Assembly: GCA_965219685.1 (NCBI GenBank)
Contig: CBDCOH010000002.1
Span: 2,784,001 to 2,848,000, forward strand
Reading direction: 5' to 3'
DNA: 64,000 nt
Origin: Candidatus Spongiisociaceae bacterium
GTDB lineage: Bacteria; Actinomycetota; Acidimicrobiia; Spongiisociales; Spongiisociaceae
Shown: piece after piece, positions 1 to 64,000 of the stretch
How positions within the stretch are numbered: the first letter of the stretch is position 1
Layout: every line of letters begins with the position of its first letter
Notes under the pieces: generated by a model
What the model saw: the letters and a program-made list of their open reading frames with translations, nothing else
Told to the model about the DNA's origin: nothing
Databases searched by the model: none
Position numbers and translations under genes: made by a program

Positions 1-360
1 GAGGCCCTCCTGTACGGACCGACGCAGGACCTGATCCACCTCGTCACGAAGTTGGGACTCGAGAGCCTCCCGCGCCAGGAGCAGGGCCGCGGCAGGTGAT
101 AGACCACCCGACAGTCCTATGAGCATCGAATGCGTCAGGAGTTCGATCTCACCCTGCGCCGACTGGCGGGCAACGCGTGCCTCTCTCAACGCTCGCTGAC
201 GCTTGAACGCGAACCAGAACACGGCGGCACCGGCTCCGGCAACGGGATTGGAGAGGCCTATGGCAGCGCCGGCGGCGGCCACCAGGCGGAGTCCGGTCGG
301 GTAGACGGACAGGACTCCGTAGACCACGCCCGCGACGGCTAGAACCGTGAACCGGGTCAC
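1..360 (-). CDS. TadC-like type II secretion system F family protein (5' part; runs off window)
   Basis: GTG at 360 overlaps the TGA of the upstream gene. Translation by eye is VTRFTVLAVAG...SMLIGLSGGLSPAAALLLAREAL...; it lies after tadA/tadB. Confidence 0.7.
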   Translation of the reverse strand, partial: MTRFTVLAVAGVVYGVLSVYPTGLRLVAAAGAAIGLSNPVAGAGAAVFWFAFKRQRALREARVARQSAQGEIELLTHSMLIGLSGGLSPAAALLLAREALESQLRDEVDQVLRRSVQEGL

Positions 361-1043
361 GAGAGCCTCCTGCCGATCGCCAGGGTCATCACACCCCCGG
401 AGAGAAGGAGCAGGGAGCCGACCCCGACCAGGATGGGGCCGATCCGGCCCAGAGCCATGAGATCGGATAGCGAACCGGTGATCAGGGCGGCGGCCAGGCC
501 GAAGACAGGTACCGCGGTGAGCACCACGACTGACGCTCGCGCGGTCGCGCCGGCCGCTCTGGTCTCCCTTGCCAGTTCGATCCGGTCAGCCTGGATACCG
601 GCCAGGGTGGCGAAGGCCGAGGCCACCTGCCCGCCGCTCTCCGCCCCGATTCGCATTGCCGCGGCAGCAAGACGACCGGTTGCGGGCAGAGCCTCGGATG
701 CGGCCTCAGCGACTTCGCCCATCGGGCGTCCCGACCGGGCAAGTCGCACGACGTAGGCCAGATCGAGCCCGGGCGCCCTCACGCGTGCCTCGACCAGGGC
801 GTGGCGAAGGCTGCGCCCGGCCCGTAGCTCGGCGCTCACCGCCTGCAGGTAGGCGACTTCCTGGAATGGATCGGATCTGCGGGCACGGAGACCCATCCAG
901 GTCGCGAGACCCAGGCCGGCCAGGCTCGCCCACCACGGCAGGAGGACGGCCGCGCCCAGCGCAAGGGGTTCCCAGAATCGTCGCGGCCGTAGCGCGACCC
1001 CGACCGCGACCATCGCCGCGATCAACACCGCGACTCCCGGCAT
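357..1043 (-). CDS. TadB-like type II secretion system F family membrane protein
   Basis: ELRAGRSLRHAL and GAESGG motifs, C-terminal TM helices, located downstream of the CpaF ATPase. Confidence 0.75.
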   Translation of the reverse strand: MPGVAVLIAAMVAVGVALRPRRFWEPLALGAAVLLPWWASLAGLGLATWMGLRARRSDPFQEVAYLQAVSAELRAGRSLRHALVEARVRAPGLDLAYVVRLARSGRPMGEVAEAASEALPATGRLAAAAMRIGAESGGQVASAFATLAGIQADRIELARETRAAGATARASVVVLTAVPVFGLAAALITGSLSDLMALGRIGPILVGVGSLLLLSGGVMTLAIGRRLS

Positions 1044-2083
1044 CCATCCTGGTCCACCTCGGCGATAACCTCGATGCGACGGTGAGCATCCCGCCGGGTC
1101 AGATGGACGATGAGGTCGACGCCCGAGCGGAGCTGGCGGCGAACCGCCACCTCCCCCACACCCTCGCCCGACAGAGCCAGGGTCTCGAGTCGCCAGAGCG
1201 CGTCTTCGGGACCGTTGGCATGAACGGTGGAAAGGCTGCCGTCATGACCGGTGTTCATAGCGGCGATCATGTCCAGGGCCTCGGGGCCTCTGACCTCGCC
1301 GACCACGATCCGGTCAGGCCGAAGGCGCAACGCAGTACGGACCAGATCGGCGAGAGTCACCCGACCCCGGCCCTCGGCGTTGGGAGGGCGCGCCTCGAGA
1401 CGCACTACGTGACCGCGAAAGCGGAGCTCGGCTGCATCCTCGACGGTAACGATCCGCTCTCCGGCGGGTACGGTGGCCGCGAGCGCGTTGAGCAGGGTCG
1501 TCTTTCCGGTCCCTGTGCCGCCACTCACGACAATGTTCTTCCTGTCCACGACGGCTCGGTGGAGATAGGACCGTTGGCCGGTGGTCATCGAACCCCAGTC
1601 GACAAAAGTATCCAGGTCGGGGGCCACTGCGGTGAAACGTCGGATCGCGACGACCGGACCTTCTACGGAGACCGGCGGGATCACGGCGTGCAGACGGCTT
1701 CCGTCCGGCAACCGGGCACTGAGCAGCGGGCTCGCCCGGTCGAGGCGAAGACCCAGCGGGCCGATGGTGCGCTCGACGGCCGCCAGGACCGCGGCGTCGT
1801 CGACAAACACCACGTCAGTCGGTTCCAGGACGCCGCCTCGCTCCACCCACACCTGGTCCGGACCGTTGACGAAGACATCCGACACGGCCGGATCCCGGAA
1901 CAGGGGCTCTAACGGACCCATCCCCACCAGGTTGTCAACCACGAGATCCACCGTCTGGGGCGAGGCCAGTGGCGACTCGATGGAGAGGATGCGCCTCACC
2001 TCGGCCTCCGCTCCTTCGCGGCTCAACTCGACATCGGACTCGAGAACCCGTCGCAGGACACGGTCGACTACGGCCATGGCCAT
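1022..2083 (-). CDS. tadA: CpaF/TadA family pilus assembly ATPase
   Basis: Walker [33 protein letters not shown] and [13 protein letters not shown] motifs. Start trimmed to MAMAVV. Confidence 0.9.
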
Positions 2084-2598
2084 CTCCAGACTCCCGCCCA
2101 GGAGCGAAGCCATCTGCCGGCGGGCGCTCTCCGGGCGATCACCGATGCGATCGCGGTGCGATCCGGGCAGTTGACAACGGGACCGGGTCCAGGCTTGACC
2201 CTTGCTATCCCTGTTCGGACCCACACCCGCGGTCTTGCCTTGGTGTTGACCCCAGGCATCAAGGGCGCCACCTCCGCGAAGGGGATCCCGGGAATCGGCT
2301 TGCGAGCCCTGACCACCACGCACGGCCACGAGTCGACCAGCGCCGAAACCACCGGCGCAGCCGACGCGACATCGATTCCCCCATGGGGCAGTACGGCAAC
2401 CCCCGATCTCGGAGGAACCAGTTCGGCCAGGGTCGGCTCCTCCTCCACCAGGCGCGCAAGGGTCCGGTTGCCGGGCAGGGGAATGCCGTCCAGGTCGAGA
2501 TCGATGACAAGCACCGTCCTCTGGAACGAGGCCAGGGCAAAGGGCGCCACCACACCGAGGACGTCGTCGTGCAGGGTATGGACGGCTAGCGCCACCAT
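2068..2598 (-). CDS. Ssd/CpaE-like (degenerate MinD-like) accessory protein
   Basis: VLVIDLD motif. Occupies the Rv3660c (ssd) position between the HAD hydrolase and tadA. Confidence 0.55.
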   Translation of the reverse strand: MVALAVHTLHDDVLGVVAPFALASFQRTVLVIDLDLDGIPLPGNRTLARLVEEEPTLAELVPPRSGVAVLPHGGIDVASAAPVVSALVDSWPCVVVRARKPIPGIPFAEVAPLMPGVNTKARPRVWVRTGIARVKPGPGPVVNCPDRTAIASVIARRAPAGRWLRSWAGVWRWPWP

Positions 2599-2806
2599 TT
2601 CCCATCTCGTTCCGGACAACAAGGATGATGGCTTGGTTGTCGATAGTTTGTATTTGTTAACATACCGCCAATGTACCGCACCGGTAGGCCGGTGTGAACC
2701 CCCTTGTCTTGCGGGTGGCGAAGAAAACCTCAACGGTCGGATTGGCGCGACACCGGACAACCTCCCGGCGGGCGCACAAGCGGCTCCCCTACGAGCGGGC
2801 CGTAGA

Positions 2807-3634
2807 ATGCACAAGGTGATCGCGACCCCCCACACCGGGAAGGCTGCCGCCTTCTTCGACCTGGACAAGACCGTCATCGCCAGGTCCTCGACCCTGGCGT
2901 TCGTCCGGCCCCTCCGGAAGGCGGGAATGCTGAGCCACCGGGCCGTACTGAAGGCCGCCGTGGCGCAGGCCATCTATCGAACCGTCGGCGCCGACCAGGC
3001 GAAGCTCGACCGGCTGCGGGATCAACTGGTCGGCATGAGCAAGGGCTGGAAGGCAGACCGGATCCGCCGCCTGGTGCAGGAAACCGTCGATGAAGTCATC
3101 TCTCCGCTCGTCTATGCCGAGGCGTTGGCCCTGATGGACGCGCACCGGCGGGAGGGCCGGAAGATCGTCATAGTTTCCATCTCCCCCGAGGAGGTGGTCC
3201 GTCCGCTGGCCGGGTACATCGGGGTGGACCACGTGATCGCGACCCGCTCTGCGGTGGACGAGGATGGTCGTTACGCCGGGCGGATCGCCTTCTACGCCAC
3301 GGGAGAGGCGAAGGCGGAGGCCGTTCGTAGCTTGGCCCTGCAGTGGAGTCTGGACCTGGAACGATGTTTCGGCTACTCGGATAGCTCGACCGACCTGCCC
3401 ATGCTCGAGGCCGTGGGACGACCCGTCGCCGTCAACCCGGATCGCGCTCTCCGGGCGGTCGCGACCGAGCGGGGCTGGCCGGTAGTCGAGTTCGACAGCC
3501 CGGTGACGCTGCGGACCCGTCTCCAGACCCTCCCCAGGCCCGGCGCACCCTTGGTGTCCGGGACCGCATTGGCCACCGCAGTGGTCGGCGCAGTGGCGCT
3601 GTGGGCGTTGAAGGCCCGGCAGAGAGCTACGTGA
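2807..3634 (+). CDS. HAD-IB family hydrolase (Rv3661-like)
   Basis: AAFFDLDKTVIA, YSDSSTDLPML and AVNPD motifs; C-terminal TM segment; divergent from the tad locus. Confidence 0.9.
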   Translation: MHKVIATPHTGKAAAFFDLDKTVIARSSTLAFVRPLRKAGMLSHRAVLKAAVAQAIYRTVGADQAKLDRLRDQLVGMSKGWKADRIRRLVQETVDEVISPLVYAEALALMDAHRREGRKIVIVSISPEEVVRPLAGYIGVDHVIATRSAVDEDGRYAGRIAFYATGEAKAEAVRSLALQWSLDLERCFGYSDSSTDLPMLEAVGRPVAVNPDRALRAVATERGWPVVEFDSPVTLRTRLQTLPRPGAPLVSGTALATAVVGAVALWALKARQRAT

Positions 3635-3722
3635 GCCGCGCATGCCGGCCGGGGCGTGAATAGGATTCCGGGGATGGGCGGCGTCCGACACCCCAGGCCC
3701 GAGCCTCCTGCCACGTCGAGCG

Positions 3723-4628
3723 ATGTCGCCTAGCGCCAGGCGGATCCTGTCCTTCCTCGGGATCCTGGCGGTTCTGATTGCGGCGTGGGAAGGTTACAAG
3801 TGGATGGGCACCGCGACGGGCGGCGTCTGGCCCGGTACCGGTGTCCAGCTACCGGTGCGCACCAACGAGCGTTCGATGCCCCACACGTGGGACGTGGTCA
3901 TCGCCCTCCTCCGCCCGGCACGCCGGGGGGGTGACATGCTGCTGCTGGTCCTCCTGCGGGCCGCTCTCTTCACCTGGCGCTCCGCCCTCCTCGGGTTCCT
4001 GCTGGGGAGCGCGGTCGGTTTCGGGCTCGGCGTGTTGTTCGTGCGTTCGGCCCTCGCCGAGCGCGGCCTGATGCCCCACGTGGTTGCCTCCCAGACCGTT
4101 CCCATCCTCGCCATCGCTCCGATTCTGGTGGTCTGGGCCGGTCGCCTGAACATCTCCCGCTGGCTGGTGGTGGCGGTGGTCTCGGCCTATCTGGCCTTCT
4201 TCCCCGTCGCCATCAACACGCTGCGGGGGCTGCGCTCGCCTGACGCAACCGCGTCCGAGCTCATGCGGTCCTACGCGGCCACACCGAGCCAGGTGCTGTG
4301 GAAGCTCCAGGTGCCCGCAGCGCTGCCGTACCTCTTTCCCGCCCTCAAGATCGCCGCGACCGCCTCGATCATCGGCGCCATCGTCGGGGAACTACCCGCC
4401 AGCATGCCCGACGGACTGGGCCGGGCCATACTCAACTTCGCCGCGGCCTTCTCCGCCGCCCCGGAGAAGCTCTTCGCGTCGATCCTCGTCGCCTCGCTGG
4501 TGGGTATAGGGTTTGTCGGCATCGTGGTCCTCGCCGAGCGAGTCCTGATACCGCCCTCCCGGCGATTGGAAGACGTCAGCGATGCGGCGGGGTCACGGGG
4601 CGGTGGTCCGAAGGAGGTAGTCGCATGA
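3723..4628 (+). CDS. NitT/TauT family ABC transporter permease
   Basis: SQTVPILAIAP, EAA-like loop, GAIVGEL. Confidence 0.9.
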   Translation: MSPSARRILSFLGILAVLIAAWEGYKWMGTATGGVWPGTGVQLPVRTNERSMPHTWDVVIALLRPARRGGDMLLLVLLRAALFTWRSALLGFLLGSAVGFGLGVLFVRSALAERGLMPHVVASQTVPILAIAPILVVWAGRLNISRWLVVAVVSAYLAFFPVAINTLRGLRSPDATASELMRSYAATPSQVLWKLQVPAALPYLFPALKIAATASIIGAIVGELPASMPDGLGRAILNFAAAFSAAPEKLFASILVASLVGIGFVGIVVLAERVLIPPSRRLEDVSDAAGSRGGGPKEVVA

Positions 4629-5398
4629 GCGCGCTCGACCTGCGCGGGGTCGACAAGGTTTTCAACCCCGGCTCGGACCATGAGGTACGAGCAGTCCACG
4701 GCATTGACCTCCAAGTGGAGCGAGGGGAGTTCATCTCCGTCATCGGACCGTCCGGATGCGGGAAGTCGACCCTCCTGCGGCTGATCGGAGACCTCACCCC
4801 GCCCACCGCCGGCACCGTGTCGGTCAACGGCAAGACCCCTGCCCAGGCGCGGCTCGACCGCGACTACGGCATGGTGTTCCAGTCTTCCACCCTTCTGGAT
4901 TGGCGAAAGGTGCAGGCCAATGTGGAACTTCCGCTCGAGATCATGGGAATGGAGACCGCCGAACGCGCGCGGCAGGCGGCGGCCATGCTCGAGTTGGTCC
5001 AACTCGAGCAGTTCGCCGGCCATTACCCGTGGCAGCTGTCGGGGGGGATGCAACAACGGGTAGCCATCGCCAGAGCCCTGGCCTTCAAGCCCTCCCTGCT
5101 GCTCATGGACGAACCCTTCGGGGCTCTTGACGAGATGACCCGCGAGCGGATGCAGTACGAGTTGCTTCGCATCCGGGCCGAGACGGGAACGACGGTGGTG
5201 TTCGTCACCCACTCCATTCCCGAGGCCGTGTTCCTGTCGACCCGGGTCGTGATCATGTCGCCCCGTCCCGGAAGCATCACCGAGGTGGTGGAGATCGACC
5301 TCCCGGAGCCGCGCTCCTACGAGACCCGCGAGGACCAACGATTCTTCGAACTGCTCACCAGCGTCCGTGAGGGACTGAGGGCCGTGGAGGCGTTGTGA
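4625..5398 (+). CDS. NitT/TauT family ABC transporter ATP-binding protein
   Basis: GPSGCGKST, LSGGMQQR and LLMDEPF motifs; ATGA overlap with the upstream gene. Confidence 0.93.
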   Translation: MSALDLRGVDKVFNPGSDHEVRAVHGIDLQVERGEFISVIGPSGCGKSTLLRLIGDLTPPTAGTVSVNGKTPAQARLDRDYGMVFQSSTLLDWRKVQANVELPLEIMGMETAERARQAAAMLELVQLEQFAGHYPWQLSGGMQQRVAIARALAFKPSLLLMDEPFGALDEMTRERMQYELLRIRAETGTTVVFVTHSIPEAVFLSTRVVIMSPRPGSITEVVEIDLPEPRSYETREDQRFFELLTSVREGLRAVEAL

Positions 5399-6183
5399 CC
5401 AAGCATCGGGACTTCCTAGCGAAGGTCTACTACCGGCTCCCCGCCATCGGGATCTTCGTGGGCGGGCTGATCATCTGGGAGACGGTCGTGAGAGCCTTCA
5501 ACATCAAGGGTTTCATCCTCCCGGCGCCCACCGCGATCGCCACCACGTTCGCTACCGAGACCTCCGACCTGCTAGCCGCCGGAGCCGGGACCTTCTCGAC
5601 CGCGCTGGCCGGCTTGTTGCTTGGCAGCGTCGTGGCGGTGCTGACAGCCCTGGCGGCTGCTCGGTGGCGCTTCGTGCGCGACGGGGCCCTTCCCTTCGCG
5701 ATCGCGGCCAACTCGACCCCGATCATCGTGCTGGCGCCGATCGCCAACTCCTGGTTCGGGCTCCGGAGCCCGTTCGGCTCGATCTTCGTCGTCGCGATCC
5801 TGGTGTTCTTCCCGGTGATGATCAACCTCGTTCGCGGACTCCTCTCGGTCGAGGCCTCGCAGATCGAGCTGATGGACTCCTACGCAGCCGGCCGGCGCAC
5901 CACCCTGTGGAAGCTGCAACTACCGAACGCCGCCCCTTACCTCTTCTCCGCGCTGAAGGTGGCCGCCGCGCTGAGCCTCATCGGCGCCATCGTCAAGGAG
6001 TTCTTCGGAGGATCCCAGGAACGGCTCGGCCAGTACATCACCACCAAGGCGGGACTCCTCCAGTTCGAGGAGGCTTGGGCGGCGATCGTACTGGCCTCCG
6101 TGTTCGGCATCGCGCTGTACAACGTCGTGGTGCTGGTCGAACGCCGGATCATCCCCTGGCACGTGTCCGTTCGCAACGCCTGA
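5395..6183 (+). CDS. NitT/TauT family ABC transporter permease
   Basis: Hydrophobic, paralogous to 3723..4628; GTGA overlap. Confidence 0.9.
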   Translation: MTKHRDFLAKVYYRLPAIGIFVGGLIIWETVVRAFNIKGFILPAPTAIATTFATETSDLLAAGAGTFSTALAGLLLGSVVAVLTALAAARWRFVRDGALPFAIAANSTPIIVLAPIANSWFGLRSPFGSIFVVAILVFFPVMINLVRGLLSVEASQIELMDSYAAGRRTTLWKLQLPNAAPYLFSALKVAAALSLIGAIVKEFFGGSQERLGQYITTKAGLLQFEEAWAAIVLASVFGIALYNVVVLVERRIIPWHVSVRNA

Positions 6184-6407
6184 ACACCCCCGGGCAGACG
6201 AACGCGGCGATTCGTCGACAGCGTTCCCGTTTCAGTCGTCACCGGGTATGAAAGAGCGGCTATCCTTCCGCGTTTCCCCCGAAGGGCGCTGTCAAACCGG
6301 GGTGGAGCGTGGCTGCGGCGCCGCTCTGTGTCCAGGAGGGTCCGAAGGATCGCTGTGGCGGCGGACGATGGGGCGCCGGACGGGCGGAGCACTATGAAGG
6401 GAGCGAA

Positions 6408-7490
6408 ATGAGGAGATTTCGAGTAGTCACCGCGCTGGTGGCGGCACTGGCACTGCTTTTAGTCGCCTGCGCCGAGGACGAGGCTGAACTTACCCCGATC
6501 AACCTGCAGCTCCAATGGGTGGCGCAGGCACAGTTCGCCGGCTACTACGCGGCTGTCGATCAGGGGTTCTACGCCGACGAAGGACTGGACGTGACCATCC
6601 TCGAAGGCGCGGTCGAGATCGTCCCCCAACAGGTCGTGGCGACCGGAGGCGCCGAGTTCGGCCTTGCCTGGGTTCCCAAGGCCCTGGTCTCGAACGAGGA
6701 GGGCGCCGGCCTGGTGAACGTCGGCCAGGTGTTCCAGCGGTCCGGGACGCTGATGGTCTCATGGGCCGACTCCGGTATCAGTTCACCGAGCGACTGGGAA
6801 GGCAAGATCGTCGGAAACTGGGGATTCGGGAACGAGTACGAGTTGACGGCCGCCATCGAGAAGTTCGGTGTGAACGTGGACGAACTGGTCGCGCAGAGCT
6901 TCGACATGGAAGCGCTGCTCAACCGGGAGATCGATGCTGCCGAGGCGATGATCTACAACGAGTACGCCCAGGTCCTGGAGGCGACCAACCCCGATACGGG
7001 CGAGTTGTACCAGCCCTCCGACCTCAGCGTGATCGACTTCAACGACCCGTCGATTGCGACGGCGATGCTCCAGGACGCCATCTGGGTGACGGAGACGTAT
7101 GCAGACGAGAACGCCGAGACCGTCGAAGCCTTCCTGCGGGCCAGTTTCCGTGGATGGATCTACTGCCGTGACAACCCGGACAGTTGCGTGGACATCGTCC
7201 TCGCGGCCGGACCCACTCTGGGGCGAAGCCACCAGGCCTGGCAGATGAACGAGATCAACGGCCTCATCTGGCCGTCACCCCTCGGCATCGGCGTCATGGA
7301 CGGAGCCCTGTGGCAGCAGACCATCGACGTGGCCACCAGCCAGGGAGTGATCCAGGGCGTTCCGGGCGCCGGCTCGTACCGGACCGACTTCGCCCAGAGC
7401 GCGGTGGACGCGCTGGAGGACGATGGACTCGACACGGTCGGCAACAACTGGCGACGGGTCGACGTCCAGCTGAACCCGGGCGGCGAGTAG
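6408..7490 (+). CDS. NMT1/THI5-like ABC substrate-binding lipoprotein (probably pyrimidine)
   Basis: Lipobox LVAC; LQWVAQAQFAGYYAAVDQGFY motif. Confidence 0.88.
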   Translation: MRRFRVVTALVAALALLLVACAEDEAELTPINLQLQWVAQAQFAGYYAAVDQGFYADEGLDVTILEGAVEIVPQQVVATGGAEFGLAWVPKALVSNEEGAGLVNVGQVFQRSGTLMVSWADSGISSPSDWEGKIVGNWGFGNEYELTAAIEKFGVNVDELVAQSFDMEALLNREIDAAEAMIYNEYAQVLEATNPDTGELYQPSDLSVIDFNDPSIATAMLQDAIWVTETYADENAETVEAFLRASFRGWIYCRDNPDSCVDIVLAAGPTLGRSHQAWQMNEINGLIWPSPLGIGVMDGALWQQTIDVATSQGVIQGVPGAGSYRTDFAQSAVDALEDDGLDTVGNNWRRVDVQLNPGGE

Positions 7491-7660
7491 TACCCGGATC
7501 GACGCTCAACAATCCAGAAGGGACAGCGAACCGACAGAACCGGCTCGCATGATCGGCGGGACCGTGCCGGGCGAATGGTCACGGTCCCGCCCATACCCGA
7601 CGGCAAGCCGTCCGGTTGCGCTCTCCCGATGAAGAGAACCAGGGGATCGGAGAGATAGCT

Positions 7661-8503
7661 ATGGCAAACATCGTTCGGGCGGCGCTCCTGCAGGCTGCAT
7701 GGACCGGTGACCGGGAGTCGATGGTCGAGAAGGGCGCCCACTACGCGTACGAGGCGGCCGACCGGGGCGCCCAGGTGATGTGCTTCCAGGAACTGTTCAA
7801 CGGCCCCTATTTCTGCCAGGTCCAGGACGACGACCACAAGGACACGGCCGAGGCGGTGCCCGACGGACCGAGCACGCAGCGGATGATCGAGGTCGCCCAG
7901 GAGACGGGCATGGTGCTGGTCGTCCCTCTGTACGAGAAGGAGGACGACGGCTTCCTCTACAACACCGCGGCGGTCATAGACGCGGACGGCACCTATCTGG
8001 GCAAGTACCGCAAGACCCATATCCCGCACGTCAACGGGTTCTGGGAGAAGTTCTACTTCCGGCCCGGGAATCTGGGCTACCCGGTGTTCGACACCGCGGT
8101 GGGCCGCATCGGCGTGTACATCTGCTACGACCGGCACTTCCCCGAGGGATGGAGAGCCCTGGGCCTGGCCGGCGCCAAGATCGTGTTCAACCCATCGGCC
8201 ACCAGCCGCGGGCTGTCCATGTACCTATGGAACCTCGAACAGCCTGCCTCGGCGGTGGCCAACGAGTATTTCGTGGGCGCCATCAACCGGGTCGGCAAGG
8301 AGCCCTACGGCGACAACGACTTCTACGGCTCCTCGTACTTCGTGGACCCCCGGGGGCAACTGGTCGGCGATGCGGGCTCGGACACCGACGAGGAACTGGT
8401 GATCAGAGACCTCGCGATGGACCTGATCGATGAGGTGCGCAAGACCTGGGCCTTCTACCGCGATCGTCGCCCCGACGCCTACGACCCCCTCGTCGCCCCC
8501 TGA
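7661..8503 (+). CDS. Nitrilase-family beta-ureidopropionase
   Basis: Glu-Lys-Cys triad motifs FQELF, YRKTHIP and ICYDRHFPE; FWEKFYF; operon context. Confidence 0.88.
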   Translation: MANIVRAALLQAAWTGDRESMVEKGAHYAYEAADRGAQVMCFQELFNGPYFCQVQDDDHKDTAEAVPDGPSTQRMIEVAQETGMVLVVPLYEKEDDGFLYNTAAVIDADGTYLGKYRKTHIPHVNGFWEKFYFRPGNLGYPVFDTAVGRIGVYICYDRHFPEGWRALGLAGAKIVFNPSATSRGLSMYLWNLEQPASAVANEYFVGAINRVGKEPYGDNDFYGSSYFVDPRGQLVGDAGSDTDEELVIRDLAMDLIDEVRKTWAFYRDRRPDAYDPLVAP

Positions 8504-8597
8504 CCGGCTCGGCGTGAAACCGACCGGGGTCTGGCTGCGGGTTGGCCACCGGTGGGGGCGGGTGACGGCTCACTCCGACCCAGGGTCCAAGCGCCGT

Positions 8598-8861
8598 TCA
8601 GCCCATGGCCTCCAAGATCGCGACGAGCCCTGCCACTACCGCAACGATCCCGGCACCCTGCAGCCACAACGCTCGGTACATGTCAGCGCGCAGCCTGGAC
8701 TCGACGCCGGCCAGTTCGGTCTTGAGTACGTCGCGGGTCACCAGCGGACTTGTCGCATCACCGATGACCTCAACAACGCCTTCGGCCGCTTGTTCCTCCA
8801 TCCCTGAGGAGCGTAGCTTGCGGACTCCAGCATGCGTGTCGAAGGTCGGTGCGGTCACCAT
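8598..8861 (-). CDS. Small DUF1640/CCDC90-like coiled-coil membrane protein
   Basis: FDTHAGVRKLRSSGMEEQAAEGVV...LVTRDVLKTEL with a C-terminal TM helix; strong RBS GGAAGGAG. Confidence 0.7.
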   Translation of the reverse strand: MVTAPTFDTHAGVRKLRSSGMEEQAAEGVVEVIGDATSPLVTRDVLKTELAGVESRLRADMYRALWLQGAGIVAVVAGLVAILEAMG

Positions 8862-9246
8862 ACTCCTTCCGTATACTCCTTCCGTTCTACTCTGCTAATC
8901 ATAGTATCTGTTGTTAGTTATGAATAGTCCGCTCTCTGGCATAAAGCTATGATCCCGGCCTCTGCAGCTTCCACGGTCACCCCTTCAAGACCTAGTTCCC
9001 GTCGGTGGGCGAGGACTTGCACAGCTTCCACTTCGGCAAGCCGTGGCGGACCAGATCTTGCGCGGAGTTGGCACTGATCTCCAGGCAACTGTCCGGCCAG
9101 TCGCCGGAGAGATCGCGTACCGGTAAGGTCGATATACCTGCCCGCGAGCCGTGGGTCGGCAATAACCAGTCGACCGGTACAACCGGGCTCGCTTGCGAGG
9201 CCGGGAAGTTATCCTATGGGCTTCACCCGACAAACGGAGGACGGTC

Positions 9247-10542
9247 GTGGGAATCCATGCTGACCTGCTAGAACGCCACCGGGCGGTGATCCCCCCATGG
9301 GTGGGTCTCTACTACGACGAGCCGATCTCGCTGGTGGACGGGGAGGGTCGCCACGTCATCGATGCCGAGGGGAACCGCTACCTGGACTTCTTCGGCGGGA
9401 TCCTGGTGACGATCGCCGGCCACCGCGTGCCCCGGGTGGTGGAGGCGATCAAGGCACAGGCGGACCGGATGCTGCACGCCTCCACCCTGTACCTGATGGA
9501 GTCACACATCGAACTGGCCGAGCAGATCGCCGAGTTGTCGGGCATCCCCGACGCCAAGGTCTTCTTCGCCAACTCCGGCACCGAGGCCAACGACACAGCC
9601 CTGATGCTGGCCACCCAGTACCGCCGCTCCAACCAGGTCCTCGCCGTGAGGGGCAGCTATCACGGCAAATCCCACAGCGCCATCGCGGTCACCGGGAACG
9701 CGGCATGGTCGGGCACCACCTTCAGCCCCTTCCAGGTGACGTACGTCCACGGCGGCTACAAGGTCCGCTCCCCGTTCGGACACCTGCCCGACGACCAGTT
9801 CATCGCCAGGTGCGTCGACGACCTCCGCGACCTGCTCGACATCGCCACGGCCGGCAACGTCGCCGCCATGATCGCCGAGCCCATCCAGGGGGTGGGGGGA
9901 TTCATAACCCCGCCTGACGGGCTGTTCGGGGCCATGAAGGAGGTGCTGGACGAGCACGGGATCCTCTTCATCTCCGACGAGGTCCAGACCGGGTGGGGCC
10001 GCACCGGCGAGCACTTCTGGGGGTACCAGGCGCACGGCATCGTGCCGGACCTGCTCACCTTCGCCAAGGGCCTCGGCAACGGCATGGCGATCGGGGGCGT
10101 GGTCGGCCGCAGGGAAATCATGGACTGCTACCCCGCCAACGCCATCTCGACATTCGGGGGTAACCCGATGGCGACCACGGCCGGCCTCGCCACGCTCGAG
10201 GTCCTGGTCGAGGACGACCTCCAGTCCAACGCGTACAAGGTGGGAGCCCAGCTGAGGAACGGGCTCGACCACCTTGCCCTGGAGACCGAGGAGATCACCG
10301 AGGTTCGGGGCAAGGGCCTGATGCTGGGCGTGGAGTTGTCGGACCCCGGCACCGGCCAGCCCGACGCGGCGCTGACCGGGGCCGTCATGGAGGCGGCCAA
10401 GGTCGAGGGACTCCTCGTCGGCAAGGGCGGTCTGTACGGGAACGTGCTGCGCATCGCCCCGCCCCTGTCCGTCACCGAGGCGGAGTGCGACGAGGGCCTG
10501 GCGATGCTCGACGCCGCCGTCCGTCGTGCAACCGGGGCCTGA
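9247..10542 (+). CDS. Class III PLP aminotransferase (beta-alanine/GABA type)
   Basis: YLDFFGG, NSGTEAN, AEPIQG, DEVQTGWGRTG, FAKGLG and TFGGNP motifs; GTG start after GGAGG. Confidence 0.9.
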   Translation: MGIHADLLERHRAVIPPWVGLYYDEPISLVDGEGRHVIDAEGNRYLDFFGGILVTIAGHRVPRVVEAIKAQADRMLHASTLYLMESHIELAEQIAELSGIPDAKVFFANSGTEANDTALMLATQYRRSNQVLAVRGSYHGKSHSAIAVTGNAAWSGTTFSPFQVTYVHGGYKVRSPFGHLPDDQFIARCVDDLRDLLDIATAGNVAAMIAEPIQGVGGFITPPDGLFGAMKEVLDEHGILFISDEVQTGWGRTGEHFWGYQAHGIVPDLLTFAKGLGNGMAIGGVVGRREIMDCYPANAISTFGGNPMATTAGLATLEVLVEDDLQSNAYKVGAQLRNGLDHLALETEEITEVRGKGLMLGVELSDPGTGQPDAALTGAVMEAAKVEGLLVGKGGLYGNVLRIAPPLSVTEAECDEGLAMLDAAVRRATGA

Positions 10543-10556
10543 AACCGAGACAGATG

Positions 10557-10719
10557 GTGGTCTGTTTGCGAACCGGCGTCGCGACAGGCGCAGGCAGCGG
10601 CGTTCCTCGCACGGCCCGCCGACGAAGGCGTACCCGCAGCGGTACGTCGAGGAGGCGAAACGCCGCGAGGGGCGTCGATGGCAAGCATGACACGACAAGT
10701 TGGTTTGCAGACAGACCAC
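10557..10719. mobile_element. MITE/REP-like element with imperfect terminal inverted repeats
   Basis: The left end GTGGTCTGTTTGCGAACCGGC matches the reverse complement of the right end, GTGGTCTGTCTGCAAACCAAC. Internal hairpin GCGTACC...GGTACGT. Confidence 0.6.
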
Positions 10720-10731
10720 AGGAGGAAAGCC

Positions 10732-12153
10732 ATGGGAAGTGCACTCATCAAGAACGGCACCGTCGTCACCGCCACCGAGACCATGCAGGCCGACGTGCTC
10801 ATCCAGGGCACGAAGGTGGTTGCCCTGGTGTCCTCCGCCGACGTCGACCTGGGCCTGGCGGCGGATCGCACCATCGACGCATCCGGCAAGCTCGTGATAC
10901 CCGGCGGCATAGACGTACACACCCACATGGAGCTTCCTTTCGGGGGAACATTCGCCGCGGACACGTTCGAGACCGGTAGCCGCGCCGCTGCCTGGGGAGG
11001 TACCACCACGATCGTCGACTTCGCAGTGCAGACCAAGGGCGAGTCGGCTATGGAGGGCTTCGAGGCTTGGATGGCCAAGGCCGAGGGCGAGTGCGCCATC
11101 GACTACGGCTTCCACATGATCACCGGGGACATCAACGAGCAGACGCTCAAGGAGATGGACATGCTGGTCGACGAGGGGGTCACCTCGTTCAAGATGTTCA
11201 TGGCCTATCCGGGCGTCTTCTTCTCCGACGACGGCGAGATCGTGATGGCCATGCAGAAGGCCGCCGAGAACGGATCGGTGATCGCCATGCACGCCGAGAA
11301 CGGGATCGCCATCGATGTGTTCGTGAACCAGGCCTTGGCACGCGGGGAGACCGACCCTATCCATCACGGTCTGGTGCGGAAGTCGGTGCTGGAAGGTGAG
11401 GCGACCCACCGCGCCATCCGGCTGGCCGAGGTTACGGGCGCCCCGGTCTACTTCGTGCATCTCTCGGCTCTCGAAGCCCTCGAGCAGGTGACCCTGGCCC
11501 GTGACGAGGGCAGGAACGTCTTCGCGGAGACATGCCCCCAGTACCTGCTGCTGGACCTCGACAACCTCGGGAACGGGTTCGAAGGGGCCAAGTACGTGTG
11601 CTCGCCCCCCCTGCGCGACCGGGCTGCGGGCCACCAGGAACGGCTGTGGCGGGGCCTCAAGACCGACGACCTGCAGGTGGTCTCCACGGACCACTGCCCG
11701 TTCTGCATGGGTGACCACCACACCTTCGGCGTCCAGAAACAACTCGGACGGGGGAACTTCGCGGCGATCCCGAACGGGATCCCGGGAGTCGAAAACCGGA
11801 TGGAACTGATCTTCGACGCGGGTGTCTCAGATGGGCGCATCAATCCCAACCGGTTCGTCGAGATCACCTCAACCACACCCGCCAAGATGTTCGGCCTGTT
11901 CCCGAAGAAGGGGACCATCGCGGTGGGTAGCGACGCGGACATCGTGATTCTCGACCCGGACCGGACCCACACCATCTCGGTGGACACCCACCACATGGAC
12001 GTCGACTACTCGGCCTACGAGGGTCGGGAGGTCACCGGCAAAGTCGAGACGGTTCTTTCCAAGGGCAAGGTGATAATCGCCGACGAGCTTTACCACGGCC
12101 GCAAGGGCGACGGAGACTACCTCCGGCGCGGTACGACCATGCTGCTCCGCTGA
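10732..12153 (+). CDS. hydA: Dihydropyrimidinase
   Basis: PGGIDVHTHME, SFKMFMAY, HAENG and STDHCPF motifs. Confidence 0.95.
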   Translation: MGSALIKNGTVVTATETMQADVLIQGTKVVALVSSADVDLGLAADRTIDASGKLVIPGGIDVHTHMELPFGGTFAADTFETGSRAAAWGGTTTIVDFAVQTKGESAMEGFEAWMAKAEGECAIDYGFHMITGDINEQTLKEMDMLVDEGVTSFKMFMAYPGVFFSDDGEIVMAMQKAAENGSVIAMHAENGIAIDVFVNQALARGETDPIHHGLVRKSVLEGEATHRAIRLAEVTGAPVYFVHLSALEALEQVTLARDEGRNVFAETCPQYLLLDLDNLGNGFEGAKYVCSPPLRDRAAGHQERLWRGLKTDDLQVVSTDHCPFCMGDHHTFGVQKQLGRGNFAAIPNGIPGVENRMELIFDAGVSDGRINPNRFVEITSTTPAKMFGLFPKKGTIAVGSDADIVILDPDRTHTISVDTHHMDVDYSAYEGREVTGKVETVLSKGKVIIADELYHGRKGDGDYLRRGTTMLLR

Positions 12154-12241
12154 GCCGGATGCACCGGGACAACCGGCGCCGGCGGATGCGGGCGCCGGCC
12201 GAGCAGGCGACGCAACGACATCGAGAACGAGGGCGGTAGCG

Positions 12242-13735
12242 ATGAAGACCATCACCCATTGGATCAACGGCAAGTCCTGGGAGGGCGAACCGGAGCGTAC
12301 CGGTCCGGTGTTCAATCCGGCCACCGGTCGCCAAGCGGCCGAGGTCGCGTTCGCCACCGCCCACGAAGTGGACCAGGCGGTGGGCGCCGCCCGCAAGGCC
12401 TTCGAAGACTGGCGGTCGGTCTCCCTCACCCGCCGCCAGAACATCATGTTCTCCTACCGGGAGTTGATCACCCGGCACCGACTCGACATGGCCCGCGTCC
12501 TCACCGCCGAACACGGGAAGACGCTCGACGACGCTCTGGGCGAGGTCCAGCGCGGCCTCGAGGTGGTGGAGTTCGCCTGCAACATCGCCCACCTCGTCAA
12601 AGGAGAGTTCTCGGAGCAGGTGAGCAGCGCCGTCGATACCTACACGGTGCGCCAGCCGCTGGGGGTGGCCGCCGGTATCACACCGTTCAACTTCCCCGCC
12701 ATGGTGCCGATGTGGATGTTCCCGATCGCCATCGCCTGCGGGAACACCTTCGTGCTCAAACCATCCGAGAAGGATCCATCCCCGTCGTTGCTCAACGCGG
12801 AACTCCTCGCCGAAGCAGGCCTCCCCGACGGGGTGTTCAACGTGGTCCACGGCGACAAGGCGGCGGTGGACGCCATACTCGCCCACCCCGACATCGCCGC
12901 AGTCTCGTTCGTCGGCTCGACCCCGATCGCCCGCTACATATACGAGCAGGGAACCCGTCACGGCAAGCGGGTCCAAGCCCTGGGCGGGGCCAAGAACCAC
13001 ATGATCGTGCTGCCCGACGCCGACATGGACCTGGCGGCCGACGCGGCCGTGTCGGCCGGCTACGGATCTGCGGGCGAGCGCTGCATGGCCATCTCGGTGG
13101 TGGTCACGGTGGGTGACGCCGCCGACCGCCTCCTGCCCAGGGTCCGGGAACGGATCGCGGAGTTGGTGGTAGGGCCTGGGGACTCCGAAGGAGCCCAGAT
13201 GGGACCGCTGGTCACCGCCCAGCACCGCGACCGGGTGGCGGGCTACGTAGACGCCGGCGAGTCCGACGGAGCACGCCTCCTCGAGGACGGCCGCGGTTTC
13301 ACCAGCGAAGGGCACGAGGACGGGTTCTTCTTCGGACCCACGCTGTTCGACGAGGTCACACCCGACATGTCGATCTACCGGGACGAGATATTCGGGCCGG
13401 TCCTGTCGGTGGTGCGCACCGGCTCCTACCAGGAGGCCATCGACCTCGTAAACGTGAACCCCTACGGCAACGGGACCGCTGTTTTCACTAACGACGGCGG
13501 TGCGGCACGCAAGTTCCAGGCCGAGATAGAAGTGGGGATGGTCGGAATCAACGTACCGATCCCGGTACCCCTGTCGTTCTACTCCTTCGGAGGTTGGAAG
13601 GACTCGATCTTCGGTGGCCATTCCATCTACGGGCCCGAGGGGGTACATTTCTACACCCGGCCCAAGGTCGTCATAGCCAGGTGGCCGGATCCCATCCACC
13701 GGGGAGTGGACCTCGGATTCCCCCAGCACCGCTGA
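12242..13735 (+). CDS. mmsA: CoA-acylating (methyl)malonate-semialdehyde dehydrogenase
   Basis: ITPFNFPAMVPMW, GGAKNH, GERCMA and EIFGP motifs. Confidence 0.93.
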   Translation: MKTITHWINGKSWEGEPERTGPVFNPATGRQAAEVAFATAHEVDQAVGAARKAFEDWRSVSLTRRQNIMFSYRELITRHRLDMARVLTAEHGKTLDDALGEVQRGLEVVEFACNIAHLVKGEFSEQVSSAVDTYTVRQPLGVAAGITPFNFPAMVPMWMFPIAIACGNTFVLKPSEKDPSPSLLNAELLAEAGLPDGVFNVVHGDKAAVDAILAHPDIAAVSFVGSTPIARYIYEQGTRHGKRVQALGGAKNHMIVLPDADMDLAADAAVSAGYGSAGERCMAISVVVTVGDAADRLLPRVRERIAELVVGPGDSEGAQMGPLVTAQHRDRVAGYVDAGESDGARLLEDGRGFTSEGHEDGFFFGPTLFDEVTPDMSIYRDEIFGPVLSVVRTGSYQEAIDLVNVNPYGNGTAVFTNDGGAARKFQAEIEVGMVGINVPIPVPLSFYSFGGWKDSIFGGHSIYGPEGVHFYTRPKVVIARWPDPIHRGVDLGFPQHR

Positions 13736-13761
13736 CGGACCATTCGGACGGATTGGAAAGG

Positions 13762-14790
13762 ATGGCTAGCACTATGGACTTCGGCGTCGTACTCCAGACC
13801 GATCCACCTGCGTCACGCCTGGTCGAACTGACCCGTATCGCAGAGGCCAACGGATTCACCCACGCGTGGACCTTCGACTCCCACGTGCTGTGGCAGGAGC
13901 CCTTCGTCATCTACTCGAGGATGCTGGCCGAGACCGACCGCATGGTGGTAGGTCCCATGGTCACCAACCCCGGTACGCGCGATTGGACCGTGCTGGCCTC
14001 CCTGTTCGCCACCCTCAACGACATGTACGGGGACCGGACCATCTGCGGGATGGGACGCGGCGACTCGGCCCTGCGGGTTATCGGTCGCAAGCCCCGCACC
14101 CTGGCCAAGATGGTCGAGTCGATGAAGGTGATCAAGGGGCTGGTTGCGGGGGAGGAGGTCGACTACGACGGTACGCCTCTCCGGATACCCTGGATCTCGG
14201 AAGGCTGGGACCTGCCGATGTGGGCGGCGGGTTACGGACCGAAGGCGCTGGCCACGATCGGGCGGCACGCCGACGGATTCATCCTGCAGTTGGCCGACCC
14301 CCAGATCCTGGAGTGGACGGTGGGGGCGGTGCGAGCCGCGGCGGTGGATGCGGGCCGCGATCCTGGCGAGATAGCCGTGTGCGTAGTGGCGCCCGCCTAC
14401 GTGGGTGACAATATCGAGCACCAGCGGGAGCAACTCCGGTGGTTCGGAGGGATGGTCGGCAACCATGTCCACGACTTGGTGAAGCGCTACGGCTCGGACA
14501 GTCCGGAGATGGTGCCTGAGGTGCTGGCCGACTACATCGCAGCCCGGGAAGGCTACGACTACGCCCACCACGGCAAGGCCGGCAACCCTTCAACCGATTT
14601 CGTGCCCGACGCCATCGTCGACCGCTTCTGCGTGCTCGGCACAGCGCAGGATCACATCGACAAACTGCAGCAGCTCCGAGAGCTGGGCATGGACCACTTC
14701 GGGATCTACCTGATGCACGACGACCGGGAGAACACGTTGAAGGCCTACGGCGAGACTGTTGTACCTGGGTTGGTGAATGGTGAATGGTGA
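13762..14790 (+). CDS. LLM-class F420-dependent oxidoreductase (TIGR03842-like)
   Basis: DFGVVLQTDPP, TFDSHVLWQEP, GPMVTNPGTRDW and GRGDSA motifs. Confidence 0.85.
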   Translation: MASTMDFGVVLQTDPPASRLVELTRIAEANGFTHAWTFDSHVLWQEPFVIYSRMLAETDRMVVGPMVTNPGTRDWTVLASLFATLNDMYGDRTICGMGRGDSALRVIGRKPRTLAKMVESMKVIKGLVAGEEVDYDGTPLRIPWISEGWDLPMWAAGYGPKALATIGRHADGFILQLADPQILEWTVGAVRAAAVDAGRDPGEIAVCVVAPAYVGDNIEHQREQLRWFGGMVGNHVHDLVKRYGSDSPEMVPEVLADYIAAREGYDYAHHGKAGNPSTDFVPDAIVDRFCVLGTAQDHIDKLQQLRELGMDHFGIYLMHDDRENTLKAYGETVVPGLVNGEW

Positions 14791-14809
14791 ATGGTGAATG
14801 GTGAATGGT
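14771..14809 (+). repeat. Heptamer tandem repeat (TGGTGAA)x5.5 overlapping the LLM gene stop codon
   Basis: Read directly from the sequence. Confidence 0.95.
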
Positions 14810-14821
14810 AGGTCCGGCGGA

Positions 14822-14990
14822 TCATTCGAACAGGGCGGATGCGTCCCAGTCCGAATGCCCTGGCGTCACATAGTCATATAGCACCGCCCGGCACACGTCC
14901 TCGGTGCTGGTCCCGATGAGCCCGATGATGTTGTCGATCTCGTCGGCTGCGGCCTTCGATATCTTGAATCTTTGAGACCAGACCCGTTGG
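14822..14990 (-). pseudogene. Start-less ORF fragment, possibly the C-terminus of a lost gene
   Basis: Protein-like translation RVWSQRFKISKAAADEIDNIIGLIGTSTEDVCRAVLYDYVTPGHSDWDASALFE* with no upstream start. Confidence 0.3.
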
Positions 14991-15058
14991 CGGCCTTTAG
15001 CCGTCCGCCCGAACCGCCTCGCCCAACCGACTCCCGGGGAGCGTTCGGGAGGCCCTTC

Positions 15059-15481
15059 TCAGTAACCGGACTCAGCGACGGGTGAGCGACCCCCGCCGGC
15101 CACCGACCGATACTCGTCGTCGCTCACCTTGCGGCCCTCCCAGACAGTAGCCCCGCCAGTGGTATGCGACAGGTGGGTCATGGGCGAGTCGGGTAGGGCG
15201 CCATGCCAGTGGACCTCCCCCGGTGGGGAGTGGACGATGTCGCCGGTTGAGATCTCCGCGGCGGCGCCATCCTCACTCTGGACCAGTCCCGCGCCACTCG
15301 TAACATGCAACACTTGGCCGTCCGGGTGGTGGTGCCAGTCGGTTCTTGCACCCGGTGAGAAACTCACCGCCAGGACATTGAGAACCCCGTCGGTCCTTAC
15401 CGGCCCGAACAGAACCTCGCCCGTGAAGTTCCCGGCCGGAGCCTTCTCCCATCCGATCTGTCCAGGCTTCCAGTGTTCCAT
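15059..15481 (-). CDS. Cupin domain protein
   Basis: PGARTDWHHHPDGQ and GEVHWHGA motifs. Confidence 0.88.
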   Translation of the reverse strand: MEHWKPGQIGWEKAPAGNFTGEVLFGPVRTDGVLNVLAVSFSPGARTDWHHHPDGQVLHVTSGAGLVQSEDGAAAEISTGDIVHSPPGEVHWHGALPDSPMTHLSHTTGGATVWEGRKVSDDEYRSVAGGGRSPVAESGY

Positions 15482-15514
15482 GGATCCTCCCCATAGTGCT
15501 CGCCCGGTGGAACT

Positions 15515-16927
15515 CTAGGAGATCCGCTCGGCTTTCTCGTCGATGAGCCGCCAGAGTCTCTCGACATGCTCCTCACGGGTGTTGACCTGGCCGATGGACA
15601 CTCTCAGGAAGGACATCCCGTCGATGCGCGACCGCGTCAGGAAGGAATGGCCGGATCGGTTGACCTCGGTAGCCAGCGACTCGGTTGCGTCGTTGCCGGC
15701 CCGGTGCCGGAAACACACCAGCGAGAACGGAACGGGCGCTGCCAATTCGAGGCGGTCGTCCTCCTCGATCCGGGTCGCGAAGTCCCGAGCCCACGCCACA
15801 TTGGCTCTGATACGGGCCCGGATTCCCGATGCGCCGTAGTAGCGAAGCACGAACCACAGCTTCAGCGAGCGGAACCGGCGCCCCAAGGCCACGTGCCAGT
15901 CCCGGTAGTCGATCACCTGGCCGCTCTCGGAGGCCTCGTTCCGCAGGTACTCGGGCAGGATCGAGAGGGCGTGGATGAGGGGAGCGCGATCGGCCACGAA
16001 GAACAGGGATCCGTCGAAGGTCATCGGGGTCCACTTGTATGGGTTCACGGTGTAGCTGTCTGCCAGTTCGAGGCCGTCCTGGTGGTGGCGGAACTCCTCG
16101 CAGAACATGGCGTTGCCCGCGAAGGCGGCATCGACGTGGTGCCACATGCCCTCGTCACGGGCCAGTTCCCCGACCGCTCGCACCGGGTCGACAGCGGTCG
16201 TGGCGGTGGTGCCCACGGCGGAGCATGCGAACGTGGGAAACAGACCCGAGGCTCGATCATCCGCCACCGCGGTGGCCAACCGTCCGACATCCAGGGAGTA
16301 GTCGTCGTCCACATCGACCAGGCGGATGTGTTGGTAACCCGCCACCCGGGCACCCTTCTCGATCGACGAGTGCGCCTGCGTGCTGGTGTACGCAACGCAG
16401 CGGCTGATGTCGGCGCCCTGACGCTGGGCCCGGTCTCGGGCGACAACGAGGGCCACGTGAGCCGCGTCGGAGGCGGTCTGCTGCATCACCCCGCCTCCCT
16501 TCGCCGTCGTCTTCCAACCGGCGGGGAGGCCCAGCAGATCCACCATCCAGTCCATCATCACGCTCTCGAGTTCCGTGCACACCGGGCTGGTGGCCCACAG
16601 CATGCCCTGCTGGTCGAGACCCGCGGCCACCAACTCGCCGAGCATCCCGGGGCCGGACGTCGTGCACGGGAAGTAGGCAAACCATCCGGGGGAGGTCCAG
16701 TTGGTCAAACCCGGCACCACGATCCGGTCCAGGTCGGCGGCTACCGCCTCGAATTCCTCGGGTACTTCCGGAGCGCGATCGGGCAACATCCCGCGTATCC
16801 AACCCGGCCGCACCCCCGGCTGGACGGGGAGTTCTCCCACCCGCTCCATGTAGCCGGCCAGCCAATCGACCATCGCGTATCCGTGCCGGCGGAACTCCTC
16901 GGGCGTCATGTCAGGAAGGTCGGTCAT
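15515..16927 (-). CDS. Group II PLP decarboxylase (aromatic L-amino acid decarboxylase-like)
   Basis: TSPVCTELE, AHSSIEK, HVDAAFAG, NPYKW and DYRDWHVALGRRFRSLKLW motifs. Confidence 0.9.
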   Translation of the reverse strand: MTDLPDMTPEEFRRHGYAMVDWLAGYMERVGELPVQPGVRPGWIRGMLPDRAPEVPEEFEAVAADLDRIVVPGLTNWTSPGWFAYFPCTTSGPGMLGELVAAGLDQQGMLWATSPVCTELESVMMDWMVDLLGLPAGWKTTAKGGGVMQQTASDAAHVALVVARDRAQRQGADISRCVAYTSTQAHSSIEKGARVAGYQHIRLVDVDDDYSLDVGRLATAVADDRASGLFPTFACSAVGTTATTAVDPVRAVGELARDEGMWHHVDAAFAGNAMFCEEFRHHQDGLELADSYTVNPYKWTPMTFDGSLFFVADRAPLIHALSILPEYLRNEASESGQVIDYRDWHVALGRRFRSLKLWFVLRYYGASGIRARIRANVAWARDFATRIEEDDRLELAAPVPFSLVCFRHRAGNDATESLATEVNRSGHSFLTRSRIDGMSFLRVSIGQVNTREEHVERLWRLIDEKAERIS

Positions 16928-17109
16928 GATCAGACATGCAAGGGGAGACGGTCGGAAAGGTCAAGCGACCCCGCATCCTCGAGGCCTCACCGCTGCGCTG
17001 TGTGCGAGCCGGATCGTTACACGTGCACCAGGGAGCGCCGGTTGGAGGCCGATTGTCACAGCGGCATCGCAAGATGGACATCGAACCGGCCATGGCAGGA
17101 GGCCAACCG

Positions 17110-17364
17110 ATGAGCAGACAACGTAAGCTCCTCCTCCGCATTCTCAGCGGCCGCTCGGATGCAAGTATCCGCTTCAGCGATCTGCGGTATCTGTTGCGAA
17201 CCCTCGGATTCGTCGAACGCACTCGTGGAAGTCACCACATATTCGTGAGGCGAGACATCGAAGAGAGAATCATCTTGCAGCGGGATGGACCCCATGCAAA
17301 ACCGTATCAGATTAGGCAGGTTCGAAAGATGATACGAAGGAATAGAATAGGGGGCGAGGAGTGA
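17110..17364 (+). CDS. hicA: HicA family toxin
   Basis: LGFVERTRGSHHIF and AKPYQIRQV motifs; basic protein of about 84 aa. Confidence 0.88.
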   Translation: MSRQRKLLLRILSGRSDASIRFSDLRYLLRTLGFVERTRGSHHIFVRRDIEERIILQRDGPHAKPYQIRQVRKMIRRNRIGGEE

Positions 17365-17576
17365 TGAACAAGTACGGGATCATTATCTACTGGAGCAACA
17401 CCGATCAGGCATTCGTGGCCGAGGTGCCGGAACTCCCTGGATGTATGGCACACGGCGCTACACAGGAAACTGCTCTCGAGAATATAAACGAGGCAACCAG
17501 GCTGTGGATCGACACCGCGAGGGGTTTCGGAGATCCGGTGCCCGAACCTGCGGGAGAGCGGCTGGCGCCCGCCTGA
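17361..17576 (+). CDS. hicB: HicB family antitoxin (short form)
   Basis: FVAEVPELPGCMAHGAT...GDPVPEP; overlaps the hicA stop. Confidence 0.9.
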   Translation: MMNKYGIIIYWSNTDQAFVAEVPELPGCMAHGATQETALENINEATRLWIDTARGFGDPVPEPAGERLAPA

Positions 17577-17647
17577 CCCTCTCGCGGCACGTGTTGAGAC
17601 CGAACCACGCCTTCCGCCGGCAGGGTCAGATCGGGGGCAGTCCGGCG

Positions 17648-17665
17648 ACCTATACCGCTATAGGT
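17648..17665. promoter_or_regulatory. Perfect inverted repeat upstream of leuC (candidate operator)
   Basis: ACCTATA-CCGC-TATAGGT, adjacent to a -10-like TAGCAT. Confidence 0.4.
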
Positions 17666-17687
17666 GTAGCATGCCCCCGGAGGTCAG

Positions 17688-19097
17688 ATGACGAGCACGC
17701 CACGAACCCTGTTCCAGAAGGTTTGGGACGCCCATGTTGCCCACGAGGCGCCGGGCGAGCCCTCCCTGCTGTACATCGACCTGCATCTGGTCCACGAGGT
17801 GACCAGCCCCCAGGCATTCGACGGGCTGCGGATGGCCGGGAGGACGGTCAGACGACCGGACCTGACCCTGGCGACCATCGACCACGGGGTCCCTACCGCC
17901 AACCGGAGCCTCGGTATCCGCGATCCGCTCTCGAAGAAACAGATCGATGCGCTCATAGAGAACTGCGAGGAGTACGGGATAACGCTCTACGGCCTGGGCG
18001 ATCCCCGCCAGGGAATCGTCCACATCATCGGCCCCGAGCAGGGCCTCACCCAGCCGGGAATGACGATCGTCTGCGGTGACTCACATACCGCCACCCACGG
18101 CGCCTTCGGTGCTCTGGCTTTCGGGATCGGAACGTCTGAGGTCGAGCACGTGCTGGCCACCCAGACCCTCCCGCAGATCAAGCCGAAGGCGATGGCCGTG
18201 ACGGTGGAGGGGGACCTGCCGAGAGGCGTCACGGCCAAGGACATCATCCTGGCGATCATCGCCCGGATCGGCGTAGCCGGCGGCGTCGGACATGTCATCG
18301 AGTACCGGGGCTCGACCATCCGGTCGCTGTCGATGGCGGGCCGGATGACCATCTGCAACATGTCGATCGAAGGAGGCGCACGCGCCGGGATGGTGGCTCC
18401 CGACGACACGACCTACTCCTACATCGAAGGCCGGCCGTACGCTCCCAAGGATTGGGAGGAGGCCTTGGACCACTGGCGGACCCTCCCGGGCGACCCGGGG
18501 GCGACCTTCGACGCCGAGGTGGAGATCGACGCCGGCTCCCTCGAACCCCACGTCTCGTGGGGGACCAATCCCGCCCAGACAGCGCCGGTGAGCGCCCGTG
18601 TGCCCCACCCCGACGACTACGACGACCCGCTCGACCAGGAAGGATGCCGGCGCGCGCTCGAGTACATGGACCTCAGCGCAGGGATTCCGATCACCGACAT
18701 CCGTCTCGACCGGGTGTTCCTCGGGTCGTGTACAAACGCCCGGATCGAGGACCTCCGGGCCGCGGCGGCCGTTGTGGAGGGCCGCAGGGTGGCCGAGCGG
18801 GTGGAGGCGATGGTGGTGCCGGGATCGGGCCTCGTGAAGCTACAAGCCGAGGAGGAAGGCCTCGACCGCGTTTTCAAGGGAGCCGGTTTCGAATGGCGGG
18901 ACGCCGGCTGCTCCATGTGCCTGGGGATGAACGACGACATCCTTGCGCCCGGCCAGCGGTGCGCGTCGACGTCGAACCGCAACTTCGAGGGGAGGCAGGG
19001 GCGCGGAGGTCGCACCCATCTGGTCAGTCCCGAGATGGCTGCCGCAGCGGCGGTCACCGGCCACTTCGTCGACGTCCGTTCGTGGGACCGCCGATGA
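17688..19097 (+). CDS. leuC: 3-isopropylmalate dehydratase large subunit
   Basis: [27 protein letters not shown] and [12 protein letters not shown] motifs. Confidence 0.97.
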
Positions 19098-19699
19098 AGC
19101 CGGTCAGCACCATCAGCGGGTCCATGGCGCCCCTTCCTCGCAGCAACGTCGACACGGACCAGATCATGCCGAAGCAGTTCCTCAAGCGGGTCGAGCGCAG
19201 CGGCTACGGGCAGTTCCTCTTCTACGACTGGGCCAGGACTGCCGGCGGTGACCTCGACCCTGACTTCGTCCTCAACCGGCCCGGGCACCGCGACGCGAAG
19301 GTGCTGGTGAGCGGGCCCAACTTCGGTTCCGGGTCATCGCGCGAGCACGCTCCCTGGGGCATCCAGGACTGGGGTTTCGAAGCGGTGATAGCACCATCGT
19401 TCGCCGACATCTTCTACAACAACTGCACCAAGATCGGCCTACTCCCCGTCAGGCTCCCCGAGCGCGATGTGAACGAGTTGATAGCGCTCGCCACCACCGA
19501 CCCGGCGGCGGTGGTGACCGTCGACCTCGCCGCGCAGACCGTCGAGACCGGGGAGCTCCGCTCGAGTTTCGAGATCGACCCCTTCACGAAGAACCGCCTG
19601 CTCGAGGGCTTGGACGACATCGGCCTGACGCTCCGGAACACCGGCGCGATAGAGTCCTTCGAGGCCCTCCGTCCTGCTCGCCTCCCGAGTCTCAGCTGA
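19094..19699 (+). CDS. leuD: 3-isopropylmalate dehydratase small subunit
   Basis: NVDTDQI and [13 protein letters not shown] motifs. Confidence 0.96.
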
Positions 19700-19705
19700 G
19701 TCGGC

Positions 19706-20608
19706 ATGGACCTGCTGGCGGTCATCTCCTACCCACCCATACCGATCTTCGACGTCGGCCCGCTTCGCCTGTCGCTGCACGGGGTCTTCGCAGGGGTCGG
19801 GTTCATGACCGGCGCCTACTACGGCCTCAAGATGTTCCACGCCCGCGGGTTCGACGCCGCGCGCTTCCAGTCCGCTCTCACTTGGGCTCTCGTCGGAGCG
19901 CTCCTCGGTGCTCGCTGGTTGACGCTCCCCGCGTACTGGGTGGAGAACGGATTCGACCTGAGCGAGATGATCAACATCGGGGGCAACTACTCCATCATGG
20001 GGGGTTTCGCGGGCGGCATCGGCCTTGGAGTGTTCCGAGCCTACCGACTGGGCCTCAGGATCTGGCCCACCCTCGACGTGACCGCCTTCGGCCTAGCGAT
20101 CGGCACGATCGTCGGGCGGATCGGCGATCTGGCCATAGTCGAGCATCTGGGCGGGCCCACCGACTTCTTCCTAGGCTACGGGATCCGGCCGGGATACGAC
20201 GTGGCGCCACAGCACAACCGCCTGGAATGCACGGTGGCGGAGGTGGGCGAGTATTGCGGCATCTACCACCATGCAGCCTTCTACGACATGTTGGGCGCCA
20301 TCGTGCTCTTCGGGGTGGTGTACTGGCTCTACGAGCGCTCCCGGCTGACACTTCGCTACGGGCAGCTTTTCGCCGTCTGGGTGGCCTGGTACGGCTTCCA
20401 GCGCCTGTTCATAGACTTCACCCGCCTCGCGCTAGATGTCGACGGTGACAGGACCCTCGGCGCGCTCACGTGGAGCCAGTGGAGCGGCCTGGCTGCGGGG
20501 ATCGCGGGCGTCGCCGGACTCCTGTGGCTGGGAAGGCGGAACCGCGCGGTCAGCCCGGAGAACGACCGGCTCTACGGCGCCGTCGCGACCGCGCCTGAGC
20601 CGGATTGA
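19706..20608 (+). CDS. lgt: Prolipoprotein diacylglyceryl transferase
   Basis: LLGARW, GRIGD, H..AFYD and YGFQRLFIDFTR motifs; multi-TM. Confidence 0.8.
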   Translation: MDLLAVISYPPIPIFDVGPLRLSLHGVFAGVGFMTGAYYGLKMFHARGFDAARFQSALTWALVGALLGARWLTLPAYWVENGFDLSEMINIGGNYSIMGGFAGGIGLGVFRAYRLGLRIWPTLDVTAFGLAIGTIVGRIGDLAIVEHLGGPTDFFLGYGIRPGYDVAPQHNRLECTVAEVGEYCGIYHHAAFYDMLGAIVLFGVVYWLYERSRLTLRYGQLFAVWVAWYGFQRLFIDFTRLALDVDGDRTLGALTWSQWSGLAAGIAGVAGLLWLGRRNRAVSPENDRLYGAVATAPEPD

Positions 20609-20612
20609 CGAT

Positions 20613-20647
20613 TAGTTCCTAGTCGGTAGTCTATAGTCTCTAGTTGG
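20613..20647 (+). repeat. Degenerate heptamer tandem (TAGTNNN)x5 just after the lgt stop
   Basis: TAGTTCC TAGTCGG TAGTCTA TAGTCTC TAGTTGG. Confidence 0.85.
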
Positions 20648-20875
20648 TCATCGCTCGTTAACGTTAAATTGAATCCAGTTACCATTGTCATAGCACTGTT
20701 TGGGTCTCGCGTTGCACCGCGGGTGGCTCTTCACGAGATGGCAGACCCAGTCCCGAGTCCAGGAACAGGGACACACTAGTTTACAGATGTGTTGTACAGC
20801 GTTGTGTAGCGGTCGTAGTGTACGGTCTCTTCTGGTCAGATCCCTTGGAACTAGGGGAGTGGTCGGCCGGCGGGG

Positions 20876-20904
20876 TTGTCCGTCTCGCTCGCGCCGGTTA
20901 GCCT
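20876..20904 (+). promoter_or_regulatory. Sigma-A-like promoter driving a leaderless leader transcript
   Basis: TTGTCC-17 nt-TAGCCT, with the leader GTG 7 nt downstream of the -10. Confidence 0.6.
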
Positions 20905-20911
20905 TGCCGGC

Positions 20912-20983
20912 GTGAGACCGACGTCTGTGTATACGTATTTCGCCTTTACCGGGCCCGGCGCCCGGGCCCGGCACTGCACGTAG
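20912..20983 (+). CDS. Putative Tyr/Phe attenuator leader peptide MRPTSVYTYFAFTGPGARARHCT
   Basis: YTYFAF codon cluster, followed by alternative hairpins and a terminator upstream of the chorismate mutase fusion gene. Confidence 0.72.
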   Translation: MRPTSVYTYFAFTGPGARARHCT

Positions 20984-21004
20984 CACCCACACAACGTCGC
21001 AAGC

Positions 21005-21038
21005 AAAAGGCCCGGAGCAGCCGCTCCGGGCGTTTTTC
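21005..21038 (+). terminator. Intrinsic terminator (attenuator)
   Basis: GCCCGGAGC-AGCC-GCTCCGGGC followed by GTTTTT, 30 nt before the downstream start codon. Confidence 0.85.
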
Positions 21039-21067
21039 GTTCACGGGGCGGCCCCACCAGAGGAGCG

Positions 21068-22123
21068 ATGATGGAACGGAGAGCAGTACGCAACGGATCA
21101 GAAACCGACACCGTCGTCAACGTCGGACTGACGAGGTTCGGTCACGATCCCTTCCCTGTCATCGCCGGCCCCCGAGCGGTGGAGTCGGAGTCACAGATAA
21201 TGCAGGTGGCCACTGCCGTGGCCGAGGCGGGCGCGTCCTTGCTCCGCGGAGGCGTGTTCGAGTCGAGCCCGTCCCCGTACGCCTTTCCCGGTCTGGGAGA
21301 ACCAGGCTTGAAGCTGCTCAAGAAGGCCGGGGAGGAGGTCGGCCTACCCACCGTCACCAAGGCGCTCGAACCCAAGGACGTCAGCATGGTCGCCGCCCAC
21401 GTCGACATGATCTACGTGGATCCCGGATCGATGCAGAACTTCGAACTCCTGCGCGTCATCGGCCGGTCCGGCAAACCGGTCCTCCTCGAACGGGGCGGTT
21501 CCGCCACGGTCGACGAATGGCTGTGGGCTGCGGAGTACGTGCTCGCCGAGGGCAACAACCAGGTGGTCCTCTGCGAAGCCGGAATCCGGACCTTCGAGAA
21601 ATCCACGAGAGCGACGCTCGACCTGAGTGCCATTCCCGTTCTCAAGGAGAAGAGTCATCTCCCGGTGATCGTGGCCCCGTCCGCCGCGGTCGGGTCACCG
21701 GGGCGGATCCAACCGCTCGCACTGGCCGCCCAGGGCGTGGGGGCCGACGGGATCATGATCGAGGTACATCCGGATCCGAGCACATCCCGGACCTTTGTCT
21801 CGCATCACATCACGATCGAGGCGTTCAGCAGGCTGATGGACGCGCTCGGCGTCAACCGGATCCGCATGAACATAGACATGATCGACCGCGATCTGGTACG
21901 CCTGCTTGCCAGGCGGCACCACCTGGCCATGGAAGTCGGGCGGATCAAAGCGGAGCGGGGAATGCCCGTCCAGATTCCCGAACGCGAGGAGGAGCTCCTG
22001 GGGATCATCCGCGAGGAGGCGGAAGTGGTGGGGTTGGACCCCGACCAGGTCGAGAGGATCTTCATCCTGATACTCGAGCAGTCCCGCAACGCGCAGCACC
22101 GGAAGCGAGCCGGGAGTTGGTAG
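21068..22123 (+). CDS. Degenerate type I-beta DAHP-synthase-like domain fused to a C-terminal AroQ chorismate mutase
   Basis: DAHPS scaffold motifs (IAGP, RGG, MQNFELL, GIRTFE, GADGIMIEVHP) with the catalytic residues substituted. C-terminal IRMNIDMIDRDLVRLLARR...K...PERE...QSRNAQ. Confidence 0.88.
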   Translation: MMERRAVRNGSETDTVVNVGLTRFGHDPFPVIAGPRAVESESQIMQVATAVAEAGASLLRGGVFESSPSPYAFPGLGEPGLKLLKKAGEEVGLPTVTKALEPKDVSMVAAHVDMIYVDPGSMQNFELLRVIGRSGKPVLLERGGSATVDEWLWAAEYVLAEGNNQVVLCEAGIRTFEKSTRATLDLSAIPVLKEKSHLPVIVAPSAAVGSPGRIQPLALAAQGVGADGIMIEVHPDPSTSRTFVSHHITIEAFSRLMDALGVNRIRMNIDMIDRDLVRLLARRHHLAMEVGRIKAERGMPVQIPEREEELLGIIREEAEVVGLDPDQVERIFILILEQSRNAQHRKRAGSW

Positions 22124-22135
22124 CACAGTTGAGCT

Positions 22136-22149
22136 AAACCGACCGGTTT
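22136..22149. promoter_or_regulatory. Palindrome AAACCG-AC-CGGTTT upstream of the TRAP SBP gene (possible TetR-type operator)
   Basis: Perfect palindrome in the intergenic region. Confidence 0.35.
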
Positions 22150-22285
22150 TCTACGTAGAGCAGGGGAAATAGCGTATCAATTTGCCGGTTTCGGCCCGCG
22201 TACGGTCCGGCCGTTGGATATTCTTCCTCTCCCCGGCCGACTGGCCGAGGAGCAATACTCGGGACCGCCAAGGAGAGGAGGAGGC

Positions 22286-23518
22286 GTGGCACGGGACAAA
22301 TCGGGACCTTCGCTGGAGGAGACTCTGGAGACGAAGGTAGACCGCAGGGACTTCCTCAAGAAAGCAGGAATGACAGTTGCAGCCGGCGGGTTGCTCGCCG
22401 CCGTAGCAGCATGTGGCGACGACGAGCCTGCGCCTGAGACAACCGCGGCACCCGCCGCCGACGACACCACTACCACCGCCGCCGAAGCGGTCGAAGTGGT
22501 GATGAGCGAGGGTGGGCCGGAGATCGAATGGGAGATGGGCACGAGCTGGCCGCTCTCCCTGGACACGATCTACGGAGGCGCCGCGGACTTCGCCGAGCGC
22601 GTCTCGGCGATGACCGGCGGCCGGTTCAACATCACGCCCCGAGCGGCGGGCGAGCTCGTACCGGGACTTGAGGTTCTGCAGAACGTCCAGCAGAACGCCA
22701 TCCCGGCCGGCCATACCGCGTCGTACTACTACGTGGGCCTGAGCCCCGCCACGGCGTTCAACACCGCTCTGCCCTTCGGGTTCACCTACCGGCAGCAGAA
22801 CGCGTGGATGTACGAGGGCGGCGGCCTGCAACTGATGCAGGACTTCTACGCGGACCGCTTCGGCGTGATCAACTTCCCGGCCGGCAATACCGGAGTCCAG
22901 ATGGGCGGTTGGTTCAACAAGGAGATCAACTCCAAGGCGGACTTGGAGGGACTACGCATGCGGATCCCCGGCCTGGGAGGCAAGGTTATGGAGAAGCTCG
23001 GCGTCACCGTCCAGGTGCTACCAGGCGGTGAGATCTTCCAGGCGCTCCAGACCGGCGCCATCGACGCCACCGAGTGGGTCGGCCCGTACGACGACACGAC
23101 CATGGGGTTCCACGACGTGTCCACCTATTACTACTACCCCGGGTGGTGGGAGCCGGGCCCCGAGCTCGACGTGTTCATCCCGCTGGCGGAGTGGAACGAG
23201 CTGCCCGAGGAGTACCGGGTGATTGTCGAAGCCGCGGCCTACGGCGCCAACGCCACCATGATGGCGCGCTACGACGCCAAGAACCCGGCCGCTCTGCAGA
23301 CGATCCTCGAGTCGGACATCGAACTCCGGCCGTTCCCGGATGACGTGATGCAGGCTTCTCAGGATGCCGCATTCGAACTCTTCGACGAGACAGCCGCGGA
23401 TGACAGTGACTTCGCGTCGATCTTCGCCGAGTGGAAGAGCTTCCGCGACGGGATCACGCGATGGCATGGCCTTGCGGAGACAGCCATGGTCAGTTGGACG
23501 GGTCGCCACACGGCCTGA
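22286..23518 (+). CDS. dctP: TRAP transporter substrate-binding protein (TakP-like, Tat lipoprotein)
   Basis: DRRDFLK Tat motif, lipobox [22 protein letters not shown] and [10 protein letters not shown] motifs. Confidence 0.92.
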
Positions 23519-23535
23519 ATCCACAAGAACCAAGC

Positions 23536-23561
23536 GAGGGGCGGGCCCAGGCCCGCCCCTC
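23536..23561. terminator. GC-rich hairpin after dctP
   Basis: GAGGGGCGGGC-CCAG-GCCCGCCCCTC. Confidence 0.7.
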
Positions 23562-23563
23562 TC

Positions 23564-23580
23564 TGGTGAATGGTGAATGG
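23564..23580 (+). repeat. Short TGGTGAA heptamer tandem (about 2.5 units)
   Basis: TGGTGAA TGGTGAA TGG, the same unit as at 14771 and 62049. Confidence 0.75.
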
Positions 23581-23664
23581 TGGTGCGGCTACCACGCACC
23601 GCTCATGGTCACATGGATCTATCTCGGTAATCGAATACCGTTGAGAATTCTACTGGCTACCGGC

Positions 23665-25029
23665 CTAGCCCACGACGCTCGGTAACCAGGTGACCGTGGC
23701 CGGGAAGATCATCACCAGGACCAACGCCACACCCTGAAGGGCCATGAACGGCAGGGCGCCCCGGTGGATGTCAATCGTCTTTACCTCCGGCGGTTTCACG
23801 CTCTGGAGGTAGAAGAGCGAGAAGCCCACCGGCGGCGAGATGAAGGCCATGTTCAGGTTGATCGCGATCATGACCGTGAACCAGATCATCAGAGCCGGGA
23901 GAGTGTCGAACGGGGTAACCCCCGTCTCGAACAGCACGCGAACCGCCGGAACGAAGATGGGCATGGCGATGAACGTAATCTCGATGAACTCCAGGTTGAT
24001 GCCCAGCAGGAACACCGCGATGTTGGCGATGATCACGAAACCCCAGAACCCGCCGGGAAGGCCCGTGAGGATCTCCTGGGCGAAGCGTTGCCCGCCCAAT
24101 TGGTCGAAGATCAACTGGAAGAACGTGGAGCAGAACAGGATCATCAGGACCAGACCGGTTATGTTCGCTGCGGACCGGCTGGCTCCGGCGATGACCCGCC
24201 ACCTCAAATTCCGGTTGGCTGCTGCCAGCGCCATGGCGGCAACCGCGCCGACGGCACCCGCTTCGGTGGGAGTGGCTATCCCTCTGAAGATCGTGCCGAG
24301 CACGGCCAGGATCAGCAGGATGATCGGAACCACCGCGATCAGGAGTTCCTTGATGAGATCCACTCCGCGGATGGTGCGAGCCTCGTCGGGGAGAGCGGGA
24401 GCCACTCCTTCTTTGGTGTAAGCCCGGTACAGGCAGTAGACACCGTAGATTCCGGCCAGCATGGTTCCGGGGACCATGGCTCCCAGGAACAGGTCGCCAA
24501 CCGAGACGCCCACCACCTGCGCTAGGAGGATCAGCACCAGGGAGGGCGGGAGAAGCTGGGCCAGGGTGCCCGACGCCGTGATCAGCCCGGTGGCGAGCCG
24601 GTGGTCGTACCCGTAGCGGACCATGGTCGGCAGGGAGAGCAGGCCCATCACGATCACTGTGGCTGCGACGACGCCGGTTGCCGCCGCCAGCATGGCGCCC
24701 ACGACCACGACGGTGAGGCCGAGCCCGCCCTTCAGGCGGCCGAGAGCCATCCCGATGGTCGTCAACATACGCTCCGCGAGCCCGGACTTCTCGAGGATCG
24801 CCCCCATGAACACGAAGAACGGAACGGCCAGCAAAGTGAAGTTGTCAACCGCCTTGAACCAGCGGCTGAAGAGGATGATCAGGCGGTTGAAGTCGAACTC
24901 CCCGAGCAGGATCCCGACGGCGCCGAACACTATGGCGGTACCGGCGAACGAGAAGGCCACGGGATACCCGACGAGCAGCAGCACCAGGAAGATGGCGAAC
25001 ATGATGATGGCTAGCCACTCGACACCCAT
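23665..25029 (-). CDS. dctM: TRAP transporter large permease
   Basis: [31 protein letters not shown] and [12 protein letters not shown] motifs. Confidence 0.93.
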
Positions 25030-25643
25030 TATTCGATCCTCATCGGAGCCTCGCGTTCGCCCAAGGAGAGCCTGGCTTCACGGCCGGTCAGGAAAGCAAC
25101 CAGGCGGATCAATGTGGCGAGGGCCTGAATCCCGAGCAGGATGAAGGCCACCAGGATCAACGCTTTCAACGGCGCTCGGGGGAGACCACCGGGATCGGGC
25201 GACTGCTCCCAGATACTCCACGAGTCACGGACGGGCCTCCACGAAACCCAGATGGCGAGAGCGGTGAAGGGAACCAGGCCGACCATGTGACCGATCAGGT
25301 CGATTACGGCCTTCACCCGGTCCGAACGCTCCGCGTACCAAAAGTCCACCCGTACGTTCCCGTCGTGCCTGAGCAGGTAAGGGAACATCAGCAGGAATAT
25401 CACCCCGTAGAGGTACCACTGCGCCTCGATCCAGGTGTTGTTGACGAGTTGGGTCTCGACGTATTGCCCCACGTACCGCAGGGCGACGTTGAGGAAGCCG
25501 ACGGGGATGAGTATGTAGACGAGAAGCCGGGCCACCCACCCGCTTGCCTCGGTGACGGCATCCGCCGCGGCCACGACCAACTCCGCGACCCGGTCCGTAA
25601 TTCTCGATACGGCCTGTCCGGCGTGCGCAAGGCCTTCGCTCAA
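25029..25643 (-). CDS. dctQ: TRAP transporter small permease
   Basis: EAQWYLY, NVRVD and EQSPDPGGL motifs; four TM helices. Confidence 0.9.
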
Positions 25644-25854
25644 CCCGGGCCCCTCCTTCTACCCGCCAAGCGGAACCTTACATGACCGAGTAGGGCCTCG
25701 CCGACTATTCGGGAGCTTGCTGTCCGTGATGCCACGTCCGAATCTCCCGACGAGATCCGACCCCTGAGCAGGACCTTCGGAAGCTGTCGCCTTGACCTGA
25801 CTCAGTCGTGCTACGGGACCGCGGAGTGTCCGGGACGGCCGGTTGCTCGCCTCC

Positions 25855-26823
25855 CTACACAGTGGCGTTCTGAGCGACGACGGCAATGAAAACGACGAAC
25901 GACACCAGAAGCACCGCTCCCTGCGTGATGCCCAGACGACGACGAGTGATGGCCATGACCCCCACCAGCACTCCGATGAGGAGCATCATCACGTGCTCCC
26001 TCACACGCCTCTCCCCTATGGCCCCGGCGCCGACGACGCCGGCGATCCCCACCACGAGAAGCGAATTGAACAGATTCGATCCCAGGAGGTTGCCGATCAC
26101 CAACTCGTTCGCCCTGCGCCGCGCAGCTGCGCCAGCCGTCACCAACTCGGGGAGACTGGTCCCCAAGGCGAAGATCGTGGCTCCCACGAACCCTCCGGCC
26201 AGGCCGTAATGATCGGCGACGGCGCCGCCTCCCTCCACGAGCAGCGCCGCGCCGCCCACTATTCCCACCAGCGAGGCAAAGGCCTTGGCCAACTCTCGGG
26301 ACGGCCGGTGGTCACCCGAGGCACCGCCATCATCCCCGTCCAGGGTGGCGCCCGCCCGCCCGTCGCGGACATCGCGCTTGGACCACCTGACCAGGAAGAC
26401 GGAGGCGACCGCCATCCCCGCCACCAGGATGATCCCCTCGGCCCGGTGAAGGTAGTCGTCCCATGCGGCCAGGACGACCGCGACCATGGCGAGGATGGTG
26501 ATGACCCCCTCCCGGCGGATGATCCGGAGTTGGCCCACCACCGGACAGATCACGGCGCTGGCACCCAGAACCAGAGAAAGGTTGGCTGCATTGGAGCCGA
26601 CCACGTTGCCGACCGAGGATGCCAACTCGCCCCTCGCCGCAGCCAGGCCGCTGACCACCAACTCGGGCGCCGACGTTCCGAAGCCGATGACCAGCGCCCC
26701 CACCAGGACGGGGGAGACGCCCCAGATGTGGGCCAGACGGGCCGCCGCATCCACGAAAGGGTCTGCCGCCACCCAGAGCAAGGCTATCCCGGCAATGATC
26801 AGTATCAGTCCGAGCCAGAGCAT
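25855..26823 (-). CDS. Ca2+/Na+ antiporter (YrbG family)
   Basis: Duplicated GTS(A/L)PE...GN..GSN alpha repeats. Confidence 0.92.
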   Translation of the reverse strand: MLWLGLILIIAGIALLWVAADPFVDAAARLAHIWGVSPVLVGALVIGFGTSAPELVVSGLAAARGELASSVGNVVGSNAANLSLVLGASAVICPVVGQLRIIRREGVITILAMVAVVLAAWDDYLHRAEGIILVAGMAVASVFLVRWSKRDVRDGRAGATLDGDDGGASGDHRPSRELAKAFASLVGIVGGAALLVEGGGAVADHYGLAGGFVGATIFALGTSLPELVTAGAAARRRANELVIGNLLGSNLFNSLLVVGIAGVVGAGAIGERRVREHVMMLLIGVLVGVMAITRRRLGITQGAVLLVSFVVFIAVVAQNATV

Positions 26824-26912
26824 CCGGGAAGCCTAACCAAAGACTCGGAACCGAGACCGCGCCATGACTCCAAAGGACCTCTCGATCCCGTCACCGGTTC
26901 AGGAAGGGCTCC

Positions 26913-27704
26913 TCATCCGGCGAGCCGATCGGCGTTCCTCTCGTCGCGCCATGCCAGCCATTCGCCGAGTCCGCCCAGGTCGTAGGCCGGCCCGTTCACC
27001 GCCAGCGCGATCTGGGTGACGCCGGCTGACAGCAGATCGTCGGCATGGTCGATCTCGTCGAGTTCGGCCCCTCCCGCCCGTTCGACCTCGGACGGATCCC
27101 GACCTGCCGCCACGCACCACTCGTCGAGGATGCGGCTCTTGCGGCGCATGAGGTCTCCGTCGCCGAAGCCGTGCCAGACGTCCGCGTAGCGGCCCGCCAA
27201 CCGGAGGGTGTGCTTCTCTCCCAGCCCACCTATGAGAATGGGGATCCGCCGGATCGGCGGAGGATTGAGCCGGCCCAGCCTGCGCTTGATCCTGTACAGG
27301 CCCGCTTCGAAGTCGCGCAGGCGGCCGCCGAAGGTTCCGAACGGGTACTCGTACTCGGTGTAGTCCCGCTCGGTCCAACCCGCCCCCAGACCGAGGATCA
27401 ACCTGCCTTCGCTTATGTGGTCCACGGTTCGAGCCATGTCGGCCAGCAGATGGGCGTTGCGGTAGGAGTAGCAGGTGACCAGAGCGCCTATCTCCACCCG
27501 CTCGGTCACCTCCGCCCACGAGGCCAGCATCGTCCAGCACTCGAAGTGCTTCCCGTCGGCAGGGCCGGAGAGGGGGAAGAAATGATCCCAGTTGTAGATG
27601 ACGTCGGCGCCCATCTCCTCGGCGCGTACGGCCGCCGACCGCAGGTCACGGTAGTCACCGTGCTGGGGATAGATGTGCACCGCGATCCGGACCGGGCGGG
27701 TCAT
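26913..27704 (-). CDS. LLM-class F420-dependent oxidoreductase (MSMEG_2906-like)
   Basis: NWDHFFPL, HFECWTML, YRNAHLLADMART and ILIGGLGEK motifs. Confidence 0.85.
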   Translation of the reverse strand: MTRPVRIAVHIYPQHGDYRDLRSAAVRAEEMGADVIYNWDHFFPLSGPADGKHFECWTMLASWAEVTERVEIGALVTCYSYRNAHLLADMARTVDHISEGRLILGLGAGWTERDYTEYEYPFGTFGGRLRDFEAGLYRIKRRLGRLNPPPIRRIPILIGGLGEKHTLRLAGRYADVWHGFGDGDLMRRKSRILDEWCVAAGRDPSEVERAGGAELDEIDHADDLLSAGVTQIALAVNGPAYDLGGLGEWLAWRDERNADRLAG

Positions 27705-27747
27705 AAGCACACCCCCCGCCCTAACGGTGCCGGGCTGGCCGGTCCCA

Positions 27748-28389
27748 TCACGTCACCGCGGGCGGGACGCCGCCCGGGCGGTCTCCGAACTCGGGCGGCT
27801 CGGTCCGGGTCCGCTTCAGCTCCCAGAAGCTGGGCGTGCGGGTGGCCTCCACGACGATGTCCCAAAGCCGCAGAGACTCGTCGGCGGGCGGGACCTTGGT
27901 GATTACCGGGCCGAAGATGCCCACCCTCGCGCCCTCGCAGTCGTCCATCGCGATGATCGGCGTTCCCACATCCTGGCCCACCAGATCGAGGCCCGCGTCC
28001 ATGCGCGCCCGGATCTCCGTGTCCCAGGATGCGTCGTCGAACGCACCGGCGTGAGTTGTGTCCAAGCCACTGCCGGACAGCACCTCTCCCACGTCGAAGT
28101 CGAAGAGTTGCCGGTCGTGATGGATCCGGGTCCCGAACCCCCAGTAGGCGCGGAAGACACCCTCGTTGCCGTATTCGGTCCTCACCGACTCCATCACCCG
28201 CAGCAGACGGTGGGTCCGCAGCGACGCTGCGTAGCGGTCCGAGCCCGGATCGGGCCGGTTCTTGAACAGGAGACTGATCGGCTCCCACTCGATGCTCAGG
28301 TCCCTGACCGGAGACACCTCGTCGACGACCCACCGGGCCGTCACCCAGCACCACGGTCAGACGGGATCTACCCAGAAGGAGATGTTCAT
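27748..28389 (-). CDS. Rv2466c/DsbA-like thioredoxin-fold oxidoreductase, predicted selenoprotein (Sec at codon 11)
   Basis: ATG AAC ATC TCC TTC TGG GTA GAT CCC GTC TGA CCG TGG TGC TGG = MNISFWVDPV-U-PWCW, continuing in frame to the VGTP, FGPVI and ELKRTR family motifs. Confidence 0.85.
28324..28342 (-). promoter_or_regulatory. Putative bacterial SECIS hairpin
   Basis: GACGGCCC-GGU-GGGUCGUC stem-loop starting 15 nt after the in-frame UGA. Confidence 0.65.
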
Positions 28390-28439
28390 CGTCCGTCCTT
28401 TCCTACACCCGGAACGGTAGCGGGACGAGCAAGGGCAAG

Positions 28440-31013
28440 CTACCCGTGGGATTCCGCTTGGGCCGTCAGGGCCTCCGTAACCGGCCCCGTCTCCCGTTCG
28501 CGCATCATCACCATGGCCCGCAACCGTTCGAGTTTCTGCTCGAGCGCCTTGGCCGCATGCGGTAGCGGGTTCTCGGCGAAGAAGGTACCGACCTCGGACG
28601 CGACTTCGGGACGCGATAGGGCGGGAAGGCCCTCGATCATGCGGGAGTGGGTCATCGGAGGGAGACCGGCCGACATCGCGGGCCACTTCTCCGTCAGCCG
28701 CTCCCACGCGTAGGGTCCCGACACGCGATTGGCCAGCATCCTCCCCAGAACCCAGGTGGTGTCCTGGTTGCGGATGGTCCCGTCGTCCATGAGACCCAGG
28801 GTGCGGTCCACCGCCTCCGGGTCGTCGAACGAGGCCAGCGCTCGCAGGTACTTCATCGCCTCCTGTGGGTTTGCGGCATCCTTGTGCCTGGCCAGGAAGG
28901 CCCGGTAGGTGGAGGCATCCCCGTGGGCGGCGCACACGAAGATGCATGCGGATCCCACCTCGGGGTCGACCGCGGTCGGCTCCGACAACAACCGCTCCCA
29001 CGTGCTGCGAGCCCGGTCGACGGTCTCCTGGTCGTTGGCGAGGCAGCCCATGGCGGTAATGATCCGGCCACGCAGGCGCCGCACCAGGTCGCTCTCGCCC
29101 TCCGGCGGTCGCCACCCCAGGCGGTCCAGGACCGGTGCGGCGAGGCCGGACACCCAACGCTCGTACCGGGGACGGACCCCACTCGAGACCAGGTGATGTC
29201 CGATGCCGGCGGCCCCGCCCAGAACGGCGCCCCAAACCGCCTGCTCCGTCTCGCCGGCGAACGACGGCGCCAACGTCATGAACGACGGCGCCCCTGCCTG
29301 TCCGGACTCCACGAAGGCCCATGCGTCGTCCGCCACCGCGAAACGCTCCAGCGGGTCCAGTTCGTCGAGCCGGGCGAGGAGAGCCGCCTGGAGTGACTCC
29401 TGGTAGAGCGTCCGGTAGAACCCGTATCCTGCGGCGTTGGCGACCACCCAGTCGACCGGACCGCCGGTCGGGATGACCGCTTCCGGACCGTCGAGCAGCG
29501 CCTTCGTCTCGAAAGGCTCGCCGCCGGCACTTCCCCGGACCCGGACCGGGACCTTCCAGAGCGAGGAGTCCGAAGGATCGGGGATCAGCAGGAACCGGCC
29601 CTGGCGGAGGGCCACGCCTCCGGGGACGGCCCTTACCGACACCTGGGGATAGCCACCCTGGAGGATCCAGGTGTCCATGATGTCGCCCACCGGCCATCCG
29701 GAGGCCTCGTCGAGACTTCGCCACAGATCCTCGGTCTCGGTGTTGGCGTAGGCATGGGCCCGCAGGTAGGCGCCGACTCCACCGCGGAAGGCCTCCTCGC
29801 CGACGTGCTGCTCCATCATGCGGAGAACCGCGGAGCCCTTGCCGTAGGTGAGGGCATCGAACATGCCCTCCGCGTCCTCGGGCGAACGGACCTCGTACTC
29901 GACGGGGCGGGTGCCGGCCAACTCGTCCACCTTGAAGGCCCAGGGCCGCTCCACAGCGACGAACTCCAGCCACCGCTTCCACTCCGGACGGTAGGCGGCG
30001 GTGGCCTTCATCTCCATGAAGGTGGCGAAGGCTTCGTTCAACCAGATACCGTTCCACCACTTCATGGTGACCAGGTCGCCGAACCACATGTGCGCCAACT
30101 CGTGGCCGATCACGTCCAGGACCCGCATCTTCTCGCTGGTGGTGGCGGTGGTCTCGTCGACCAGCAGTACCGACTCGCGGTAGGTGATGCAGCCGAGGTT
30201 CTCCATCGCCCCGAAGGCGAAGTCGGGAATCGCCACCATGTCCACCTTGTCGCCCGGGTAGGGAATCCCGTAGTAGGAGGCGAGGTAGTCCAGGCAGAAC
30301 CGGCTGCAGGCGAGGGCGAACCCGGTCAGGTGCTCCTTACCCCTCGGTGCGATGATGCGGAGGGGAACGCCGTTGACGTCGATGGGTTCGGTCGCCTCGA
30401 AGGGACCCACGACGAAGGCGACCAGGTACGTGGACATCTCGATCGTGTCGGCGAAGGTCACCGCCACTTTCCCGTCGCCCGCCGGCGCCCTGGCGGTCTC
30501 GGCGCCGTTCGAGACGGCCATCAGGTCCCCGGGCACGACCAGGGTGACGCCGAAGGAGGCCTTGAAATCCGGCTCGTCCCAGCAGGGGAAGGCACGCCGG
30601 GCGTCGGTGGCTTCGAACTGGGTGGTGGCTATGACCTGCTCGCGGCCATCCACATCTGTGAAGGTGGAACGGTAGAAGCCTCTCAACTGGTCGTTGAGGA
30701 TCCCGCTGAACCGGCAGTGGAACTCGGCCGGACCCTCCGGGACCTCTCCTGCCAATGTGAGGACCGCCCGTTGCGCCTCCTCGTCGTACTCCACGCCGGC
30801 GCCCACCCGGCGCCCGTCACCGACGACGAACCAGGCCTCGTGGATGTCCAGTTCGATGGCGTTCAGCACCACCCGGTCGGTGGCCCCGGTCACCTCCACC
30901 TCCACTGCCTCGGTCCCGCTGAAGGTGGCCGCCTCGAGGTCGGGCTCCAAGCGAAGGCGGTAGTGCCTGGGCACCACGTTGCGCGGCAGCCGGTACGGGT
31001 CCTCGTTCATCAC
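28440..31013 (-). CDS. M1 family aminopeptidase (PepN/ERAP1-like)
   Basis: ARRAFPCWDEP, GAMEN and HELAHMWFG...WLNEAFA motifs. Confidence 0.95.
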   Translation of the reverse strand: MMNEDPYRLPRNVVPRHYRLRLEPDLEAATFSGTEAVEVEVTGATDRVVLNAIELDIHEAWFVVGDGRRVGAGVEYDEEAQRAVLTLAGEVPEGPAEFHCRFSGILNDQLRGFYRSTFTDVDGREQVIATTQFEATDARRAFPCWDEPDFKASFGVTLVVPGDLMAVSNGAETARAPAGDGKVAVTFADTIEMSTYLVAFVVGPFEATEPIDVNGVPLRIIAPRGKEHLTGFALACSRFCLDYLASYYGIPYPGDKVDMVAIPDFAFGAMENLGCITYRESVLLVDETTATTSEKMRVLDVIGHELAHMWFGDLVTMKWWNGIWLNEAFATFMEMKATAAYRPEWKRWLEFVAVERPWAFKVDELAGTRPVEYEVRSPEDAEGMFDALTYGKGSAVLRMMEQHVGEEAFRGGVGAYLRAHAYANTETEDLWRSLDEASGWPVGDIMDTWILQGGYPQVSVRAVPGGVALRQGRFLLIPDPSDSSLWKVPVRVRGSAGGEPFETKALLDGPEAVIPTGGPVDWVVANAAGYGFYRTLYQESLQAALLARLDELDPLERFAVADDAWAFVESGQAGAPSFMTLAPSFAGETEQAVWGAVLGGAAGIGHHLVSSGVRPRYERWVSGLAAPVLDRLGWRPPEGESDLVRRLRGRIITAMGCLANDQETVDRARSTWERLLSEPTAVDPEVGSACIFVCAAHGDASTYRAFLARHKDAANPQEAMKYLRALASFDDPEAVDRTLGLMDDGTIRNQDTTWVLGRMLANRVSGPYAWERLTEKWPAMSAGLPPMTHSRMIEGLPALSRPEVASEVGTFFAENPLPHAAKALEQKLERLRAMVMMRERETGPVTEALTAQAESHG

Positions 31014-31161
31014 ATGACTCCAGCGTTAGGGAAGAGCCGGACGGAATCTCTACGACGGGATACGATCATTCCCGTATGAGGCTCGCCGGCATCACCCTCA
31101 TGATATGCGCTGCAGGGGACGGGTTCTGCCCGGTGCGGTCCGGCCGGGAGGGGGCCGGACG

Positions 31162-32166
31162 GTGACCGGCCCCGGCGCGCTGCGGTTCGATCCCATCCTG
31201 GTGCCCAAGCCGTGGGGCGGGACGAGGCTGGCGAGCCTCGACAAGGAGCCAGCGGCCCGCCACGTTCCCGGAACTCGCTACGGCGAGTCGTGGGAGGTGG
31301 CGGACCTCCCGCGCGGGGCGCTCTCCGCGGCCGAACGAGGGCGAACGAGGGTGGCGGCCGGGCCCCATCGGGGCAAGACGCTCCGAAGGCTGATCGCCGA
31401 GCAAGGGTCCGGACTCCTCGGCTCCGCATCCCCGACCCCTGCCGGTGACTTCCCCCTCCTGTTCAAGCTGCTCGACACGGCCGAGCACCTGTCGATCCAG
31501 GTCCATCCCGACGAGACCTGGACCGCGCTCAACCCGGGGTGGCTGCCGAAGACCGAGTCCTGGTACGTGCTCGACGCGGCGCCGGGAGCGGCCATCTACA
31601 AGGGCTTGCGGCCCGGGGTGGGGATAGGGGACGTGCGTGCAGCCGCGGGGACACCCGCTCTGGACGGTCTCCTGCGCAGAATCCCGGTCCGGCGGGGAGA
31701 ATTCCACCATCTCCCGTCCGGGACAGTCCACGCCCTCGGTGCCGGCGTGACCGTTGCCGAGGTCCAGACCCCGTCGGACACCACCTTCCGACTCTACGAC
31801 TGGACCGAGAAATACGACCGACCGCCCCGGCGGTTGCAGATCGAGCGAGGACTCGATGCCCTCTCCCTCGATGCCCCGGACCTCTCGCAGGGCCGCATGA
31901 AAGGCGATGGGGTCCGCCGCCTGGTGGACGGACCCCACTTCTGGATCCGCGAACACATGGCCACCGAGGGCCCGATCATCCTGCGGGATCTCCCGGAACT
32001 GCGCATCCTGGCCGTGGCCCGCGGCCGTGCCGTAGTAGACAGCGCCGACGGTACGGTGCGCCGACTAGGCGCCGGCTCGACGGTCCTGATCCCGGCCGAG
32101 GTCGGCACATCGACCCTTGTACACAGCCCCGGTACCGCAACCGTTCTCGAGATCGGAATCCTGTAG
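31162..32166 (+). CDS. Class I mannose-6-phosphate isomerase
   Basis: WGG, GESWE, FPLLFKLLD, LSIQVHP, KTESW, GTVHALG and EVQTPSDTTFRLYDW motifs. Confidence 0.9.
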   Translation: MTGPGALRFDPILVPKPWGGTRLASLDKEPAARHVPGTRYGESWEVADLPRGALSAAERGRTRVAAGPHRGKTLRRLIAEQGSGLLGSASPTPAGDFPLLFKLLDTAEHLSIQVHPDETWTALNPGWLPKTESWYVLDAAPGAAIYKGLRPGVGIGDVRAAAGTPALDGLLRRIPVRRGEFHHLPSGTVHALGAGVTVAEVQTPSDTTFRLYDWTEKYDRPPRRLQIERGLDALSLDAPDLSQGRMKGDGVRRLVDGPHFWIREHMATEGPIILRDLPELRILAVARGRAVVDSADGTVRRLGAGSTVLIPAEVGTSTLVHSPGTATVLEIGIL

Positions 32167-32335
32167 AGACAGCTTCGAGCAAGTGCCTACCAGACCCAAG
32201 CTCATCAGTAGGGACGACCTCGCAGGCAATTCGGTGGTCTGCGACACCAGTTCGCGAAGACCAGATGGACCGATCGCTCGCGCAGTCTTGTTGCATGCCG
32301 TCGATGCGTCACAGACCGGATGTAGGGTTTGAGGC

Positions 32336-33313
32336 ATGGACCGGACAGCCGAGATACCGGCGGGCAACCTTGCTCTGTTCCCCACGGGAGAGGTCGACGA
32401 GCCAACCTCGACGGCCGGTTCGCACGTCAGGCTCGACACCGGCGTGGACGCCCCCCTTGACTCCTTGAACCGCCCCGTGCTTGTGTGCGGGCGCGCAACC
32501 GACGCCTTGGGCCTGCTGCCGGCCGGTAGCATCCAGACGGCCGTGACCTCCCCGCCGTACTGGTCATTGCGAGACTACGACGTGGCAAACCAGATCGGTC
32601 GTGATGACGGACTTGGCGACTACATAAAGAGCATCGTCCTGGCCTTCGACCAGATCCGACGGGTTCTAGCCAATGACGGGACTGTCTGGCTCAATGTGGG
32701 CGACAGCTACACATCGGGCAATCGGAAGTACCGCGCTCCCGATCGAAAGAATCGCGCGAGGGCGATGCCGGTGCGTCCACCCACGCCAGCCGGCCTGAAG
32801 CCGAAGGATCTGATCGGTGTGCCGTGGCGGCTTGCGTTCGCTCTCCAAGACGCCGGCTGGTGGTTGCGATCCGAGGTGATCTGGTACAAGCCCAACGCGC
32901 ATCCGGAGTCGGTTCGTGACCGCCCAACCAAGGCACACGAGACCGTCTTCCTGCTGTCGAAGAACCAGGACTACTTCTACGATGTGTCAGCTGTGAAGGG
33001 CCCGAACGGCCGCCGACTCCGCACGATGTGGGACATCAAGACCGAGCCCCGTCAGCGAGACGCCGGAGGGATCGACGACCATCCTGCCGTCATGCCGATG
33101 ACGCTGGCTCGCCGCTGCATCCGGATCACCAGCCGACCCGGCGACTTTGTACTCGATCCCTACGCCGGATCCGGCACGACGCTCCTGGCAGCCCAGGAAC
33201 TCTCCAGGAGTTGGGTCGGTATCGAACTGAAACCCGAGTACGTGGAGTTGATCGAACGCAGGATCGCCGGGCGAGCCATGACGGCGGTCGGCGAACGAAC
33301 ATCGAGGATCTGA
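32336..33313 (+). CDS. Beta-class N4-cytosine DNA methyltransferase
   Basis: TSPPY (motif IV) precedes HPA...VLDPYAGSGTT (motif I). Confidence 0.92.
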   Translation: MDRTAEIPAGNLALFPTGEVDEPTSTAGSHVRLDTGVDAPLDSLNRPVLVCGRATDALGLLPAGSIQTAVTSPPYWSLRDYDVANQIGRDDGLGDYIKSIVLAFDQIRRVLANDGTVWLNVGDSYTSGNRKYRAPDRKNRARAMPVRPPTPAGLKPKDLIGVPWRLAFALQDAGWWLRSEVIWYKPNAHPESVRDRPTKAHETVFLLSKNQDYFYDVSAVKGPNGRRLRTMWDIKTEPRQRDAGGIDDHPAVMPMTLARRCIRITSRPGDFVLDPYAGSGTTLLAAQELSRSWVGIELKPEYVELIERRIAGRAMTAVGERTSRI

Positions 33314-34060
33314 AAGCCCGTATCGAGTCTCTTTCACCGATGGGTGTCCGGTTCGTTGCGCGGTTGATCGAGTCACTCTCGTCTCCTCCACGAGCTGATC
33401 TCACCAGTTCTTGGATTACGAGCAACCCTGAGTGGGTGGAGTACATCGGCCTCGCGATCTCCGTCCATCACAGCAACACCGTGGAACCCCTCGGATTGAT
33501 CAGCTTCGAAGTAGCTTTCCGGAACGCATGCGAAGCTTGTCGAATGGGGGGTGGACGAGCCGAGATCGGCAACCCGAAGATTCGTCGACATCACCGTTCA
33601 GAGTGACGACGACTCGGAGCGCAAACTGTCTATCAAGTCGACTGCTGCCCGGAGGTTATCGGCAACAACTGCTCATATCTCGAAGCTCACGGAGGCTGCG
33701 TGGATTCAAGATGTCAGGTCGGCAAGGACGCGAAGGCTCAACACCCTGGATCTGTTCCGTCAGTACCGTGAAGCAGTGGACGCGATAGTCATGCTCCGGG
33801 CGTTCCGGAGTGGGAGAGACGTGGTTCCCACGAAGTACCAGTTACTGGAGATTCCTACGGCAATCTTCGCCTCGCTGGAAAACGCTCCCCAAGCAGCCTT
33901 CGCTGCCGACGGCCCGACCGTCGACTGTACCTACGGAGAGGAACCGGTCGCGGCACGAGTGTCGCTGGACCGCTCCGACGCGAAGATCGCCGTGAAGCAG
34001 ATCAAGCTCTCCGCCTGCACCATCCACGCCGAGTGGTACATGTCGGATCGGACCACCTAA
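33278..34060 (+). pseudogene. SmaI-like type II restriction endonuclease, frameshifted
   Basis: The N-part (HH...FEVAFRNAC) and the C-part (VDI...SIKSTAA...HISKLTE...YQLLEIP...CTIHAEW) are in different frames, switching at about 33535-33551. Resemblance to SmaI is from memory. Confidence 0.65.
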
Positions 34061-34137
34061 GTAACCGGAAGATCGTCACCGTCGGGAACCGGTCCGACTC
34101 GGGCAGGCACACGTCGCCGACAACCGCCGGACACGGT

Positions 34138-35601
34138 CTAGGCCTGGTAGCTGCCCGAGGTGGCGCCGCCGCCGGTGCCGGTCCAGTCGGTGTGGAAGAA
34201 CTCTCCCCTGGGGCGGTCGATCCGTTCGTAGGTATGAGCGCCGAAATAGTCGCGCTGGGCCTGGACAAGGTTGGCGGGGAGGCGCTCCGAGCGGTAGGCG
34301 TCGTAGAAGGCCAGCGCTGAGGAGTAGGCAGGCACGGGGATACCGGCTCCCACTGCGGCGGTGACCACCCTGCGCCATCCTGAGTCCGCCCCGCGGACCG
34401 CATCCACGAAGAAGCCGTCCAGGAGGAGGCTGGGCAGGTCGGGCCGCCGGGCGAACGCCGCGGTGATGTCGTCGAGGAACGCGGCCCGGATGATGCATCC
34501 TTCACGCCACAGTTGAGCGATCCGCCCGTAGTCGAGGTCCCACCCGTGTTCGCGGGCGGCGGCGCCCAGCAGCATGAAGCCCTGCGCGTAGGAGACGATC
34601 TTCGAGGCGTAAAGGGCGTCGTGGATGGCGTCGACGAAGTCGTCGCCCCATCCGTGGCGGGTTGCCTTCGAGGGTTGCGGGCCCGGTCCCAGGACCCGGG
34701 CCGCCTCGATCCGCTGGTCGTGGAGGGCGGACACCACCCGGGCGTACACCGCTTCGGCCACCAGCGTCATCGGGTATCCGAGGTGGAGCGAGTCGATCAC
34801 CGTCCACTTCCCGGTCCCCTTCTGGCCGGCCGCGTCCAGGATGGCCTCCAGCGTGGGCTTACCCCGGTCGTCGGTGTGCTCGAGGATGTCCGCGGTGATG
34901 TCCACCAGGTACGAGTCCAGCAGACCGTCGCCCCACCGGCGGAATGTGGTCGCCATCTCCGGATGGGACATGCCGAGGCCGACCCGCATCAGGTGGTAGG
35001 CCTCCGCGATCACCTGCATGTCGCCGTACTCGATGCCGTTGTGCACCATCTTGGTGTAGTGGCCGGCTCCGCCAGGGCCCACCCAGTCGCAGCACGGGGT
35101 CCCGTCGGCAACCTTGGCGGCGATGGCCTGCAGGATGCCCTTCACGTGGGGCCAGGCGGCCGGATCCCCGCCGGGCATGATCGAGGGACCGTGGCGGGCT
35201 CCCTCCTCCCCGCCGGAGATGCCGGTGCCGATGAACCGCAGACCCCGCTCCGCGAGGCTCCGGGTGCGCCGGACCGAGTCCTCGAAGTAGGAGTTGCCCC
35301 CGTCGATGATGATGTCCCCCTCGTCGAGGAGGGGAACCAGCTGTCCGATGATGGCGTCCACCGCCCCACCCGCCTTGACCATGAGCATGATCCTCCGCGG
35401 TGGCTTCAGGGCTGCGACCAGTTCGTCAACGGTCCGGGTCCCCATCACCCGCGTGCCGCGTGCGGGCCCTTCGAGGAATTCGACGGTGCGCGCGGTGGTC
35501 CGGTTGTAGACGGCCACGGTGAACCCATGGTCGTCCATGTTCAGCACCAGGTTCTGGCCCATGACGGCCAGACCGATCAAGCCGATGTCAGCGGAAGTCA
35601 C
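34138..35601 (-). CDS. gndA: NADP-dependent 6-phosphogluconate dehydrogenase
   Basis: GLAVMG, DGGNS, KMVHNGIEYGDMQ, GQKGTGKW and QAQRDYFGAHTY motifs. Confidence 0.96.
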   Translation of the reverse strand: MTSADIGLIGLAVMGQNLVLNMDDHGFTVAVYNRTTARTVEFLEGPARGTRVMGTRTVDELVAALKPPRRIMLMVKAGGAVDAIIGQLVPLLDEGDIIIDGGNSYFEDSVRRTRSLAERGLRFIGTGISGGEEGARHGPSIMPGGDPAAWPHVKGILQAIAAKVADGTPCCDWVGPGGAGHYTKMVHNGIEYGDMQVIAEAYHLMRVGLGMSHPEMATTFRRWGDGLLDSYLVDITADILEHTDDRGKPTLEAILDAAGQKGTGKWTVIDSLHLGYPMTLVAEAVYARVVSALHDQRIEAARVLGPGPQPSKATRHGWGDDFVDAIHDALYASKIVSYAQGFMLLGAAAREHGWDLDYGRIAQLWREGCIIRAAFLDDITAAFARRPDLPSLLLDGFFVDAVRGADSGWRRVVTAAVGAGIPVPAYSSALAFYDAYRSERLPANLVQAQRDYFGAHTYERIDRPRGEFFHTDWTGTGGGATSGSYQA

Positions 35602-35649
35602 TGGAGTCCATGGTAAAGGAGAACCGAATGTAGTGGACGGACCGCCCGT

Positions 35650-36330
35650 TCACCCCTCTTTGAGCAGGAAACGAACCAGTACCAGCGCGATCCCGGCGCC
35701 GAGGAACTGCATGATGATGAAGCCCGGCGCGGAGGCGGGTGCGATCCCGGCGAATGTGTCGGAGAACATGCGGGAAATGGTTACCGCCGGGTTGGCGAAG
35801 CTGGTGGACGATGTGAAGAAGTATGCCCCGCCGATGTACACCCCCACCGCCGGGGCTACGAACCCCAGGCCCCCTCCTCCCGGCCGGGCGATCAGGCAGA
35901 TCACCATCATCAACCCGAGGGTGGCTATGACCTCGCCGAGGAACTGCCCGGCGCCGCCCCGGACCGTCTGCGACCACTCGACGGCATCGAGGGAGAACAT
36001 GAGGTTGGCTAGGACGGTCCCTGCGATACCCCCGGCGACTTGCGAGCCGACGTAGGCGGCGCCCTCCGGGGCGGACCGGTTCCGCATCGCCACGTCGAGC
36101 AGGGTGACGCACGGGTTGAAGTGGGCGCCCGAGATCGGGCCGAACGACCAGATGAGCACCATCAGGGCGAAGGCGGTCACCACCGCCGCCTCGAACAGCT
36201 GGAGCCCGACGTCGTCGGGGCTGAGGCGCTGGGCGGCTATCCCCCCTCCCACCACGGCCATCAGGAGAAAGGCCGTCCCGACGCCTTCGGCCACCAGGCG
36301 CCGGCTCAGCGAATAACCATGAGCATCCAT
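35650..36330 (-). CDS. MIP/aquaporin family channel (arsenite-channel-like)
   Basis: SGAHFNPC and FTSSTSFANPA motifs. Confidence 0.88.
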   Translation of the reverse strand: MDAHGYSLSRRLVAEGVGTAFLLMAVVGGGIAAQRLSPDDVGLQLFEAAVVTAFALMVLIWSFGPISGAHFNPCVTLLDVAMRNRSAPEGAAYVGSQVAGGIAGTVLANLMFSLDAVEWSQTVRGGAGQFLGEVIATLGLMMVICLIARPGGGGLGFVAPAVGVYIGGAYFFTSSTSFANPAVTISRMFSDTFAGIAPASAPGFIIMQFLGAGIALVLVRFLLKEG

Positions 36331-36444
36331 CGGGCGCAAGCGTAGAGCCGCGGACAGGGCTCCGATGGCATCAAAGGGGCGTGTGCAACCGGATTCACCA
36401 TAGGTTCACCGCCAGTTCGCGTCCAGGTCGTAGCATGCGCCCGT

Positions 36445-36867
36445 ATGAGCCAGATCACACCCAATCCCGAAGTCCTGTTCGTATGCGTCCACAACGCGGG
36501 CCGCTCCCAGATGGCCGCCGGCTTCCTCCGGCACCTGGCCGGGGAAAGCGTGAGGGTCAGGAGCGCCGGGTCGATGCCGGCCGACCGGATCAACCCGGCC
36601 GTCCAGGAGGCCATGGCCGAGAGAGGGATCGACCTCGGAGCGAGCATCCCTTCGAAGTTGTCGAGGGACAAAGTCTCCGCCGCCGACGTGGTGGTGACCA
36701 TGGGCTGCGGTGACGCCTGCCCGGTGCTGCCGGGGAAGCGCTACCTGGACTGGGAACTGGACGACCCGGCCGGCAAGGGTGTCGCTGGGGTCCGACCGGT
36801 CAGGGACGAGATCGAAGTGCTGGTGAGGGGCCTGCTGACCGACCTGGGTGTCGAACCCTCCTCGTAA
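36445..36867 (+). CDS. arsC: LMW-PTP-fold arsenate reductase
   Basis: FVCVHNAGRSQMA, TMGCGDACP and DWELDDP motifs. Confidence 0.92.
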   Translation: MSQITPNPEVLFVCVHNAGRSQMAAGFLRHLAGESVRVRSAGSMPADRINPAVQEAMAERGIDLGASIPSKLSRDKVSAADVVVTMGCGDACPVLPGKRYLDWELDDPAGKGVAGVRPVRDEIEVLVRGLLTDLGVEPSS

Positions 36868-36899
36868 GATCGGAGCAGCATCGAGACAGGACGTGTGAC

Positions 36900-37637
36900 T
36901 TGGCTGTTCGGCTCGGCATCGACATCGGCGGAAGCGGGATCAAGGGAGCTCCGGTCGACCTGGAGTCGGGTGCGCTGACCGACAAGCGGGTCCGGATCAA
37001 GACACCCCGCCCTTCGAACCCCGAGGCGGTGGCAGGGGTCGTCCGCCAGGTCGTGGATGCCTTCCCCGACGTGACGGGAGCGATCGGGTGTACGTTTCCG
37101 GCCATCGTCCTCGCCGGCCGGATCAACTCGGCCGCCAACGTCGACCCCTCCTGGATAGGCACGGACGCCGACCGCCTCTTCTCCCAAGCCTGCGAACGTC
37201 CGGCATCGGTGGTCAACGACGCCGACGCGGCCGGAGTGGCCGAGGCCCGGGTCGGCGCCGCGGCGGGTCGCAAGGGCGTGGTGATCGTCCTCACCCTGGG
37301 AACCGGCATCGGATCGGCCGTTCTGCACGACGGCCGCCTGGTGCCCAACACCGAACTGGGACATCTAGAACTGGAAGGCAGGGTGGTCGAGTCCGGTGCC
37401 TCCAACCGGGCAAGGAAGCAGGAGAGCCTCTCGTTCAAGGTGTGGACCGGACGCCTCAACGCCTACCTGGCCCACCTGGAGCGGATCTTCTCACCCGACC
37501 TCTTCGTCATCGGCGGCGGGATCTCCAAGCGCTTTGGCAAGTTCGGTCCCATACTCCGCGCCCGGGCTGAGATAGTCCCCGCCGCACTCCGGAACGACGC
37601 CGGCATAGTGGGCGCCGCCCTGTGGGCAGGTCGGTAA
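36900..37637 (+). CDS. ppgK: Polyphosphate glucokinase (ROK family)
   Basis: GIDIGGSGIKGAPVD, NDADAAG, TLGTGIGS and PNTELGH motifs. Confidence 0.92.
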   Translation: MAVRLGIDIGGSGIKGAPVDLESGALTDKRVRIKTPRPSNPEAVAGVVRQVVDAFPDVTGAIGCTFPAIVLAGRINSAANVDPSWIGTDADRLFSQACERPASVVNDADAAGVAEARVGAAAGRKGVVIVLTLGTGIGSAVLHDGRLVPNTELGHLELEGRVVESGASNRARKQESLSFKVWTGRLNAYLAHLERIFSPDLFVIGGGISKRFGKFGPILRARAEIVPAALRNDAGIVGAALWAGR

Positions 37638-37928
37638 CCACCACCGCGTACAAGGGGATTGACACTGTCCCACCATACCGCACTATTGGAGGAGCCAAGC
37701 ACCCCAAGCGGTCCGAACCGGCGTCATTCGCCCGCCCGAAGGATCATCTACCGGAGCGCCTTGCCCCGGCAAGCCCGGCCCGACACGCTCCGAGCCCAGG
37801 AACGGTGGTGGCGAGGGCCCGGAGAACCGGTCCCTCCTGGCGGTTTTCGCGACCTGGGCGCCATCCGGGTACGGAGCCGGTCCCGGACTGGCGACCTCCG
37901 TCCTCCCCCATCTCCGGATTGCCCGCGG

Positions 37929-39236
37929 CTAGGGGCCGACGGCGAACTCGCAGTAGCGGTCGACCTGGTCCGCAGGCAGCCGGACGCTCACCAGGGTCCC
38001 GTCCGCCGTGTGGTCCTCGGCGAGCACCTCCGCCTCGCGGCGGAGCCTGCCCAGCACCTGCCCCCTCGTGTAGGGGACGAGCAAATCGATCTGTTTCGAG
38101 TCGAGGGCCAGATGATCGGCGAGACGGTCCGTCAACTCGTCGATACCCGTTCCCTCTAGGGCGGACACGATCACCGCTTCCGGGTAGAGACCCCGCAACC
38201 GGGAGGCGGTGGGATCATGCGCCAGGTCCGCCTTGTTCAGGACGAGTATCTCCGGAAGGTGTCCGGCGCCGATGGAGTCCAGCACCTCCCTGACCGCTGC
38301 GACCTGCTCGGGCGCCGAGGGTTCCGATGCGTCCACGACATGGACCAGGAAATCGGCCTCCGATGTCTCCAGCAGCGTCGAACGGAAGGCCTCGACGAGT
38401 TGGTGGGGAAGGCGGCGGACGAATCCGACGGTATCCGAAAGGAGCAGCAGGCGACCGTTGGGGAGCTCGAAGCGCCGCGTCGTGGAGTCCAATGTCGAGA
38501 ACAGCCGGTCCTCGGTGCGCACACCGGCGCCCGTGAGAGCGTTCATGAGGGTGGACTTGCCGGCATTCGTGTATCCCACCAGTGACGCAGACGGGATGGC
38601 CTTGCCGGTCCTGGACTTGCGCTGGCCCTCCCTTGCCTGATGAACCTGCGCCAGCAGCTTGTCCAGATTCGAGATCCTGCGCATGATGCGGCGGCGATCG
38701 GTCTCCAGCTTCGTCTCCCCGGGACCGCGGGTGCCGATGCCTCCGCCGAGCCGGCTCAACTCGATGCCCTTGCCCCGCAGGCGGGGCAGGCGGTAGCGGA
38801 GCAGGGCGAGTTCGACCTGGAGCATCCCCTCCCGGCTGGTGGCGTGCTGGGCGAATATGTCGAGGATCACGGCCACCCGGTCCACCACGTCACACTCGAA
38901 CAGCTCCTGGAGGTTGCGCTGCTGCCCGGGAGCGAGGCTGTTGTCGAACACGACCACGTCCACATCGAGCCGGACGGCGTCCTGAGCCAATGCCTCCGCC
39001 TGTCCCGGTCCCACGAAGGTGGCCGGATGGGGCGACCGGCGCTTGAGAACCACCGTCGCGACCGGCGTCGATCCCGCCGTATCGGTCAGCAGCCGGAGTT
39101 CGTCCATCGAACGGCCAACGCCGCCGGGACCGGTCCCGTCCAGTTCGACACCGACCAGCAAAGCCTTCTGGCGCGCGACTTCGAGGTCGGTGACCGTGGC
39201 GGTGAGGCGACGGGCGCGACGTCCGTCAGCTGTCAT
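37929..39236 (-). CDS. hflX: GTPase HflX
   Basis: GPGETKLE, VGYTNAGKST, LFSTLD, DTVGF and NKAD motifs. Confidence 0.96.
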   Translation of the reverse strand: MTADGRRARRLTATVTDLEVARQKALLVGVELDGTGPGGVGRSMDELRLLTDTAGSTPVATVVLKRRSPHPATFVGPGQAEALAQDAVRLDVDVVVFDNSLAPGQQRNLQELFECDVVDRVAVILDIFAQHATSREGMLQVELALLRYRLPRLRGKGIELSRLGGGIGTRGPGETKLETDRRRIMRRISNLDKLLAQVHQAREGQRKSRTGKAIPSASLVGYTNAGKSTLMNALTGAGVRTEDRLFSTLDSTTRRFELPNGRLLLLSDTVGFVRRLPHQLVEAFRSTLLETSEADFLVHVVDASEPSAPEQVAAVREVLDSIGAGHLPEILVLNKADLAHDPTASRLRGLYPEAVIVSALEGTGIDELTDRLADHLALDSKQIDLLVPYTRGQVLGRLRREAEVLAEDHTADGTLVSVRLPADQVDRYCEFAVGP

Positions 39237-39319
39237 GACCGGGGTCCTTCAGCGGTTGCCGGGATCCGTCCGTCCCGGTTGGTAAGAGGCATGGAGGCGA
39301 AGCCGTGTCAGGACGCCTA

Positions 39320-39631
39320 TCAGAGATAGGAGTTCTCGCCGGCGTGGGAATCCTCCTGCTCCTCGGCGATGATCTGCGATTCGCGGACCGCTACCGCCAG
39401 CCGATTGTTCTCCGGCCAGAGGAAACGCCAAGCGCCCGTCGGGACCGCCCAGAAGCGCAGGCCGGTGTGGATGTCTACCAGCGACAGCGCGTCGTTGGTG
39501 GACTCGGTGCCGGCCGGGACCAGCAGCCCCGAGCGCGTCGCCGACTCCTCCATCAAGTGACCGACCCGCCACCCGGGCAGGATCCGGTAACCGTTCGAAT
39601 CGATGATGTGTTCGTTTCTCGTGGAATCCAT
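39320..39631 (-). CDS. Hypothetical protein
   Basis: 103-aa ORF with plausible composition, upstream of hflX. Confidence 0.55.
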   Translation of the reverse strand: MDSTRNEHIIDSNGYRILPGWRVGHLMEESATRSGLLVPAGTESTNDALSLVDIHTGLRFWAVPTGAWRFLWPENNRLAVAVRESQIIAEEQEDSHAGENSYL

Positions 39632-39807
39632 GTTTCAAATCGTCTGGTCGCATGAGGGTAGCCGCCTCCGAAGGCGAACCATCCGCTCGGTTGACGCACC
39701 GCGCTGGTAGGCGTACCGCGAGCAGCCGACCCCAGGCGGGCCACCGCCAGACCGCAACTGCGTGCCCCGCTGATGGGAGCTCGCTGACGGGCGTTATCCT
39801 TGGCCAT

Positions 39808-39899
39808 GGAGGCGAACGAGCGCCTGGTGGGCTCCCTGGTCTTCAAAACCAGTGGGGGTACGAGAGTGCCCCGGCGGGTTCGATTCCCGTCCGCCTCCG
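39808..39899 (+). tRNA. selC: tRNA-Sec (anticodon UCA)
   Basis: Acceptor GGAGGCG/CGCCTCC, anticodon arm CTGGT-CTTCAAA-ACCAG, long variable arm, T arm GCGGG-TTCGATT-CCCGT. CCA is not encoded. A TATCCT -10 lies just upstream. Confidence 0.93.
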
Positions 39900-40385
39900 C
39901 TATTATTAGGATTTTTCTCATGTTAGAGTGGATTGTAGTGTGTTGCTCTTGATAGTGTTACACACAAGGCCCAGCGGATTTCTGGTTTGGCGGGGTGACT
40001 TCCGCAACCGAACCCGTTTCGGCCTGACGCACCAAGATCGGCCGACAGAAACGCCACCGACCTGCCATCAGCCAACAGGTCCCAGGGATTGCGGCAGACT
40101 CGAGGCGGACACCGGTAAGGCAAAGTGCCCCTTTACGGGCAGTACACCGCCCGACTTGAGTATCCCGACTCCACGAAAGGGGCGACCGTCAGCGTCCACC
40201 GACACTGGGCAACTCCACGACTCGGTCCCAGAGGTCGCGGGAACTGCGTGCTTGTCATGGGCGAGCAACGAGATCGGCGAAAGGACACTCGGTTGGAAGG
40301 CGACGACCTTGGGACAGCCCAATCCGATCCCACCAGAACAGCTTCAACAAATCGGAGTCCAATCTTGACGGCCTCCTCCAAGCCA

Positions 40386-40945
40386 TCAGTTGGGCTTGGT
40401 GACATCGATCACGATCACCGAGATCTTGTGTAGCTCGTCGGTTGTCAGCTCCTCCTGGAGTTGTCGGGCCAACTCTTCCGGGGTGTCGGGTCGTTGACCG
40501 TTGGGGGGTCTTGTGGTTTCGCCGGCTCCGAACCATAGGACGAGGTATATCCCGTACCCGGATGTGGCCGGATCGGTCGTGTACCGGCCGATGAGTTGGC
40601 TGCGCAGGGCACTCCACAGGTCGCGGTGCTTGTCCTTCTTGATCTCGGTTGGAACGTTGAACCCTTGGAAGGTCGTGCGGATATCGGCTCGCTTGTCTGC
40701 TGCGTAGCGACCCTAAGGTGCTGCGTCAACCTCTCGGGGGTAGGCGTTCCTTGAGACTCTCGAGAAGCGCGTCACGACAGGAGTCTTCCCGCTTGCCATT
40801 GGTCAGGCGACCATAGGAGTCTTCGTTCCAGAGCTGCCTCCAGGGGTTGGTGTTGTCACCTCGCACATGGTCCGCGAGGTCCCTGAGCCGGTCGCGGAGA
40901 AGGGCAGCTAGGTCAGCCGGGTTCGCGGGAGCTCGGTTGCCGAGA
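40386..40945 (-). pseudogene. Remnant C-terminal nuclease-like domain of a large NACHT/STAND-type protein
   Basis: PANPADLAALLRDRL...WNED...EDSCRDALL / EVDAAP*GRYAADKRADI...EIKKDKHRDLWSALRSQLIGRY...GYGIYLVLWFG, with one frameshift and one in-frame TAG. Confidence 0.65.
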
Positions 40946-41367
40946 CCATGGGGACCAAGAACTCATGGACTGCCGTAACCGCTGGAATCCCACCAACTAT
41001 GCAATCCGAGCGCCTTCTTAGATGCGGCTTCAACATTTGGCTCCGAATCCCCGGCATTCGAGTCACACCCGGGTGTAGGCTGAGGTACGGCGGAGACATG
41101 GGTGACAGCCGATGCGCAGCCCACGACCTCAAGAATTGGGCACGGCCGCTACGACGCTTCAACAGAGGGTACTCCTTCTGCCCGAAGAGTTCGGTGGCCG
41201 GAATGGCATCCGCCCACTCCGCCATACCGTGTTCGCCGACGCTCGAATTGCGAGCATCCGGCCCGATACCGAATGTGAGCGGGTAGCTCTAACGGAAGCC
41301 TATGTCGACGCATTCGGCTACTCACTGGCTACTCACTTTGGGGTGGAGAGCGAAAGGACGCCGTAAG

Positions 41368-42324
41368 TTGATCTCGTACGTGAACGGGGACTACGTCACG
41401 AAGCCTGTGATCTCGGTCTTCGATCGGGGTTTCGTTATCGGAGACGGCGTTTACGACTCAGCCCGAACCTTTGGTGGCAAGATCTTCAAGCTTGATCAGC
41501 ATCTTCAACGGTTGAGCCGATCGATGCGTTACATCGAGATCGATGCGGATCGCTATGCCGCGGAAATCCGCGGAGCTACGGAAGGGGTGGTTGCTCGTAA
41601 CAGGGAGGATATCCTCTCAGTGGGCGATGTGTGGGTGATCCAGATCGTCACCCGCGGATTGCTCGAGGATGCCGGCGAGTCCGGGTTCGGACTTGACGAG
41701 GAACCTGATACGCCGTTCCGCCCGACCATCGTTGTGATCGTTAGGCCGCTGAACTTCAAGGCTTTCGGGCTCCTGTACCGGGACGGCGTGGACCTCGGCG
41801 TCTCGCTCCTGACCCGAGCCATGAGCGGTCCCCTCGATCCACGCGTCAAGTCGACCGGCAAGCTCGCCTATTCGCGTGCCGAACGGAAGGCTGCCCGGAT
41901 GAGCAGGGGGCATGCTCTCGGCGCGAAAGCATGGACCGTGCTATTCCACGATGACGGTTCGATCGCAGAGGCATCCGGGGCGAACATATGTGCCGTCGTC
42001 GGTGACCGCCTCGTGCGCCCGCCCCGCCACTACGCGCTCGAAGGCGTCAGCATCGAGACCGTTTGCGAGTTGGCGCAGGACCAGGGCCTGTCGATCGAAG
42101 AGCGACCTATCACCGTCTACGACCTAGTCAATGCCGACGAGACGATGCTGACCTCGACGAGTTTCTCTGTTCTTCCGATCGTCAGTATCGACGGGATTCC
42201 ACTTCCCGGAGGAGGCACCGTCTACTCGAAGACATTGGAACTGTGGAAAGACATGGTCGGTTTCGACTTCGTTAAGCAGGCCCAGGACGTGGCAAGAGGG
42301 ATCGGTGGGAGCACAGCCGGATAA
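41368..42324 (+). CDS. Class IV PLP aminotransferase-like enzyme
   Basis: DRGFVIGDGVYD, HLQRL, RVKS, EASGAN and LEGV motifs. Confidence 0.88.
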   Translation: MISYVNGDYVTKPVISVFDRGFVIGDGVYDSARTFGGKIFKLDQHLQRLSRSMRYIEIDADRYAAEIRGATEGVVARNREDILSVGDVWVIQIVTRGLLEDAGESGFGLDEEPDTPFRPTIVVIVRPLNFKAFGLLYRDGVDLGVSLLTRAMSGPLDPRVKSTGKLAYSRAERKAARMSRGHALGAKAWTVLFHDDGSIAEASGANICAVVGDRLVRPPRHYALEGVSIETVCELAQDQGLSIEERPITVYDLVNADETMLTSTSFSVLPIVSIDGIPLPGGGTVYSKTLELWKDMVGFDFVKQAQDVARGIGGSTAG

Positions 42325-42367
42325 GGCATCGACACCCGACATGGGTGACACCAGCGGAGGTAATGAG

Positions 42368-44104
42368 ATGCAGACAGCAACAAGGAGAGGGACGTGGATC
42401 AGAACGAAGAGCATGCTGTGGCTGGCTGCTACAGTCCTGTTCTTCGCGGCCTGCGGGGACGATGACGGCGAAGCGGCTACAACCACCGTCGCTCCTACCA
42501 CGCAACCCACCGAACAGACGACGCAGCCACCGGAGCAGACGACCCAAGCCCCGGTAACTACGGCAACTCCCGAACAGACGGCCCAAGCTCCTGAGGAGAT
42601 GCAGCCGTTCATCATCGTGGTTCCGGGAGACATCGAGAATCTGGACGGTATGGGAACGTACACCCAGTTCGCCGCCCAAGTCTGGTTCCACACCCACGGA
42701 CGGCTGATGCGCTTCAAGGAGTTTCCGTCACCCACGGCGCCCGGGCAGATAGTGCTGGACAAGAACATAGCCGAACCCGAACTCGCCGAGTCCCTCGTGA
42801 CGGAGGACTTCCAAACGTGGGACTTGACTCTCCGGGAAGGACTCGTGTTCCCGAGTGGAAACCCCCTGACCACCGACGACGTCATCTATTCGTTCGACCG
42901 GGCTATCTCTCTGGCCGGATCCCCCGGATTCCTGCTCAACACAGCCGGGATAACGGATGTCGGCCAGTTAGAGAAGATCGACGACACCCGGCTCCGGATC
43001 ACCGTGCCCAAGCCGAACAACCGGCTGCCGAGGATTTTCGCCCTGGTCGACGTGGTCGTCATGGACTCCCAACTCCTGAGCGACAACGCCACCGATGACG
43101 ATCCGTGGGCAACCGAGTGGGCCATCAGCAATCACGCGGGATACGGGCGCTACGTGGTGAAACAGTGGGAACCGGGTAGCCGTATCGTGCTGTCGCCGAA
43201 TCCCGACTGGTTCGAGGGCCCGCCCGAGACCGGCGACCTCGTATTTCAGGTGGTTCCAACCGAAGCGAATCGGTTGCTACTCCTCCAGCGCGGCGAGGCC
43301 GACGTCGCAACGTTCATGACCCCGCGGACGGCCGTCGGGATCGACCCGGATGATCCGGACGTGGCGGCCCTGAGGTTCCCGTCCGACTTCGTGAATACGG
43401 TGACGGTGAACCATGGCGTCGAGCCTTTCGACAACGTCCTCGTTCGCCGCGCCATGGCCTACGCGATCAACTATGACCAGATCAGGGAGGAGGGCTGGTT
43501 CGGATTGGCGACGCCCCCGTCGAGCCCGGTCATTCCGGGCTACGAGGGCCACGAGGCCGTCTGGGACTACACCTACGACCCGGACAGGGCAAGACAGTTG
43601 CTCGCCGAGGCGGGATTCCCGGACGGATTCGACACGCGGATGCTCTACTCGCCGGAAGAGGACCCGAGCCACGAAGCCTTAGCCGTCATGATTCAGGGCC
43701 AGCTGGGCGACGCGGGTATCAGGGTGACCCTCGAGCCGGTCACCGGCGGCCAGTTCTTCACGCTGTTCTACGGTGAACGCGACTTCGATATCGCCCTCAA
43801 GTTCTGCGGCATCTGGGTGTCGGAATACTGGTACTCGAGCAACCTGATGCTGGCCACGAACGGCTTCTGCAGCGGTACCTACAGCAATCCCAGCGTCGAC
43901 GAGGCCATTGCGGCACTCGAAACGGAGACCGACCCGGAGACGGCCCAGGCACTGGCAACCCAGGTACAGGAGCAGTTCGCCGAGGATGCCGGGTATGTCC
44001 TCATCGGACAGCCGGACTTCATCGTCATGGCCAGAAAGGGCGTGTCCGGCGTTATCTACCCAGTGCAGGACGGCACGGCGATCTTCTGGGGCCTCACCCG
44101 GTAG
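42368..44104 (+). CDS. Opp/Dpp family 5 ABC substrate-binding lipoprotein
   Basis: Lipobox AAC, Thr/Gln/Pro-rich linker, VRRAMAYAIN, YDPDRARQLLAEAG. Confidence 0.9.
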   Translation: MQTATRRGTWIRTKSMLWLAATVLFFAACGDDDGEAATTTVAPTTQPTEQTTQPPEQTTQAPVTTATPEQTAQAPEEMQPFIIVVPGDIENLDGMGTYTQFAAQVWFHTHGRLMRFKEFPSPTAPGQIVLDKNIAEPELAESLVTEDFQTWDLTLREGLVFPSGNPLTTDDVIYSFDRAISLAGSPGFLLNTAGITDVGQLEKIDDTRLRITVPKPNNRLPRIFALVDVVVMDSQLLSDNATDDDPWATEWAISNHAGYGRYVVKQWEPGSRIVLSPNPDWFEGPPETGDLVFQVVPTEANRLLLLQRGEADVATFMTPRTAVGIDPDDPDVAALRFPSDFVNTVTVNHGVEPFDNVLVRRAMAYAINYDQIREEGWFGLATPPSSPVIPGYEGHEAVWDYTYDPDRARQLLAEAGFPDGFDTRMLYSPEEDPSHEALAVMIQGQLGDAGIRVTLEPVTGGQFFTLFYGERDFDIALKFCGIWVSEYWYSSNLMLATNGFCSGTYSNPSVDEAIAALETETDPETAQALATQVQEQFAEDAGYVLIGQPDFIVMARKGVSGVIYPVQDGTAIFWGLTR

Positions 44105-44153
44105 CTGTGATCCCGTACCGGTTGCGGGCAATGCCCCGGGAGCACCCGGCCAG

Positions 44154-45161
44154 GTGACCAGGTACATCCTGAGGAGAGTGGCGGCGTCGCTCCTGCTGAT
44201 CGTCGCCGTGACCACGGTCACCTTCGTGATGCAACGCGTCCTCCCGATCGATCCGGTCGAGTCTTTGGTGGGGCCGATACGGACCGAGGAGCGACTGCAG
44301 GCCCTCCGGGAGCAACTCGGTCTCGACCAGCCTCTTGCCCGCCAGTACGCGAATTACATGTCGGGGCTCGCGAGGGGCGACCTGGGGCAAGCCTGGCACA
44401 CGGGCCAGCCCGTGACCTCGGACCTCGCGTCCCGGTTTGCGGCGTCCCTCGAACTAGGGGCGGTTGCGTTAGTCATCGGCGTTCCGCTCGGAGTGGTGCT
44501 CGGGGTCGTCTCCGCCCGACGGAGGGACACAGTGGGGGACTACGCCGTGAGGGGCGTCTCGCTGTCGTTCATCGCTCTGCCAGAGTTCCTGGTCGCGCTC
44601 CTCGCCGTCTATGTCTTCTTCTACCTGTTCGGTGTAGCCCCACCTCCCATCGGTCGGCTCGGCGCGACGGTGCTGCAGCCGCACCAGGTCACCGGCCTGT
44701 ACCTCGTGGACAGCGTCCTCGAGCGGAACTGGACGGCTTTCCGTTCGGCCGCGGGTCACCTCGCCCTCCCGGCGTTGACGCTGGCGATGGTGCTGATGAG
44801 CTACTTCGCCCGGTTCACCCGCGCATCGATGTTGGAGGTCCTGAATTCGGACTTCGTGCTGGCGGCGCGGTCGCTGGGACTTCGCGAAAGGACCATCGTC
44901 TACCGTTATGCTCTCAAGACGGCGATGCTTCCCATCGTGTCGGTTCTCGGGATCGCCATTGGGGCTGCATTGGGCGGCCTCGTCGTCATCGAGCTCGTAT
45001 TCGCGTGGCCCGGCCTCGGCCGGTACGCAGTCGACTCGGCCAAGCTCAATGACCTGGCGGCGGTCCAGGGCTTCATGCTTCTCTCCGTCGCCGTGTACGC
45101 GGTGGTCAACCTGGGAGTGGACATCCTCCAGGCCGCCTTCGACCCACGGATCCGTTACTAG
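44154..45161 (+). CDS. Opp/Dpp ABC permease B
   Basis: GLDQPL, RASMLEVL and IELVFAWPGLG motifs. Confidence 0.9.
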   Translation: MTRYILRRVAASLLLIVAVTTVTFVMQRVLPIDPVESLVGPIRTEERLQALREQLGLDQPLARQYANYMSGLARGDLGQAWHTGQPVTSDLASRFAASLELGAVALVIGVPLGVVLGVVSARRRDTVGDYAVRGVSLSFIALPEFLVALLAVYVFFYLFGVAPPPIGRLGATVLQPHQVTGLYLVDSVLERNWTAFRSAAGHLALPALTLAMVLMSYFARFTRASMLEVLNSDFVLAARSLGLRERTIVYRYALKTAMLPIVSVLGIAIGAALGGLVVIELVFAWPGLGRYAVDSAKLNDLAAVQGFMLLSVAVYAVVNLGVDILQAAFDPRIRY

Positions 45162-46021
45162 TGGCCGACCGCATGGGCAACCAGGCGCGGGTAGGCTCAC
45201 CCGGGATCCTATCTCGATGGAGACGACTCCCATCGCTCTACATCGGAGCAGGCCTGGTCGGCGCGATCGTGGTCGTATCGGCCGTTGCCCCCGTCTTCAT
45301 CGGTTTCGGCGCGACCGAGCGCGTTGGCGCCCTGCTGGCCGGCCCGAGCCTTTCCCATCCCTTCGGCACGGACGTGAACAGCATGGACGTGATGGCCCGA
45401 ACTCTTCACGCCGGGCGGTACGACCTCGGGGTTGCTACGGCGGGAGCCCTGCTGGCGATGGCAGTCGGAGTCGCGGTCGGCGCGACCGCGGGCTTCGCCG
45501 GAGGCATCATCGACGAGATCATCAGCCGGGTCGTCGAGGGTATCCAGGCCTTCCCGCCTCTCGTCCTAGCTCTCGGGCTCGTCGCCGCGGTGGGGTCTTC
45601 CACACCGGTTCTCATCGGAGTGATCGCGGTGGTGCAGTCCGTCTACTACGTGCGGGTCATGCGTGCTCAGGTGCTCTCCATTCGAGAGCGGGACTACGTG
45701 CGGGCGGCACGCGCCATCGGCTTGCCGCGCCGACGAATCATCATGCGGCACATCGTGCCGAACGGAATCGGCCCCGTCATCGTCCAGGTGAGCTTGAACA
45801 TCGGCGTGGCAGTGCTGCTCATCTCCGCGCTGAGCTTCATCGGCCTGGGCGCTCCACCGCCGACCCCGGAGTGGGGTGCGATGATCGCGGCCGGCCTCAA
45901 AGTAACCATCACCGGCGAGTGGTGGGTGTGGACGTTTCCCGGAGCGATGCTGTTCGCAACCGTGGTCGGCTTCAACATCCTCGGAGACGGTCTCCGCGAT
46001 GTCCTGGATCCGAGGACGTGA
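45161..46021 (+). CDS. Opp/Dpp ABC permease C
   Basis: HPFGTD, LSFIGLG, PEWG and GDGLRDVLDP motifs. Confidence 0.9.
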   Translation: MADRMGNQARVGSPGILSRWRRLPSLYIGAGLVGAIVVVSAVAPVFIGFGATERVGALLAGPSLSHPFGTDVNSMDVMARTLHAGRYDLGVATAGALLAMAVGVAVGATAGFAGGIIDEIISRVVEGIQAFPPLVLALGLVAAVGSSTPVLIGVIAVVQSVYYVRVMRAQVLSIRERDYVRAARAIGLPRRRIIMRHIVPNGIGPVIVQVSLNIGVAVLLISALSFIGLGAPPPTPEWGAMIAAGLKVTITGEWWVWTFPGAMLFATVVGFNILGDGLRDVLDPRT

Positions 46022-47007
46022 TGCATACCGACCGGGCGCCGATCCTCAGGGTGCGCGATCTGAGAGTCAACCTCTCCCACCGGGGCCGGGCCGGGCTTCC
46101 GGTAGCCGGATTCGACCTCGACGTATCGCAAGGCGAGGTGGTCGGAATCATCGGCGAGACGGGCGCTGGCAAGAGCCTGGCGGCCCGGGCGATCACGATG
46201 CTTCTCCCGAGGGGTGCACGGATCGTCGGGGGTGAGATCCTCTTCGAGGGACACAGCCTTATCCGACTGGACCGCGAGCAAATGCGCCGGATGCGCGGCA
46301 GCCGGATCGGGATGATCTTCCAGAATCCCCGCGAGAGCCTGGTTCCGGTCCACACGATCGAGCGCCAGCTCCGGCTCGTGCTCAGGAAGCCGGCGGGACG
46401 CCACGACCGGACCTCGCGACCATACGAAGAGGGCGTCGCCGAATACCGTCGCCTCCTCGGCGTGCTCGGTCTGCACGAGCCCGAACGGGTCCTGAAGAGC
46501 TACCCGCACCAGCTCAGTGGAGGTATGGCCCAGAGGGTCTTCATCGCTCTGGTCCTGGCGGGAGACCCGGACCTCCTGATCGCCGACGAGCCCGCGACCG
46601 GGCTGGACGCGGCCACCCAGGCGCAACTGCTCCTCGAGTTCGGCGAGTTGATCCGCGAGAGGGACAAGACAGCCATCATCATCACCCACGACCTGAGTTC
46701 GATCATCGACGTGTGCGATAGCCTCGCCGTAATGTATGCTGGCCGGGTCGTCGAGCGTGGGGCTGTCAACCAAGTCCTGGCCACCCCGCAACATCCGTAC
46801 ACGATTGGGTTGCTGGCCTCCGCGAACCTATCGGACGAGGCCACGAGAACGGAGTACATCCCCGGAACGCCGCCGAGCCCGTTCGCGCCGGTGGCAGGAT
46901 GTCCTTTCAACCCGCGCTGTCCAGAGGTGTTCGACAGGTGCCGGGACTCCGAACCGCAACCCGTAGTGTCAGACGGTCGCTACGTCAGGTGCCACCTCCA
47001 TGGCTGA
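46021..47007 (+). CDS. Opp/Dpp ABC ATP-binding protein D
   Basis: GETGAGKS, YPHQLSGG, ADEP, HPYT and a Cys-rich tail. Confidence 0.92.
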   Translation: MHTDRAPILRVRDLRVNLSHRGRAGLPVAGFDLDVSQGEVVGIIGETGAGKSLAARAITMLLPRGARIVGGEILFEGHSLIRLDREQMRRMRGSRIGMIFQNPRESLVPVHTIERQLRLVLRKPAGRHDRTSRPYEEGVAEYRRLLGVLGLHEPERVLKSYPHQLSGGMAQRVFIALVLAGDPDLLIADEPATGLDAATQAQLLLEFGELIRERDKTAIIITHDLSSIIDVCDSLAVMYAGRVVERGAVNQVLATPQHPYTIGLLASANLSDEATRTEYIPGTPPSPFAPVAGCPFNPRCPEVFDRCRDSEPQPVVSDGRYVRCHLHG

Positions 47008-48019
47008 ACTCCTCACCGTCGAAGGATTGAGCAAGACCTTCGCCGGCGCGGGGACGTTCTGGGCGAAGCGCGGCACGATCGGCGCGGTGAGGGACGTCTC
47101 GCTCACCCTCTCCCGCGGCGAAGTCCTGGCGATCGTCGGTGAGAGCGGGAGCGGGAAGACCACCCTCGGCCTGTGCGTGATGCGCCTTATCAGGCCGTCC
47201 TCCGGTGTCGTTCGTTTCGAAGGGGTCAACACGCTCCGGCTGCGCGGTAACGCGCTGCGAGACTTCCGGCGCAACGCCCAGATCGTGTTCCAGAACCCCC
47301 AAGCCTCGCTCAACCCGCGCATGCGCGTCGCTTCGATCATCGGTGAGCCGGCGAAGTTCCACGACGGTCTCCGACACCAGCCGCTGAAGGACCGGGTTGC
47401 GGAGTTGATGCACTCCGTCGGCCTCGACGAGGCCGAGGCACGGAAGTACCCCCATGAACTCAGCGGTGGGCAGCAACAACGTGTCTCGATCGCACGCGCT
47501 CTCGCATCGAGGCCACGGCTGCTGGTCCTGGACGAGCCGACATCCGCACTCGATGCTTCCGTGCAGGGGCAGATCATCGGGCTTCTCAACGAGTTGCGGG
47601 AGCGTCACCGTCTCGGCTACCTGCTGATCTCGCACGACCTCCGTCTGGTGCGCGGGAACTCTGACCGGACGGCCGTCATGTACCAGGGCACGCTCACCGA
47701 GGTAGGCCCGACCGAGGAGATGTTCCGCCGGCCTATGCATCCGTACATGCGCCTGCTCCGGCACACGATGCCCTCGGTAGCCGGAGCAGCACTGCGGCGG
47801 ATCGCGACCGGGCACCTCGTCAGGACTGCAGAACCGGTGGACACCGGTTGTGTCTTCCGACGCCGCTGCCCGACGGCCAGGCCGCGATGCGCCGACGCGC
47901 AGATGCTCGACGCGACACAAGCACACTCGGCAGCATGTTGGCGGGCCGGGACACCTGACTTCGAAGAAGAATGGTGCCGGGTCATGAATCCGGCTTCCGC
48001 CGTCATCGGTTCCGATTGA
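47000..48019 (+). CDS. Opp/Dpp ABC ATP-binding protein F
   Basis: GESGSGKT, YPHELSGGQQQR and DEPTSALD motifs. Confidence 0.92.
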   Translation: MAELLTVEGLSKTFAGAGTFWAKRGTIGAVRDVSLTLSRGEVLAIVGESGSGKTTLGLCVMRLIRPSSGVVRFEGVNTLRLRGNALRDFRRNAQIVFQNPQASLNPRMRVASIIGEPAKFHDGLRHQPLKDRVAELMHSVGLDEAEARKYPHELSGGQQQRVSIARALASRPRLLVLDEPTSALDASVQGQIIGLLNELRERHRLGYLLISHDLRLVRGNSDRTAVMYQGTLTEVGPTEEMFRRPMHPYMRLLRHTMPSVAGAALRRIATGHLVRTAEPVDTGCVFRRRCPTARPRCADAQMLDATQAHSAACWRAGTPDFEEEWCRVMNPASAVIGSD

Positions 48020-48071
48020 CATAGAAGAACATATAGAAGGACACGAAGGGACACGGAAGGAGGAAGAACCC

Positions 48072-48428
48072 GTGGACGGCTTGGCAATCGTTACGCCCAT
48101 TGACACCGATGACTACGAGGATATGCCGCTGGAGGGCCACGTCGTGTCAGGCGACCCGCAGGCCAAGGTGCACTGGATCCGTAGGGAACGCTCGGGGCTC
48201 GGCATGTTGCAAACGGGCCTGTTCATCGCCCAGCCCTCCGTCTGTCGTTGGGTGTTCGAGGGCGACGAAACCATCTACGTCATCGAGGGCGAGGTTCGCA
48301 TCGATTTCGTCGAGTCCGGTGAGAGCGTCGAACTCGTTGCAGGCGACATCGGATCGTTCCCGAAGGGGGTGGATGCGATCTGGACGTTCAAGAAGCCGTT
48401 CAAGGAATTCTTCGTGCTCTGCGGGTGA
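48072..48428 (+). CDS. Cupin (DUF861/EutQ-like) protein
   Basis: ETIYVIEGEV...GDIGSFPKG...W. Confidence 0.82.
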   Translation: MDGLAIVTPIDTDDYEDMPLEGHVVSGDPQAKVHWIRRERSGLGMLQTGLFIAQPSVCRWVFEGDETIYVIEGEVRIDFVESGESVELVAGDIGSFPKGVDAIWTFKKPFKEFFVLCG

Positions 48429-48437
48429 GGACAAGAG

Positions 48438-48473
48438 CCCGTCCTCGAAGGTCCCGCGGCCTTCGAGGACGGG
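48438..48473. terminator. Long intergenic hairpin (terminator or mRNA stabiliser)
   Basis: CCCGTCCTCGAAGG...CCTTCGAGGACGGG. Confidence 0.55.
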
Positions 48474-48494
48474 AAGCGACAGAGGAGAGATGCC

Positions 48495-49568
48495 ATGCAA
48501 GGACAGGTTATGACAGTGCTCGGTCCGGTGTCGCCCGAAGAGCTCGGACCCACGGTGACGCACGAACACCTACTGGTCGATCTCTCGTGTTACTGGCAAC
48601 CGCCGGATGACCCGGACCGTCGAGCCCTGGCCGAGGCGCCCTTCGAGATGAGCATGATCGGGATAGTCAAGCGGGATCCGTTTTTTTCGCTCGACAACAA
48701 CACGCTCGACGATGTCACCGCGGCGACCGAAGAAGCGAGGGAGTTCAAGAACCTGGGCGGGGGCACGATCGTCGACGTAACACCGGCCGACATAGGTCGC
48801 AACCCGCTCGCCCTCCGGACCGTCGCCCGATCGGCGGGGCTCAACATAGTTGCCGGGACCGGCCATTACGTCCACATCGCGCATCCGCCCGGCCTGGAGA
48901 ACGAACCGACCGGAGAGATCGCAGAGCGAATGATCATCGAACTGACCGAAGGCATCGACGGCACCGGGATACGAGCAGGCGTGATCGGCGAGATAGGCAC
49001 TAGCCACCCGCTCCACCCGCGCGAAGAGAAGGTGCTGCGGGCTGCTGCCCGCGCCCAGCAGGGGACCGGCTACCCGATATCGGTCCACGTCGCCCCTTCG
49101 GCGCGCCAAGGCCACGACGTGCTGGAAATTCTTGAGAACGAGGGCGCCGATCTCGGGCGGGTTGTCATGGGACATCTCGACCTCACCTTGGGCCACCTCG
49201 ACGCCGAATTCGACGAGATCGTTGGATACCACTCCTCGCTCGGCGAGCGTGGGTGCTACATCCAGTACGACACTTGCGGTGTCGAACTCTACGTGCCGTC
49301 CGGCGGCCTCGGTCCACCATTCTGGCTTCCTTCCGACCTGACCCGGCTAAAGGCCATCGCCCGACTGTTGGAGGCGGGCCACGGCGATCGACTCCTGCTC
49401 AGCCAAGACGTCTGCACCAAAAAGGATCTGGTCCGCTACGGAGGCTTCGGCTACGGGCACATCCTGCGGTACTTCGTCCACAACCTCAAGGAGATAGGCG
49501 TCACACGGTCGGAGAGCGACCGAATGCTCATTGACAACCCCAAACGTATGCTCGCGCGGCAGGGGTGA
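48495..49568 (+). CDS. Phosphotriesterase-homology (PHP) amidohydrolase
   Basis: THEHL, GVIGEIG (Glu bridging ligand), SVH, GHLD and LSQDVC motifs. Confidence 0.9.
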   Translation: MQGQVMTVLGPVSPEELGPTVTHEHLLVDLSCYWQPPDDPDRRALAEAPFEMSMIGIVKRDPFFSLDNNTLDDVTAATEEAREFKNLGGGTIVDVTPADIGRNPLALRTVARSAGLNIVAGTGHYVHIAHPPGLENEPTGEIAERMIIELTEGIDGTGIRAGVIGEIGTSHPLHPREEKVLRAAARAQQGTGYPISVHVAPSARQGHDVLEILENEGADLGRVVMGHLDLTLGHLDAEFDEIVGYHSSLGERGCYIQYDTCGVELYVPSGGLGPPFWLPSDLTRLKAIARLLEAGHGDRLLLSQDVCTKKDLVRYGGFGYGHILRYFVHNLKEIGVTRSESDRMLIDNPKRMLARQG

Positions 49569-50209
49569 CGACCCGGGCGATGGTGACCCGCCGTTCTTGG
49601 AGTCCAGTGAGCCGGCGTTGCGGTGATGCTGCAGGCTGGTCGTGAGGTTGCGGGATTTGGGTCTTAACCGGCTCGGGGTTTGCCGGAGAGTTCTTAACTC
49701 AACAATTCCAACCTAGCAAGGCAGGGGCACGGAGAGTCGGCGTACGCCAGTAAGGCCTACATGAAGTATCCAACACCCATGAACCAGACATTTATTCGGT
49801 ATTACCGGCGTATGGACACCCAGACCCTGGATGACATTTACCAGGTCCTCTCCGCAGGCAGGCGGGACTGGGCATAGAGAGCACGGCGCTGGCCTTAGGT
49901 TCGTCTGGGCGTTCTCTCTATGTTACCACTTCGTTTACTACTTGTTCTCTGGTATCTCGTGGTTCTTCCTGGTACTACATGAAGCTATCGGATTACCCTG
50001 AAATGCCCTGTAACCTGGGAGAATAGAGGCCGTGTGGCAGCATCCGGCACCTAGTGGACCTTTGCAGGACGGCAGTCGTCCGCCTCCGCTAGCAACAAGT
50101 TCGAACACGTTCCGTGCCCGGTGGTAGAGGGCAAAGCTCCCCATCCCGACTCCGGTCCACGGAACAGCAAGGCCAACCGTTGGCATGACTCGCAGAGACT
50201 CTCCACTTG

Positions 50210-51247
50210 CTACAACGGGGCCGGGGCGACTCCGAGTTGTGCACGGGCTTCATCGAGCACCTGCAACACACTGACAGACATCGACAGGGGATGCAGTGGC
50301 GACTGCGTTAGACCATCCGAGACATGGCGGGCTGCCCAGACCGCTTGCCTGCACAATCCATCCTCGGCTGTGACAAGGCCCGATCGATCGACGTACTCCG
50401 CAACAGGCACGTTCCTATCGTCATACAGCGTCAACCCCCCGGGAGCAGGATGGCGCGAAGGAATCAAGACCCGGCCATCTGAACCGCCGACGCTGGCCTC
50501 CCCAGAGCCAAATGTGTAAATACTGCAAGTTGCAACGGCTTGTTGACCACTCTCGTTGGTCAAGACAGTTACGGATTGACCATCAACACCTGTTGGAGTT
50601 ACCTCCCCTACGCACTGAACGTGGATCGGCGAGCCCATAACTAAGATGGCGAACCAAACTGAATAGACTCCTATATCCAGTAGAGCTCCGCCTCCAAGTG
50701 CCGGATCATGTATTCGGTTTGTAGGATCTAAAGGAAAGACCGCCCCCAGATCCGCTGTAACCAGTTGTACCTTCCCGAGTTCACCGTCCTGTAGCAGTCT
50801 GTCCAAGACGCTGGTCCTTGGATGAAAGCGTGAATGCATGGCTTCCATCGCGAACCTATTGTGAACTCTTGCTGCATCGCCAATGGCCTGTGCCTCTAAG
50901 GCAGAAGTAGCTAGTGGTTTCTCAACAAGGACATGTTTACCCGCCTCGAGTGAAGCCACGGCCATCCTTTTGTGATGGCTATGCGGGGACGCGATATAGA
51001 CGATGTCAACATCGCTATCGGCGAGCACCGCCTCATAAGAACCGTAAGCACGAGGAATGGAAAACCGTTGGCCAAAGCGTTCAGCCCTCTCGCGCGATCG
51101 AGAGCCAACTGCAGTCACGTCTTGATCGGTGTGACGCTTCAAAGACCGTACGAACTTATTGGCTATTACTCCTGGTGCTAGGATCCCCCAACGCAGGACC
51201 GGGCCACCACGAAGAGGGACAGACTCCGCCTCATGTAACGACTTCAT
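50210..51247 (-). CDS. Gfo/Idh/MocA oxidoreductase
   Basis: RWGILAPGVIA, HVLVEKP and GGGALLDIGVY motifs. Confidence 0.92.
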   Translation of the reverse strand: MKSLHEAESVPLRGGPVLRWGILAPGVIANKFVRSLKRHTDQDVTAVGSRSRERAERFGQRFSIPRAYGSYEAVLADSDVDIVYIASPHSHHKRMAVASLEAGKHVLVEKPLATSALEAQAIGDAARVHNRFAMEAMHSRFHPRTSVLDRLLQDGELGKVQLVTADLGAVFPLDPTNRIHDPALGGGALLDIGVYSVWFAILVMGSPIHVQCVGEVTPTGVDGQSVTVLTNESGQQAVATCSIYTFGSGEASVGGSDGRVLIPSRHPAPGGLTLYDDRNVPVAEYVDRSGLVTAEDGLCRQAVWAARHVSDGLTQSPLHPLSMSVSVLQVLDEARAQLGVAPAPL

Positions 51248-51459
51248 GTCACGGCCCTCATCCGACTACCCGACTCCCGAGCCACGGAGACCGTGACCGA
51301 TCACGTGTCCGCGGCCGGGGCCCGATGCTCTAACGCAAACTCCGCGCAGCTTGGGCCGGGCAAGCGACTCCAAGTAGCCCTTCGTCTCGAACCACCTGAT
51401 CGCATACCGGATCGTTCCCCGTGGGCGAACTGTCAATCCGCGCATGTCGTCCCCAAGTC

Positions 51460-52269
51460 TCACAGCAGGTCGCTCAGGTCATCTTCGAGATTCGTGAAGT
51501 CAATATGGCCTTTCTGCTGGCACACCGCGATGTTGAGGTACTCCAACGGGGCGTCGGTGTGGTTGATGATCCCGTGCGAACCTCCGATTCGATTGGGGAT
51601 ACAGTCACCTTTGGTCACGTCGCCGACCTCGCCATCGACTTTCATCCGCCCCCGACCGCCGATGATCACGTAGCACTCCTGGATGGTGTCATGACGGTGA
51701 TAACCGACCGAGGTGCCGGGAGGCATGAAGGCGTGGTCGACGAAACCCCAATTCGTGGTGAAGACATCGCTGTCGAAGAGGCGCCGGGCGCGGATCTCCC
51801 CTAAGCCTACGTGAGCGCGGCGCGGCGTGAGCAAGGTCGGATCGAGACGTTGGACCAACTCCAACTCACTGTCGTCGGACTCCCGGCCCGTGAGATCATC
51901 GTCCAGCGGCACAGCATCGAACGGTCCATCCTGTGGAGCCACACCGATCCCGACGAAGCTGGTCCAGTGATCGGTGTGATTGAAGATGCCGTGGGCGTCG
52001 CCGGCCCGGCACAGCGCCACCGAGCGCGACTCGACCACACCGAAGTGCTCGTTGTGTGCCACCGACAGCGGACCGTCGATCACCACCAGGCACTCTTCGG
52101 ACTGTTCGTGGAGATGGAGGCCAAGGCTGTGGCCGGGCCCGAGGCGGCCCGCCTTGATGAACGCGAACGACGTCTCGAAGTCCGATCGGTCCAGCATCGT
52201 TATCTCGCCGGCGCCTCCCTTCTCCCGCCGAGCGGTGAACGGACCGGTTTCGTAGTTACGGATTCTCAT
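51460..52269 (-). CDS. Bicupin protein
   Basis: Two cupin repeats (HLHEQSEE...HGIFN and HRHDTIQE...HGIIN). Confidence 0.85.
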   Translation of the reverse strand: MRIRNYETGPFTARREKGGAGEITMLDRSDFETSFAFIKAGRLGPGHSLGLHLHEQSEECLVVIDGPLSVAHNEHFGVVESRSVALCRAGDAHGIFNHTDHWTSFVGIGVAPQDGPFDAVPLDDDLTGRESDDSELELVQRLDPTLLTPRRAHVGLGEIRARRLFDSDVFTTNWGFVDHAFMPPGTSVGYHRHDTIQECYVIIGGRGRMKVDGEVGDVTKGDCIPNRIGGSHGIINHTDAPLEYLNIAVCQQKGHIDFTNLEDDLSDLL

Positions 52270-52448
52270 GATCTGTCCTTATGCGAGGGTGGCTCGAGCC
52301 CGTCGTCGCCCCTCGCGGTGTCGAGCTGCTAAGCCACTGCTAGCGAAAACAGCAGTTTCACGCCGGGGCGGCGATCTGGAGGAGTCCCCCCCCTCTCGAC
52401 CATGCATCCTAGGGCCGAGGTACGGCACCCGCTCAACCACACTTCTCC

Positions 52449-52937
52449 CTAGTGTGGGAGCCGTCCCGGCGGCGGCTGCAGCAGTTCCAAGACAATCTGG
52501 TCCGGATCATGGAAGTAGACCGCGTACCCGCCCTCATTCACGCCCGCCATGATGCGGTTCGGCTCTGAGAAGAAGGAGACGCCCGCCGCACTCAGCCGGT
52601 CGTACCACCCGTGAATGTCGTCGACCGCCACCGCTAGGTGGGCGGCGCCAGGATTGGCAATGCCGATATCCCCTCGCTGTCCCAACGGTCTCACGTACTG
52701 CACGAGCTCGAGGTCGTGCGTGGAGAGCTGACGAGGCCGGCCGGGCACCGCCAACTGGGCAACGACGATCCGGGCGTCCGGGTAGCCGACCAGGCTCCGC
52801 GTGTACGGGTTGTCCTGAACCTGACGATGGACCAACTCGAACGACAGCAACCCCACGTAGAACTCGACAGAGCGATCCATGTCGGACACGGTGAAGCTGA
52901 AATGCCAGACACCATGGACACCTCCGACGGTTGCCAT
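52449..52937 (-). CDS. VOC/glyoxalase family protein
   Basis: HFSFTVSD, LELVQY, HLAVAVDDI and DPDQIVLEL motifs. Confidence 0.9.
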   Translation of the reverse strand: MATVGGVHGVWHFSFTVSDMDRSVEFYVGLLSFELVHRQVQDNPYTRSLVGYPDARIVVAQLAVPGRPRQLSTHDLELVQYVRPLGQRGDIGIANPGAAHLAVAVDDIHGWYDRLSAAGVSFFSEPNRIMAGVNEGGYAVYFHDPDQIVLELLQPPPGRLPH

Positions 52938-53153
52938 TCAGTCAATCCCTTCTTCCTGCAAGCGGAGGGGGGCCCTCCGTGCTGAACCCGAGCTCCCCGT
53001 ATTCTCGGAAAGCCCTCGTACTCTCCTGCCACACTAGGATATGTTCTCTGCCGTCGCCCACCTTTGCAGCTCTGGTATCCACTTCGCCAACCTCGCCGAC
53101 AAAACGGCTTCCGACCGGGTTGGGCGACCTCCTGACGATCCGCCAACCCGCAT

Positions 53154-54206
53154 TCACGACCCCAGAAGGCTTGGTCTGTTGCAAGCAGTCTCCAGGTGAC
53201 CACCCACCCTGTCGGTAGTGGAAGGGTTAGGCGGACTCAACATTTCGAGTATCTCAACTACATGAAGGGCCACATCGGGTGCCGCACGAGCAGCCGTCCC
53301 GCGACGTATCGCATCCGCCATATCTATGACTCCGATCCCGCGCTGGTTCGAGCTATGACTAGTAGTCTCCTGCTCCACCCTGACAGGATGCCAATTGCGT
53401 TCGTCGTGCCTACGCCACCGTGCTAGGGCCGAGAACGTGTCGGGATTCGGTAGGCACAGCACACCTTCGGTACCGAACACTTGCAGAATCGGCACCTCGC
53501 TCGACGGCGTGTCACCATAGCGTAGGGTTAGTACACACAGGACATCGCCCGCAAACCTAATACTGCAGGAAGCGAAGATCGCTGACGGATCCAGTAGAGG
53601 TGTGACATAAGAGAGTCTAGAGATCCCCGACACCGCGGAGGCAGAACCAAAGAGGTTGACGAGCGCCGAAAGATAATACGGCGCCATGTTGAAGAGCGGA
53701 ATCACTCCGGTTCGGTGTCGTTCGAGTACAGGTAAGGGCCGTAGCATGGAGGCAAATCCTGAGATTGGCTTTCCGATCAGGCCCTGATCCATTGCCCGGC
53801 GACCGGCTTGGAAGCCTGGACCGAGGACGGTGTCCGGTGCACAACCTATGCTCAACCCGGCCTTCTCCGCAGCAGCCAGCAATGTGGCGCCCTCGCTTGT
53901 GGTCAATGCGAGAGGCTTCTCACTGTAGACGTGCTTTCCGGATTCAAGGATGCGAAGACTTGTCTCGTAGTGAGACGGGATAGGTGTGAGGTTGACGATA
54001 AGGTCGAGTTCCTCACAGTCAAGTATGTCCTCGCCATGGAACACCTTTGGGATATCATACGCCCGAGCCAATCGCCCAGCCGCCCGGTCATCTAGATCAC
54101 CGACGCCGATCACTCTGATCCCGGCACTAGCCGCCAGGTTCGGTAGATACTGACCGGCGACCTCTCCCGCACCGAGAATACCCACTCCCGTTGGCTGAGT
54201 CACCAC
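53154..54206 (-). CDS. Gfo/Idh/MocA oxidoreductase
   Basis: GILGAG, HVYSEKP and GCAPDTVLG motifs. Confidence 0.9.
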   Translation of the reverse strand: MVTQPTGVGILGAGEVAGQYLPNLAASAGIRVIGVGDLDDRAAGRLARAYDIPKVFHGEDILDCEELDLIVNLTPIPSHYETSLRILESGKHVYSEKPLALTTSEGATLLAAAEKAGLSIGCAPDTVLGPGFQAGRRAMDQGLIGKPISGFASMLRPLPVLERHRTGVIPLFNMAPYYLSALVNLFGSASAVSGISRLSYVTPLLDPSAIFASCSIRFAGDVLCVLTLRYGDTPSSEVPILQVFGTEGVLCLPNPDTFSALARWRRHDERNWHPVRVEQETTSHSSNQRGIGVIDMADAIRRGTAARAAPDVALHVVEILEMLSPPNPSTTDRVGGHLETACNRPSLLGS

Positions 54207-54399
54207 GATGACTCTCTCCTTCCCGGACACCCGGTTACCGCCGTGTGGAGGGGTTGCAACCGGGCATACCCTCTGCTGTCGGGAAAAAACTGCCCTCCGT
54301 GGACGCATCCGAATACGGGATGGCACTGACAACGTGGTCGGAACAGGTCGTCTCCCGTTCGGTTTCGGATGAAAGAGTTGATGATCCACATGACTCGTC

Positions 54400-55251
54400 T
54401 CACTTCATGGCTCCGATTCGCAGGCCCTCCGTGAGCTTTCTCTCAGTAAACGTATACAAGACGATTATGGGAGAGATCGTTAGCATGAGGGACGCGAAGA
54501 GCGCCCCATAATCGGAACCGTACTGTCCTCGGAATTGTGTCAGCCCTACCGGTAATGTTCGGCTGTCGGGACTCAGCAGGAGAACCTGTCCCAAGCCGAG
54601 TTCGTTCCAGATGAAGATGACTTGGACAAGGCCCACTGCGAGCACCCCTCCCCACGAAAGCGGCAGTACGATGCGTTGGAAGGCTTTGAACTCGCTTGCT
54701 CCATCGATGTGCGCCGCCTCGATGAGGTCCAGCGGAAAGGAGGAGAAGTACGCACGCATCATCACGGCCGCGAAAGGAATAAGACGGGCAGCGTACATCA
54801 CACCAAGAGCTAACGGGTTACTCAGGACACCGAGACGGTCTGACAGCACGAAGAGTGGTATCCAGGTGACGATGAACGGCAGGGTGATGAGAAGGACGAA
54901 GTAACGATTCAGTAACCCACCGAACTTGGTACGGCTTCTGGCGATTGCATAGCCGGCAAACACGCCGGCTCCTACTCCGAGAACGACCCCTACACTGGTT
55001 GCGATCACGCTGTTGCGTGCGAACAGAATCAGTGGCTCTCCAAGGTTCGTGCCATCCCAGGCCCTATGGTAGTTCTCGAACAGCAGTCTTGATGGGAGGT
55101 TCAGCGGTTCGGCGATTATCTCGGTTTGTGACTTGAACGAGGAGAACAGACTTCCTACGACCGGAACGATCGTCACCAACGTCCATAGCAATAGGCAAAA
55201 AACCCCGAAGCCTTTGAGAATGCTGGCTGGTATGCTCCGTAGCGGCCACAT
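54400..55251 (-). CDS. Carbohydrate ABC permease (MalG-like)
   Basis: EAAHIDGAS, WNE and TLPVGL motifs. Confidence 0.9.
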   Translation of the reverse strand: MWPLRSIPASILKGFGVFCLLLWTLVTIVPVVGSLFSSFKSQTEIIAEPLNLPSRLLFENYHRAWDGTNLGEPLILFARNSVIATSVGVVLGVGAGVFAGYAIARSRTKFGGLLNRYFVLLITLPFIVTWIPLFVLSDRLGVLSNPLALGVMYAARLIPFAAVMMRAYFSSFPLDLIEAAHIDGASEFKAFQRIVLPLSWGGVLAVGLVQVIFIWNELGLGQVLLLSPDSRTLPVGLTQFRGQYGSDYGALFASLMLTISPIIVLYTFTERKLTEGLRIGAMK

Positions 55252-55262
55252 CGTGATCGGTA

Positions 55263-56189
55263 TTACCCCGCCCGTTCGAGGCGTTTGGTCCGAATTATGG
55301 TGAGATACGCCATCGATAGTCCAGCTATCACCAGGCTCGTGACAATCGCCTGGGCTGTTGCATAGCCAAACCTCCGATTGACGAAGGCCTCGCGCCATAC
55401 GAAGGTTGCTGCGACTTCTGACAAGCGTCCCGGTCCACCCCGTGTCATTACGAATACCTGATCGAACACCCGGAAGCCAAACATGAACTGGATGAGGGTA
55501 ATAGTTGCGATGACATCTCGGATATGGGGAATACTGATATGTCGGACCCGCTGCAGTACGGACACTCCATCAATGGTTGCTGCTTCATGGATGTAGCGAG
55601 GTATATCCCTTAATGCTGCGATCAGAATGACCATCGGAAACCCGGCAAACTGGAGAACACTGACGAGAATGATCGTGAGGTTAACCGTGGCAGGATCACC
55701 AAGCCAGGGTCGGGAAAGGGACGGATGTATCCGTGCAAGAAGGTCATTGATGCCTCCGAAATTGCCGTCAAGAAAGAATGCCCACACAAGGCTGGTGAAG
55801 ACGATCGGCAGCAATACCGGAAGGAATATCAGGAATTTGAACACGGACGCGCCTCGGATCCTTCGGTCGATAGCCAAGGCGATAGCGCCACCGACTCCGA
55901 CCGTTCCGATCGTCATACCAATCGAATAGACCACTGTGTTCCGGATCGCCAATCTGGCGACTGGGTCACGTACAAGGTCGGAGTAGTTGTCAAGTCCGAT
56001 AAAGACGCCCGGACCGGCGCCAGTCCACTCAAGCAATGAGATTCGTGCCGAGTCTAGGAATGGATACAGGAGGAGGGTAGCTGACAGGGCGACTGCCGGT
56101 AGGGCGAAGAGAGCCCAGACGATGAAACGTCGGATACCTCCACCGGGTGGAGGTATCCGACTACCTTTCTGAGAAGTCGACCTGGTCAA
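55263..56189 (-). CDS. Carbohydrate ABC permease (MalF-like)
   Basis: GLDNY, EAATIDG and FDQVFVMTRGGP motifs. Confidence 0.9.
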   Translation of the reverse strand: MTRSTSQKGSRIPPPGGGIRRFIVWALFALPAVALSATLLLYPFLDSARISLLEWTGAGPGVFIGLDNYSDLVRDPVARLAIRNTVVYSIGMTIGTVGVGGAIALAIDRRIRGASVFKFLIFLPVLLPIVFTSLVWAFFLDGNFGGINDLLARIHPSLSRPWLGDPATVNLTIILVSVLQFAGFPMVILIAALRDIPRYIHEAATIDGVSVLQRVRHISIPHIRDVIATITLIQFMFGFRVFDQVFVMTRGGPGRLSEVAATFVWREAFVNRRFGYATAQAIVTSLVIAGLSMAYLTIIRTKRLERAG

Positions 56190-56232
56190 CTAAGTTCGCG
56201 CTCTCGGCCTTCTGGCGTGAGTTGAGCGTCTC

Positions 56233-57654
56233 CTAACCCGCCCGGAGTTCATCTGCAATGCGCTCCAGATCTGCCATGAGAGCCTCGGCAGTGATAGTGT
56301 CCACCAGCATCTCCACCCAGCCTTCGGCTATTCGATCCCGAAGCCGAATGTGCAGCAGAGTGTTCGGTGCCGGTCGACCCGCGAACTCATCGAGTGCCGA
56401 GAGCTGACTAAGAGCGAGTGGGGGAACTATCTCCGGATCTGGTGAAACATCCTTACGGCCCGAGAATCGTGAGTACTGGGCCATGTACGTCTGGAATTCC
56501 GCACCGGCGATATAGGAAATGAAATCCGCAGCCAACTCTGGATTGTCGCTATTGGCTGCAACCCCCAAGCCGTCAATTGTTGCCAACTGGAACTGGGTCG
56601 GTTCGGCTGTAAGCGACGGTAGGAGCAGCCAACTCCCTTCAAAAGGTAGGTCCGCAGCGTTGATTGCCGCCACTTCCCAACTACCGCTCATGAACATTCC
56701 TGCTTCTTCCGTGAAGAAGAGGGTCTGGCCAATGTCCCGATTAACGGTCGACGGCGAGTCTCCGTAGACTCCCCGATCATTCCACTCGGTATTGATGACC
56801 TCGAACGCTTCTACCGCACAGGCATCCGTGAACCTTGCAGTGGGAGTTGCTCCGGGCAGCCACCCTTGTTCCAGTGCCAGTGCCCAGTCGGTCCCACAGT
56901 TGCTCGCCATGTACTGGCCTGTAAACCACATTGTGGCTCTGAACCCGCTAGTTGCTAGCGCGAGGGGCGTCTTACCCGCATCCCTGAGAGCATCCGTGAT
57001 CGCGTACCAGTCCTCCATCGAGGCGACTCGTCCGGCATCGGGAGCATCGATTCCAAGTTCAGCGAACATGGTCTTGTTGTAATACACGACCGGGATCCAG
57101 TTGAGCCCGACGTTAATGGCAGAGTGCCCGCCATCTGCATCGGTGTAGGTCGCGACGATGGGACCGAGGAAAGCGTCCCCAAGGCCATCCTCCGCGTATA
57201 CGTCGCTGAGGTCCGCCAGAGTCCCGGTATTAACGAGGTCTTCCCAGGTACCGGCGAATCCGACCTGGAGCACGGTCACGTCCGGCGCCTCGTCGGTCGC
57301 GAGAATCCGCGGCAGGGTCGGGAAGTAATCGTTCCCGCCGACTATGGACTCCAGAATGATCGTGGTCCCCGGGTTCGCGGCCATGTACTGGTCAGCGCCG
57401 TCATGTATGAAATCCCAATCGGGGTGGACAGCCACCGTTATCTCGCCCGCGAGTCCGGCTGCGGCCGTCGTGGGCGGAGCCGTCGTAGCTGCGGCCGTCG
57501 TGGGCGGAGCCGTCGTAGCTGCGGCCGTCGTGGGCGGAGCCGTGGTAGCCGCGGTCGTATCTGGAGCGTCGTCGTCACCACACGCGGCGGCGATCAGGAC
57601 CAATACGACAGTGAGTGCAGCCCACTTCTTCTTCTGACCTGCGATGTTTCTCAT
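56233..57654 (-). CDS. Carbohydrate ABC substrate-binding lipoprotein (family 1)
   Basis: Lipobox AAC, TTAPP linker, YYNKTMF; RBS GGAGGAG. Confidence 0.88.
   Translation of the reverse strand: MRNIAGQKKKWAALTVVLVLIAAACGDDDAPDTTAATTAPPTTAAATTAPPTTAAATTAPPTTAAAGLAGEITVAVHPDWDFIHDGADQYMAANPGTTIILESIVGGNDYFPTLPRILATDEAPDVTVLQVGFAGTWEDLVNTGTLADLSDVYAEDGLGDAFLGPIVATYTDADGGHSAINVGLNWIPVVYYNKTMFAELGIDAPDAGRVASMEDWYAITDALRDAGKTPLALATSGFRATMWFTGQYMASNCGTDWALALEQGWLPGATPTARFTDACAVEAFEVINTEWNDRGVYGDSPSTVNRDIGQTLFFTEEAGMFMSGSWEVAAINAADLPFEGSWLLLPSLTAEPTQFQLATIDGLGVAANSDNPELAADFISYIAGAEFQTYMAQYSRFSGRKDVSPDPEIVPPLALSQLSALDEFAGRPAPNTLLHIRLRDRIAEGWVEMLVDTITAEALMADLERIADELRAG
57458..57550 (-). repeat. 30-bp tandem repeat x3 encoding the TTAAATTAPP linker
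   Basis: GCGGCCGTCGTGGGCGGAGCCGTCGTAGCT repeated, in frame in the SBP gene. Confidence 0.9.
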
Positions 57655-57968
57655 AGGCTCCTCCATGTTGTAGGACGGCACCGTTTTGAGTGTTCTGGCA
57701 CCGTGTGTCGGCATGCGACTGCATAGTGCCGACGATCTATGTGTGACGTTCACTATACAGCGTTAATACTCACTATACGGGCTGAGGCTGCAAAAAATGC
57801 GGCTGTGCGCGTTAACGTGGGCAGGTCGAATCCTCGGAGTGCAGCGATCCGCTTGGTGCGGAGTCGGCCATCGGCATCGGCCGCCCACTCGGTGGTGCCC
57901 TGTGACAGACCCGGAGGCCACTATCTCTGTGTTTGGTGGAATGGTGGATCCGGGTTCGGCGGTGACTC

Positions 57969-58382
57969 CTAGGCCGTCCTTACCGGCGGGCCGTCGTATG
58001 CCGGGTCTCTCAGGTCGGATCCCTCCCGGTAGGCGGGGCTGTTAATCACCAGGTAGGTGAGGTTGCCCTTGAACTCGTAGGGAACTCCTCTGGGTATGAG
58101 GATGAAGTCGCCGGGTCCGAATCGTTGGGGCGGATCGTCGCCGACCCGGGCGATACCGTCCCCCTCCACGATGAACATGGCGCGGTCGGTCTCCTCGCAG
58201 GTGATCTGCTGCAGCCTGCCCCAGATCTTGATGTGGGTGATGCTGAGCGAATGTGTCTGATCGGGCATCGAGAACGCCGGATCGCGCTCCGTCGATCCGA
58301 TCGCCTTCTTCATGACCAGCGTGTCCTGATCGGGCCCAATCTCGGCGATCTCCGGCACGTCTTCGAGCCTAATGACGGGCAT
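57969..58382 (-). CDS. Cupin domain protein
   Basis: FIVEGDG...PGDFILIPRGVPY...LVINSPAY. Confidence 0.8.
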   Translation of the reverse strand: MPVIRLEDVPEIAEIGPDQDTLVMKKAIGSTERDPAFSMPDQTHSLSITHIKIWGRLQQITCEETDRAMFIVEGDGIARVGDDPPQRFGPGDFILIPRGVPYEFKGNLTYLVINSPAYREGSDLRDPAYDGPPVRTA

Positions 58383-58580
58383 CGGTCCTCCCTATGGTCG
58401 GCAAGCTCACGGAGAAAACCGTACACGCCGGAACGAGCTACCAGGGTTGGAGTCCGTCGGTCAGCAGTTCCGCAGATCGGTCCGAGCCGGGCGCGTATAG
58501 GCGCGGAACTCGGGCATATGCATCGGACTCCCTTCCCTAATCGCAAGGGCCGTGATGGGCGTTGGCAGGCTCCAAACCCT

Positions 58581-58703
58581 GCCGGCCGGATGATCTACAT
58601 GGACGCGGGGGAATCGGTGGACCAGGGCCCGACGGAGGACCTCATACGCAAGCCACAAAACGAGGACCTCAAGAGGTTCCTCGGTGCCATGTCAACCGCC
58701 TGA
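58581..58703 (+). pseudogene. 3' remnant of a polar amino acid ABC ATP-binding gene
   Basis: AGRMIYMDAGESVDQGPTEDLIRKPQNEDLKRFL resembles GlnQ-type C-termini; no Walker motifs upstream. Confidence 0.6.
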
Positions 58704-58730
58704 CCGCAAATCGGAGACGAGCGACCCGTC

Positions 58731-60428
58731 TCAACCCGGGGGTATTACGGGCAGGACTATGTGTGACATCCGGACGGTGTCGTGGTAGACGGTTTGGCGG
58801 GCGACTCGTATCTGGTCGTCGTCGGCGATGGGGTTGCCGGTGTTGAGGTTGCGGTCGAAGCGGGGGAAGTTTGCACTGGCGATGTCAACCCTGATCCGGT
58901 GGCCCTTCTTGAACACGTTACTCGTCACCCAGAGGTCGATGGTGAACTCGTAGACCTCACCGGGCTCCAGCAGCACCTGGTGCTCGGCGCTCTCCCGGTA
59001 GCGGCCGCGGATGATCCCGTCGCATAGGTTCCTGGCGTACCCGTCGGGGTGTACGTCGACCAGCTTGGCGGTGAAGTCGGTGTCTTTCCCGTCGGTGGCG
59101 GCGAACAGCTTGACGATTACCGGCCCGGTGACCTCCAGGTCGGCCTCGATCGGGTCCGACGTGTAGACGAGGACGTCGTTGCGGTACTCGATCGGTCGCT
59201 GGTCGTAGGAGCCCCACTCGACGATCTCCGGGTTGCAGCAGGTGGTCCCGCCCATGGTGGGGGTCGCGAACGCCGGGTTGTACACGTACTCGTCGGCGGG
59301 CTCGTCGCCCGGCGGCTCGGTCGACAGCGTCCCGTCGCCCAGGAGCGAGTTGGCCGAACCCCGGCTGTGGAAGTACCACGGGGTGAACTCGGTGCGGGCC
59401 AGCGGCCATTCCTGCTCGTCCCGCCACTCGTCGGCGCCCATCGTGTAGATTCGCAGCGGTGGGTCCTCGTCAACCCCGTTGTCCTTCCCCTTCAGCCAGT
59501 GGTCGTACCACCGCAGCTGGATCTCGTCGACGTCCAGTACCGAGGCCTTGCCGAAGTCGACCTCCCCCGCGTGGGTCTCGGTGTTGGTGTGGTGGTGCCA
59601 CGGACCGATCACGACCCGCTGGTGGTTGCGGGCGAGCTCGGAGCCTCCCCTCTGCTGCATCCCCACGAAGTTGTTCATGGTGCCGCCGGCGAACACGTCG
59701 TACCAGCCGCCGATCTGCAGCACAGGGATCTTCACCCTCTCGTACTGCTCCTTGAGTGACATCCCCTTCCAGTAGTCGTCGTAGTCGGGATGGTCGAGCC
59801 ACCTCTGGAAGAAGTGGACGTCCTTGCCGCCGTACTCGGGTATGGCCCGCAGCGGCAGCTTCGAGAAGATGCGCTTCCAGTTGAAGCGGTCGATGAGCTG
59901 CCAGGTGCGCCCGCCCATCCGGAAGCTCCATGTGGCGTTGAGGTGCAGGGTGAAGGCCCCGCCCTGGTAGTGCGGCGAGTTGTGCAGGTTGTCGCCGATG
60001 ACCCGGGGCACGATCGCCTTCAGGTAGCGACTTCCCATCGCAGCCGCCATCCACTGCACGCCCCCGACGTACGAGTCGCCGTGCATGCCGATGTTCCCGT
60101 CGCACCAGGCCTGCGAGCCGAGCCACTCCAGGGTGTCGTACCCGTCCTCGTACTCCTGGATCCACGGGTTGAAACGGCCGTCCGAGTCGTTGCGCCCCCG
60201 GCAGTCCTGAGCGGCGAAGACGTACCCGTTCTGAGCGAAATAGATGGCGGAGTCGACCACCCATTCGGACATGTTGTCGTACGGGGTCCTGGCCAGGATC
60301 ACCGGGAAGGGACCCTCGTGCCGCGCAGGAAAGTAGATGTCGATGGACGTCTCGACGCCGTCGCGCATCGGCACCCTCACGTTGTTACGAACGTCGATAC
60401 CGGCAGGAAGGAAGGCGGTCTCCGCCAT
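58731..60428 (-). CDS. CocE/NonD family serine hydrolase
   Basis: VPMRDGV, RTPY, QDCRGRNDSDG, GDSYVG, GGWYD and IGPWHH motifs. Confidence 0.93.
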   Translation of the reverse strand: MAETAFLPAGIDVRNNVRVPMRDGVETSIDIYFPARHEGPFPVILARTPYDNMSEWVVDSAIYFAQNGYVFAAQDCRGRNDSDGRFNPWIQEYEDGYDTLEWLGSQAWCDGNIGMHGDSYVGGVQWMAAAMGSRYLKAIVPRVIGDNLHNSPHYQGGAFTLHLNATWSFRMGGRTWQLIDRFNWKRIFSKLPLRAIPEYGGKDVHFFQRWLDHPDYDDYWKGMSLKEQYERVKIPVLQIGGWYDVFAGGTMNNFVGMQQRGGSELARNHQRVVIGPWHHHTNTETHAGEVDFGKASVLDVDEIQLRWYDHWLKGKDNGVDEDPPLRIYTMGADEWRDEQEWPLARTEFTPWYFHSRGSANSLLGDGTLSTEPPGDEPADEYVYNPAFATPTMGGTTCCNPEIVEWGSYDQRPIEYRNDVLVYTSDPIEADLEVTGPVIVKLFAATDGKDTDFTAKLVDVHPDGYARNLCDGIIRGRYRESAEHQVLLEPGEVYEFTIDLWVTSNVFKKGHRIRVDIASANFPRFDRNLNTGNPIADDDQIRVARQTVYHDTVRMSHIVLPVIPPG

Positions 60429-60628
60429 CGGTCGCCCTTCGTTGGCTCTCGGCCCGGACAATAACCGCCGACCCGCGGCACGGCTTCCCAGGATCTGCTT
60501 CGAGACCGGCCTGATCGTCCCACAGGCATAGCCCCGCGCCGTGAGGCACCAGGATCCTTGGATCGGCTTTGCCCGGGCATCCGACACCTCAGAAGGACTG
60601 CCCGCTGCGACCGGCTACCGTTTGGTCC

Positions 60629-61033
60629 ATGATGGACATGCACACCGACGACCCTTCACACCTCGCTGTGAGCGGCCTCGTGCAAACACCCGACCGCTAC
60701 GACCTCGAAGCCCTCGTCCGCCTCGGCGACAACCGGGAAGGGACCGACTCGGTAGTACCGGTACGCCGGGTGATCGACGCCGCCAGCCCCGCGGCTTCGG
60801 CCACGCACGTGACCGCTTTGAGCGCGGACGGCTCCTACTCTGCCTCGATCCCTCTCGGAGAAGCCGTTTCCAAGGGCGAGATCCATATCGACGAAGCGGC
60901 CGGGAACCCCCTGCCCATCCGGCTACTCGTTCCCGGAGGCATGACCTTGTGCTGGAACGTGAAGGGCCTGGGTCGGCTCCGGGTCACGGAGGGACCGGAA
61001 CCGGACAGCCTCCCGGAGGTCCTGACCCACTGA
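60629..61033 (+). CDS. Small molybdopterin-oxidoreductase-like domain protein
   Basis: SADGSYSASIPL...PIRLLVPG...CWNVKGL. Confidence 0.6.
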   Translation: MMDMHTDDPSHLAVSGLVQTPDRYDLEALVRLGDNREGTDSVVPVRRVIDAASPAASATHVTALSADGSYSASIPLGEAVSKGEIHIDEAAGNPLPIRLLVPGGMTLCWNVKGLGRLRVTEGPEPDSLPEVLTH

Positions 61034-61662
61034 TGACCGCCGACGCGGGGATGGCTTTCGCCCAGCTGTTCTCCCAGCGGCGCCGCGAACTCGACCTGTC
61101 GGTGGTCGACGTTGCGGTCAGCACCGGCCTGCCGATCGAGGTCGTGGTGGGCTGGGACCAGGGGAGGTCCGTGCCCGACGGTGACGACCTGGACAAGGTG
61201 TCCGACTTCCTCAAGCTTCCGAAACCCCTGCTCACGGAGGCTCTGCGGCGCGTGGCCGACCACCGCCTCGAGACAACCGGGCCGGACCTTCCCAGGCCGC
61301 CGGAGCCGGCGGAGGACCCCTTCGATGCCGCCGCGATGTCCCAGGAGGCCCTGCTCGACGACCCTTACCCCTCCACGACCGTCGGCGAGCGTCTTCGCCA
61401 ATTGCCGGGCATGGCCCGGCGCTCCTTCTCGGGCCTCTTCAACGATATTCGCCGGTACTGGAGCCGCAAGCGTCGCATGGCGAGAGCGCCGACCGCCTAC
61501 CCGTCCTACAGGGAGGACCGTGACCAACTGCTCACCTACCGGTTGAGAATGGTCTTCACGGCCGCGGGCACCGCGGTGCTCACCCTCGTCCTTCGCTGGT
61601 CGCTCGGCGGGCTGGGTACGTCGATCGCCGACCTGTGGAATGCTCTCACCGGGGCTCTCTGA
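61033..61662 (+). CDS. XRE-type HTH protein with a C-terminal membrane segment
   Basis: N-terminal RRRELDLSVVDVA...WDQGRSVP; hydrophobic C-terminus; TGATG overlap. Confidence 0.7.
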   Translation: MTADAGMAFAQLFSQRRRELDLSVVDVAVSTGLPIEVVVGWDQGRSVPDGDDLDKVSDFLKLPKPLLTEALRRVADHRLETTGPDLPRPPEPAEDPFDAAAMSQEALLDDPYPSTTVGERLRQLPGMARRSFSGLFNDIRRYWSRKRRMARAPTAYPSYREDRDQLLTYRLRMVFTAAGTAVLTLVLRWSLGGLGTSIADLWNALTGAL

Positions 61663-61731
61663 CACAGATGTTCCTCACACGCGCTCGCGACGGCTAGGAT
61701 CATCCTCACCAGAGAAAGGAGGTGGTCCGAC

Positions 61732-61776
61732 TTGTTAGACAGTTCGTGTAGGACTCTGGAGGTGGCCGAGCGCTAG
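61732..61776 (+). CDS. Putative 14-aa peptide MLDSSCRTLEVAER
   Basis: TTG start 9 nt after the GGAGG of an extended SD, AAAGGAGGTGGTCC. Confidence 0.5.
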   Translation: MLDSSCRTLEVAER

Positions 61777-61950
61777 CGGCCGCGGGTCGCTTCCGATCGC
61801 TCCCCACACGGGAGTGATCGGGCAGGTGGCGACTCCAACTCGGACCACCGGGTCTCCCGTCCGCATGCTGGTCCTCATGCGGCATCGGTAACGAGGGCAG
61901 CGAAGCCCACCGATGAAGTACGGGCAGGCAGCAAAACTATCCAGAAGTCG

Positions 61951-61987
61951 TCGGGGACCCCCATACGGGGGTCCCCGGCTGTTTTTT
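61951..61987 (+). terminator. Intrinsic terminator
   Basis: TCGGGGACCCCC-ATAC-GGGGGTCCCCGG followed by CTGTTTTTT. Confidence 0.9.
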
Positions 61988-62048
61988 GGCTAGTGGCTGG
62001 TACCTAGTGGAACATACCGACAATATAGGCTAACATATACTGCTTTTG

Positions 62049-62328
62049 ACCATTCACCATTCACCATTCACCATTCACCATTCACCATTCACCATTCACC
62101 ATTCACCATTCACCATTCACCATTCACCATTCACCATTCACCATTCACCATTCACCATTCACCACTCACCACTCACCACTCACCACTCACCACTCACCAC
62201 TCACCACTCACCACTCACCACTCACCACTCACCACTCACCACTCACCACTCACCACTCACCACTCACCACTCACCACTCACCACTCACCACTCACCACTC
62301 ACCACTCACCACTCACCACTCACCACTC
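62049..62328. repeat. Heptamer tandem array (ACCATTC)x16 + (ACCACTC)x24
   Basis: Counted from the sequence; the end of the array supplies the last codons and the stop of the 62320..63270 gene. Confidence 0.97.
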
Positions 62329-63270
62329 AAAGCCGTGCTCTGCCAGCCAGTCCTCGTTCCAGATCTTGGACAGGTACCCGCGTCCCGAATCGGGGATCAG
62401 CACGACGACGAGGCGGTCCGTGGTCTCGGCCGCTACTTCGAGGGCGGCGTGCACGGCCATCCCTCCCGAGCCTCCCACCAGGAGACCCTCGCTCCGGGCG
62501 AGGCGGCGGGCCATGTCGAAGGACTGGTGGTCGTCGACCATGATGTAACGGTCGACGAGGTCCCGGTCCAGGGTCTCAGGCCAAAAGTCCTCCCCGACCC
62601 CCTCGACCCTGTACTGGTGGATGTCCTCCTCGCAGGTGGCCGTGAATATGGATCCCTCGGGATCGGCGCCGACCAGTTCCACACCGGGCTTCCGCTCCCT
62701 CAGGTAACGGCCCACCCCCGTGATCGTCCCGCCCGTCCCGACCCCGGCCACGAAGACATCCACCTCGCCGCAGGTCTGATCCCACACCTCGGGTCCCGTA
62801 GTCAGGTAGTGCGCCTCCGGGTTGAACCGGTTCGAGTACTGGTCGGGGCTGTAGGCGCCTTCGATCTCGGCGGTGAGGCGTCGGGCCACCCCGTAGTAGG
62901 AGTCCTCGTCCTCCGGCAGGAGCTCGGTGGGCGTGACGATTACCTCCGCTCCGTACGCCATGAGCAGGTCGATCTTCTCGGGCGCCACCTTGTCGGGAAC
63001 CGTGCAGATGACCCGGTACCCGCGAACCGCCCCCACCATCGCCAACCCGGCGCCGGTATTGCCCGATGTCGGCTCGATGATGGTCCCGCCTTCGCCGAGG
63101 AGACCCATCTGCTCCGCACGGTCGATCATGTTGACCGCGATCCTCTCCTTGACGGAACCCGCCGGGTTCAAGTAGTCCACCTTGGCCACCAGGTTCCCGG
63201 GCGGGTGCAGGCGGGACAGGCGGACGAGGGGTGTCCCGCCCACCGCGTCGATGGCGCTCTCGTAGATCAC
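62320..63270 (-). CDS. Cysteine synthase / cystathionine beta-synthase family PLP enzyme
   Basis: NPAGSVKERIA, EPTSGNTG, GVGTGGT and PDSGRGYLSK motifs; no CBS domains. Confidence 0.92.
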   Translation of the reverse strand: MIYESAIDAVGGTPLVRLSRLHPPGNLVAKVDYLNPAGSVKERIAVNMIDRAEQMGLLGEGGTIIEPTSGNTGAGLAMVGAVRGYRVICTVPDKVAPEKIDLLMAYGAEVIVTPTELLPEDEDSYYGVARRLTAEIEGAYSPDQYSNRFNPEAHYLTTGPEVWDQTCGEVDVFVAGVGTGGTITGVGRYLRERKPGVELVGADPEGSIFTATCEEDIHQYRVEGVGEDFWPETLDRDLVDRYIMVDDHQSFDMARRLARSEGLLVGGSGGMAVHAALEVAAETTDRLVVVLIPDSGRGYLSKIWNEDWLAEHGFEW

Positions 63271-63313
63271 GAGCGGGGAGGGTAGCGGCGGGGATCCCGG
63301 GCGCTGCCGGAGC

Positions 63314-64000
63314 TCACAACTGGGCCGCCATCTGCTCGTAGGTGGAGACCGGCGTGCGGCAGACACCCCGCTCACACACGTAGGCGAGTGTCTCCCCCTC
63401 GCGATACCGGCCCGCCAGCACCGGGACGGTGTCGTCGGGCTCTGTAGTGGGCGCTACCAGAACGTTGGGACGGTACGCGGAGGCGAGTCTTGCCGCCCAC
63501 TCCAAGGAATCGGGCCCGGCCAGGGCGACCTCCCGGTAACCCGCCTGCGAGGTTGCGAGGACGGCCAGCAGGTGCCCTGCCGCGCTCGGAGCCGCCTCGA
63601 CCAGCCGATGGCCGGAGCGAACGATCTGCTCGAACCGGTCGTGGTAGGTGAAGTCCCCGGTCAAATGGCCGATGATCAGGTAACACTCCGCCGCCAGGGA
63701 CGCCCCGGAGGCGCTCGGGTTGTCCTGCTGGTCGGGTGGCCGGACCACCAGGTTGGAAGCATCGGCGGCACTGGCGAACAAGACGCCCCCCGGACCGCCG
63801 AAGTGGCGTTCGAGCAGGTCGATAAGATCCTGCGCCGCCTCGAACCACCCGGACTCGCCGGTGGCCTGGTACAGCTCGAGAAGGCCGAGGGCGTAGGAAG
63901 CGTGATCCTCCAGGAACCCCGCCACGGGGGACAGACCGTTGCTCCAAGTGCGGGACAGCCGCCCGTCCGGGCGCCGCATCTCGCCCAGCACGAAGCCCGC
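63314..64000 (-). CDS. YyaL/DUF255 thioredoxin-domain protein (3' part)
   Basis: GFLEDHA...GLLELYQATG, QDNPSASG and AYVCERGVC motifs. Confidence 0.88.
   Translation of the reverse strand, partial: AGFVLGEMRRPDGRLSRTWSNGLSPVAGFLEDHASYALGLLELYQATGESGWFEAAQDLIDLLERHFGGPGGVLFASAADASNLVVRPPDQQDNPSASGASLAAECYLIIGHLTGDFTYHDRFEQIVRSGHRLVEAAPSAAGHLLAVLATSQAGYREVALAGPDSLEWAARLASAYRPNVLVAPTTEPDDTVPVLAGRYREGETLAYVCERGVCRTPVSTYEQMAAQL

Follow-up and report, generated by a model that had tools for sequence, protein, structure and literature searches.

The closest described counterparts of the gene considered here are the DAH7PS enzymes that have a CM linked at the C-terminus, among them PniDAH7PS of Prevotella nigrescens and PgiDAH7PS-CM of Porphyromonas gingivalis, in which a DAHP-synthase barrel is followed by an AroQ chorismate mutase (CM). 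In the excerpts of the cited literature on which we draw throughout, the fused CM of such proteins is described as often being the sole CM of the organism, and separation of the domains of PniDAH7PS as attenuating both activities (PMC8408635); the isolated CM domain of PgiDAH7PS-CM has a Km of 207 versus 19 uM and a kcat/Km that is about 12-fold lower (PMC12202928). The same two folds are also joined with the CM at the N-terminus in the DAH7PS of Bacillus, Listeria, and Geobacillus (PDB 3nvt, 5j6f), where one half is mainly accessory (PMC8408635), and they meet non-covalently in Mycobacterium tuberculosis and Corynebacterium glutamicum, where a weak AroQ CM needs contact with the synthase for full activity (PMC8408635; PMC7762937; PMC4281200). 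Further afield, an AroQ-PheA protein of Shewanella oneidensis is fused to an aroA I-beta ‘pseudogene’, to which one sentence and one table row are devoted in the excerpted text (Song et al., 2005, BMC Biol 3:13, PMC1173090).

The gene described here lies in a window of 64,000 nucleotides, the whole stretch of DNA that was analyzed, from Candidatus Spongiisociaceae bacterium, a member of the Acidimicrobiia. Its product is best read as a pseudoenzyme variant of the Prevotella/Porphyromonas DAH7PS-CM enzyme, with which it shares the barrel-then-AroQ order and a similar length. However, the latter have two genuine functions, their synthase activity having been measured and their allostery being reciprocal, whereas the window fusion has lost its metal, PEP, and E4P ligands and DAHP would come from a separate synthase. 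It matches both 3nvt and 5j6f by sequence, but is the mirror image of those proteins, whose CM half plays the accessory, regulatory part beside a functioning synthase, most of the CM work falling to a separate AroH. It also differs from the mycobacterial and corynebacterial pairs, whose partner, an active synthase of type II, is a polypeptide of its own and additionally relays Phe/Tyr inhibition. Like the Shewanella protein, it carries a degenerate I-beta domain in-frame with a CM-containing protein of the aromatic pathway; unlike it, that protein has the CM-PDT-barrel order, with the barrel at the C-terminus, belongs to another phylum, and is handled in the excerpted text as a curiosity, without an analysis of selection or phylogeny. 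Our literature search, which took in few subscription journals, returned no paper on this clade, none linking DAH7PS with a pseudoenzyme or inactive domain, and none linking Acidimicrobiia with chorismate mutase.

The fusion protein and its two active sites

The gene occupies 21068..22123 on the forward strand, stop codon included, as the first-pass annotation had placed it and as the list of open reading frames confirms. It starts with ATG, 2 nt 3' of a ribosome-binding site GAGGAG (21060..21065, +) that recurs as AGAGGAG in relatives, and encodes 351 amino acids. Pfam recognizes DAHP_synth_1 (PF00793) on residues 25-252 (181.5 bits versus a cut-off of 25.5) and CM_2 (PF01817) on residues 265-344 (75.8 bits versus a cut-off of 27, spanning 1-80 of the 80 profile positions), giving a type I-beta DAHP-synthase barrel followed by a C-terminal AroQ CM. 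The barrel, at residues of about 12-260 (21101..21847, +), matches 1vs1 with an E-value of 1.8e-75 and is a member of the DAHP_synth_1 TIM-barrel family by sequence and fold; the AroQ domain is encoded at 21860..22099 (+). An AF2 model of the whole protein (mean pLDDT 87.0, pTM 0.73) is confident for the barrel and predicts three long helices for the CM part, at 264-296, 304-320, and 325-350. A complex prediction combining the barrel (residues 1-258) with two CM domains (259-351) scored 0.02, the mark being 0.32, and has no bearing either way.

The barrel was aligned residue by residue with the solved I-beta DAHP synthases 1vs1, 4grs, and 3nvt. All the substitutions that had been read from the sequence at first pass, namely GPC to GPR, KPRTSPY to ESSPSPY, IGARN to VDPGS, LKRG to LERG, ERGIR to EAGIR, and DPSH to APSA, recur in this alignment, as does the absence of the SDG aspartate, F243 occupying the position of the Asp in ALSD. 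The label ‘Schiff-base Lys’ for the lysine of KPRT was, however, wrong: this residue is a PEP ligand, and we know of no Schiff base used by DAHP synthase. In an I-beta enzyme whose numbering coincides with that of the window protein, the metal ligands are C36, H206, E232, and D243, the PEP ligands R60, K65, R120, K141, and R171, and the E4P residues R67, T68, and D243 (PMC6362186, in excerpt). Of these, the window barrel keeps one of four metal ligands (R36, A206, E232, F243; only E232 is canonical), one of five PEP-binding side chains (R60, alongside E65, G120, E141, and A171), and none of the three E4P residues (S67, P68, F243). The nine scored positions, which read CKRRKRHED in canonical barrels, read RESGEAAEF here, a match of 1/9 at positions that are each 97-100% invariant among 169 canonical barrels of many architectures. 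Because its synthase site is degenerate to this extent, we class the fusion among pseudoenzyme derivatives rather than with the bifunctional C-terminal CM-linked DAH7PS, and we infer that the barrel lacks DAHP synthase activity.

The AroQ domain presents the opposite picture. Residues R266, R283, K294, R306, E307, S339, and Q343 align with R11, R28, K39, R51, E52, S84, and Q88 of the E. coli CM (1ecm), which we take to be its catalytic residues, so that the Arg, Arg, Lys, Arg-Glu, Ser, and Gln set noticed earlier is retained in full (7/7 core residues); the position of the E. coli D48 is filled by I303. Each of the seven is kept in 147-153 of 153 members of the fusion clade, and we infer that the CM domain is active. 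A profile search of the source genome (G000), which is 96.7% complete, returned the fusion as the single PF01817 match and no match for PF07736 (AroH) or PF01474. It thus looks like the only chorismate mutase of the bacterium. The same genome has one match for chorismate synthase and two for prephenate dehydratase, and a CM is therefore needed.

The search found two PF00793 barrels, the fusion and a 337-aa protein that combines PF18152 (ferredoxin-like domain, FL) with PF00793. The latter is identical to the canonical state at eight of the nine scored residues, the ninth being a conservative change of Glu to Asp at a metal-ligand position, and its gene lies 230 kb from the fusion, adjoining tyrA (prephenate dehydrogenase). 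The separate active DAHP synthase that had been supposed to exist elsewhere in the genome is hence present in the form of an FL-type I-beta enzyme that, by its residues, appears intact.

Phylogenetic spread and selective constraint

The fusion is found in 22 of 25 genomes of the family, each of which also encodes one intact FL-type synthase, an I-beta paralogue 45-52% identical to it over the barrel. It is the sole AroQ in 20 of these 22 genomes, and a search for AroH across 41 genomes found none. The other two (G021 and G022) additionally carry a stand-alone CM copy of the 103-aa class, derived from the fusion; this suggests that the CM fold may work without the barrel and weakens the case for a strict dependence. 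One genome with a degenerate fusion (G036) has no second PF00793 barrel and only a type II synthase, so that an I-beta partner does not seem to be generally required. Our sample holds 161 proteins of barrel-then-CM order. All 55 full-length fusions at species-representative loci combine a degenerate barrel with an intact CM site, and all 25 non-fused barrels score 9/9.

In a barrel tree computed with FastTree from sequences sampled by their similarity to the query (SH-like supports), a clade of 154 has support of 1.0 and comprises fusions of two kinds, three with an intact synthase site (F_L030, F_L032, and P0123) and 151 degenerate ones. We chose to root this tree on the FL-type paralogues since the midpoint root fell inside the long-branched degenerate clade. 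The three intact fusions then lie at the base, at nodes whose internal support is low (0.18 and 0.58), and the degenerate lineages are nested above them with stepwise losses. In architecture, these intact basal fusions are of the Prevotella and Porphyromonas kind. The nearest intact relatives are ~52-54% identical and belong to other families of the order; close relatives with intact sites, which would have pointed to recent decay, were not among them. Recent decay and assembly artefact are also rejected by the occurrence of the degenerate state in all 22 family genomes that carry the fusion. On these comparisons, the degenerate fusion is old and descends from intact fusions, and its degenerate barrel, found in a whole group of Acidimicrobiia, is shared by more than one family and by no fewer than 55 genomes at species level.

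Degeneration has been selective in its targets. Of 71 sites that are invariant in canonical barrels, the degenerate barrels keep 49, switch 7, and relax 15, with the relaxation confined to ligand sites; together with a frame that is open in 30 of 30 loci examined, this agrees with the initial reading of the structural motifs and the frame as intact. The seven switched sites (C36R, E98K, G118D, N121S, K141E, D203A, and A223G) are fixed in a different state in a subclade of 68 members and arise together on one branch (support 0.98). Pocket positions 68, 120, 171, and 243, on the other hand, drift freely, several ligand positions vary even inside the family, and the nine-residue pocket strings of more distant degenerate lineages are ARPANRHED, CKGGRRHE-, and CVGGKRHEN. 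The purifying selection expected of a maintained domain is strong, as is evident from maximum-likelihood omega values of 0.050 for the dead barrel (247 codons, 22 genomes) and 0.073 for the attached CM domain, compared with 0.028 for the barrel of the active paralogue and 0.066 for its FL domain, although saturation is nearly reached at synonymous sites, with tree lengths of 11.7-13.6 per codon, and the absolute values are accordingly rough. Pairwise NG86 medians, from 48 of 231 pairs, are 0.14 for the dead barrel, 0.22 for the CM, 0.105 for the active barrel, and 0.16 for the FL domain. With its catalytic residues lost, purifying selection in force, and relaxation at ligand sites only, the barrel is, as judged from these alignments, a pseudoenzyme domain in the defined sense.

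The leader region upstream of the fusion

In attenuators of the E. coli pheL type, a short leader ORF with Phe/Tyr codons precedes a set of alternative hairpins and a terminator. The first-pass annotation had proposed a Phe/Tyr attenuator upstream of the fusion, and the components of such a device are indeed recognizable there and conserved across related loci. A leader peptide ORF of 23 codons with a GTG start (20912..20983, +) encodes the run V-Y-T-Y-F-A-F-T-G-P, its Tyr/Phe codons falling at 20930-20947. Inspection by eye finds its frame and start position conserved in 30 of 30 related loci, and a scan recovers an aromatic run in the corresponding position in 21 of the 30. The end of this ORF is overlapped by a GC-rich hairpin (20949..20971, +) with consensus pairs in 24 of 24 aligned loci, and an intrinsic terminator with a 9-bp stem followed by T5 (21010..21037, +; detected by a terminator scan) ends 31 nt before the start codon of the fusion. 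The terminator stem, too, is maintained in all 24 of these loci; its base pair 138:162 is GC in 11, AU in 7, and GU in 6, and its fold has a z-score of -3.9. The 3' part of the upstream hairpin, CCGGGCC (20962-20968), can pair over 7 nt with GGCCCGG (21008-21014), which forms the 5' arm of the terminator. When the leader is folded without the 5' arm, the minimum free energy structure (-33.0) uses this 7-nt complement and the centroid (-32.7) keeps the terminator.

In its sequence features, the arrangement of a codon-enriched short ORF just 5' of a terminator is that of a ribosome-mediated attenuator. An Rfam scan of 20400-21300 matched no family, the best E-values being 0.42 and 1, far below the gathering score; the two hits in question, to Thr_leader (20.1 bits versus 55) and a CRISPR repeat model (19.3 versus 50), are attributable to chance or to a generic terminator. 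A scan of 20400-22400 for sigma-70-like promoter sites found none, which is uninformative for this phylum. The region resembles both the pheL-type attenuators and the aroR leader peptide of Corynebacterium glutamicum (PMC11802643) in having a leader ORF with aromatic codons and then hairpins and a terminator 5' of an aromatic-pathway gene. It differs from them in that the gene controlled would be a CM fusion and not a working DAHP synthase, and in matching no Rfam family.

Explanations for the retention of the barrel

The core of the first-pass annotation, a dead synthase barrel with an apparently active AroQ CM, a separate active DAHP synthase, and a Phe/Tyr attenuator 5' of the gene, is upheld by each of the sequence-level tests made. 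Taking these observations together, we consider it probable that the barrel is a pseudoenzyme domain kept as the partner, in structure and in kinetics, of the CM of the cell. In this scenario, the C-terminal AroQ domain would convert chorismate into prephenate for the synthesis of Phe and Tyr, with expression set by ribosome sensing of these amino acids via the leader-peptide attenuator. The barrel would bind neither metal, PEP, nor E4P and would yield no DAHP, which would instead be supplied by the intact FL-domain I-beta synthase beside tyrA. The ancestor would have been a bifunctional DAH7PS-CM, of which the basal relatives keep an intact form, and it would have coexisted with a second synthase, and the fused synthase site would have decayed in steps because it was redundant with the latter. 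The barrel itself, we propose by analogy with the characterized fusions, was kept because the CM owes to it both the architecture of its dimer and its affinity for substrate. That the synthase is dead and the CM working is very likely on the residues concerned; that service to its own CM is the main reason for the retention of the barrel is a reading that we favor with more reserve.

An account in which the barrel became a repurposed regulatory module, a role that the first-pass annotation had named alongside that of a scaffold, is possible but a good deal less probable. Here, a charge-inverted pocket (R36, E65, K98, D118, E141) would serve a new effector or mimic the substrate-bound state, or else the barrel would dock the CM onto the active FL-type synthase, the two making up a DAHP synthase-CM metabolon. 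The former version, with the old active site as a putative allosteric ligand pocket that tunes the CM, or as a ‘filled’ pocket imitating the CM-activating state, draws on the joint, single-branch fixation of the seven formerly invariant sites, which include the charge changes C36R, E98K, G118D, and K141E and look more like a remodeled, selected pocket than like neglect. These could mean a new ligand site, and in PniDAH7PS occupation of the synthase site by its substrates activates the CM (PMC8408635). Yet the free drift at positions 68, 120, 171, and 243 and the differing pocket strings of the more distant lineages speak against one new site being conserved clade-wide, and we deem such a pocket rather unlikely. 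No better placed is the idea that the dead barrel serves for docking, forming hetero-oligomers with FL-type barrels that couple the entry enzyme, both physically and allosterically, to the branch-point CM, much as in the M. tuberculosis DAH7PS-CM complex but with a covalent adapter. It is in keeping with the retention of 49 of the 71 canonical-invariant sites, mostly structural ones, with the normal assembly of I-beta synthases into homotetramers or homodimers via their barrels, and with the precedent for CM activation by a synthase in M. tuberculosis and C. glutamicum (PMC8408635). The presence of the I-beta paralogue in every fusion genome of the family would also fit, but carries no information, since no cell can do without a functioning synthase. 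Against docking stand the genome that pairs its degenerate fusion with a type II synthase alone and the lack of direct mutual contact between barrels in PniDAH7PS (PMC8408635), and we hold it to be improbable.

There is still less to recommend two readings that depart from a dead but useful barrel. That it still functions as a synthase for DAHP, or as a related PEP-aldolase, by means of non-canonical residues might be argued from its intact, strongly conserved fold and from the NCBIfam equivalog models NF009239 (308 versus a cut-off of 279) and TIGR01361 (292 versus 268), but the loss of three of four metal ligands, four of five PEP-binding Lys/Arg residues, and all three E4P residues, mostly to acidic or small replacements at otherwise near-invariant positions that partly vary inside the family, makes this very unlikely. 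Nor do we give much credence to the view that it is a functionless, decaying remnant, a domain-level pseudogene that has so far escaped deletion. Although the analogous Shewanella domain was termed a pseudogene (Song et al., 2005; PMC1173090, in excerpt), the frame of the window barrel and its relatives is open throughout, its omega is below that of the attached CM domain, and the degenerate state, with its fold-defining sites kept, is spread over many species and several families.

Were the repurposed-module account true, the barrel together with the Phe/Tyr attenuator would constitute a means of controlling the aromatic branch point that has not been described before, as had been suggested. 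This suggestion survives in part: we found no description of the present clade, but the underlying idea is not wholly new, given the prior remark on the Shewanella fusion (PMC1173090, in excerpt). Under that account, the dead barrels that also occur in the unrelated CM-PDT-barrel fusions would further point to a general evolutionary outcome of fusing the two enzymes; in our sample, 5 of the 31 long CM-PDT-(ACT)-barrel fusions have degenerate barrels.

The clade offers an experiment of nature in the ‘functional inter-reliance’ that biochemistry has demonstrated for DAH7PS-CM fusions, one half being dead family-wide and beyond and yet more tightly conserved than the working half. This makes the service of the barrel to the CM directly testable, with the intact basal orthologues as controls. 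It is also a clean bacterial metabolic case of domain entrenchment, in which a pseudoenzyme is retained after redundancy and the order of the losses can be read on a tree. Since the curated equivalog models score the fusion as a bifunctional or genuine DAHP synthase, annotation and metabolic reconstruction will over-count DAHP synthases and misplace the point of regulation in these Acidimicrobiia.

A degenerate synthase barrel joined to a chorismate mutase

The open reading frame at 21068..22123 (+), with an ATG start and a GAGGAG ending 2 nt before it, encodes a 351-aa fusion of a type I-beta DAHP-synthase barrel (Pfam DAHP_synth_1, residues 25-252, 181.5 bits) and a C-terminal AroQ chorismate mutase (CM; Pfam CM_2, residues 265-344, 75.8 bits). 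The best solved relatives of the barrel are type I-beta DAHP synthases, with 1vs1 (E 1.8e-75) ahead of 4grs, 3nvt, 1zco, 5j6f, and 1rzm, and the CM part matches the structures 2d8d and 1ecm. A confident AlphaFold2 model from a 54-sequence alignment (mean pLDDT 87.0, pTM 0.73) predicts a complete barrel and three long C-terminal helices, with lower confidence only at the loops 61-70 and 171-180 and the linker 261-270. The neighboring genes, namely leuC, leuD, and lgt upstream (17688-20608) and those for TRAP transporter DctP (+) and DctM (-) downstream (22214-25029), have no relation to aromatic synthesis. The G+C content of the window is about 65%, falling to 0.55-0.61 at about 48000-58000 against ~0.65 in the remainder.

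The first-pass annotation had described the barrel as catalytically dead, and each substitution that it listed is present in our alignments to 1vs1, 4grs, and 3nvt. At nine scored positions (36, 65, 67, 120, 141, 171, 206, 232, and 243, in fusion numbering) the fusion reads RESGEAAEF, as against CKRRKRHED in canonical enzymes. For a metagenomic I-beta enzyme with coinciding numbering, the published description names C36, H206, E232, and D243 as metal ligands, R60, K65, R120, K141, and R171 as binding PEP, and R67, T68, and D243 as binding E4P (PMC6362186); going by these roles, the fusion retains one of four metal ligands, one of five PEP side chains, and none of the three E4P residues. As the lost lysine is a PEP ligand, its earlier label of 'Schiff-base Lys' is wrong.

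For the mutase, the retention of the AroQ catalytic set had also been noted. Seven of the E. coli CM residues that we take to have catalytic roles (R11, R28, K39, R51, E52, S84, and Q88) align with R266, R283, K294, R306, E307, S339, and Q343 of the fusion, and E. coli D48 corresponds to I303. The observation is thus confirmed and, at the level of sequence, its core interpretation is supported: the fusion is predicted to be a pseudoenzyme derivative of a bifunctional DAH7PS-CM enzyme, acting as the CM of the cell. The protein passes the cut-offs of curated NCBIfam equivalogs for a bifunctional or a genuine synthase, and it will therefore be mis-annotated.

Genomic context and history of the fusion

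A separate, active-type synthase had been proposed as its counterpart, and one was found in the same genome (G000; 4.42 Mb, 2 contigs, 96.7% complete). This genome has two PF00793 barrels, a single AroQ domain, namely that of the fusion, one chorismate synthase, and two prephenate dehydratases; searches of the assembly found neither a type II synthase nor AroH, and hence the fusion holds its sole recognizable CM. The second barrel, a 337-aa protein with an N-terminal ferredoxin-like domain (FL; PF18152) encoded at 1468..2481 (-) of locus L001, adjoins a prephenate dehydrogenase gene and has canonical residues at eight of the nine positions, the ninth being a conservative Glu-to-Asp change at a metal-ligand position (DVHP). 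The same Asp, in DVHP rather than EVHP, recurs in its 21 orthologs, that is, in 22/22 family genomes. Given this inventory, the FL-type paralog would supply DAHP, which must come from this second gene and not from the fusion if the residues are a guide.

We searched 41 genomes, G000 included (the tallies count the unpublished G028 and G039, and the conclusions are independent of those two), and found a full-length fusion in 22 of the 25 that belong to the family and nine of the 16 from elsewhere in the order. Each of the 22 also has exactly one FL-type paralog (barrel identity 45-52%), whose residue pattern is that seen in the G000 paralog, and in 20 of them the CM of the fusion is the sole AroQ, the exceptions being G021 and G022, which have an additional stand-alone copy. 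These stand-alone proteins (L066 713..1024 in G021 and L067 in G022; ~103 aa) are 71-74% identical to fusion residues 248-351, begin within the last barrel helix (MFTDLMDALGVNR...), and have all the CM catalytic residues; they are duplicated, barrel-less copies alongside the fusion. AroH was found in 0/41 genomes. Two fusion-less family genomes (G008 and G016) are without a PF00793 barrel and have in its place a type II synthase and a stand-alone CM, and in G036, from the same order, the fusion is degenerate and the sole other synthase is of type II; the genes for aromatic entry and the branch point have been exchanged repeatedly within the group. The searches of the third fusion-less family genome (G012, 72% complete) came up empty.

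More widely, barrel-plus-CM is the architecture of every one of the 120 best database matches (57-96% identical), and none has fully canonical motifs, the extent of the departure being variable. The best 80 species-representative loci of public genomes include 55 full-length fusions. These come exclusively from Acidimicrobiia or Actinomycetota MAGs, and the closest ones include several labelled Candidatus Spongiisociaceae or Spongiisocius; every one of the 55 has at most six of the nine scored residues with the CM set retained, and all 25 non-fused barrels have nine of nine. Other arrangements were also seen: in two genomes from families of the same order, open reading frames (L068 in G038 and L069 in G027; 696 and 853 aa) have a CM match ahead of an in-frame barrel, an N-terminal CM architecture, and two database proteins, P0122 (423 aa) and P0124 (465 aa), have two successive barrel-profile matches (e.g., 18-186 and 179-416), which could reflect partial tandem duplication of the barrel or errors in gene calling.

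Among 332 pooled barrels, the 166 barrel-then-CM proteins fall into 151 with at most six of the nine residues and 15 with all nine, none having seven or eight; the other architectures account for 166 barrels, 159 of them with at least seven. In a FastTree phylogeny (LG+gamma, 258 columns) rooted on the FL paralogs, the fusion of the window lies within a clade of 154 (SH-like support 1.0), with one degenerate fusion outside it, and the CM catalytic residues are retained in 147 to 153 of 153 clade members. Three intact fusions (those of G030 and G032, and P0123) branch at the base, followed by the fusion F_L031 (CKRSKQHEE), then by two fully degenerate sequences (G025 and G036), and finally by a group with 148 members (support 0.967), in nearly all of which the substrate arginines R67 and R120 are gone. 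This group comprises subgroups with ARPANRHED, CKGGRRHE-, and CVGGKRHEN. It also includes a lineage of 69 with Arg36 (support 0.98), in which RK-GE, with Lys65 still present, precedes the RE- group of the window fusion. That intact fusions came first is likely, though not secure because the basal nodes are weakly supported (0.18 and 0.58). Both G030 and G032 possess an FL-type paralog in addition to the intact fusion, and the redundancy would therefore be older than the decay. The degenerate state itself is, by this phylogeny, long-lived.

Selection on the barrel and its probable role

Losses at the site had been expected to coincide with purifying selection, and codon models (GY+F3X4) across the 22 family genomes bear this out: with synonymous sites near saturation, given tree lengths of 11.7-13.6 per codon, ML omega is 0.050 for the dead barrel (247 codons), 0.073 for the fused CM domain (85 codons), 0.028 for the active paralog barrel (249 codons), and 0.066 for the FL domain (77 codons). 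When NG86 is applied to the genome pairs in which both barrels have 0.05 < dS < 1 (48 of 231), the corresponding medians are 0.14, 0.22, 0.105, and 0.16. A set of 169 canonical barrels has 71 sites with an invariance of 90% or more; in the 68-member Arg36 subclade, 49 of these are unchanged, seven are fixed for a different residue (C36R, E98K, G118D, N121S, K141E, D203A, and A223G), and 15 are relaxed, almost all of the 15 being ligand positions or adjacent to them. Such a pattern is the signature of a fold retained for a reason other than catalysis.

In the two studied C-terminal CM-linked enzymes, the CM half is described as dependent on the barrel; for PgiDAH7PS-CM, the isolated CM has a Km of 207 vs 19 uM and a kcat/Km about 12-fold lower (PMC12202928). 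By analogy with these homologs, we infer that the redundant FL-type synthase would have made catalysis by the barrel dispensable, and that the barrel has stayed on as the entrenched partner, both structural and kinetic, of the CM fused to it. The stand-alone copies of G021 and G022 count against this reading, as do the seven ex-catalytic positions fixed in a new, charge-altered state; given the latter, the former active site may have become a new ligand site or a mimic of the substrate-bound state. A hetero-oligomer of the fusion with an I-beta synthase, although conceivable, is not needed, and the degenerate fusion of G036 has no I-beta partner with which to form one. 

The presence of a degenerate I-beta domain within a protein that also contains a CM has one precedent, Shewanella AroQ-PheA (PMC1173090). 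Five of 31 long CM-PDT-(ACT)-barrel fusions in our sample are degenerate (P0149, P0162, P0198, P0219, and P0235; database proteins of 667-688 aa with only 2-5 of the nine key residues), and barrel decay therefore recurs in another fusion architecture that is unrelated to the present one; the five probably represent the class remarked on in Shewanella in 2005. Literature searches, covering main texts and few subscription journals, turned up nothing relevant that links DAH7PS (DAHP synthase) to pseudoenzymes or to inactive or non-catalytic domains, or chorismate mutase to Acidimicrobiia.

A predicted leader-peptide attenuator upstream of the fusion

The Phe/Tyr attenuator proposed upstream of the gene is borne out as a predicted element. 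A leader ORF at 20912-20983 (+), 85-156 nt upstream of the fusion start, has a GTG start and 23 codons (...V-Y-T-Y-F-A-F-T-G-P...); a GC hairpin overlaps its end, and downstream of this lies a terminator with a 9-bp stem and T5 (21010-21037, +). Together, leader and fusion look like a single-gene unit. All 30 related loci, those of intact fusions included, show the TTTACCGG hairpin and the CCCGGAGC/GCTCCGGG terminator, and at least four aromatic residues within eight codons occur at the leader position in 21 of the 30. In an alignment of 24 loci, six near-duplicates being left out, both helices are conserved throughout (24/24), with covariation at one base pair of the terminator (GC 11, AU 7, GU 6). 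No Rfam family matches the region. The hairpin can pair through its 3' part with the 5' arm of the terminator, to which that part is complementary; when the 5' arm of the hairpin is taken away, the MFE fold adopts this pairing, the terminator fold being nearly isoenergetic. The closest described case is the Phe-Tyr-Phe leader aroR before aroF in C. glutamicum (PMC11802643).

Follow-up and report, generated by a model that had tools for sequence, protein, structure and literature searches.

The 64,000-nucleotide stretch analysed here (the window) belongs to Candidatus Spongiisociaceae bacterium and carries on its minus strand a gene for a putative selenocysteine (Sec)-containing reductase, flanked by genes for an M1 aminopeptidase and an F420-dependent oxidoreductase (Table 1). 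When TGA is translated as Sec (U), the minus strand contains a frame of 213 residues that starts with ATG and ends with a terminal TGA, and no in-frame stop occurs between codon 11 and that terminal TGA. Codon 11 is itself TGA in the context FWVDPV-U-PWCW, i.e., at the first Cys of a DPxCPWCW motif. A preliminary description had placed the in-frame TGA exactly at the nucleophilic Cys of this motif, which is right to the base. The ribosome-binding site and the ATG 10 codons upstream of the TGA were located correctly as well, and in 19 of 24 Sec-form loci an AGGA, GGAG or GAGG word precedes the aligned start by no more than 20 nt.

Table 1. Coordinates of the features discussed, numbered within the window.
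Feature	Position	Strand	Remarks
F420-dependent LLM-class oxidoreductase gene	26913..27704	-	TIGR03856, 371.4 bits; 44 nt downstream of the reductase gene; context only
Coding sequence of the putative Sec-containing Rv2466c-like reductase	27748..28389	-	213 residues plus terminal TGA
Terminal stop, likewise TGA	27748..27750	-	from the frame translation
Candidate SECIS-type hairpin GACGGCC-CGGUG-GGUCGUC	28324..28342	-	spans +18..+36 relative to the U of UGA, with the loop at 28335-28331
GTG codon 16 (Val), start chosen by gene callers	28342..28344	-	from the table-11 ORF list
TGC, Cys14, putative resolving Cys (Cys22 of Rv2466c)	28348..28350	-	invariant in 24/24 Sec forms
UGA, putative Sec codon 11	28357..28359	-	replaces the nucleophilic Cys (Cys19 of Rv2466c)
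Start codon ATG	28387..28389	-	codons 5-9 conserved as amino acids in 24 Sec forms
Shine-Dalgarno-like AGGAAAGGA	28396..28404	-	6 nt ahead of the ATG
M1 aminopeptidase (pepN-like) gene	28440..31013	-	ends 50 nt upstream of the reductase gene; context only
tRNA-Sec, anticodon TCA	39808..39898	+	ARAGORN; Rfam RF01852, 77 bits

The M1 peptidase gene does adjoin the reductase gene on the same strand, as had been proposed. The same upstream arrangement is found at 22 of 36 loci, all of them from the window's family, and the LLM oxidoreductase gene follows downstream on the same strand at 21 of the 36. In M. tuberculosis, Rv2466c was said beforehand to be a neighbour of pepN. With the pepN of the window as query, the 600-nt flanks of four Rhodococcus and Mycolicibacter loci gave no pepN-like match, a result too weak to count either way.

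The family assignment is supported by profile, alignment and fold. The protein matches Pfam PF22234 over profile positions 1-180 of 180 (127.7 bits, cut-off 27; E 7e-37) and PF01323 only weakly (27.5 bits), while a scan against NCBIfam returned no family at E <= 0.01. A phmmer search of the PDB retrieved 4zil, 4nxi, 5xur and 4wkw at E values of about 1e-38 to 1e-35. In the alignment to the solved Rv2466c chains, U11 lies opposite Cys19 and C14 opposite Cys22. The AlphaFold model (pLDDT 90.3) has Rv2466c as its best fold match (TM 0.77-0.79 to 4zil) and places U-P-W-C at residues 11-14, at the N-terminal end of a helix at residues 12-29, as in a DsbA-type fold. Rv2466c of M. tuberculosis (mycoredoxin-2; 4NXI, 4ZIL, 5XUR) and its M. 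leprae counterpart (4WKW) share this fold at TM 0.75-0.79 and align end to end at 33-36% identity, with the CPWC motif at the same place. Accounts of Rv2466c in two publications name Cys19 as the nucleophile and Cys22 as the resolving residue and describe the enzyme as a cytoplasmic reductase rather than an oxidase (PMC11841060; PMC8280269). The Spongiisociaceae protein would carry Sec in place of this nucleophilic Cys, and the earlier assignment to the Rv2466c-like reductases, with a DsbA fold and a UxxC site, agrees with these data.

Related enzymes help to delimit the comparison. C. glutamicum NCgl2339 and NCgl2478 are grouped as a 'DsbA-Mrx1 cluster' with a CP[W/F]C motif and resemble the Spongiisociaceae protein, by their published description, in having a nucleophilic first and a resolving second Cys. 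They are described as reducing mixed disulfides via a monothiol route and intramolecular disulfides via a dithiol route, and they differ in being Cys enzymes fed by MSH/Mtr/NADPH (PMC8280269, in its section on these proteins). Classical periplasmic DsbA, a CPHC oxidase, shares the thioredoxin fold with helical insertion (Foldseek TM about 0.48-0.53 against E. coli DsbA and further DsbAs). In contrast to classical DsbA, the protein studied here has a CPWC-type motif, starts with MNISFWVDPV... without a signal peptide and finds its best matches among cytoplasmic reductases. We rejected an assignment as a classical DsbA oxidase: the motif reads UPWC instead of CPHC, and since it starts at residue 8, there is no room for a signal peptide.

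Pairing of Sec and Cys at the active site, as anticipated in the preliminary description, is evident among homologues. In 41 related genomes, 21 of 25 homologues have TGA at codon 11 and the other 4 have TGC or TGT, a pattern that exceeds chance. The gene is present in 28 of the 29 genomes of the window's family, 25 of the 28 with a single in-frame TGA (the exact codon was checked in 21 of these 25). Among loci from the phylum sample, the position of U11 is Cys in 9 of 12 and TGA in the other 3, which belong to another family of Acidimicrobiia. Public loci have Cys at this position in 68 of 80 cases, and public MAG records contributed 5 additional distinct Sec forms. Overall, TGA occupies codon 11 in 24/24 aligned Sec-form loci, the set used for the synonymous-site and hairpin analyses, and in 29 distinct Acidimicrobiia sequences, so that close relatives do share it. 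Cys forms are nested among the Sec forms, and one such Cys form retains the hairpin described below. Another 22 lower-ranked homologues had been flagged for the presence of TGA, and taking them for Sec forms was rejected. Apart from G082:C5 and G281:C134, which were left out, 20 of them were fetched, and in 19 the motif has Cys and the TGA is the terminal stop.

Downstream of the UGA, an RNAalifold consensus of the 24 sequences contains a 7-bp hairpin at +18 to +36 with the loop NGKUG in 24/24. A stem-loop with a GGU loop about 23-25 nt after the UGA had been proposed, and its G, G and U are indeed at distances of 23, 24 and 25 nt from the A of UGA. Codon 17 is ACG and codon 18 is GCC in all 24 sequences, and codons 21 and 22 are each GTC in 23 of them. 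Within codons 12-24 the synonymous entropy amounts to 0.50, compared with 1.07 elsewhere (Mann-Whitney p 0.0027), and most Cys forms encode the hairpin stretch differently. RNAalifold found 0 compensatory pairs among the 24 sequences; thus, support for the hairpin within the family comes from conservation and not from covariation. As a single 76-nt sequence the region is not unusually stable (z = -0.40; 59/200 shuffles fold as well), and its minimum free energy structure and centroid disagree; this fold was accordingly not counted in favour of the hairpin. The criteria of Zhang and Gladyshev from 2005 reportedly describe a bacterial SECIS as a stem-loop shortly past the UGA with G or U in the apical loop. 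The spacing and the G/U-containing loop, judged by inspection, fit these criteria.

A similar hairpin was observed in a different protein. Other genomes encode a monothiol UPWA paralogue with Sec, which has the hairpin CACCUCC-CGUUG-GGUGGUG at the same position. Compared with the family hairpin, two pairs, 18:36 and 21:33, are switched from G-C to C-G, a compensatory change. This paralogue gained Sec separately. Across the class, Sec may have entered the DsbA-fold CP(W/F)x site on two or more occasions, as the dithiol UPWC in one case and as the monothiol UPWA in the other, each with a hairpin built at equal distance from the UGA.

The genome also encodes the Sec machinery. The tRNA-Sec gene, said beforehand to lie 11 kb away, is at a measured distance of 11.4 kb. 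Within the 64-kb window, selA, selB and selD were not found beside it; all three are located elsewhere on the same contig and score above their curated cut-offs (selA 435.7 bits, selB 322.7 bits, selD 366.9 bits), with selA and selB as neighbours of each other. selD contains a TGA of its own, in frame at GAGU, the known Sec position, and a hairpin whose loop is of the GGUC type lies behind it. Searches of the 29 family genomes did not find selA in two, one of which (G042; 96% complete, 160 contigs) has the TGA form. selA is likewise present in the three family genomes with the Cys form; hence, the machinery alone does not predict the Sec form.

Considering the frame, the family, the position and conservation of the UGA, the hairpin and the Sec machinery, all visible in the sequence data, we judge this to be very probably a genuine selenoprotein gene (probability of about 0.88), in which UGA codon 11 specifies the active-site Sec of an Rv2466c-like cytoplasmic thiol-disulfide reductase. 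Translation would start at the ATG at 28389, and SelB with Sec-tRNA(Sec) would decode codon 11 as Sec under the direction of the 7-bp NGKUG-loop hairpin that starts 15 nt past the UGA. As the terminal stop is also TGA, discrimination between Sec and stop would depend entirely on the hairpin. Translation would then run on to the TGA at 27748 and yield a cytoplasmic enzyme of 213 residues that has the DsbA/thioredoxin fold, carries a U-P-W-C site and belongs to the Rv2466c (mycoredoxin-2) family. If it works like the Cys enzymes, the U11 selenolate might attack a disulfide or mixed-disulfide substrate, Cys14 might resolve the intermediate to a selenenylsulfide, and an upstream reductant might reduce the selenenylsulfide again.

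If the UGA were a plain stop, the product would be a protein of 198 residues that starts at GTG 28344 and lacks a redox motif, and the 10-codon frame upstream would be a meaningless or regulatory mini-ORF. Current annotation follows this course: the list of table-11 open reading frames contains only the 198-residue ORF 27748..28344, so the gene is indeed truncated there, as had been pointed out. Furthermore, of 120 database proteins listed, the best 35 have lengths of 183-202 residues, and MTARWVV is the N-terminus of all four that were inspected from the 12 closest. Such a product would nevertheless miss both active-site residues, although these define the family. F-W-V-D-P at codons 5-9 is constant among the 24 Sec forms while its codons vary (for example, GTA 5, GTT 9, GTC 5 and GTG 1), which indicates amino-acid constraint with synonymous variation upstream of the UGA. 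The Shine-Dalgarno sequence precedes the ATG and not the GTG, the Cys forms are co-linear across the motif, and in two of the 24 Sec forms, both from another family, codon 16 is CAG or GAG and thus no start. We therefore regard termination at codon 11 as highly improbable.

Read-through without Sec would need Trp, Cys or Gly to be inserted by near-cognate decoding, or a local recoding signal that has nothing to do with SelB. The hairpin could in principle stimulate such read-through, which appears very unlikely. The UGA takes the exact place of the redox Cys, as in classical Sec/Cys pairs, and the genome has a complete Sec machinery and, in selD, a second gene with a known Sec position. In addition, the spacing of the hairpin and its G/U loop are as expected of a bacterial SECIS by the 2005 criteria, and TGA serves the window gene and its homologues as an ordinary stop. 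Since these genes terminate in TGA, a change of the genetic code with TGA as a sense codon genome-wide is ruled out. A pseudogene, or an assembly or sequencing error for TGC or TGT, has a negligible probability in our view. TGA is one base away from either codon, and the assembly is of the metagenome type with an estimated contamination of 5.9%. However, the identical TGA occurs in the 29 distinct sequences, which come from separate genomes and have no other stop or frameshift, and contigs from the runs X1 and X7, which belong to different studies, span 28316-28361 with 0 differing letters; no RNA data were listed among the sequencing runs. The mean column identity of 67% with the Cys forms downstream of the TGA shows a sequence that, on this comparative measure, is under strong purifying selection.

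The preliminary description called the selenoprotein hidden. In the sense of unknown this does not hold, because the 2008 selenoproteome of the Global Ocean Sampling (GOS) lists the family as 'DsbA 2' (Zhang and Gladyshev, PLoS Genet 4:e1000095; PMC2398784). The table entry gives a UxxC motif, a weak pfam01323 match, 235 Cys homologues and 18 sequences, and the string UPWCWVTARW occurs 18 times in supplement file 1, in accordance with the 18 sequences of the table (PMC2398784). Compared by eye, DsbA 2 reads carry FWVDPIUPWCWVTARWVVDGV where the window protein has FWVDPVUPWCWVTARWVVDEV, and their RTRxExPxFGERP corresponds to the same C-terminal ELKRTR..P.FG.RP in the window protein (PMC2398784). 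Nothing essential differs in these stretches; the DsbA 2 members are individual metagenome reads that lack genome context, and the passages on the family draw no link to Rv2466c, Acidimicrobiia or a gene neighbourhood (PMC2398784). By sequence comparison, then, the Spongiisociaceae protein is a member of the already catalogued 'DsbA 2' family and not new. As the family was catalogued long ago, it will not surprise a specialist.

Other DsbA-like selenoproteins are distinct. 'DsbA-like' proteins were reported from the Sargasso Sea in 2005 (PMC1088965), are listed for Anaeromyxobacter, Desulfovibrio and Desulfotomaculum (PMC1794560) and appear as 'DsbA-like form 1' in a 2026 review (PMC13188914). 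This 'DsbA-like' or 'DsbA 1' group likewise comprises UxxC selenoproteins of the DsbA superfamily but represents a different subfamily; its GOS reads have ...SD(F/Y)(L/V)UPWC(Y/W)... with an FrnE-like remainder (PMC2398784, in the reads of its supplement). Our literature search found no publication joining Rv2466c with selenocysteine, and a search for mycoredoxin and selenocysteine listed nothing relevant. A 2026 preprint on Actinomarina, which concerns selenoproteins of Acidimicrobiia, mentions neither DsbA nor Rv2466c.

The source of electrons may differ from that of Rv2466c, whose chemistry is defined by mycothiol dependence. This dependence is not assumable for the Spongiisociaceae protein, since searches of the genome and of its family yielded no MshC-like ligase. 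The sole gene of the CysRS/MshC type in the genome encodes CysRS (TIGR00435, 433 bits), and an MshC-like ligase was found in none of the 29 family genomes, versus 66 of the 151 genomes sampled across the class. MshD scores above the cut-off (171.5 bits), and MshA-like (417.8 versus 462.5 bits), MshB/Mca-like (187.8 versus 224 bits) and mycothione-reductase-like (591.5 versus 635.65 bits) proteins remain just under theirs; searches of the Spongiisociaceae genome gave neither gshB nor egtD. Judged by gene content, the mycothiol coupling considered possible in the preliminary description is thus not supported in this genome. Although the searches gave neither an MshC-like ligase nor gshB or egtD, the arrangement pepN - Sec reductase - F420-dependent LLM oxidoreductase is fixed. 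In this order of Acidimicrobiia the Sec enzyme may bypass mycothiol and be supplied with electrons by a low-molecular-weight thiol not yet recognised, or by the F420-linked partner encoded next to it. We consider this route rather unlikely; if true, it would be a selenoprotein redox relay without a described counterpart.

The significance of the gene concerns annotation, function, enzymology and thiol metabolism, and none of these four points is large. In the public gene calls inspected among the closest relatives, the active site is wholly lost by the start at codon 16. Functional and pangenome analyses of Acidimicrobiia that use such calls hence hold what looks like a dead DsbA fragment where a selenoenzyme belongs. 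Since searches of the carrier lineage found no MshC, the identity of the low-molecular-weight thiol in this lineage becomes a small question. Tying 'DsbA 2' to the structurally and mechanistically well-studied Rv2466c/mycoredoxin-2 enzymes provides a concrete, testable mechanism for the family. Moreover, the nested Cys forms make natural Sec/Cys near-relatives available as ready pairs for what Sec buys chemically.

Almost certainly, the gene at 27748..28389 encodes a real selenoprotein and has been truncated by annotation; the observed in-frame TGA is confirmed, and the reading is supported by the frame, the conservation of the TGA, the hairpin behind it and the selenocysteine (Sec, U) machinery of the genome. 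Re-reading of the minus strand returns all coordinates of the preliminary description, including the ribosome-binding site, the ATG 10 codons before the TGA, the G-G-U 23-25 nt past the UGA and the shortened gene call: a plain ORF list gives 27748..28344 alone, with 198 residues from a GTG at codon 16, against a frame of 213 codons. In 24 Sec forms (TGA at motif codon 11), codons 5-9 keep F-W-V-D-P with variable codons (codon 5, TTC 17, TTT 6; Val codon 7, GTA 5, GTT 9, GTC 5, GTG 1; Asp codon 8, GAT 7, GAC 17; Pro codon 9, CCC 8, CCG 15, CCT 1), a pattern left by selection acting on a protein translated in that frame. In 19 of the 24 the aligned start has a Shine-Dalgarno word ahead of it, and in two the gene callers' GTG is CAG or GAG. 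Among the best 120 database proteins listed, the closest 35 are 183-202 residues long, and all four proteins examined from the 12 closest listed begin with MTARWVV, at codon 16; the full-length entries (204-221 residues) among the matches listed are Cys forms (TGC/TGT at codon 11). Database entries that bear a source name are called "DsbA family protein", "disulfide bond formation protein DsbA" or "hypothetical protein".

Features of the selenoprotein gene, its surroundings and other Sec-related loci (G, genomes; L, loci; G000, the window's own genome)
Feature	Position	Strand	Remark
Shine-Dalgarno-like word AGGAAAGGA	28404-28396	minus	upstream of ATG
Start codon ATG	28389-28387	minus	opens frame MNISFWVDPV
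In-frame TGA, codon 11	28359-28357	minus	between MNISFWVDPV and PWCWVTARWVVDEV
Hairpin, 7-bp stem GACGGCC/GGUCGUC, 5-nt loop N-G-K-U-G	28342-28324	minus	+18..+36 from U of UGA
Terminal stop TGA	27750-27748	minus	closes 213-codon frame
F420-dependent LLM-class oxidoreductase	26913-27704	minus	TIGR03856, 371 bits; 44 nt past selenoprotein gene
tRNA-Sec	39808-39898	plus	11.4 kb from gene
selD (L011)	G000:C2:2564589-2565512		in-frame TGA at known position, SPGAGU-ASK
Monothiol paralogue L150 / L152	G187:C1:2563485-2564150	minus	motif DPV-U-PWA-W
Monothiol paralogue L154	G505:C8:478731-479381	minus	motif DPV-U-PWA-W

The TGA is not a sequencing or assembly error. No letter differs over 28316-28361 in the contigs of two sequencing runs that cover it, X1 (which may be the source sample) and X7 (from a different study). 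The suggested check for Cys/TGA pairing among homologues, run as a six-frame search, finds a homologue in 25 of 41 related genomes, with TGA at the very codon 11 position in 21 and TGC or TGT in four; relatives do carry the TGA. Within the window's family, Spongiisociaceae, 28 of 29 genomes hold the gene, 25 with one in-frame TGA (exact codon position confirmed in 21 of these) and three with none. An even sample of the phylum yields a homologue at E <= 1e-15 in 84 of 401 genomes, a tally that includes five genomes flagged as unpublished (G430, G161, G266, G278, G061) and used in no other claim. TGA occupies the motif in 4 of the 12 best loci of this sample, namely the window's own and three (G133, G187, G329) that all come from a single further family within the class. 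Twenty of the 22 lower TGA-flagged rows were fetched: 19 have Cys at the motif and the TGA as terminal stop, and one is a different, monothiol-type Sec-containing paralogue. A scan of public genome records adds 5 further distinct Sec forms, carried by MAGs labelled Acidimicrobiia, Acidimicrobiales, Acidimicrobiaceae, Ilumatobacter or plain Actinomycetota; its 68 C versus 11 U at the motif is not a frequency, because one search pattern spelled Cys and favoured Cys forms.

Metagenome contig depth from several runs heaps on the stretch of about 60 nt at 28312-28379 only. The heaped contigs are those of other organisms and diverge on both flanks; the motif-plus-hairpin segment is near letter-identical in many co-occurring relatives, and assemblies break there. 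The heap fits extreme conservation of this segment.

RNAalifold on the 24 Sec-form sequences returns the 7-bp hairpin as the one strong element. The stem codons are almost invariant in Sec forms (ACG 24/24, GCC 24/24, GTC 23/24, GTC 23/24) and the loop codon is variable (CGG 16, AGG 6, CGT 2). Synonymous-codon entropy is 0.50 over codons 12-24, and 80 conserved positions elsewhere give 1.07 (p 0.0027 by Mann-Whitney, which is generous because the sequences are related); most Cys forms encode the hairpin stretch differently. The single-sequence fold of the region is unremarkable (z -0.40), RNAalifold detects no compensatory pair change among the 24 family sequences, and the sole covariation-type support comes from a monothiol paralogue in G187 and G505. 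This paralogous subfamily has a C-P-(W/F)-A site and ~35% identity to the window protein; TGA occurs at the same motif position in 2 of its 30 loci, both in one genus, and Cys in the other 28. Both Sec paralogues carry CACCUCC-CGUUG-GGUGGUG at +18..+36 past the UGA, with the position and loop type of the main family; two stem pairs read C-G in place of G-C, and a wobble pair is missing. In the Cys relatives closest to them, identical amino acids are encoded by non-pairing codons. The DP.UPWA form of the DsbA-type fold is absent from the supplement of the Global Ocean Sampling selenoproteome, where the single UPWA match is a GST (Zhang and Gladyshev, 2008; PMC2398784). The monothiol paralogue seems to have gained Sec independently and recently.

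The tRNA-Sec lies about 11 kb away, as described, and the proposed search for selA, selB and selD finds all three in the window's genome above curated cut-offs: selA (435.7 bits) and selB (322.7 bits) adjoin each other on the window's own contig, ~160 kb away, with selD (366.9 bits) another 60 kb further. Behind the TGA of selD stands a GC-rich hairpin whose loop, too, contains GGU. Hence, the selenophosphate synthetase of this genome appears to be a selenoprotein itself. selA scores above cut-off in 27 of the 29 family genomes, including all three Cys-form genomes, and was not found at that level in G012 (72% complete) and G042 (96% complete, 160 contigs); G042 holds the TGA form.

All 29 Sec forms group within one 38-row subtree (SH-aLRT 82) of a quick maximum-likelihood tree, built from 107 distinct sequences after one motif-less row and eight duplicates had been dropped. 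The Sec/Cys label changes at least four times, three of these forced by starred branches, and two Cys lineages, L033/L034 and L041, have their place among the Sec forms; we infer the direction of change, as the tree root was not inferred. L041 (G341:C1, ~127222-127869), a Cys form with DPACPFCW that is sister to a Sec form, keeps the hairpin sequence GACGGCCCGTTGGGTCGTC, which speaks for Sec-to-Cys there. This hairpin may be a fossil SECIS.

The Rv2466c-like, DsbA-fold identity proposed for the protein stands. With Cys substituted for U, its score against Pfam PF22234 (Rv2466c-like) is 127.7 bits, spanning the whole profile, and its match to PF01323 (DSBA) is weak (27.5 bits); NCBIfam has no model for it. 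The four solved-structure matches are Rv2466c chains 4zil, 4nxi and 5xur and the M. leprae homologue 4wkw (E 1.5e-38 to 1.4e-35), and U11 aligns to Cys19 and C14 to Cys22 of Rv2466c, so the TGA does fall at the nucleophilic Cys. An AlphaFold model (pLDDT 90.3, built from 16 sequences) has the same chains as best Foldseek matches (TM 0.73-0.79), with other cytoplasmic DsbA-like reductases and then classical DsbAs far below. Each sequence and fold feature examined is that of a PF22234 member. A signal peptide is absent because the motif starts at residue 8. Passages of a 2025 review (PMC11841060) and a 2021 paper (PMC8280269) describe Cys19 as nucleophile and Cys22 as resolving residue in Rv2466c, and a "DsbA-Mrx1" cluster with signature CP(W/F)C, the C. 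glutamicum homologue (PMC8280269) included, that reduces and does not oxidise. By analogy, the window protein would work like Rv2466c, with a selenolate as nucleophile.

The possible mycothiol coupling lacks support in this genome. The window's genome has MshD above cut-off (171.5 bits) and, just below cut-off, MshA-like (417.8 vs 462.5), MshB/Mca-like (187.8 vs 224.35) and mycothione-reductase-like (591.5 vs 635.65) genes; its sole CysRS/MshC-type gene is CysRS (TIGR00435 433 bits, TIGR03447 282 bits). An MshC-like ligase was found in none of the 29 family genomes, this one included. In the class, 66 of 151 sampled genomes, none from the window's order, have an MshC-like gene at 346-446 bits, under the curated 485 but far over CysRS level; G133, G187 and G329, with Sec forms of the other family, do have one. 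A search of the window's genome for gshB and egtD likewise found neither. Mycothiol dependence in this lineage is doubtful; possible reductants are thioredoxin, a thiol that has escaped recognition, or mycothiol supplied by an unrecognised ligase.

The adjacent M1 peptidase is present at the window locus, and the one-strand order in the family is pepN-like M1 peptidase, Sec gene, F420-dependent LLM oxidoreductase. Of 36 loci examined, 22 have pepN on the upstream side and 21 have the LLM gene on the downstream side, and every locus with either neighbour so placed belongs to the family. A cofD-like gene in the window's genome (250.3 bits vs cut-off 257.45) makes F420 synthesis plausible. ORF 32336-33313 on the plus strand contains an N6/N4 DNA methylase domain (PF01555, E 2.8e-48).

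"Hidden" in the sense of new does not hold, as the family was catalogued in 2008 as "DsbA 2". A table of that study lists it under pfam01323 (e-value>0.001) with UxxC, 18 sequences and 235 Cys homologues; in supplementary file 1, "#DsbA 2" reads contain FWVDPIUPWCWVTARWVVDGVQPHRD...FWELKRTRKEGPDFGERP, and UPWCWVTARW is present 18 times (PMC2398784). Compared by eye, "DsbA 2" and the window protein are plainly the same family, and each sequence feature examined would place the latter in it. Broader "DsbA-like" UxxC selenoproteins date, in the relevant passages, from the Sargasso Sea study (PMC1088965) and reappear in subsequent survey and review articles (PMC1794560, PMC9312934, PMC13188914); Rv2466c, PF22234, mycothiol, mycoredoxin and Actino* are absent from the available text of the 2026 review (PMC13188914). 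"Rv2466c" and "selenocysteine" occur together nowhere in the searchable literature (subscription-only papers outside this scope), and the functional link between "DsbA 2" and Rv2466c thus appears unstated. The window gene is a further member of the family catalogued in 2008.

Follow-up and report, generated by a model that had tools for sequence, protein, structure and literature searches.

A divergent Ms_IGR-5 RNA of a Candidatus Spongiisociaceae bacterium combines a long putative ribosome-docking site, a conserved small open reading frame and a covarying fold

To our knowledge, the Actinomycetota are without Hfq and have few small RNAs that are well understood. Ms_IGR-5 was reportedly first described in this phylum by Li et al. 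in 2013, in Mycobacterium smegmatis. Dual-function small RNAs that also encode a peptide include SgrS/SgrT, RNAIII/hld and SR1/SR1P. The type I toxin mRNAs hok and aapA1 have metastable folds and several elements complementary to the Shine-Dalgarno (SD) sequence.

According to published accounts, RNA-seq validates Ms_IGR-5 in S. lividans (PMC8079986), it forms an sRNA transcription unit in S. avermitilis (PMC8780764), and it appears as ncMSMEG15794c in M. smegmatis (PMC10454040). No description of a function, of an open reading frame (ORF) or of 16S complementarity in Ms_IGR-5 was found in the later literature searched. A tentative identification of the Streptomyces copy with scr4389 found no confirmation in two papers and was dropped. 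According to excerpts of the respective articles, rnTrpL/peTrpL of Sinorhizobium is a liberated attenuator RNA (PMC6614838), a type I toxin mRNA combines a metastable fold with anti-SD elements (PMC6733600), and a HAD-IB hydrolase/phosphoserine phosphatase gene serves as a synteny mark for Ms1 (PMC9130861).

The window, a stretch of 64,000 nucleotides from a Candidatus Spongiisociaceae genome, contains an RNA gene whose features are listed in Table 1. An initial annotation could not match this RNA to tmRNA, RNase P, SRP, 6S or Ms1 and suggested cmscan as a check on its novelty. The search returns a known family: in the 6-kb segment 58000-64000, Rfam Ms_IGR-5 (RF02471) is the sole match at E <= 1, with 30.1 bits against a cut-off of 45 bits (E = 4.7e-4), and a search of the whole genome finds the same locus at E = 8.1e-5. 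The alignment is not truncated, spanning model positions 1-184 of 184 in the right order. Of 151 genomes of the phylum, 44 have an RF02471 match, with scores that form an unbroken series between 186 and 26 bits and with 19 of the genomes above the cut-off. Given the full-length match and these intermediates, the RNA is not of a new kind, and since its score lies under 45 bits it would be missed by standard annotation.

A covariance model built here from 47 sequences of both the high- and the low-scoring groups (model R1) scores the window copy and confirmed members alike, giving 85.1 bits to the former and 68-70 bits to three Rfam-confirmed members (G169, G127 and G195), which reach 165-186 bits with RF02471. 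Blocks common to the window copy and such members are visible in the alignment A1. Judged by its sequence, the RNA is a divergent member of Ms_IGR-5 and the local copy of an Actinomycetota-wide family, with an RF02471 score below the curated cut-off. It is single-copy and is present in 59 of the 61 genomes of its order and in 74 of the 151 sampled across the phylum (about half), including lineages that resemble mycobacteria and Streptomyces. Three weak R1 matches (L121, L123 and L124, at 36.5, 32.9 and 25.8 bits) were excluded from the ORF and P1 tallies given below; two of them run on into ORFs of 58-59 codons and one stops after 3 codons, and they may not be homologues.

With Ms_IGR-5 the window RNA shares the 5' block AC-NNNN-AGAAAGGAGGUGGUCC ... 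GGAC-NNNN-GAGGUGGC, a CACC strand, a 3' hairpin with a GUCC loop, the single copy, and a predicted promoter and terminator of its own. It differs in its longer variable middle region and in a 3' domain that has an extra hairpin and a separate terminator. The Rfam consensus structure departs from the fold found here, being without helices P1 and C and pairing the SD segment to the codons after GAGGUG.

Table 1. Features of the RNA locus, in window coordinates.
Feature	Position	Strand	Basis and remarks
Weak -35-like hexamer TTCCTC	61671..61676	+	Putative, read from the sequence; 18 nt 5' of the -10 box
-10 box TAGGAT (TANNNT type)	61695..61700	+	Sequence
Primary transcript, about 280 nt	61708..61987	+	Predicted from conservation, Rfam match, model R1 and terminator
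Helix P1, 5' strand CCAGAG	61709..61714	+	RNAalifold; pairs with 61754-61759
Extended SD, 16-nt complement of the 16S 3' end, AGAAAGGAGGTGGTCC	61713..61728	+	Bulge between P1 and helix B in the conserved fold
Helix B, 5' strand GTCC	61725..61728	+	Pairs with GGAC 61751-61754; 87.8% of cells paired
Small ORF, TTG start, 14 codons MLDSSCRTLEVAER, TAG stop	61732..61776	+	ORF call and homologue comparison
Helix P1, 3' strand CTCTGG	61754..61759	+	RNAalifold and covariation; within ORF codons 8-10
Helix C, 5' strand GGTGGCCGAG	61761..61770	+	Second SD-like copy in codons 10-13; covaries with 61839-61849
Variable region	61762..61835	+	Predicted fold; length and sequence differ between lineages
Hairpin GTGGCCG/CGGCCGC	61762-68 / 61777-83	+	Predicted fold; stop codon in loop
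Segment CGGGTCGCTTCC	61783-94	+	Can pair with the SD via G-U pairs; 12-bp SD match
Long hairpin GGGTCGC...GCGACTC	61784-61835	+	Predicted fold
Helix C, 3' strand CTCGGACCACC	61839..61849	+	Resembles the 16S 3' end; SD partner in the minimum-energy fold
3' domain	61856..61924	+	Predicted fold; P4 encloses P5 and P6
P4 CCCGT/ACGGG	61856-60 / 61920-24	+	Predicted fold
P5	61861-61882	+	Loop CTGGTCCT at 61868-75
P6	61883-61915	+	Predicted fold
Intrinsic terminator	61950..61987	+	13-bp G+C-rich stem 61950-61979, T-run 61982-87

The outline of the gene given by the initial annotation holds: the -10 box, the strong terminator, a highly structured RNA of about 280 nt, and the lack of a gene behind it on the same strand, which had been taken to mean that it is not a simple leader. 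The RNA folds at -152.3 kcal/mol against -118.4 +/- 5.7 for 200 shuffles (z = -5.9), none of which is as good. A consensus scan of the locus gave no full sigma-70 match; TTG-type hexamers occupy the -35 alignment position in relatives, and a TANNNT hexamer is kept about 7 nt ahead of the conserved block in most of those aligned, a few distant rows being without a clear one. Conservation, the Rfam match and model R1 share their start at 61708, from which the conserved core extends to about 61935. The sequence suggests a housekeeping-type promoter with a transcription start near 61708.

Downstream of the RNA lie a 7-bp tandem repeat and then a convergent PALP-family gene, and no + strand gene follows in the window. 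A Pfam scan of four neighbouring ORFs gave Oxidored_molyb, one ORF without a family, PALP and Peptidase_S15. Of 38 loci examined, 30 have a called downstream ORF, which is convergent in 24 of them, and the nearest likely genes on each side, chosen by GC3 and therefore only roughly, include no neighbour common to the lineages. This arrangement supports an independent transcription unit, a stand-alone gene and not a leader. The short ORF, alternative helices and terminator do make up the classical layout of a leader peptide and attenuator, or of a riboswitch-like leader, for a downstream gene. However, no such gene follows on the same strand, the next one is mostly convergent, the flanking genes are unconserved and the ORF peptides are not enriched in any single amino acid, which makes a leader function most improbable.

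Ms1 and 6S, of which the initial annotation thought the RNA a possible analogue, occur in the same phylum and are likewise abundant and structured stand-alone RNAs, 200-300 nt in length. An RNA that binds RNA polymerase in place of Ms1 or 6S in this lineage could well be highly structured, about 225-280 nt long and apparently abundant in RNA libraries, and the Ms1 model finds nothing else in the genome. The window RNA nonetheless matches neither in sequence or structure: Ms1 (RF02566) has no match at E <= 1 genome-wide, and no 6S family has one in 58000-64000. Its neighbouring genes are also others, the HAD hydrolase used to locate Ms1 according to an excerpt of the source (PMC9130861) being absent from the four neighbouring ORFs scanned. 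Ms_IGR-5 is reported as a family of its own from M. smegmatis and Streptomyces, both of which have Ms1 as well (PMC10454040, PMC8079986, PMC9130861), and it was not found by name in the main text of a RIP-seq paper on RNA polymerase-bound RNAs. With its SD, start codon and ORF, the RNA points to the ribosome and not to RNA polymerase, and we regard the polymerase-binding alternative as very improbable.

Expression data come from relatives, as the window sequence itself occurs in no RNA run, with eight RNA runs containing small shares. Contigs of 225 nt that are confined to the RNA (61718/9 to about 61935) occur in three RNA libraries from three studies, a weak hint of expression; these contigs derive from relatives and cannot show RNA ends or strand. 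Among four runs examined, X2 has no contig over the stretch; in another run, X8, high-depth short contigs at 62046-62100 match a simple repeat and are uninformative on the RNA locus. Ribosome footprints are reported for Ms_IGR-5 in M. abscessus and M. smegmatis, in excerpts of a study that finds the same for 6C and F6 and cautions that RNPs sediment along with ribosomes (PMC4974804); for both reasons they are non-specific.

The most distinctive element of the RNA is its extended SD. The sequence AGAAAGGAGGTGGTCC is the reverse complement of the genome's own 16S 3' end, GGATCACCTCCTTTCT, over the whole 16 nt with one G-U pair, and takes in the shorter match of 14 nt, AAAGGAGGTGGTCC, that had been recognised initially. 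With at most one mismatch, the pattern occurs at just two sites in the 4.42-Mb genome, namely the confirmed 3' end of the SSU rRNA and positions 61713-61728 of the window. Pairing with 16S over 16 nt is retained in 94 of 99 distinct homologues, and the variation in the site consists almost entirely of A/G exchanges opposite U. The RNA carries what is putatively an unusually long ribosome-docking site.

The TTG-started ORF of 14 codons, also present in the initial annotation, belongs to a set of ORFs of 12-15 codons whose frame holds in all 99 distinct homologues, each with an in-frame start 5-13 nt after the SD. In frame 0, the starts of these 99 sequences are canonical in 82 and near-cognate in 17 (CTG, ATA or ATT only), leaving none without a start. 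The corresponding counts of canonical, near-cognate and missing starts are 13, 30 and 56 in frame +1, and 0, 1 and 98 in frame +2. The distance from the SD to GAGGTG lies between 31 and 45 nt and need not be a multiple of 3, and the start is nonetheless in frame; one relative (L030) has an in-frame deletion of 3 nt. The stop lies 5 codons past the GAG of GAG-GTG in 98 of the 99, the lone exception (L022) being an anchoring error in which a relaxed pattern had settled in the upstream gene; a stricter anchor returns a normal ORF of 14 codons. All three stop codons are used (TAG 63, TGA 22, TAA 14), the TGA count including the mis-anchored L022, whose true stop is TAA.

These regularities suggest that the ORF is probably read by ribosomes, and its translation is predicted for this organism. 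The idea that the RNA binds ribosomes or has a dual function, put forward at the outset, fits the comparative data, with 16S pairing in 94 of 99 homologues and the start, frame and stop of the ORF in all. Like the dual-function sRNAs and rnTrpL, the window RNA would be a short transcript with its own terminator that joins a very short translated ORF (translation here being predicted) to conserved RNA structure. It differs from the dual-function sRNAs in that its ORF has just 12-15 codons, which double as helix strands, and in that it is phylum-wide, not limited to a genus or family.

The conserved fold was derived from a plain MAFFT alignment that was not structure-guided, on which RNAalifold found P1 and helix C. 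Of the 99 distinct homologues, 92 have standard pairs at all four core positions of P1, with over 14 different combinations among them. Across the conserved fold, 87.9% of cells are paired versus 77.1% in shuffles, and compensatory cells number 105 versus 42.4; none of 500 shuffles reaches the paired or the compensatory value, a significance that is overstated because the homologues are mutually related. Slid controls are 28-43% paired. Helix B represents conservation and not covariation, because both its sides are nearly invariant. The CCACC strand covaries with the second GGUGG copy inside the ORF and not with the SD. Covariation of P1 and helix C supports a conserved fold that leaves the SD in a bulge. 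In equilibrium folding of full-length RNAs, the probability of P1 ranges from 0.00 to 0.73 and is below 0.2 in 26 of 32 homologues, which we ascribe to the limits of the energy model, or to a kinetic or ribosome-bound state of the RNA, without counting it against the covariation.

In the 3' domain, a P5 stem of 5 bp or longer is present in 46 of 47 aligned homologues; many different sequences make up the stem, and the loop, which contains GTC, is conserved. P4 and P5 match the 3' helices of the Rfam consensus. The predicted fold of the window RNA contains the second multiloop and the other hairpins that the initial annotation had drawn.

The covarying helices bear on whether the ORF is incidental. 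A purely non-coding, trans-acting sRNA could pair with the SD regions of mRNAs via its CCACC or 16S-like segments, as the C-rich loops do in 6C, or act as a decoy that holds the 30S subunit without productive translation. In favour of such an RNA, P1 and helix C constrain the 3' half of the ORF at the RNA level, 17 of 99 homologues have near-cognate start codons, and 16S-3'-end look-alike segments recur in the variable region of several lineages; the family is moreover catalogued as an sRNA under its Rfam name. A pure pairing RNA would, however, have no need of a start that tracks the frame in 99 of 99 homologues (with canonical starts 13 and 0 in the other frames), of a stop at a fixed codon position written with all three stop codons, of an in-frame 3-nt deletion, or of an SD-to-start spacing of 5-13 nt, which is what a translated gene needs. 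A non-coding function is in our estimate unlikely, and a decoy on which translation did start would fall under the explanation preferred below.

The opposite possibility is a micro-protein gene, whose functional product is the peptide of 12-15 residues and whose structured remainder is a stabilising 3' UTR. The strong SD and the inferred housekeeping-type promoter suit such a gene, as does the restriction of the ORF to 12-15 codons. The peptides share a C-terminal pattern, T-x-E-V-x-x-x, with T at position -7 in 84 of 99 and E-V at -5/-4 in 98 of 99. However, the codons for E-V are the invariant GAGGUG, itself a strand of a helix, and the preceding position, -6, changes (L, R, P, C, H, E) together with its P1 partner, the residue not being kept; part of the peptide conservation is thus forced by RNA structure. 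The N-terminal half of the peptide is not conserved, and the 3' two-thirds of the RNA has conserved helices and a loop motif of its own, needless for a mere UTR; nor did any evidence of the peptide itself turn up. That the peptide is the whole purpose of the gene is improbable. In this organism it would read MLDSSCRTLEVAER, polar and charged like its homologues, in line with the earlier remark that it is not hydrophobic and unlike a type I toxin.

The initial annotation buried the SD in a long-range stem of GGTGGTCCGA (61721-30) with TCGGACCACC (61840-49). The two segments are indeed perfect complements and are paired in the minimum-energy fold (-144.7 kcal/mol), but the stem is not the conserved fold, and no comparative support was found for it as a conserved pairing. 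With P1 enforced, the energy is -134.6 kcal/mol, and helix C appears in the model without being imposed. In the window RNA, the duplex of the 14-nt SD segment with the remaining sequence does not rise above dinucleotide shuffles (19 of 200 as good), and only some lineages show more SD-to-anti-SD complementarity than shuffles do (in 12 of 32, no more than 5 of 200 are as good). Because this test is mixed, universal SD sequestration is not claimed, and the closed state may not be universal. A small mRNA with an SD that alternative complementary segments can capture, and with a full-length fold that is closed (here by prediction), recalls hok and aapA1. The window RNA differs from these in its short, charged, non-hydrophobic peptide and in that no antisense RNA or toxin features were seen.

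The explanation we prefer, with a probability of roughly 60%, is a translated, ribosome-docking regulatory RNA, the local copy of Ms_IGR-5, whose fold is remodelled by translation. In the evolutionarily preserved fold, P1 and helix B would hold the 16-nt docking site as an open bulge and place the start codon in an A/U-rich apical loop. A 30S subunit would dock at the bulge and translate the ORF of 12-15 codons, whose last five sense codons contain the second SD-like copy, GGUGG-CCGAG, as the 5' strand of helix C. The partner of this strand, CUCGGACCACC, resembles the 16S 3' end. A translating ribosome would have to melt P1, B and helix C, and the freed CCACC strand would then be able to pair with the real SD, GGUGGUCCGA, giving a more stable closed fold; translation would thereby shift the RNA between two states, one open to ribosomes and one closed. 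Presentation of the 3' domain would be altered too, notably that of the P5 hairpin with its conserved GGUCC loop. As its output, the RNA might make the peptide in a self-limited way, titrate 30S subunits or expose a pairing seed.

On a bolder view, to which we give little credence as yet, Ms_IGR-5 would serve the ribosome as 6S and Ms1 serve RNA polymerase. An abundant, phylum-wide RNA would dock free 30S subunits through the longest 16S-complementary site of the genome, and one short round of translation would flip it between its open and closed folds. This flipping would let it sense or buffer spare translational capacity, and the 16S-3'-end look-alikes and the GGUCC loop would be exposed or hidden for some effect downstream.

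The RNA gene described here was already catalogued; what is new is the 16-nt 16S site, the conserved ORF and the fold supported by covariation. The RF02471 model overlooks the entire order of this genome, and the two helices with the best covariation support are absent from its consensus structure, so that a rebuilt covariance model would improve the annotation of Ms_IGR-5. Since it is single-copy in about half of the genomes sampled, has the best match to the 16S 3' end and uses its ORF codons as covarying strands, this RNA offers a concrete, testable candidate for a ribosome-directed regulator in the Actinomycetota.

Against Rfam, cmscan returned a single match at E ≤ 1, to Ms_IGR-5 (RF02471) at 61708-61914. 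With 30.1 bits (cut-off 45; E = 4.7e-4), the match spans all model positions (1-184), so the RNA, which the initial annotation could not match to tmRNA, RNase P, SRP, 6S or Ms1, has a catalogued counterpart. In the phylum sample, 44 of 151 genomes carry one full-length RF02471 match each, 19 of them over the cut-off, and scores run in an unbroken range from 186 to 26 bits. The highest scores occur in 6-Mb genomes, with about 80 bits in genomes of 7.5-9 Mb. When aligned jointly, the window's relatives and the Rfam-scoring members share common blocks in the same order. R1, a covariance model of the 5′ domain built here (91 positions; 47 sequences drawn from both groups), scores the window at 85 bits and the three genomes scoring highest with Rfam at 68-70 bits. 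These comparisons argue for homology and not chance, with a probability of roughly 0.9 for family membership. Divergent as it is, the RNA falls in a catalogued family and does not represent a new kind.

R1 recovers the RNA from 74 of the 151 genomes (67 of the 144 of good quality), nearly always in one copy. G080 is an exception, with two full-length copies (L053 and L081) on separate contigs. Within the order, BLASTN with the window's sequence matched 59 of 61 genomes, its own included; the two genomes without a match are 72% and 96% complete. Genomes flagged as unpublished (G032, G043, G061, G077, G106, G140, G146 and G177) are counted here, and no claim depends on them alone. A second, partial RF02471 match in the window's own genome (L002, G000:C2:1227498-1227546; model 14-60, 17.4 bits, E = 0.17) is probably just an SD-like stretch.

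In the available text of published studies, Ms_IGR-5 was detected by Rfam and validated by RNA-seq in S. lividans TK24 (PMC8079986), and in S. avermitilis, where two sRNA transcription units match Rfam, it is one of the two (PMC8780764). It is also among several sRNAs with ribosome footprints in M. abscessus and M. smegmatis, though the authors caution that such footprints occur on classical non-coding RNAs too (PMC4974804). A cold-stress study of M. smegmatis re-detected it as ncMSMEG15794c (PMC10454040). The available text of these studies mentions no function, ORF or link to 16S rRNA.

The TAGGAT box, SD-like block, TTG-started ORF, hairpins and terminator described initially are all present in the 61662-62320 interval (see table). 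The RNA strand folds at -152.3 kcal/mol, against -118.4 ± 5.7 kcal/mol for shuffled sequences (z = -5.9; 0/200 shuffles as good).

Features of the RNA and its neighbourhood (positions in the window)
Feature	Position	Strand	Remarks
205-residue ORF	61045-61662	+	directly upstream of RNA; stop at 61662
TAGGAT -10 box	61695-61700	+	read from sequence
P1	61709-12 with 61756-59, extendable to 61714/61754	+	RNA bases 2-5 with the four bases before GAGGUG
16-nt SD block AGAAAGGAGGTGGTCC	61713-61728	+	complements 16S 3′ end
Helix B	61725-28 with 61751-54	+	GUCC with GGAC
Short ORF	61732-61776	+	TTG start, 14 codons, MLDSSCRTLEVAER, stop TAG
Helix C	61761-70 with 61839-49	+	GGUGG-CCGAG (codons 10-13) with CUCGG-A-CCACC
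P5 hairpin	61861-82	+	comparative support
Terminator	61950-61979	+	13-bp stem, T-run after
7-bp tandem repeat	62049-62329		~40 perfect copies
PALP-family gene	62320-63375	-	convergent

The RNA has the features of a stand-alone gene. In most relatives aligned or listed, a TANNNT box lies about 7 nt ahead of the first conserved base, often with a TTG-type -35 hexamer 17-18 nt before it; the window's own -35, TTCCTC, is weak. Since conservation, the Rfam match and R1 all start at 61708, the transcript start is placed there. Downstream of the RNA, relatives have terminators or long G+C stems. Across 38 loci, the nearest likely genes vary between lineages, and in 24 of the 30 with a called downstream ORF the next gene is convergent. 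Several relatives have a convergent PALP gene downstream, and at least one (L030, same family) has a similar protein with a hydrophobic C-terminus upstream, so the neighbourhood is conserved only within the family. The window's 205-residue ORF has no Pfam family. The 7-bp repeat (about 17 CATTCAC, then about 23 CACTCAC copies) fills the spacer from the terminator to the PALP gene, enters the last codons of the latter and creates a spurious 165-codon ORF on the + strand. The initial suggestion of an Ms1 analogue finds no footing here: the Ms1 model has no match in this genome, and the neighbours differ from the genes by which Ms1 is located through synteny, as given in the available text of PMC9130861.

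The exact window sequence was in none of the RNA sequencing runs searched. Four RNA runs with small shares of it were examined; three, from three studies, gave a 225-nt contig of a relative and one gave nothing. These contigs span 61718/9 to about 61889-61935, with nothing beside, and cannot show ends or strand. They hint, only weakly, at a discrete, abundant RNA, the assembled part of which ends short of the terminator hairpin.

The homologues compared preserve the short ORF as such. Using the invariant GGAGGTG-R-TCC and GAGGTG blocks of each homologue as anchors, a start was sought in the GAG-GTG frame 4-16 nt past the SD, with no intervening stop, in 99 distinct sequences; the weak R1 hits L121, L123 and L124, all lacking this ORF, were excluded. 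In frame 0, 82 sequences have a canonical start (TTG 67, ATG 9, GTG 6), 17 only a near-cognate one (CTG 15, ATA 1, ATT 1) and none lacks both. The corresponding counts are 13, 30 and 56 in frame +1, and 0, 1 and 98 in frame +2. The start lies 5-13 nt from the SD. The distance from SD to GAGGTG takes 13 different values (24-45 nt; 31-41 nt without the three dropped hits), so the start codon tracks frame and not distance. In L030, exactly three bases are lost within the ORF. A stop falls exactly five codons past GAG in 98 of 99 sequences, the exception (L022) being a mis-anchored pattern that is normal with a stricter anchor. Stops comprise TAG (63), TGA (22, including mis-anchored L022, whose true stop is TAA) and TAA (14), in varied sequence contexts. 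The peptide has 12-15 residues and a variable N-terminal half; numbered from the C-terminus, position -7 is T in 84/99 and positions -5/-4 are E-V in 98/99. Judged from sequence, the ORF is likely translated.

In L121 (36.5 bits) and L123 (32.9 bits), the SD block and E-V-A are kept, followed by ORFs of 58-59 codons without the short stop; these loci may be unrelated, or the short ORF may be fused to something longer. TTA, which high-G+C actinobacteria use very rarely, is codon 2 (61735-61737) of the ORF in the window; this ORF also has several A/T-ending codons (listed as AGT, TGT, AGG and ACT), in a region of about 65% G+C.

The anti-16S match noted initially is present and longer than the 14 nt reported: AGAAAGGAGGTGGTCC pairs over 16 nt with GGATCACCTCCTTTCT, with one G-U. 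Allowing ≤1 mismatch, the 16-nt pattern has only two sites in the 4.42-Mb genome, the 16S rRNA 3′ end and this RNA. The variable middle region of some lineages holds a segment that is identical or near-identical to the 16S 3′ end and fully complementary to the RNA's own SD; in L112 the identity covers 11 nt.

Collecting homologues and examining covariation, as proposed initially, yielded homologues across the phylum and two covarying helices. Given a plain MAFFT alignment with 47 distinct homologues, RNAalifold predicted P1 and helix C unaided, and by this comparison both covary strongly. Counted by sequence, pair 3-56 takes the forms C-G (20), A-U (12), G-C (11), G-U (2) and U-A (1), and pair 65-177 the forms C-G (24) and U-A (21). 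Jointly, P1, B and C have 87.9% of cells paired (77.1% in shuffles) and 105 compensatory cells (42.4 in shuffles), neither reached in 500 shuffles. Partners slid by 1-3 columns gave 28-43% paired and ≤14 compensatory cells. Without alignment, all four P1 core pairs are standard in 92/99 sequences, in >14 combinations. The P5 stem has ≥5 bp in 46/47 sequences, with many different stem sequences and a loop that keeps GGUCC or a close variant. In the conserved fold, P1 and B flank an unpaired bulge formed by the SD (~61715-61724), and a 22-nt apical loop contains the start codon.

This covariation-supported fold is unlike both the Rfam consensus, which has 3′ helices without P1 and helix C, and the initially proposed SD-burying stem (61721-30 with 61840-49). 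As a conserved structure, the latter does no better than shuffles (77.2% paired versus 77.9%; 486/500 as high). In 20-22 of 47 sequences the stem's three lower pairs are disrupted, and its upper part can pair because the SD and a second copy inside the ORF share GGUGG. It stands as the predicted ground state for this sequence: 61840-49 is the partner of the SD segment in the minimum-energy structure of the 279-nt transcript (-144.7 kcal/mol). With P1 enforced, helix C forms unaided at -134.6 kcal/mol. Evolution thus keeps the open fold, and the closed one is the ground state predicted for this sequence. When 32 homologues are folded at equilibrium, P1 is seldom favoured, which may reflect limits of the energy model, or an open fold that is kinetic or ribosome-bound.

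The CCACC strand (within 61839-49) has two competing pairings. Synthesis of about 52 nt completes P1 and B, and the CCACC strand follows some 80 nt later. A 30S subunit would dock on the bulged 16-nt site, and the ribosome would then translate the ORF, melting P1, B and helix C, whose strands form codons 8-13. The freed CCACC strand could then capture the SD, closing the RNA. The switch as a whole is a tentative model, at clearly less than even odds. Several lineages have another segment, similar to the 16S 3′ end, with a 10-13 bp match to the SD. Compared with shuffles, only 12 of 32 sequences make a convincing case for SD capture, and the window's RNA does not (19/200 shuffles as good). The output may be self-limited peptide synthesis or 30S holding, or the RNA may expose its 16S-like strand or GGUCC loop.

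The element is real, and belongs to a catalogued family as one of its divergent members. The comparative findings argue for a rebuilt Rfam model, and the conserved tiny ORF, 16-nt 16S docking site and distinct fold make the RNA worth following up in a model actinobacterium.
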